From NCBI GenBank assembly GCA_039683575.1, contig JBDKRC010000231.1, positions 1 through 19,602 on the forward strand: DNA of 19,602 nt. The letters run 5' to 3'. Positions 1 through 19,602 of this stretch are shown here, one piece after another. A program made the translations under genes and the position numbers. Position 1 is the stretch's first letter. Every line of letters begins with the position of its first letter. Under the pieces are notes generated by a model, which saw only the letters and a program-made list of their open reading frames with translations, was not told the origin of the DNA and did not search any database. Source of the stretch: Armatimonadia bacterium. Lineage in GTDB: Bacteria > Armatimonadota > Zipacnadia > Zipacnadales > UBA11051.

Positions 1-2
1 CG

Positions 3-224
3 GCTCTGCCAGGCGGCTGCGCGGACCTGGTGATAGACAAGTCGGGCAAAGAGCCGCGGATTGTCGTCTCCTGTGGCGCAGCCGGTGTCGCAGTGCTGTC
101 ACCGGCTGGGAAAGTGACTGCGCAGTACCCACTGGCGGCGAGGGCAGGTAGCCTGGTTCTGCTGGGGGATGAGGCAGTTGTGGCGCAAGAGACGGGGACG
201 CTGGCAGCGATTGAGCTCCAGTAG
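3..224 (+). CDS. 3' end of a gene entering from the left edge; C-terminus resembles beta-propeller (PQQ-like/FG-GAP-like) blades
   Basis: Frame is open from position 3 (ALPGGCADLVIDK...) to TAG 222-224. Short beta-strand units such as 'VAVLSPAGKV' and 'AVVAQETGTLAAIEL'. Followed by a terminator-like hairpin. Confidence 0.6.
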   Translation, partial: ALPGGCADLVIDKSGKEPRIVVSCGAAGVAVLSPAGKVTAQYPLAARAGSLVLLGDEAVVAQETGTLAAIELQ

Positions 225-248
225 CCCGCGTACAGGACAGACACAAAC

Positions 249-290
249 AACGGGGTGTCCAGCCATTGGCAGGACACCCCGTTTGCTTTA
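249..290. terminator. Probable bidirectional intrinsic terminator between convergent genes
   Basis: Perfect 12-bp arms AACGGGGTGTCC (249-260) and GGACACCCCGTT (272-283), with an inner GCC-ATT-GGC. A-rich on the left and T-rich on the right. Confidence 0.8.
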
Positions 291-302
291 CGTGTTGCTG
301 GC

Positions 303-1580
303 TTACTGCTTCGCCAGTTCCACGACCTTCTCGGCGTTCTCGCTGACCTTGCGGAAACCGTCAATGTACAGCCTCATGAGGTCCATGGTGTTGGGCGGGT
401 AGACGCCGCCGAGGTACGCGTGGCCGTCGATGAACTCGACGGTGCGCGGATACTCCTCGTTATCGTAATGGACGTCACCGCGGCCAAACGGGCAGGTCCA
501 CGGGCAGCCCTTGCCATAGCCCACGCGGTCGGCAAAGACGTCCTGGGCGGGCACGGGGCGGGTCTGCCACTGGCCGAGGCCGATGCCCTCGCCAGCGAGG
601 ACCTTCTGGCAGGCGCGCTTCCACTCGGCCGGCGTCAGGTCGAGACCCAACTGGTCGGGGCGGAAGGTGACCACGTAGCTGAAGTAGCACGGGTTGGCAT
701 AGTCGGGGGTGTACGGGCCCTCGAAGCCGGGAATGTCCGCCAGTTCCTTGGTCAGGTACGCTGCGAACTCACGGCGCTGGCCATTGTTGTAGTCGAGCCG
801 GTCGAGCTGGCTGAGGATGAAGGCATTGATGAACTCGTGGGGCCGGTACATCCAGCCAAGGCCGTAGGCGTTATATTCGCGGGGACCGCTGGCCGCCACG
901 ACTTCGCCGAACTCGCGCAGCTTGGCGGCGCGGGCCACAAACTCTTCATTGTCACTGGTCCAAAGGCCGCCTTCGCCGCCGGACAGGTTCTTGGAGCGAT
1001 TGCAGCTGAAGCAGCCGATATCGCCCAGCGCGCCGGTCTTGACGCCCTTGTAGGTCGCGCCGTGGGCCTGACAGGCGTCCTCGATGATGAGCAGGTTGTG
1101 CTTCTTGGCGATGGCCTTGATCGGGTCCATGTCGGCGACCATGCCGTGGATGTGGACCGGCAGGATGGCCTTGGTGTGCTCGTTGATGCGCTCCTCGAGC
1201 ATGGCCGGGTCCATCGTGTAAGTCTGCGGGTCGATGTCCACAAAAATCGGGACGGCATTGTGGTGCAGAATCGCGGCGGCGGTGGACCAGTAAGTGAAGG
1301 CGCTGGTGATGACTTCATCGCCAGGGCCGATGCCGGCCGCGGCCACGCCCATGTGCAGCGACGCGGTGCCGCTGTTGGTCACGAGCGCATACTTGGTCCC
1401 GACATACTTCGCCCACGCTTCCTGCAGTGCCAGCGCCTTAGGCGCTGAAGTGCCGTGCAGGTGGCCGCTGTCGAATACGGCCATGACAGCATCGCGGTCC
1501 GCCTGGTTCAATGGCGGCCACGCCTGCACCATTCCGTCCGGTACGAGGCGGCTCCCGCCCTCTATCGCAAACGTTGACAT
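303..1580 (-). CDS. DegT/DnrJ/EryC1/StrS-family PLP-dependent aminotransferase (425 aa)
   Basis: Motifs NSGTASLH, GIGPGDEVI, PIFVDIDP, AILPVHIHG, IIEDACQAHGA and FSCNRSKNLSGGEGG (PLP lysine). Start placed at ATG 1580 because AGGAGG lies 6 nt upstream. Confidence 0.95.
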   Translation of the reverse strand: MSTFAIEGGSRLVPDGMVQAWPPLNQADRDAVMAVFDSGHLHGTSAPKALALQEAWAKYVGTKYALVTNSGTASLHMGVAAAGIGPGDEVITSAFTYWSTAAAILHHNAVPIFVDIDPQTYTMDPAMLEERINEHTKAILPVHIHGMVADMDPIKAIAKKHNLLIIEDACQAHGATYKGVKTGALGDIGCFSCNRSKNLSGGEGGLWTSDNEEFVARAAKLREFGEVVAASGPREYNAYGLGWMYRPHEFINAFILSQLDRLDYNNGQRREFAAYLTKELADIPGFEGPYTPDYANPCYFSYVVTFRPDQLGLDLTPAEWKRACQKVLAGEGIGLGQWQTRPVPAQDVFADRVGYGKGCPWTCPFGRGDVHYDNEEYPRTVEFIDGHAYLGGVYPPNTMDLMRLYIDGFRKVSENAEKVVELAKQ

Positions 1581-1639
1581 CTGCTTCCTCCTGAAAAGAC
1601 GCGACATGCGCGTGTGTTGCCTGGAACTGTGTCCAAATA

Positions 1640-1688
1640 GTGGCGCGGGCGGCTCGCCCGCGGCGGGCAGGCGAGCCGCCTGCCCTAC
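1640..1688. repeat. Inverted doublet of GTRG-family REP elements (REPIN-like)
   Basis: Plus strand 1640-1662 GTGG-CGCGGGCG-GCT-CGCCCGCG. Minus strand 1688-1666 GTAG-GGCAGGCG-GCT-CGCCTGCC. The two are separated by 3 nt. Confidence 0.7.
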
Positions 1689-1698
1689 TGAGAAGGGT

Positions 1699-4600
1699 CT
1701 ATTCCACCGCCCGGATCACCCGTAACCCATAGGCCGGTATCTCCAGTTCGCTGCCGGAGAGCGTCTTACCTGTAACCGGGTCGCAAAATGATGTCTGACG
1801 CCAGCCTTGCGGCAGCGCTACAACCGGCTTGACCGGCTCGTTCTTGAAGTTCAGCAGCAGCACCAGCCGGTCCTTCCCAAGCTGGAAGGCGAACCAATCG
1901 TTCTGCGGCAGGCCGTCCACCTTGACCTCGGCGTCGCAGCGCTGCCCTTTGCTGAGGATCTCCTCGTAGCGGGCGAGCACGGCAGCGGCTTCTGAGGTGT
2001 AGTAGAAGGCCCCGCCGTCCATCACCGGCAGCCACCAGATGAGCACGCCCACGCCGCCGCTGTCCAGACACTGACGCAGCAGGCGGTTGCGCCACGTCAG
2101 CGGGTTCGGGGCGGCGCTATCGGCGCTGGTGTTGGAGAGGTAGTACATCTCGCCACCCATGAACGGTACAGGTGCGAGTGCTTTCACCGTCTCCTGCACC
2201 GCCCCGCGGGCTCCCCCATATCCGGCGATGCCAAGGTCCAGGTACGCGGCCATGAGCTTCCAGTCCACCCCGTAGTGCTCCATGGTATATTTGCCCTGGG
2301 TGCCGCTGTAGACCGAGAACTCAATGCCGGGGCAGCCGCGGCGCACGCCAATGCCGATATGCTCGACCAGACGCGCATTTTGGCCACAGCGGAACGCGGT
2401 CCACTTGTCGCGGTATTCTTTCGTCATCATTTCCGGCGTCAGCTTCGTATCGTCCGGAAGGCCTGCTTCCCTGGCGAACGCCGCAAGACAGCGCTGGCAG
2501 AAGCAGTACGTGGGCGGGTCGATGACCGGGTCCTCCACATCAATGTCGGCTCCCTGGTACTTGCCGTTGCGCACCTTCGCGGCCATGTCGTCTTCCAGCG
2601 CCTTGAGCACCTCCGGCGCCTCGCTTAGCATCCACGTCGGGCACAGCGTGTCCCGGCTGGGCTTGTTGGGGTACTCAACCGCCGCGACTTCGGGCCGGTC
2701 GGTCAGTAGATCACGGAAGGCCGCCGGAGGGGCGAAGGGCGAGTAGCCGAGGCTGATGATGCTCTCATGGGTGCCACGCTGGCGCAGTTGCCGCACGACC
2801 TCATTATCCGCCGAGCCGTAGTTAGCGATCATCCCGGAGCGCCAGAAGTTGTCTGCCAGCGCCGCCAGCACCTGCGGGTTGGAGAACTGCTCGCTGTAGT
2901 AGCACGGGGTGATCTTGATGTGCCTGGGGCGTACGCCGAGCAGTGGTGGCAGGACCTCGATCGCCACCGGCTGGGCCACCTCGGTGATGTTCCCGCCGCC
3001 GGTCTCGAAGTACACCAGCATCTGATCGGAGCCCTGAGGCGCTTTCTTGTCCACGCTGAAGAGCAGCGACCCCATGGGCTTGTAGGTGCCCGAGACCAGG
3101 TTCTCCGCCTTTGCGTCCATCTCGATGATGTACTCGACACCCGGCTCGACATTCACGACCGGCTTTTTGGGGATCCAGAGCGCGTTCTGCCCTTTGACCT
3201 GCTCCGGCAGGCAGACGATCTTCAGGCCCTTGGTGCCGCTATTGCCATAGCCGGGCTTGATGCGGCCGTCGGCCCACTCCGGCCCCTCGAAGTCGCCCAC
3301 CTTCAGCAGGTCCTCAGTACTGCCCTTGCGCCGCACAGTGATGTTGTCTACCCAGAAGGTGCCGGTGATGTCGCGGTCCTGCCACTTGATGACCAGCGGA
3401 TGTAACTGACCGGCGTCGCTCGGAGCCTTGAAGGTTCCTGACAGCCGTCGCCAGTCAAACGTTCCACCGGCTTGCAGCCCCGGCTGATAGCCAATCGTCC
3501 CGCCGTCCTTGGACACCCATCGCAACGACAGTTCCAGGCCCCTGCCCGGCAATAGGGGGTACTGGGCGCCATAGACGCTCTGTCCGGGGGCGACCTGCTG
3601 CCGCGTGACTTCCGCTGGCTGGGCTCCCTCGGTGGGTTCAGCGGTTACGTAGCGCAGGTAGTCCGGCACCTGCATGCAGAGCCGGTATCCCTCGGCAGGC
3701 AGGCCCGTCGGCAGCGTCAGGTACGGCTTGACGCGCTGGCTCGTGCCGACCGGGAGCCACAACTTGTTGGTCAGCGGAAAGAGGCGCCCAGCCGGAGATG
3801 AGACCCACAGGCCCCGGCGGTAGTATGCGGTGCCATCTGGGGTCTGAAGCTGCCCCTTCACCGCCGGCGCAGGCGCAAAGCCGGGGACATACTCGGTCTG
3901 CCACGCGGCAGGCGGCTCCTTACTCAGACAGAACCAGCGCGCGTCCGCCGCTATCTTCTGCCGTCCAATTGTGATTTCAGGCTTGACCCAACCACGGCCC
4001 TTAGTAATGAGGGTCACGAGGTTGAGGCCATCATGCAGCTCCAGCGGTCCAGCAGCCACAGGCTTGCCATCGAGGAAGGCCTGGCACTGCACCCCTGGCG
4101 CCTGCGACAGGGCGAATTCCCCGCGGCTGATAGCGAGGCTCTCCGTCTGCCGTGGGGAGGACGCATAGACCACGTTCCCGGCCCGTAGCGCCCATTCATA
4201 CCCCAGTTGCCCCGCTTGCACCGCCTCCGGCGGCACCAGGAACTCCGCTTCTACCCCGCGCTGCCCTGGCGTGAGACTTGCAGGCAACGTCTTCTGGCCG
4301 AGTTTCTTCGCGCCAGCATACAGGTCCAGTGCGCACTCCAGGCCAGCGGCTGGGGCTGGTGACGAAACCTCCAGAACCACGCGCCTGCGGTCCGGGGTGG
4401 GGGCTGTGATCTCCGCTGAGTGGACGACAGGCCCAGATTCGGCGAAGACGACGCGTCCGAACTGCGCGCGGTCATTGAAGGCGCCCTGCAACCCCGACCA
4501 GGTCGAGTTCTCCGCCACGGCACTGCGCTCGCGGCAGAACTGCCCCCGCCATGAACTGGCGGGAAGCTTGCCTGCGCCGAGGCTGCTCAGCGGTATCGCA

Positions 4601-5106
4601 CACTCGACGATGTAGCGGTCGTCGCGCCGCACCGCTGCCGCCCGCCACTCGCCGTTCCAGCCTACCTCGCCGTCGCGGGCTTCCCAGCGTGTACCGATGG
4701 AGTTGGCCGCAAGCTGGAATGACGATCCCCCCGGCACGTCGAGGAATATTTCCACACAGTCGTCGCTGAAGACATTGCTGTCGTGGTCCTTGCGCTCGGC
4801 CTTCACCTTGTCGGTCTGCTGGACCATGGGCTGCAAGAACCTGTCAAAGCACTCGAAGGCCACATACAGATTGTTGTCATCCCACGTAAGATAGGCGTTC
4901 GTGCGTGCATCCAGCTTGTTGCCAGAAGCCGGCAAGAACGGGCCGCAGACGGTGGCCTGCTGCCAGCACGGCTCCTGGAGCGCGCCGTCAAGTACCGGCG
5001 GGGCCGCGGCGCGGTAGGCCGTCACCAGCGCTGCGCCCCACGCTCCACTGACAATTCCAGTTGTCAAAGCGAGAAGAACCGAGAAGAACAAGATCCGACG
5101 CAACAT
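1699..5106 (-). CDS. Secreted multidomain putative glycoside hydrolase (~1135 aa): CBM9/DOMON-like domain, beta-sandwiches, CBM4/9-like module and C-terminal TIM-barrel catalytic domain
   Basis: Signal peptide MLRRILFFSVLLALTTGIVSGAWGA. CBM9-like motifs PVLDGAL.E..W, WDDNNLYVAF, DDCVEIFLD, YIVECAIP. Barrel region has GADIDVE and a YCFCQRC Cys motif like GH42-type enzymes. ATG 5106 has GAGGTG upstream; the ORF-track GTG 5115 falls within that RBS. Confidence 0.75.
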   Translation of the reverse strand: MLRRILFFSVLLALTTGIVSGAWGAALVTAYRAAAPPVLDGALQEPCWQQATVCGPFLPASGNKLDARTNAYLTWDDNNLYVAFECFDRFLQPMVQQTDKVKAERKDHDSNVFSDDCVEIFLDVPGGSSFQLAANSIGTRWEARDGEVGWNGEWRAAAVRRDDRYIVECAIPLSSLGAGKLPASSWRGQFCRERSAVAENSTWSGLQGAFNDRAQFGRVVFAESGPVVHSAEITAPTPDRRRVVLEVSSPAPAAGLECALDLYAGAKKLGQKTLPASLTPGQRGVEAEFLVPPEAVQAGQLGYEWALRAGNVVYASSPRQTESLAISRGEFALSQAPGVQCQAFLDGKPVAAGPLELHDGLNLVTLITKGRGWVKPEITIGRQKIAADARWFCLSKEPPAAWQTEYVPGFAPAPAVKGQLQTPDGTAYYRRGLWVSSPAGRLFPLTNKLWLPVGTSQRVKPYLTLPTGLPAEGYRLCMQVPDYLRYVTAEPTEGAQPAEVTRQQVAPGQSVYGAQYPLLPGRGLELSLRWVSKDGGTIGYQPGLQAGGTFDWRRLSGTFKAPSDAGQLHPLVIKWQDRDITGTFWVDNITVRRKGSTEDLLKVGDFEGPEWADGRIKPGYGNSGTKGLKIVCLPEQVKGQNALWIPKKPVVNVEPGVEYIIEMDAKAENLVSGTYKPMGSLLFSVDKKAPQGSDQMLVYFETGGGNITEVAQPVAIEVLPPLLGVRPRHIKITPCYYSEQFSNPQVLAALADNFWRSGMIANYGSADNEVVRQLRQRGTHESIISLGYSPFAPPAAFRDLLTDRPEVAAVEYPNKPSRDTLCPTWMLSEAPEVLKALEDDMAAKVRNGKYQGADIDVEDPVIDPPTYCFCQRCLAAFAREAGLPDDTKLTPEMMTKEYRDKWTAFRCGQNARLVEHIGIGVRRGCPGIEFSVYSGTQGKYTMEHYGVDWKLMAAYLDLGIAGYGGARGAVQETVKALAPVPFMGGEMYYLSNTSADSAAPNPLTWRNRLLRQCLDSGGVGVLIWWLPVMDGGAFYYTSEAAAVLARYEEILSKGQRCDAEVKVDGLPQNDWFAFQLGKDRLVLLLNFKNEPVKPVVALPQGWRQTSFCDPVTGKTLSGSELEIPAYGLRVIRAVE

Positions 5107-5141
5107 TTTCTGCACCTCAGGTGTCAGTCTGCCGCGTGTAC

Positions 5142-5168
5142 TTGACCACGAGGCCTCTCCGCACCTGC
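5142..5168 (-). promoter_or_regulatory. sigmaH-like promoter for gene 1699-5106
   Basis: Minus strand GCAGGT-N17-TCAA; the same motif and spacing recur at the other divergent regions. Confidence 0.5.
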
Positions 5169-5178
5169 CCGCGCCTGA

Positions 5179-5205
5179 GAAGGGATTAGTTACGTGCGGG
5201 TTGAA
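5179..5205 (+). promoter_or_regulatory. sigmaH-like promoter for the secretin operon
   Basis: GAAGGG(5179-5184)-N17-TGAA(5202-5205). Confidence 0.5.
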
Positions 5206-5294
5206 CTGTCTAGTTTGTCCTTTGTAGGCGCGAGTCCTTTTGACATTCCGCCGGGTTGCTGTCTCAACGTCGTCAGATGTGGAGAAACGCCCTC

Positions 5295-6668
5295 ATGCGA
5301 ATTGCCCGCCTCGTCGTGATCCTACTGGGCCTGTGCCTGCCGCTCCTGGCACAGAATGCCGACACCGCGCCTCCGCCGTCGCGCACGCCTGCTACCAGCG
5401 CTGAAAAGCCCGCTGACGCCCCCAAGGCCGACACGCCCGCGGCGACAAAAAACGGCGAGTCCGGCAAGGAGAATGGCAAGAGCGACAGCAAAGAACCCAC
5501 GCACATCCTCAACATCGTGGCTTCCCCCAAGGGCTGGACCATTCATGCGGTGAATGCCGATGCCCACGAGCTCTTCACCCAGTTTGCCGCGGCAGCGCAT
5601 CTGCCGCTCGTGGTTGACGACACCGTCAAACGCAAGATCACCCTCCACATCTCCGACAAGTCAGAATGCGACATCCTGAGCATCATCGTTGATGCCTACG
5701 GCTTCTCATGGGCGCAGGTGGAGGGCGTCCACATCGTCTCGGACGGCATGCCGAAGACTGCTTCCTCCTACCTTCTCTCCGACATCGCCTCCGTTACCAC
5801 CAAGTACGTGGCCCCCGACCGTGCCCAGCAACTCCTGCCGCTGTTCCTGCAGCAACATGTGAAGGTGAACACAGACCAGAACGCGGTGGTCCTGTGCGGC
5901 CCCAAGCCGATGCTGGAGAAGTTCAGGCAGGATGTGGAGCAGTTCGATGTCGCCGCCGCGCAGATCATGCTCGATGTGAACGTTATCGAGTTCACTGATG
6001 TGGATACAGATGTGTTCGCGGCCCTGATCGGCCACAGTAACGCCAACTTCGGCGCCGTCACGGACTCGCTGACGGGGCAGGTCACGCTCACCGCCGTTGC
6101 GGATCTGCCGACCTTGTTCTTCTCGGAGCTTCGGGCGCTGGTCACCAAGCGTCAGGCCCGCGTCCGGGCCAATCCCCGCATCGCTACCGTCAGCGGCCAA
6201 TCCGCCAACATCTTCATCGGGCAGCAGCAGTATCTGACCGTTCCGCTGAACACTGGGGCCAACTCCATTGATGCCGGCGTTTCCCTCACAATGACACCCC
6301 TCACTGGCGGCGGCGGTGAGATCATCCTGGACCTGCGCGAGGAGATCAGCACCCTTAGCGCCCCAGACCCGACCACCGGCCTGCCCACCAAAACAAGCCG
6401 CACCGGCCAGAGCACCGTCCGGGTACGTGATGGGCAGACCATCATCATGGGTGGACTGCGGCAGGTGGAGTCCCGCGAGGTCCGCCGGGCCATCCCGATC
6501 CTCAGCGAAATCCCGCTCCTCGGCAAGTTCTTCCGCTCCAACCGTACCGAAAAGACCGCGGTAGACCTGGCGATCTTCATCACGGCCCGCACGCTTTCGC
6601 AGACGGGCCACCTGCCAGCCGAGGAAGAGCAGAAGGCGCGGGAGATGATCGAGGGAGTCAACCGTTGA
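5295..6668 (+). CDS. Secretin-family outer-membrane protein, paralog 1 (457 aa): signal peptide, low-complexity linker, N0/STN, N3 and secretin domains
   Basis: QIMLDVNVIE, ARVRANPRIATVSGQSANIFIG, STVRVRDGQTIIMGGL and IPILSEIPLLGKFFRS are GspD/PilQ secretin-domain signatures. ATG 5295 has GGAGA 9 nt upstream. Confidence 0.93.
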   Translation: MRIARLVVILLGLCLPLLAQNADTAPPPSRTPATSAEKPADAPKADTPAATKNGESGKENGKSDSKEPTHILNIVASPKGWTIHAVNADAHELFTQFAAAAHLPLVVDDTVKRKITLHISDKSECDILSIIVDAYGFSWAQVEGVHIVSDGMPKTASSYLLSDIASVTTKYVAPDRAQQLLPLFLQQHVKVNTDQNAVVLCGPKPMLEKFRQDVEQFDVAAAQIMLDVNVIEFTDVDTDVFAALIGHSNANFGAVTDSLTGQVTLTAVADLPTLFFSELRALVTKRQARVRANPRIATVSGQSANIFIGQQQYLTVPLNTGANSIDAGVSLTMTPLTGGGGEIILDLREEISTLSAPDPTTGLPTKTSRTGQSTVRVRDGQTIIMGGLRQVESREVRRAIPILSEIPLLGKFFRSNRTEKTAVDLAIFITARTLSQTGHLPAEEEQKAREMIEGVNR

Positions 6669-8407
6669 GTTGCAGCCGCCTGGAGACGATGGTGCTGACC
6701 ACGCTGCTTCTGGCCGCCACGACATGCTGGGCGGAGACGCAGCCCTTTTGCATGCTGCAGAAGGTGGACGTGGGCCAGGTCTCAAACGCGACGGTCATTA
6801 CGCTCGAAGCTGACGGGCTCATTGAGATGACCACCGAAGGGCTTGAGACCTGGACGCAGGACGAACAGCACAACTGGTATCCGCAGGCCCTGGAGCGCAT
6901 CACGTTCACTCTCAGGAACGTGCGCGGCGGAGCCGCTCCGATGGTACAGATCGCGCGCTACCCCGTGAGCCACATTGAATTCGCTCTGCCACCGGGGGAA
7001 CAGCAGAACGTCGGTGTACGATGCACCCTGGTGCTGTACAAAGGCGCCATCGTCACCAAGTTCGATGGCGTCGACGACAACTGGGATTTTGGCTCGTGGC
7101 GCCCCGCGGGCCCGCGTGTGATGATCTACCCGTCACAGAAGCGCGACAAAATCCTGATCACCGTAATCAGCGACCGGCCGGAGGAGCCGGAGGCCAAACG
7201 TCCCGACGAGCCCCGCCAGGAACCGCGCCTCGAGGTGTCTGGAGACACCAAGGCAGTCACCCTGAAGGCCTTCAAGGCCGATATGCACCAAGTCATCAAG
7301 ATGATTGGCGAACAGACAGGTGCTCCAATATGGGTAGACGAGCCGGTGAGCAATCTGGTCACCGCCAACTTCGAGAAGATGCCGCTGCAACGCCTGCTGA
7401 CCAGTCTCGCCACCGCCTACGGTCTCTGTCTTTCCCAGATGGGCCAGGACTATCATCTGAGCCAGACACGGCCCGACAGTGCGACCGCGTACTGGGTGGG
7501 AGAGACACGGATGGTGCAACTGCACTATGTTCCCGTCCAGCAGGCGCTGCTGCTCCTGCCGGATGCGGTGCTGCCGTACGTGCACCGCATGGAGGCCAAC
7601 AACAGCCTCATCCTCAGCGGCCCGCGGCAGATGCTGGATCGCATCGCTTCCGACCTGGCCGTAATCGACAAGCCTGGTTACCAGTGCCGACTGCGCGCAT
7701 GGGTTATCGGCACCCAGAGCACTGACCAGAGCCTGCGGGAAGTGCTCGGGGGATTTGCGGATGGTGACACCAGTGTTGGCTTCGACAGCAGCGGCAACCT
7801 CAGCGTCGAGACGGGCTCCGCCGTTGCTGAGAAGTTGCTGGTGCGACTTCAGGCGCTCCAGACCAAGGGGCGGCTGCGTATGCAGTCCCTGCCCTCTGTC
7901 TGGTGCAAGAGCGGCTACTCGGCCAGTCTGTTCATGGGCCAGCGCATCTACTACTGGCGCTTCGCGAGTATCTGGTCCGAGGAACAGACTCTCGATGCCG
8001 CCCAGGCGGGAACGGAACTGACTTTCTATCCTCGCACCGACGGTGAATGGATTACCGCCTGGGTGACGGTGCAGAGCGATGTCCCGGGGCAGGCCAGCCC
8101 CACCGGTCCCGTGCTCATGCGGCGCTCGGCGAAGACAACTGTCAGGCTGCGCTCGGGGCAGATGATGCTGATTGGTGGCCTGCTGCAGTCCGATAGTCTC
8201 CGCCACCGCGCCAAGCCGACCATGCTGCCCTGGCCGGCCGATGCACTCGCCTCGGGACGACTGCGAATACGTCAGGATGGCGAGGTGGCGGTGCTGGTGC
8301 AGATGGAGGCGGCGCTGATGCCACCGACTGAATCGCCTGACAAGCTGCAGCAGCCCGCGCTGCAGACCGGACAGCTTGTCTCACCCGATTTCAACGAAGG
8401 ATCGTGA
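6665..8407 (+). CDS. Divergent secretin-family protein, paralog 2 (580 aa): AMIN-like, N0, N3 and a degenerate secretin domain
   Basis: LQALQTKGRLRMQSLPSV, SASLFMG and TTVRLRSGQMMLIGGLL align with paralogs 1 and 3. TTG start overlaps the paralog 1 stop (TTGA), with GAGGGAG 7 nt upstream. Confidence 0.85.
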   Translation: MSCSRLETMVLTTLLLAATTCWAETQPFCMLQKVDVGQVSNATVITLEADGLIEMTTEGLETWTQDEQHNWYPQALERITFTLRNVRGGAAPMVQIARYPVSHIEFALPPGEQQNVGVRCTLVLYKGAIVTKFDGVDDNWDFGSWRPAGPRVMIYPSQKRDKILITVISDRPEEPEAKRPDEPRQEPRLEVSGDTKAVTLKAFKADMHQVIKMIGEQTGAPIWVDEPVSNLVTANFEKMPLQRLLTSLATAYGLCLSQMGQDYHLSQTRPDSATAYWVGETRMVQLHYVPVQQALLLLPDAVLPYVHRMEANNSLILSGPRQMLDRIASDLAVIDKPGYQCRLRAWVIGTQSTDQSLREVLGGFADGDTSVGFDSSGNLSVETGSAVAEKLLVRLQALQTKGRLRMQSLPSVWCKSGYSASLFMGQRIYYWRFASIWSEEQTLDAAQAGTELTFYPRTDGEWITAWVTVQSDVPGQASPTGPVLMRRSAKTTVRLRSGQMMLIGGLLQSDSLRHRAKPTMLPWPADALASGRLRIRQDGEVAVLVQMEAALMPPTESPDKLQQPALQTGQLVSPDFNEGS

Positions 8408-8409
8408 CT

Positions 8410-10107
8410 ATGGCCAATCATCGGCTGCTTTTCGCCCTCCTCGTCCTGATCATACTGGCGCTCACGGCCGCCCCGGCGCAGGAAGCATACTGCTACCTGC
8501 GCGAGGTGAAGGTGACGGCGCTCAGCAACGGCGTTCAGATTGAGGTCAAGGCCGACGGGATTCTGAGCTGGGACTGGGAGGAGTGGGAGGGCTCACGCTA
8601 TGGGGAGGTAACTTCGGCTACCTTCCGCTTCCCGACCGCCAGGTTAGGCCTGGACAAGACGCTCTATGATGTCGAGCAAGCTCCGGTGAACACCGTCAGC
8701 CTTGCTGTGCCTCAAAATGCCCGGGGCGGCGTCGGGGTGAGCATGACGGTGAACATGAGCGAGGGCGCGCGCGTACAGCCTGACCTCAGCGAGGACCGGC
8801 AGACTTTCCTGCTCACTGTGCATGGCTCCCGCACCGTCGAGCGCGAGACCAAGAACGGCGAAGAGAGCAAGTCGAAGGACAACCACGAGGGGGAACTAAG
8901 CGTCAAGCCGCTGAAGGATGGAACGCTGGCTGTCCGTGCTACCAAAGCCGACCTGCACGAGGTTGTGGCTGAGGTCGCCAAGCTGGGCGGGATCAGCGTC
9001 GCCGTGGATGACGCCGTCCAGCGCAAAGTCAGCCTGAACCTCGACGGCCGCGAGTCGCTCGGGGTCATCAAGAGCATCGCGGTCGCCTACGGTCTCGCCC
9101 TGTCCTGCGTCGGCGACGTCTACATGCTCAGCGAGGGCGTTCCCACCGACCTGCCCAGCTACCGGCGCAGTGCCACGGCTTCTTTTCCCACGCGCTACAT
9201 GAAAGCCAAGGATGCCACCACGCTGCTGCCGACGTTCCTGTTCAAGTACCTCCACGACAACCCGGAGCAGAACGCGGTAGTAGTGACGGCGCCCTCGCAG
9301 ATGCTGGATAAGATCCGCAGCGACCTGGTCGCCATTGACGTGCCCCCACCGATGATCCTGGTTGAGTGCGTCGTCTGCGAGTTGACCGACACCTCCGATC
9401 TCGACACCCAATTCCGGTGGCTGTACCAGAGCCAGGAGCACGAGTACGGCGCCAACAGCGGCACTGGAGACTTGGTCGGGCAGTCACAGGAAATGGCGGG
9501 CGGCCTGGCCTCCGCCATCGCCCCCGCCCCGATCCTGCAGGCCTGGCTCAAGGCCCTGCAGACGCGCGGGAAGGCGGAAGTCAACGCTCACCCCTCAATG
9601 GCCGCTGTGAATGGCAAGCAGGCCGAGATTTTCATCGGCTCCCAGCGGTTCATCAAGGTAACATACTACCGCGGCGGTCAGCTTCAGGAGCGCATCGATA
9701 CCGTGCCGGTGGGCATCCGTCTCCGCGTCCGGCCCTGGACCGGCGGCAATCAGGAGATCACAACCAACCTGCACGTGGAAGTGTCCAACATCGTCGAACT
9801 CGATCCGCAGACGGGTGTGCCGCGACTCAGCACCCGTGAAGCCACGTCCACTCTCCGCACCCGCGATGGCGATGTGATCGTCATCGGCGGGCTATCGCAG
9901 CGTCAGCAAGAGAAGACCTGGCGGCGGGTGCCCATCCTCGGCAGTCTCCCGATCATCGGCCCGCTCTTCCGCAGCCGCGCCAGCGGCAGCAACAACACCG
10001 AACTGGTCATCCTCATTCGCCCGCGCCTGCTCGATGAAAACGGCCGGCTGCCCGCTGATGAGGACGGGGCGCTGCGCGAAAAGTTCCTGTCGGGCGAACA
10101 GAAGTAG
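8410..10107 (+). CDS. Secretin-family outer-membrane protein, paralog 3 (565 aa): AMIN-like, N0, N3 and secretin domains
   Basis: LKALQTRGKAEVNAHP, NGKQAEIFIG, STLRTRDGDVIVIGGL, VPILGSLPIIGPLFRS, TELVILIRPRLL. ATG 8410 has AAGGA 8 nt upstream; alternative GTG 8404 overlaps the paralog 2 stop. Confidence 0.93.
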   Translation: MANHRLLFALLVLIILALTAAPAQEAYCYLREVKVTALSNGVQIEVKADGILSWDWEEWEGSRYGEVTSATFRFPTARLGLDKTLYDVEQAPVNTVSLAVPQNARGGVGVSMTVNMSEGARVQPDLSEDRQTFLLTVHGSRTVERETKNGEESKSKDNHEGELSVKPLKDGTLAVRATKADLHEVVAEVAKLGGISVAVDDAVQRKVSLNLDGRESLGVIKSIAVAYGLALSCVGDVYMLSEGVPTDLPSYRRSATASFPTRYMKAKDATTLLPTFLFKYLHDNPEQNAVVVTAPSQMLDKIRSDLVAIDVPPPMILVECVVCELTDTSDLDTQFRWLYQSQEHEYGANSGTGDLVGQSQEMAGGLASAIAPAPILQAWLKALQTRGKAEVNAHPSMAAVNGKQAEIFIGSQRFIKVTYYRGGQLQERIDTVPVGIRLRVRPWTGGNQEITTNLHVEVSNIVELDPQTGVPRLSTREATSTLRTRDGDVIVIGGLSQRQQEKTWRRVPILGSLPIIGPLFRSRASGSNNTELVILIRPRLLDENGRLPADEDGALREKFLSGEQK

Positions 10108-10125
10108 TTGCCGCCCGGGAAGACC

Positions 10126-10157
10126 GAAATGGCCCCGGATTGCTCCGGGGCCATTTC
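10126..10157. terminator. Probable bidirectional terminator closing the secretin operon and the convergent hydrolase gene
   Basis: Perfect 14-bp stem GAAATGGCCCCGGA / TCCGGGGCCATTTC with a 4-nt loop (TTGC, read as GCAA GNRA tetraloop on the minus strand). Confidence 0.85.
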
Positions 10158-10182
10158 TGCTCGTACTCGCTCTGTTTCAGGT

Positions 10183-12267
10183 TCAGGGATAGTCGAACGT
10201 CATCACCAGGTCAGCAACCCCATTCTGCACCCCTCGCATCCGCACCGCCCGCCACAGCGCCTCGCCCACGTCATAGCTATTCGCCGCGCCAAATTGCAGC
10301 GCATTGCGACCCGCCGGAGACTCTGTCACGAACTTCCCCGGCGCGTCCAGCACCAGCTTATCATCCACAAACACCTTCATATCCTGCCCTCTGATCGCGA
10401 TCCGGTAGGTGTGGAAGGCATCCGTGGTGTCCATGGCATACTTCAGCGCCCCCAGGCTCAGCCCGTCAGGCTTGAGGTACAGCCGCTCCAGAGCGATCCC
10501 GTTGCTGAACATCACGCTGCTCAGACCGGACACTACCTTTGCCTCCAACTCCGCCACCGTCTCGCGCTCCGGTTCGGCATTCCACGCGTAGGTGTAGTAG
10601 AGGTAATCGCCCACCTGTGTGCCGCGGTCGGCCACGAGCAGCGCCCCCTCCCGCACCTCCGCCAACGTTCGCGCCCCAGGCTTGTCGCTGCCCCACGGCA
10701 GGGCGGGTTTCTTGTCGCCCGTCCAGGTCACATCCCAATCGTCCTCCCCGGCCTGCGGATCAGCCCCTGTGATCTCGACCTCGTTCCGCCCTGGCCGTAT
10801 CATCTTCGCTGCTACCTGATATTGCCACCAGCCCGCTACCGCCTTCGGCGCGGCCAGGTCCTGCCCATTCAGCCGCACCTGCGGGGCTTTGCTGCCCGTG
10901 GTGAGCAGGTTCAGCCGGATGTCCGCCATCACGGCTGCCTCGGTCGTCTCTCCAAGCATCAGCGGCACCGTCACCGTCTTGCCCGCAGGCAGCGTCAGTG
11001 GCTCGTCGGGTGTCAGCACCGGCACGTTCTGGAAGCGCTTGCCGTCCGCCAGTGACATGTTCGCTGAGTAGTTCCGCACCGTCGCAAAGTACGTCTTGTC
11101 CAGCTTCGCCAACTCCGACGGATCGCCCATTTCCCGCAGCAGCGGCGATTTCGCGGCGAAGAAGTTGAACGTGTAGACCCCGTCGGCCCCGCTCTGCCAG
11201 ATCCGCGCCGCCCTTGCCCGGTAGCTCTCCTGGGATTGGCGCCGGTATGGCGGCCCTTCCGCGCGTACCCGGCTCTCGCTCAGGCACGGGTACACCGGGA
11301 CGTCGTACTTGTGCCCAAGCTGCACGAGGTACTCCCACGGGTGGAGCTGGAAATAGCAGGTTCCCACCAGCACATCCACCAGCCCCTCCTTCAGCCACCG
11401 CTCGATGTCCAGGCCCACTGCCCGCGAGTACTCAACGGAATCCGGCACGCGAACCGCGATCAGGATCGGCCGCCCGCGCTTGCGCCCCTCGGCGTCGGCC
11501 ATCGTCCGCACGCGCCGCAACAGGTCGGTCATCATGTCAAGCTCAGCCTGGCTCGCCGTGCCGCCGTATGCCACCGACTTGAAGTAGCAAAGATGCCGCC
11601 AGAAGTCCAGTTCGATGCCATCCACGTCGTAGTTCTGGCAGACTTCCTCGAGGTACTTGAAGGCCAGGTCCCGCACTTCCGGCCGCCCATAGTCCACCGC
11701 GCTCCACTGCCCGTACTTGGGCTTGTTCTCAAGCGAGCCGATCAGGTACTCCGGGTGCCGTGCCTTCAGCGGCGGGAACAGTGGGTACGGCTTGTCCGGG
11801 CTGTGTGCCCCGTCGTGGGTGTCATTCATCCGCATCGAAAAGAAGACTTCGATGTTGTTGGCATGGCCATAGTCCACGATCATCTTCAGCGCGTCAGTAC
11901 CCATGTCAATGAGCTCTCGCGCGATATTCCTGCTCCCGAAGATGGGGTGGTCCAGCACCGTGCCCGCCTTGGTGTTGTGGGTGAAGTAGCTGAAACCGGA
12001 ACTGATGGGGCAGTAGAAGATTGTGTCCACCTGCGAGCCGAGCAGCGGCGAGGTCCGCTGGGCCAGAACATTCTCGACCGTCACCGGCAGGTCTTTGGGG
12101 TAGTAGATCACCTCGTTGCCATCGTTGTTGAGGATGATCCGTCGCTTGCGGTGCGCCAGTTCCCGGCGCTGCTGCGCGAAGTTATCCTGCGACCAGCCTT
12201 CCGCCGCGAGGCCGAGAACCACAGTAGTCAGCATGGCGAGGTGAAGTAGGTTGTTCATGCCCGTCAT
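10183..12267 (-). CDS. Secreted putative glycoside hydrolase (GHL10-like TIM barrel) with C-terminal beta-sandwich and ConA/lectin-like domain
   Basis: Signal peptide. RRIILNNDG, FFSMRMNDTH, DYGRPEVRD, YDVDGIELDFWR and GADGVYTFN fit the GHL10-like family. C-terminal DTTDAFHTYRI...KVFVD and LQFGA are ConA-like. Start may instead be ATG 12258. Confidence 0.75.
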   Translation of the reverse strand: MTGMNNLLHLAMLTTVVLGLAAEGWSQDNFAQQRRELAHRKRRIILNNDGNEVIYYPKDLPVTVENVLAQRTSPLLGSQVDTIFYCPISSGFSYFTHNTKAGTVLDHPIFGSRNIARELIDMGTDALKMIVDYGHANNIEVFFSMRMNDTHDGAHSPDKPYPLFPPLKARHPEYLIGSLENKPKYGQWSAVDYGRPEVRDLAFKYLEEVCQNYDVDGIELDFWRHLCYFKSVAYGGTASQAELDMMTDLLRRVRTMADAEGRKRGRPILIAVRVPDSVEYSRAVGLDIERWLKEGLVDVLVGTCYFQLHPWEYLVQLGHKYDVPVYPCLSESRVRAEGPPYRRQSQESYRARAARIWQSGADGVYTFNFFAAKSPLLREMGDPSELAKLDKTYFATVRNYSANMSLADGKRFQNVPVLTPDEPLTLPAGKTVTVPLMLGETTEAAVMADIRLNLLTTGSKAPQVRLNGQDLAAPKAVAGWWQYQVAAKMIRPGRNEVEITGADPQAGEDDWDVTWTGDKKPALPWGSDKPGARTLAEVREGALLVADRGTQVGDYLYYTYAWNAEPERETVAELEAKVVSGLSSVMFSNGIALERLYLKPDGLSLGALKYAMDTTDAFHTYRIAIRGQDMKVFVDDKLVLDAPGKFVTESPAGRNALQFGAANSYDVGEALWRAVRMRGVQNGVADLVMTFDYP

Positions 12268-12293
12268 TTCTCTCCCACAGGAGGCGTACCTGC
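12268..12293 (-). promoter_or_regulatory. sigmaH-like promoter (one nt shorter spacer)
   Basis: Minus strand GCAGGT-N16-AGAA. Confidence 0.35.
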
Positions 12294-12308
12294 CGGGCGT
12301 CAGTGAGC

Positions 12309-12335
12309 GCAGGAGTATTGCGCCGCGAAATGGAA
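12309..12335 (+). promoter_or_regulatory. sigmaH-like promoter for URO-D-like gene
   Basis: GCAGGA(12309-12314)-N17-GGAA(12332-12335). Confidence 0.55.
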
Positions 12336-12380
12336 GCTCTAGATGAGGCTGTCAGCCATCCCGCCACGGAGGAGCGCGCC

Positions 12381-13334
12381 ATGCCTGACGATCGCGTGAA
12401 AGCAATGACCTTCGACTACCCGGAGCACATTCCGGTCGTTGTCAGCCTGCTTCCCGCGGCCTGGATCAAGTACCGCGAGGCGCTCGAAGAGATCGTCCGC
12501 AGGCACCCGATCATCTTCGGCCAGCCGGGCGAACAGCCGCGTGACTATGACTACGTCCCCGAGACCTACGCATCCGGGGAACATGTGGACATCTGGGGCT
12601 GCGTCTGGAGCAACATCAGGCATGGCGCAGAGTCCATCGTCACCGGCCACCCCGTCCCCACTCGCGCCGACGTGCACAGGCTCAAGGCTCCGGCCCCTGG
12701 CTGCGGTTTCAAGCATGGCTTCATGTGGCTGCTGCTCTCGGACCTGCGGGGTTTTGAGGAGTTGATGGTGGACTTCGCCGAGGAGCCACCGGAACTGCAG
12801 ATGCTGATAGATGTTGTCCTGGAGTACAACTGCGGCGAGACCGCCCGCCTGCTTGAGAGCAAGCCGACGATGATGCACTTTGGCGACGACCTCGGCATGC
12901 AGGACCGGCTGGCGATAGGCGAGTACAAGTGGCGCAAGTATCTCAAGCCCTGCTATGCGCGGATGTACGGGATGTGCCATGACGCAGGCGCGAACGTCTA
13001 CATGCACACCGACGGGCACATCATTCCGATCATCAAGGACCTGATCGAGTGCGGCGTGAACGTCATTAACCCTCAGATCCGTGCCAACGGCCTTGAGTAC
13101 CTCGCGCGTGAATGCCGGGGCAAGGTCTGCGTCAGCCTCGACCTCGACCGCCAGCTTTTTCCGTTCGCCACTCCGGCCCAGATTGATGAGCATATCCGCG
13201 AGGCGGTCGACGTCCTGGGCCTGCCCGAGGGCGGTCTATGGCTGATCGCGGAGTGCGGGCCCGACGTCCCCCTCGAAAACATCGAAGCCATCTGCCAGAG
13301 TCTGGAGAAGTATCGCGACTATCACCGCCGCTAG
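12381..13334 (+). CDS. Uroporphyrinogen decarboxylase / MtaA-CmuA methyltransferase-fold protein (317 aa)
   Basis: VDIWGCVW, LRGFEELMVDF, HFGDDLGMQ, YMHTDGHI, DLIECGVNVINPQ, LDLDRQ, PDVPLENIEA. ATG 12381 has GGAGGAG 6 nt upstream. Confidence 0.88.
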   Translation: MPDDRVKAMTFDYPEHIPVVVSLLPAAWIKYREALEEIVRRHPIIFGQPGEQPRDYDYVPETYASGEHVDIWGCVWSNIRHGAESIVTGHPVPTRADVHRLKAPAPGCGFKHGFMWLLLSDLRGFEELMVDFAEEPPELQMLIDVVLEYNCGETARLLESKPTMMHFGDDLGMQDRLAIGEYKWRKYLKPCYARMYGMCHDAGANVYMHTDGHIIPIIKDLIECGVNVINPQIRANGLEYLARECRGKVCVSLDLDRQLFPFATPAQIDEHIREAVDVLGLPEGGLWLIAECGPDVPLENIEAICQSLEKYRDYHRR

Positions 13335-13343
13335 AGGTGCTCC

Positions 13344-13486
13344 ATGCTTGGGAAGGCTAGCCCCGCAGCGAACGGCGGCGAGGCTGCCTTCATGCCTGGT
13401 CCGCAGAAGCCCCTGATCGACCTGCCGATCCGCGTCAGCGGGGTCCAGGACAACGGCTGCACCGCTGTCTACACCAATCGCCGCCC
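13344..13486 (+). pseudogene. Possible gene remnant (~47 codons)
   Basis: Protein-like, mostly G/C-ending codons (GEAAFMPGPQKPLIDLPIRVSGVQDNGCTAVYTNRRP) that give way to palindromes and low-complexity sequence at ~13487. Confidence 0.35.
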
Positions 13487-13534
13487 TGTGGCGCCACACG
13501 GTGGTGCGCCCGGCGCGCCACCTCCAGAATCAGA

Positions 13535-13561
13535 CGGGGCAACCGGTAACCGGTTGCCCCG
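13535..13561. terminator. Perfect hairpin between convergent genes, probable terminator
   Basis: CGGGGCAACCGGT-A-ACCGGTTGCCCCG (13-bp perfect arms). No clear U-tract. Confidence 0.55.
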
Positions 13562-13570
13562 CATGCCGAC

Positions 13571-13594
13571 GGACGGACCACGGTCCGTCCCTAC
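13571..13594 (-). repeat. GTAG-type REP-like element overlapping a stop codon
   Basis: Minus strand GTAG-GGACGGACC-GT-GGTCCGTCC; its TAG is the stop codon of gene 13591-16002. Confidence 0.55.
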
Positions 13595-16002
13595 CGCTCA
13601 ATCACAGCCATCTCACCTTCGGCCAGTCCCAGCCGCACCAGCCGCTTACCCTTCTCAACCCGCTCCTCGCCCCGCTTCTCCGTCTCCTTACCAGCCGCAT
13701 CATACCAGTACACCTTCACGGGCTTGGTGTCCCCGAACGTGAACGTCCCCGGCACCGCGGTGACGATCCGCTCTTTGCCCACCAGCCAGCCTCCGTGAAG
13801 TTCAACGGGCGTGAACGGGAACATGTGCTGCGTGATCGTTGGGTACGGCTGCCTGGGCGTGGCGTAGTAGTAGTACAGGGACCCCCAGATCAACTTCTGC
13901 CGGATGTCGTTGACCAGCGACGGGAAGTCTTTCACCGTCAGGTGGTCGCCCAGCGAGATCGGCGTGTATAGATGCGACCGCGCTGGATACCATCCCGCGG
14001 CAGTCTCCACGAAGCGCGGGAAGTGCAGCTTGGTCATGGTGTCGCTGGTCGCCACCGAGTTGCCGATGAGCAGGCCGCCCTTGTCGAAGATGTACTTGAT
14101 TAGCTCCACCTTGGCAGACAGCGACAGCAGGTGCACAAACGACCGCTGCCGCTTGATCCGGTACTGGTCATCAAGCTCCACGGAGTACCCATCCCAACGG
14201 TCATATGTATAGGGCGTCGAAATCCAGTCCAGTTCATCCCAATACACCCCATCCGCCCCGATCTTGTCCTTGTCGAGAACCATGTCGATGACTCGCTTCA
14301 TCGCCGCCACGTACGAGTTCTCCGGGTTCAGCGCCGGGTAGTTGTACAGGAACGGGATGCCGCACGACTTTGTGTAGCCCTCGTTCTCGTACTGCTTCCC
14401 GTCTTCGGTCGTGATCTGCGCGTCCGGGTGCTTCCGCGGGCCGTCCGGGTCAGTGTTGATGTATCCGTGGATGTACACCAGGCTCTTCACCTGTGGGATC
14501 GCCCGCCTGATCGCTGCACACTGCTCCCGCAGCTTCTGCTGCATCGCCGTCGCCTGCAGCATGTGTTCGCCATGGTAGCACTTCACGTCACCCTTTGGGT
14601 CCATCCACACGCCCGAGGACATGAACCGCAGGCCCCGCTGCTCGGCAATCTCTTTGTATGCCTCGTCACTGGCTGCGCCCAGCCCGAACTGAAAGCCCCC
14701 TGGGATGGTGAAGTTCACGCCCAGATCCCGCCGAGCGAGGTTGATGAAGTCATAGTAATCGGGGCGAAGCACCGGGTAGAGCGACCACCGCAGCGTATAT
14801 GAGGCCTTGGGCGCCAGCGCGAAACTGTTGCTGCGGGCGCCTGCGCCCTTCTCATAGTACAGTGCGCCCTGAATCCGGTACACGTCGTCCACCACCAGCA
14901 GCCCACACCCGCTCTGATCGCCGCTTACGAAGACGGTCGAGTTCTCCAGCCTCTCGACTAGCTTGTTCGCCGGGTCGGGATTGCCACCGAGCCACGCCTC
15001 GGAGATATCCCCCTCCGTCGCCCCAACGTGGTTGTCAAACGCCAGCCCAATCGCCTCGCCCGTCAGGTTCGTCAGGCGATCCTCAACCTCCACATGGTCG
15101 CCAACCATCCGCACCCGCCGCTGCAATGTGTATTCCTTCGCCTGCCCCTCCACCGTCGCCCCGTCGCGCTGGGGTCGCACTTTCACCTTCCACTCAGGCT
15201 GGCCCGCCGCTTCCCTGGCGTCGAGGACGTTGAACCCGCCGCCCTGATATGAGAACCGCGACGTGACCTGTAGCCCCATACCCGGCAGCGTGATCTTCAT
15301 ACCGCCGCCCGGCTGCACCGTCACGACCTTCCGCGCCTCCGCGGTCGCCGGCGGCTGCACCATCAGCCGGTCCGCGCTGAAGGTCTCGGTCTTCAGCTTC
15401 CTTACGCCGGCCGCCGGTTCGTCGGAGAACTCGACTGCCAACTGTTCGAGCACGAAGTCCAGCGACGGCTTGGTCTCCGGGAAGTAGGTCCGCAGCCGCA
15501 TGCCCTCTCCCAGATGCTCGAGCAGCAGCACATTCTCCGTTCCCCGCTTCACCAGGTCGGTCACGTTCAGTTCCAGCCGGTAGGGCGATACCTCGACGAT
15601 CCGGTTTCCGCCAGCCTCCTCGGCTCCCGCCATGCGGAAATCGGGGGCGTACACCACCCGCCATGACGTGTCGCGTACCCACGGCAACTCCAGCCCGCTG
15701 GCCATTCGCGCCGTCATCGGCTTATTGAGCAGGCGCATGTTCGTCCGGTCGAGCGCGCCTGTGATCGGCTCCCCGTTCACCCTCATCCGCAGCGCATGCG
15801 TCGAGCCGCTCGTCTCCGGCGAGTCCATGCGGATGGACACCAGCAACCTTGCTGACCGGTACGTATCCGGCGCCTTGAAGTGGTATTCGCCCGTCTTCCC
15901 GTACTCCACTCGCGACTGTGGCGGTGCCAACGTCAACGTCTCGGCACTCACCACCTGCACAGCCATTGCCGCAACCATGACCACCAATAGTCTTCTCATC
16001 AT
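13591..16002 (-). CDS. Secreted hypothetical protein, probable glycoside hydrolase (~803 aa): beta-sandwich and supersandwich N-terminal domains plus TIM barrel
   Basis: Signal peptide MMRRLLVVMVAAMAVQVVSA. VTDLVKRGTENVL-type sandwich. YTLRWSLYP...DYYDFIN..R domain junction. KSLVYIH and IGADGVYWDE barrel motifs. GAGGTG RBS supports ATG 16002. Confidence 0.7.
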   Translation of the reverse strand: MMRRLLVVMVAAMAVQVVSAETLTLAPPQSRVEYGKTGEYHFKAPDTYRSARLLVSIRMDSPETSGSTHALRMRVNGEPITGALDRTNMRLLNKPMTARMASGLELPWVRDTSWRVVYAPDFRMAGAEEAGGNRIVEVSPYRLELNVTDLVKRGTENVLLLEHLGEGMRLRTYFPETKPSLDFVLEQLAVEFSDEPAAGVRKLKTETFSADRLMVQPPATAEARKVVTVQPGGGMKITLPGMGLQVTSRFSYQGGGFNVLDAREAAGQPEWKVKVRPQRDGATVEGQAKEYTLQRRVRMVGDHVEVEDRLTNLTGEAIGLAFDNHVGATEGDISEAWLGGNPDPANKLVERLENSTVFVSGDQSGCGLLVVDDVYRIQGALYYEKGAGARSNSFALAPKASYTLRWSLYPVLRPDYYDFINLARRDLGVNFTIPGGFQFGLGAASDEAYKEIAEQRGLRFMSSGVWMDPKGDVKCYHGEHMLQATAMQQKLREQCAAIRRAIPQVKSLVYIHGYINTDPDGPRKHPDAQITTEDGKQYENEGYTKSCGIPFLYNYPALNPENSYVAAMKRVIDMVLDKDKIGADGVYWDELDWISTPYTYDRWDGYSVELDDQYRIKRQRSFVHLLSLSAKVELIKYIFDKGGLLIGNSVATSDTMTKLHFPRFVETAAGWYPARSHLYTPISLGDHLTVKDFPSLVNDIRQKLIWGSLYYYYATPRQPYPTITQHMFPFTPVELHGGWLVGKERIVTAVPGTFTFGDTKPVKVYWYDAAGKETEKRGEERVEKGKRLVRLGLAEGEMAVIER

Positions 16003-16065
16003 CAAACTCACCTCGAAAGCTCGCCATTACCTCAGGCCCTGATTCCTGATCGCTGAGACCTGCCT

Positions 16066-17052
16066 CTACACTGGTCCGCCGGGGCAGTACTTGCCCGCCG
16101 CCGCTATCGCGGCCTCCATATTGCGCTCTGGCGTCCCGCGCCCGGGGTATAGCTGTACCCGCCAGCAGCCGCTGTCCACCAGCACCTTGACCCGCTCGTC
16201 AATCTGCGCCGGAGACAGCTCCAGCATCTCCTGCGGGATAAGTTGTGTCCAGAACCTCTCCCCCATGATCTCGTACATATCCTCCAGGCTCACTTCCTTG
16301 CACCCCGCGCCATGGAAGTCAGTAATCCCCACCTCATCCCGCGCGATTCTCAAGTGCTCGGCCCTCAGAAGCTCGCTGTGCATGAACCGCTGCTCGGACT
16401 CTCCGTATAGCCGCTGGTAGCATGGTACCGCGAATTCGCGGTACATGGCTGGCGACAGCAACCCGGAGAAATCGTCGCCAGTATAGCCAAACGAGGTGAA
16501 GGTCCCCCCGCACAGTTCCGCGCCAAACCTCGCGAGGCCCTCTTCGGCATCCATCAGCAGGTCCAGCAGCCGCCGCATCGCCTCGGGCTTCTCATAGAAC
16601 CACATCATCGCCTGCCCCGCGCTCATCTCACACGCGTGACTGGTAATCGCTCCGCCTGCCCCACCAAATCCGACTTGATAGCCCCGTTCGCGGTAGTACT
16701 GCCAGCGCTCATACCGCTTTGCCATCAGCCCCGTGGTCCGCGGATCGCCCATCTTCACATGCTCGAGGTGCTCCGGGTCGGTCACCAGCGGGTGCCGCGT
16801 ATCCAGGTACGGGATCTCATCTTCCTCGGGCTCGATCACCGCCATCCCCAGCATCGAGAGGAAGTCACAGCTTGGCCCCTCGGGCACTGGCTGTATGAAC
16901 CGCCCCACGCCGAAACGTCGCTCGGCATACTCCTTCGCCGCAAGCTGCGCCTCCAGCATGACCGCCGGCGAGCCGTAGTAGTCGTGGTAGGTCACGCCTG
17001 CATACTCGGTGTAGGTCACGTTGCAGAAGGCGATATGCCACTTGGGGTCCAT
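16066..17052 (-). CDS. Divergent uroporphyrinogen decarboxylase / methyltransferase-fold protein (328 aa)
   Basis: FYEKPEAMRRLLD, GDDFSGLLSPAMYREFAVPCYQRLY, RFMHSE, GTPERNMEAAI. ATG 17052 has GAGGAG 7 nt upstream. Confidence 0.82.
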   Translation of the reverse strand: MDPKWHIAFCNVTYTEYAGVTYHDYYGSPAVMLEAQLAAKEYAERRFGVGRFIQPVPEGPSCDFLSMLGMAVIEPEEDEIPYLDTRHPLVTDPEHLEHVKMGDPRTTGLMAKRYERWQYYRERGYQVGFGGAGGAITSHACEMSAGQAMMWFYEKPEAMRRLLDLLMDAEEGLARFGAELCGGTFTSFGYTGDDFSGLLSPAMYREFAVPCYQRLYGESEQRFMHSELLRAEHLRIARDEVGITDFHGAGCKEVSLEDMYEIMGERFWTQLIPQEMLELSPAQIDERVKVLVDSGCWRVQLYPGRGTPERNMEAAIAAAGKYCPGGPV

Positions 17053-17085
17053 GCCCGGGCTCCTCAGGTGAAAGGTGGCGGTAGA

Positions 17086-17112
17086 TTGGTCCTGGGTGTC
17101 TCTGGTTCCTTC
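17086..17112 (-). promoter_or_regulatory. sigmaH-like promoter for gene 16066-17052
   Basis: Minus strand GAAGGA-N17-CCAA(T). Confidence 0.5.
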
Positions 17113-17116
17113 CCCG

Positions 17117-17143
17117 GCAGGGCTTTGCCGCACCTGTGGCGAA
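17117..17143 (+). promoter_or_regulatory. sigmaH-like promoter for the beta-helix gene
   Basis: GCAGGG(17117-17122)-N17-CGAA(17140-17143). Confidence 0.55.
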
Positions 17144-17180
17144 CATCTACCCTCACAACTTTGCCATGGGAGATGAACAG

Positions 17181-19602
17181 ATGACCTGCCCCCTTCTCCT
17201 TACTGTGCTCCTCGTGCTCTGCTGTGTCACAGCTGCCCTCGCCGCCCCCGCCACTCTCTACGTCGCCCCCAACGGCAACGACTCTTGGTCCGGCAAACTC
17301 CCCCGCCCCAACGCTGCGCGTTCCGATGGTCCTGTTGCGACCATCGCACGTGCCCGCGACGAGGTCCGCAGCCTGAAGGCCACCAACCCCGGCGGCATCT
17401 GCGTCGAGATCGCCGCCGGAATCTATGAACTCCCGGCTGCTCTCGAACTCACCGCCGCCGACTCCGGCTCACCCACCTGCCCGGTCGAGTACCGGGGCAA
17501 GGGCGAGGTCCGCCTCGTCGGCGGCCGCACCCTTGGCGGCTGGAGTGTTGTCAAAGACCCGGCGATCCTCAAACGCCTCCCAGCCTGCGCCCGCGGCAAG
17601 GTATACCAGACCGACCTCAAAGCCGCCGGCATCACCGACCTGGCAGGCATCAACAACGCCGGAGTCTACCGCTCTGATCCGGGTCTTGAGGTCTTCTTCC
17701 GCGACCAGGCGATGACCCTTGCCCGCTACCCCAACACTGGCTACAAGCGGCTTGCGGAGGTCCTTGATAATGAAGGCAACCCCGGCAAGTCGGGCATGGC
17801 CGAGACGGCCGCCGGGCGCTTCGTCTGCGACGATCCCCGCCCCGCCGCCTGGCAAGGCGAGAAAGACATCTGGCTGCACGGCTTCTGGGTCTACGACTGG
17901 TCTGATGAGCGGATTCAGCTCGGGTCAGTAGACCCCCAGAAGAACATCATCAGCCTCCAGCCCCGGCCCGGCCGAACGTATCGTCTGCGCAAGAACCAGT
18001 GGTTCTACGCCCTGAACGTCCTGCCCGAGCTCGACACCCCCGGCGAATGGTATCTCGACCGCGACACCGGCCTGCTCTACTTCTGGCCGCCTTCGCCCCT
18101 CTCGAAGGGCAAGGCCGTGGTGTCTACTGTCCGCGATCTTATCCGCCTCAAGGACGTTTCCGACGTCACTTTCCGCGGCCTCACCCTCGAAACCGGCCGC
18201 GGCAGCGCCGTCCTGGTCAACGGCGGCAGCAACGTCCGCGTTGTCGGCTGCACGATCCGCAACATGGGCAACTGGGCCGTCCGCGTCTCAGGCGGCGCCA
18301 GCCATGGCGTTGTCGGCTGCGACATCTACCAGACTGGTCAGGGCGGCATCAGCCTCGAGGGCGGCAACCGCAAGACCCTCACCCCGGCCGGCCACTACGC
18401 CGACAACAACCACATTCACCACACCTCACGCTGGGACCCCGTCTACCAGCAGGCCATCGCCCTGCGCGGGGTTGGCAACAGCGCCACCCACAACCTCATC
18501 GACAACGTCCCGCACATTGCCATAGGTTTTGCCGACAATGACATGACCATCGAGTACAACGAAATCCACAGTTCCGTCTATCAGTCGAATGACGCCGGGG
18601 CGATCTACACCTCGCCGCCCGACGAAACCTGGTCCATGCGCGGGCACAAGATTCGCTACAACTACCTCCACAATATCCACGGGTTCGAGAGCCGCGGCTG
18701 CATGGGCGTCTACCTCGACGACTGCTTCTCTTCCGCGGACATCTCCCACAATATCTTCTACGACGTCGCCAACGGCATCCTGATCGGCGGCGGCCGCGAC
18801 AACTCTATCAGCAATAACATGTTCATCAACTGCCGCGTCGCCTTCACCCTCGACGCACGCGGCCTTGGCTGGGCCAAGGGTGTGGGCACTTTCGCTACCA
18901 AAGAGCTCCTCGACCTCAACTACAAGCAGCCGCCGTGGTCGCTCAAGTACCCGGAACTGCTTGGCATCCTCGAGGACGAGCCCCTCGCGCCCAAGGGCAA
19001 CTCCATCGCCAACAACGTGTGCTGGGGCGGCCCGTGGGGCCGCATCGAGCCCAGGGTGGCTGCACTGGTCAAGGTGCAGGACAACCTGATAGACGTTGAC
19101 CCGCAGTTCGTCGGCCGGCCACCAAAGAGCTTCCGTCTCGCCGCCGATTCCCCCGCCCGCAAGCTCGGCTTCAGGCCCATCCCGTTCAACAGGATCGGCC
19201 TGTACGAGAGCCCTGACCGCGCCTCCTGGCCAGTCACCTCAGTCCTGCGCCAAGACCCGCCACTACCCGCCGCCAAGGCCAAGCCCGCCACTGCACGCAA
19301 AGCCACCCTTGCGCCAGTGTTTGACGTGCCACGCCGCCAGGCCGCCGTCACCATAGACGGCAACGTTGCGCCAGAGGAATGGCTGGGCCTCGACCCGGCG
19401 AAGGGACTGGTGCTGCAGGAGGGAGTAGACGGTGAGAAGTGCCAGTTCAAGACACAGGCGTGGATGATGTGGGATGACGACGCTCTCTACGTGGCCTTCG
19501 ACAACACGGTGGATAAGCGCCAGCAGATGAACCTGGACAGTGCGTGGGGTGGCAGCGACGCCGTGGAAGTCTCGATCAGTAACGCCGCCTCGGGGATCAA
19601 GG
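17181..19602 (+). CDS. Secreted right-handed parallel beta-helix protein (GH141-like) with a following CBM9-like domain; 3'-partial, >800 aa
   Basis: Missing from the ORF track because it runs off the window. Translated by hand: signal peptide MTCPLLLTVLLVLCCVTAALA, LYVAPNGND, DGPVATIARARD, MTLARYPN, WLHGFWVYDWSD, ELDTPGEWYLD, DAGAIY, GVYLDD, GFRPIPFNRIGLY, then TIDGNVAPEEW and WDDDALYVAF in the same frame. GGGAGA RBS 7 nt upstream. Confidence 0.9.
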   Translation, partial: MTCPLLLTVLLVLCCVTAALAAPATLYVAPNGNDSWSGKLPRPNAARSDGPVATIARARDEVRSLKATNPGGICVEIAAGIYELPAALELTAADSGSPTCPVEYRGKGEVRLVGGRTLGGWSVVKDPAILKRLPACARGKVYQTDLKAAGITDLAGINNAGVYRSDPGLEVFFRDQAMTLARYPNTGYKRLAEVLDNEGNPGKSGMAETAAGRFVCDDPRPAAWQGEKDIWLHGFWVYDWSDERIQLGSVDPQKNIISLQPRPGRTYRLRKNQWFYALNVLPELDTPGEWYLDRDTGLLYFWPPSPLSKGKAVVSTVRDLIRLKDVSDVTFRGLTLETGRGSAVLVNGGSNVRVVGCTIRNMGNWAVRVSGGASHGVVGCDIYQTGQGGISLEGGNRKTLTPAGHYADNNHIHHTSRWDPVYQQAIALRGVGNSATHNLIDNVPHIAIGFADNDMTIEYNEIHSSVYQSNDAGAIYTSPPDETWSMRGHKIRYNYLHNIHGFESRGCMGVYLDDCFSSADISHNIFYDVANGILIGGGRDNSISNNMFINCRVAFTLDARGLGWAKGVGTFATKELLDLNYKQPPWSLKYPELLGILEDEPLAPKGNSIANNVCWGGPWGRIEPRVAALVKVQDNLIDVDPQFVGRPPKSFRLAADSPARKLGFRPIPFNRIGLYESPDRASWPVTSVLRQDPPLPAAKAKPATARKATLAPVFDVPRRQAAVTIDGNVAPEEWLGLDPAKGLVLQEGVDGEKCQFKTQAWMMWDDDALYVAFDNTVDKRQQMNLDSAWGGSDAVEVSISNAASGIK

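Follow-up and report, generated by a model that had tools for sequence, protein, structure and literature searches.

An Armatimonadota MAG carries three consecutive secretin genes, here A, B, and C, which we read, at a probability of about 0.5, as one functional unit: a three-paralog PilQ-like secretin module whose products probably co-assemble and whose machine is encoded elsewhere. To our knowledge, all structurally characterized secretin rings are homo-oligomers, and we know of no heteromeric case; a literature search found no paper on a hetero-oligomeric secretin or on tandem secretin paralogs in Armatimonadota. Here, three old paralogs are inherited only as a unit across classes while one of them decays in features for autonomous membrane insertion, and the triplet thus makes it testable whether secretin rings can be heteromeric. 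If they can, models of how secretins assemble, gate, and match the symmetry of their inner-membrane partners would have to be revised, and the triplet would be a clear bacterial example of a homomer becoming a heteromer after duplication. The triplet also offers a way into the envelope biology of Armatimonadota, in which pilus and secretion genes are scattered and at least 100 pilin-like genes have no assigned role.

Locus organization

The window, that is, the whole stretch of DNA analyzed (19,602 nucleotides), is an entire contig of the MAG (C231). The list of open reading frames (ORFs) places the three genes consecutively on the + strand at 5295-10107, and the features of the locus are as follows.

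5116-5294, no strand: intergenic region between the divergent CBM9 gene (1699-5115, - strand) and gene A
5295-6668, + strand: secretin A, 457 aa from ATG 5295, with the ORF open from TTG 5256
6665-8407, + strand: secretin B, start at TTG 6665 or ATG 6689
8404-10107, + strand: secretin C, start at GTG 8404 or ATG 8410
10126-10157, no strand: inverted repeat with a perfect 14-bp stem and a 4-nt loop, possibly a two-way terminator hairpin

An earlier note on this DNA had described three adjoining secretin genes with overlapping or 2-nt junctions, and the ORFs, start codons, and PF00263 (Secretin) scores bear this out: the scores are 118.6 (A), 48.9 (B), and 129.4 (C) bits, all above the gathering score of 27.5. 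TTG 6665 and GTG 8404 each give a 4-nt overlap with the upstream stop codon; the alternative starts would leave gaps of 20 nt (ATG 6689) and 2 nt (ATG 8410). The inverted repeat lies between the stop codon of C and that of the convergent GHL10-like gene (10183-12267, - strand). Its perfect stem agrees with the 14-bp terminator that had been proposed there, but it has no T run and was not called by a terminator scan. In a related strain, 10108-10186 is swapped for 1334 other letters in one DNA run. The operon promoter presumably lies within 5116-5294; the specific motif suggested at 5179-5205 is unsupported, given that a sigma-70 scan of 5050-10300, which does not cover the promoters of Armatimonadota, returned 0 sites.

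Metatranscriptome contigs from two libraries of one study cover parts of A, B, and C, mostly with at least 99% likeness, and one of them (8281-8533) spans the B-C junction. These contigs, which may come from contaminating DNA, are a weak hint of expression, and operon stretches that they leave uncovered carry no evidential weight either way.

Domain architecture of the three secretins

The products align with one another by BLASTP at 35% identity for A-C (E 2e-72), 27% for B-C (E 4e-43), and 27% for A-B (E 5e-30) and, at these 27-35% identities, are old paralogs. Their domain orders are as follows.

A: signal peptide, Pro/Glu/Lys-rich linker, N0-like domain, one N1-type domain, secretin domain, C-terminal tail
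B: signal peptide, AMIN-like beta-sandwich (~6749-7168), N0, N1, secretin barrel
C: signal peptide, AMIN-like domain (~8491-8823), linker, N0, N1, complete secretin domain

Pfam secretin matches lie at 6135-6590 in A, which ends in a conserved C-terminal tail ("TGHLP") and has no AMIN domain, at 9553-10032 in C, and at 7853-8212 in B, where only profile positions 1-132 of 169 are matched. AlphaFold2 (AF2) models of B (pLDDT 85.3) and C (83.1) have the same order of elements, and a full secretin barrel, last strand included, is predicted for B. Foldseek placed the B model closest to Vibrio cholerae PilQ (6w6m, E 3.2e-15), with InvG and GspD also among the best matches; 61 PDB chains matched at E<=0.001, all of them secretins among the matches listed.

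The Pfam AMIN profile matched none of A, B, and C at E<=0.1. By structure, residues 24-150 of the predicted C model resemble the AMIN domains of PilQ and of amidases (TM by query, 0.74-0.80), and B is homologous to C across this part in the BLASTP alignment. B and C are thereby predicted to carry an AMIN-like N-terminal domain of the PilQ type; the AMIN domains of T4aP secretins are described as binding peptidoglycan (PMC10653833).

Conservation and phylogeny of the triplet

Relatives within the same order all kept A-B-C (16 of 16 loci). More broadly, 68 of 80 loci from species-representative genomes (the best 80 of 121 confirmed relatives, labeled Armatimonadota, unclassified "bacterium," or, in one case, "candidate division WS1") have three consecutive same-strand secretin ORFs, and the remaining 12 are broken off by contig ends. 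Labels of the 80 loci include Zipacnadia, Armatimonadia, Chthonomonadales, Fimbriimonadales, Abditibacteriaceae, and Hebobacteria, and there are triplets in MAGs labeled Chthonomonas calidirosea and Abditibacterium, two genera with cultured strains. When 67 triplets were placed in one tree, the sequences sorted by gene position into three clans, one each for the first, middle, and last genes (support, 99, 100, and 96). An ordered triplet is thus conserved and falls into three orthologous clades, the outcome that the earlier note had named as support for its reading; its proposal of a local duplication fails, the duplications being older than the divergence of the sampled Armatimonadota classes.

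Within the same order, 24 of 41 genomes carry A (E<=1e-60), the same 24 have a strong B match, and C adjoins B in those of the 24 that were checked; in the remaining 17, both an A ortholog and a strong B match are missing. No intact partial set, meaning one or two of the three genes, was seen among the 41 genomes or the 80 loci. The genes are tightly coupled: at 32 of 67 A-B junctions and 37 of 67 B-C junctions, the start codon and the stop codon of the preceding gene overlap by 4 or 1 nt. Two whole triplets occur in three or four genomes (G021, G031, G036, and perhaps G026), and the triplet therefore also duplicates or transfers as a unit. Fixed order alone is no proof of co-assembly, because linked genes are passed on together regardless of the function of their products.

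The triplet is dispensable, since an A ortholog was found in 81 and not found in 220 of 301 Armatimonadota genomes, and the triplet was not found in any of the 3 further genomes of the genus (85-96% completeness). Synteny within the genus was searched for a clean insertion or deletion site and defined no boundary, with DNA identity at only 71-83% and gene order not kept.

Divergence of the middle paralog

Over 353 shared columns, mean pairwise ortholog identity is 0.56 for A, 0.52 for C, and 0.30 for B, and by this measure B evolves about twice as fast as A and C. The motif (V/I)PxLxxIPxxGxLF is present in 54/67 A and 59/67 C sequences but in only 8/67 of B, and VDD(T/A)V in N0 follows the same pattern (59/67 A, 49/67 C, 5/67 B). 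The window genes agree: the former motif is present in A and C and degenerate in B, where the N0 motif is degenerate as well. We infer that (V/I)PxLxxIPxxGxLF may correspond to the amphipathic helical loop, because it falls, in the predicted B and C models, on a short helix that separates the final two long strands. This loop is described as the most conserved stretch of secretins and is thought to start membrane association (PMC6532946). In some lineages B may nonetheless form a ring of its own, given its complete predicted barrel and the retention of the motif in those eight sequences.

Machinery elsewhere in the genome

As the earlier note had stated, the window holds no ATPase, platform, or pilin gene: PF00437 and PF00482 had no match, nor, among the matches listed, had PF07596. 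There is likewise no PilM match (PF11104) on the contig, and GspE, GspF, and PilM homologs were not found in the flanks of the window and 96 related loci (~1.12 Mb). A Tad locus lies ~6 kb from the triplet only in one family (f5; L039 and L041), and among the relatives examined the triplet was never inside a T2SS or T4P cluster. A conserved triplet outside such clusters therefore supports functional interdependence of the paralogs and keeps the idea of a mixed ring alive.

Elsewhere, the genome encodes 5 PilB/GspE-type, 4 PilT-like, and 2 CpaF-like ATPases, has platform-protein matches on 8 contigs, and carries its only PilM gene (PilM_2 above cut-off) on contig C113, adjoining another secretin. 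Such genes are normally scattered in this genome, since two of the ATPase genes, on contigs C38 and C352, stand among unrelated genes. The earlier note had remarked in passing that pilin-like proteins of the DUF1559 type encoded elsewhere might work with the channel; genome-wide counts of at least 151 DUF1559, 11 T2SSE-family ATPase, and 1 TonB-dependent receptor matches fit this remark and prove nothing. The host bacteria have a hugely expanded PulG/DUF1559 repertoire and almost no TonB-dependent receptors. The available text of the Fimbriimonas genome paper reports 4 PulD and 79 PulG genes and does not remark on their arrangement (PMC4072686).

Two candidate partners were rejected. Orthologs of a GspE-like ATPase (C154 type, 47-55% identity) occur both with the triplet (G021, G026, G031, G037, and G039) and without it (G002, G017, G018, and G032). 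CpaF is present in many genomes without the triplet and, at E<=1e-70, missing from four that have it: G004 (95% complete), G006 (96%), G021 (95%), and G026 (91%). For the C38-, C352-, and C239-type ATPases, ortholog and paralog scores are too close to separate. Six triplet-bearing genomes (G004, G012, G019, G023, G028, and G033) have only two PilB/GspE-type ATPase matches (E<=1e-60), and G004, G019, and G023 have further secretin matches beyond the triplet; secretins here outnumber the machines.

Alternative readings

The earlier note had placed the triplet in a glycan-catabolism neighborhood, and a channel dedicated to glycan use, for export of CAZymes or slime or for oligosaccharide uptake, working with DUF1559-type pilins, would suit the window itself. 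Pfam scans of nine other ORFs of the window found DegT aminotransferase, CBM9, GHL10, two URO-D-like, and beta-helix/GH141-like matches and, as had been noted, no TonB-dependent receptor; a GHL10-like gene also adjoins the triplet in one relative (L040), and the genome sets a single TonB-dependent receptor match against its many DUF1559 matches. PilQ/GspD secretins are, moreover, needed to secrete exopolymeric slime in cyanobacteria and myxobacteria, as reported in PMC12475490. The flanks, however, differ between loci, and no carbohydrate gene is a conserved neighbor. When 4409 ORFs from the window and 96 loci were clustered by all-against-all BLAST, no family of flanking ORFs reached more than 8 loci, the exceptions being antisense shadows of the secretins; the other clusters were small and lineage specific. 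Among 20 immediate neighbors at 10 diverse loci, 2 have glycoside-hydrolase domains, and the others are mixed (alpha/beta hydrolases, Gfo/Idh/MocA, TetR, helicase, and others). Adjacency to carbohydrate genes is expected by chance because these genomes are rich in them, and DUF1559 genes, found in the flanks of only ~7 distinct loci, are not enriched, given at least 151 copies per genome. We therefore regard the glycan link as unsupported and this reading as improbable. A Gfo/Idh/MocA oxidoreductase, considered as a conserved neighbor, recurs next to the triplet in 6 of 81 main loci (the 80 together with the window) and was rejected as a member of a very abundant family.

As to ring composition, A, B, and C might each form a separate homo-oligomeric ring, with a type IV filament machine or cargo of its own, in an operon that merely co-regulates them. 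That every solved secretin is homomeric, as far as general knowledge goes, favors this, as do the several machines in the genome without a linked secretin (the ATPases and the platform matches on 8 contigs), the retention of all conserved secretin motifs in both A and C, and the differing domain contents, as would be expected of specialized secretins. Still, we consider it rather unlikely: the triplet is all-or-none in 41 genomes and intact in 68/80 loci with no partial set, whole-triplet second copies occur, about half of the junctions have overlapping start and stop codons, six triplet-bearing genomes have only two PilB/GspE-type ATPase matches and three have extra secretins, and B, evolving about twice as fast, lacks the most conserved secretin motif in 59/67 loci. 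Those features of B could instead mean that it is a pseudo-secretin that forms no pore and acts as an assembly or anchoring factor (pilotin-like, scaffold-like, or as a periplasmic ring), by means of its AMIN-like domain, for an A and/or C ring. The rarity of both motifs (8/67 and 5/67), the low ortholog identity (0.30 versus 0.52-0.56), and a Pfam match ending at profile position 132 of 169 would all fit, in a gene nonetheless kept in every complete locus, and known secretins have non-secretin helpers (TsaP, BfpG, and TadD, named in the titles of PDB matches). Against it stand the full barrel predicted by AF2, last strand included, at pLDDT 85.3, with solved secretin pores as the best matches, and the lack of a known precedent for a secretin paralog as a helper, and we judge it unlikely. 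It overlaps with the preferred reading in that B would still be part of one complex.

A probable single interdependent module

The single-module reading keeps the mixed ring of the earlier note as a possibility, adds the functional interdependence of the paralogs, to which the ordered triplet and the three clades point, and drops the glycan link. As to co-assembly, stoichiometry, partner machine, and cargo, we infer the following arrangement. A, B, and C would be exported via their Sec signal peptides and enter a joint outer-membrane complex, either a mixed ring or an A and/or C ring into which B is built as a subunit that is not autonomous. Anchoring to peptidoglycan would fall to the AMIN-like domains of B and C, and the conserved N0 domains of A and C would be turned toward an inner-membrane partner. 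The complex would then serve as outer-membrane conduit for a machine of the type IV filament class (T4P/T2SS-like). The ATPase and platform of that machine, and its many pilins of the PulG/DUF1559 type, would be encoded elsewhere in these genomes, where such genes are scattered.

Secretin rings have 12 to 15 subunits (PMC10653833). More speculatively, the triplet could encode the first known obligate hetero-oligomeric secretin, in which A, B, and C alternate at fixed positions (with a subunit number divisible by three, e.g., 12 or 15) and which arose by two ancient duplications, after which B lost its self-sufficiency; such a ring could serve the expanded PulG/DUF1559 pilins and possibly polymer capture or export. 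We hold this only tentatively. Complex prediction with the N1 and secretin parts of A, C, and B (B as the partner), run without controls, scored 0.13 and 0.11 relative to a mark of 0.32, which speaks neither for nor against binding.

Relation to known systems

All three proteins fall short of the NCBIfam cut-offs for PilQ, SctC, and GspD. TIGR02515 (PilQ) scores 93.5 (A), 41.1 (B), and 103.4 (C) bits, all below its cut-off of 284.35; TIGR02516 (SctC) scores 90.0, 40.6, and 94.3 bits, all below 238.45; and TIGR02517 (GspD) scores 107.6, 40.1, and 144.6 bits, all far below 351.35. GspD is the top NCBIfam model for A and C, whereas PilQ and SctC score marginally higher for B. With PilQ of T4aP (6w6m; Pseudomonas aeruginosa 6ve2/6ve4), B shares its fold, 6w6m being the best Foldseek match, and the predicted domains of B and C follow the PilQ sequence (AMIN-like, N0, one N1-type, secretin). 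PilQ is, however, one gene, found with pilM-pilN-pilO-pilP, whereas here three paralogs form one operon that does not adjoin pilMNOP, A has no AMIN domain, and the conserved loop motif is missing from B. The top fold matches of B include GspD structures, but GspD has N0-N3, whereas the B and C models have N0 and one N1-type domain along with AMIN-like domains, and no gspC-M genes lie near the triplet. A T2SS was assigned to Armatimonadetes by Denise et al. 2019 (PMC6668835). The Tad secretin RcpA/CpaC is paired with a CpaF/TadA ATPase locus; for the triplet, the four carriers without a CpaF match at E<=1e-70 show no such pairing.

More than one product also enters the outer-membrane assembly in PilQ-TsaP (6ve2), BfpB-BfpG (9u5s), RcpA-TadD (8odn), and GspD-pilotin (5zdh), often from adjacent genes; there the partner is a non-secretin, whereas here all three are secretin paralogs with predicted barrels. 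The V-ATPase proteolipid ring, the proteasome, and CCT are obligate hetero-oligomers that arose after gene duplication, and by analogy the pattern seen in the triplet, of old paralogs, strict co-retention, and one copy degenerating in features that autonomous assembly requires, looks alike.

A conserved, ordered triplet of secretins

Three consecutive secretin genes, here called A, B, and C, follow one another with no real gap in the window, which makes up the complete 19.6-kb contig C231 of a 6.2-Mb metagenome-assembled genome (96% complete, 352 contigs). Alternative start codons are separated by a slash.

5256/5295-6668, + strand, ORF of secretin A
6665/6689-8407, + strand, ORF of secretin B
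8404/8410-10107, + strand, ORF of secretin C

All three proteins score above the Pfam gathering score for the Secretin domain of 27.5 bits (A, 118.6; B, 48.9; C, 129.4), with a weaker Secretin_N match in each and a marginal N0 match in A and C. Read directly, each sequence has a plausible Sec signal peptide at its start; a lipobox is found in none of them. With pairwise identities of 35% (A-C) and 27% (B-C and A-B), the three are, judged by their sequences, evident though old paralogs.

The three-secretin operon described in the earlier note is confirmed and recurs in many other genomes. All 16 loci retrieved from same-order relatives have the gene order A-B-C. An alignment of A orthologs led to 80 loci in species-representative genomes: 68 have three consecutive same-strand secretin ORFs, and in the other 12 the contig ends before a second or third gene could fit. 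A FastTree phylogeny of 67 complete triplets and three other secretins of the window's genome sorts the genes by position, with one clan each for first, middle, and last (support of 99, 100, and 96) and long branches in B; because these position clans stay separate across the sampled classes, the duplications are older than the divergence of those classes. The ordered triplet with three orthologous clades that the earlier note proposed to look for is thus present. Rooting on the Tad-type secretin of contig C44 places B and C together and A apart, with weak outgroup placement.

Overlaps of 4 or 1 nt between a start codon and the stop of the preceding gene are present at 32 of 67 A-B and 37 of 67 B-C junctions, and at most of the others a candidate start lies no more than a few tens of bases away. 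Metatranscriptome contigs from two libraries of one wastewater study cover parts of A, B, and C, mostly with at least 99% likeness; one piece (8281-8533) spans the B-C junction and another (6546-6697) extends ~30 nt beyond the A stop. DNA carry-over is possible in such libraries, and these contigs only hint at operon expression. The promoter that had been assigned to the operon is not supported by our scan for sigma-70-like sites, which found none; of the terminator placed after C, the 14-bp inverted repeat exists, without a T run. In one DNA run, a related-strain contig has 1334 other letters replacing 79 bases between C and the downstream gene, hairpin included (10107-10187).

Protein anatomy and the divergence of B

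AF2 models of B and C (pLDDT of 85.3 and 83.1) share one order of parts: a signal helix, a beta-sandwich of ~120 to 140 residues, N0, one N1-type domain, and a full secretin barrel. The best fold matches of B are solved secretins, headed by PilQ of the Vibrio cholerae competence pilus. The N-terminal beta-sandwich of C, which the Pfam AMIN model does not detect, structurally resembles AMIN domains found in PilQ secretins and in cell-wall amidases (TM by query, 0.74 to 0.80); B aligns to C across this domain, and A has a low-complexity linker in its place. In T4aP secretins, AMIN domains bind peptidoglycan (PMC10653833). Scores for A, B, and C fall far under the NCBIfam cut-offs for GspD, PilQ, SctC, and MshL; the three are secretins of PilQ-like design outside any curated equivalog.

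Divergence is uneven among the three. Orthologs of A share a mean pairwise identity of 0.56, those of C 0.52, and those of B 0.30 (353 shared columns, 67 loci), and two motifs are distributed as follows.

Motif occurrence in the 67 complete loci
Hydrophobic loop motif (V/I)PxLxxIPxxGxLF before the last strand: A, 54/67; B, 8/67; C, 59/67
N0 motif VDD(T/A)V: A, 59/67; B, 5/67; C, 49/67

Since some B proteins keep the loop motif, including one from a Chthonomonas MAG (L117_B), its loss in B was progressive rather than ancestral. By its position in the models, the motif probably corresponds to the amphipathic helical loop, which has been described as the most conserved secretin segment, thought to start outer-membrane contact (PMC6532946). 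The elements that have decayed in B are exactly those that a secretin needs to act alone, and every complete locus keeps B despite the motif loss.

An accessory module of Armatimonadota

Within the order, 24 of 41 genomes have an A ortholog (E ≤ 1e-60), and the identical 24 have a strong B match; the other 17, among them all three further genomes of the same genus (90, 96, and 85% complete), have neither. None of the 41 was seen to carry an incomplete triplet. Phylum-wide, A orthologs at E ≤ 1e-90 were found in 81 of 301 genomes, representing 49 of 169 genera; they are frequent in some families (14/16 and 9/15) and were not found in others (0/24 and 0/39). Judging from the record titles of related loci, the module occurs in Zipacnadia, Armatimonadia, Chthonomonadales, Fimbriimonadales, Abditibacteriaceae, Hebobacteria, and HR16. 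Three or four genomes of family f7 (G021, G031, G036, and perhaps G026) hold two whole triplets of different type, with A proteins ~55 to 57% and 45 to 48% identical to that of the window. This patchy occurrence and the double triplets indicate an accessory module that is gained, lost, and duplicated as one unit, and it is spread widely, though patchily, through Armatimonadota. The A protein of G188, a relative at the phylum level only, is 70% identical to the window's A; of the three carriers listed from the window's own family, two have lower values (58 to 59%) and G004 has 71%. This hints at transfer within the phylum; together with the f7 double triplets, the sequence comparison suggests that the module may have moved whole. 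No published description of it was found in the literature searched.

A stand-alone operon among scattered machinery

The stand-alone nature of the operon was borne out by tblastn and flank clustering. Queries with the genome's own five PilB/GspE-type ATPases, four PilT-like proteins, two CpaF, six platform proteins, TadB/C, and PilM against 1.12 Mb (96 related loci and the window) found no PilB/GspE, PilT, PilC/GspF, or PilM. When 4409 flank ORFs were clustered, no neighbor recurred in more than 8 loci, antisense shadows of the secretins excepted. DUF1559 pilin-like genes lie in a handful of flanks. A Tad locus ~6 kb from the triplet was seen in family f5 and in no other family; in its two loci, L039 (G024:C12, 1-8306) and L041 (G019:C138), the CpaF end, TadB, TadC, and four conserved genes lie 0 to 8 kb from the triplet.

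Such scattering is normal in the window's genome. Contigs C38 and C352 carry ATPases among unrelated genes, as with the triplet; PilM occurs only on C113, adjoining another secretin; and the secretin of C44 adjoins CpaF and TadB/C. On C120 (L135:2651-9271), a 589-aa secretin, the nearest to A, B, and C among those outside the triplet, shares a same-strand run with an N-methyl/DUF1559 pilin-like gene and three proteins without clear family, one of which shows a faint Fn3-like match; the run is a candidate outer part of T2SS/T4P-like type. Another stand-alone, shortened secretin-like ORF lies on C347 (12767-14020; L137:5768-7021; 418-aa open frame); as in B, its Secretin match stops at profile position 132 of 169 and the hydrophobic loop motif is absent.

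One mixed complex or separate rings

The three genes are strictly retained together and duplicate as a unit, their junctions are tight, the domain content of the proteins is complementary, and B has decayed; these several lines argue that the products of A, B, and C are mutually dependent. At its simplest, such dependence would mean co-assembly of the three into one outer-membrane complex. Co-retention could also be explained by linkage, as linked genes travel together. The complete barrel still predicted in B weighs against co-assembly, as does the fact that, to our knowledge, all characterized secretins are homomers. In six triplet-bearing genomes, PilB/GspE-type ATPase matches were limited to two, and further secretins are present in at least three of the six (G004, G019, and G023), which speaks against a simple reading of one secretin per machine. 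The mixed ring put forward in the earlier note is the best-supported mechanism, a putative one to which we give about even odds (~0.5).

As partner machines of the triplet, the Tad system was rejected on a CpaF comparison, and the C154-type ATPase (named after its contig) on an ATPase comparison, both across the same-order genomes. A partner of the PilB/GspE type, if there is one, would be one of two types found in nearly all of those genomes.

Carbohydrate neighborhood and other features of the window

The proposed link to glycans fared less well. Glycoside-hydrolase domains occur in 2 of 20 immediate neighbors in ten diverse loci, which are otherwise a mixture; the carbohydrate neighborhood of the window is not a conserved feature, and glycan transport finds no support in the comparative context. 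Genome-wide, we counted 7 secretin-domain matches, 11 matches to ATPases of the T2SSE family, and two prepilin peptidases. TonB-dependent receptor barrels have a single match, versus at least 151 for DUF1559; the window itself is rich in carbohydrate-binding and hydrolase-like genes. Its remaining ORFs encode a DegT-type aminotransferase, a CBM9 protein, a GHL10-like protein, a beta-helix/GH141-like protein, and two URO-D-like (uroporphyrinogen-decarboxylase-fold) proteins.

12303-13334, URO-D-like gene (Pfam)
13591-16011, - strand, 806-aa ORF between the two URO-D-like genes, without Pfam match
16066-17133, URO-D-like gene (Pfam)

URO-D-like genes also lie near the triplet in two relatives (L044 and L045), a recurrence that probably reflects the abundance of the family. 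Between the DegT and CBM9 genes (1640-1690) is a GC-rich palindromic element of ~50 nt with a predicted hairpin of -43.6 kcal/mol. It has 30 further BLAST matches in its own genome (some contigs matched twice), is found again at dozens of sites in G002, a genome of the same genus, and has the look of a REP-like interspersed repeat.
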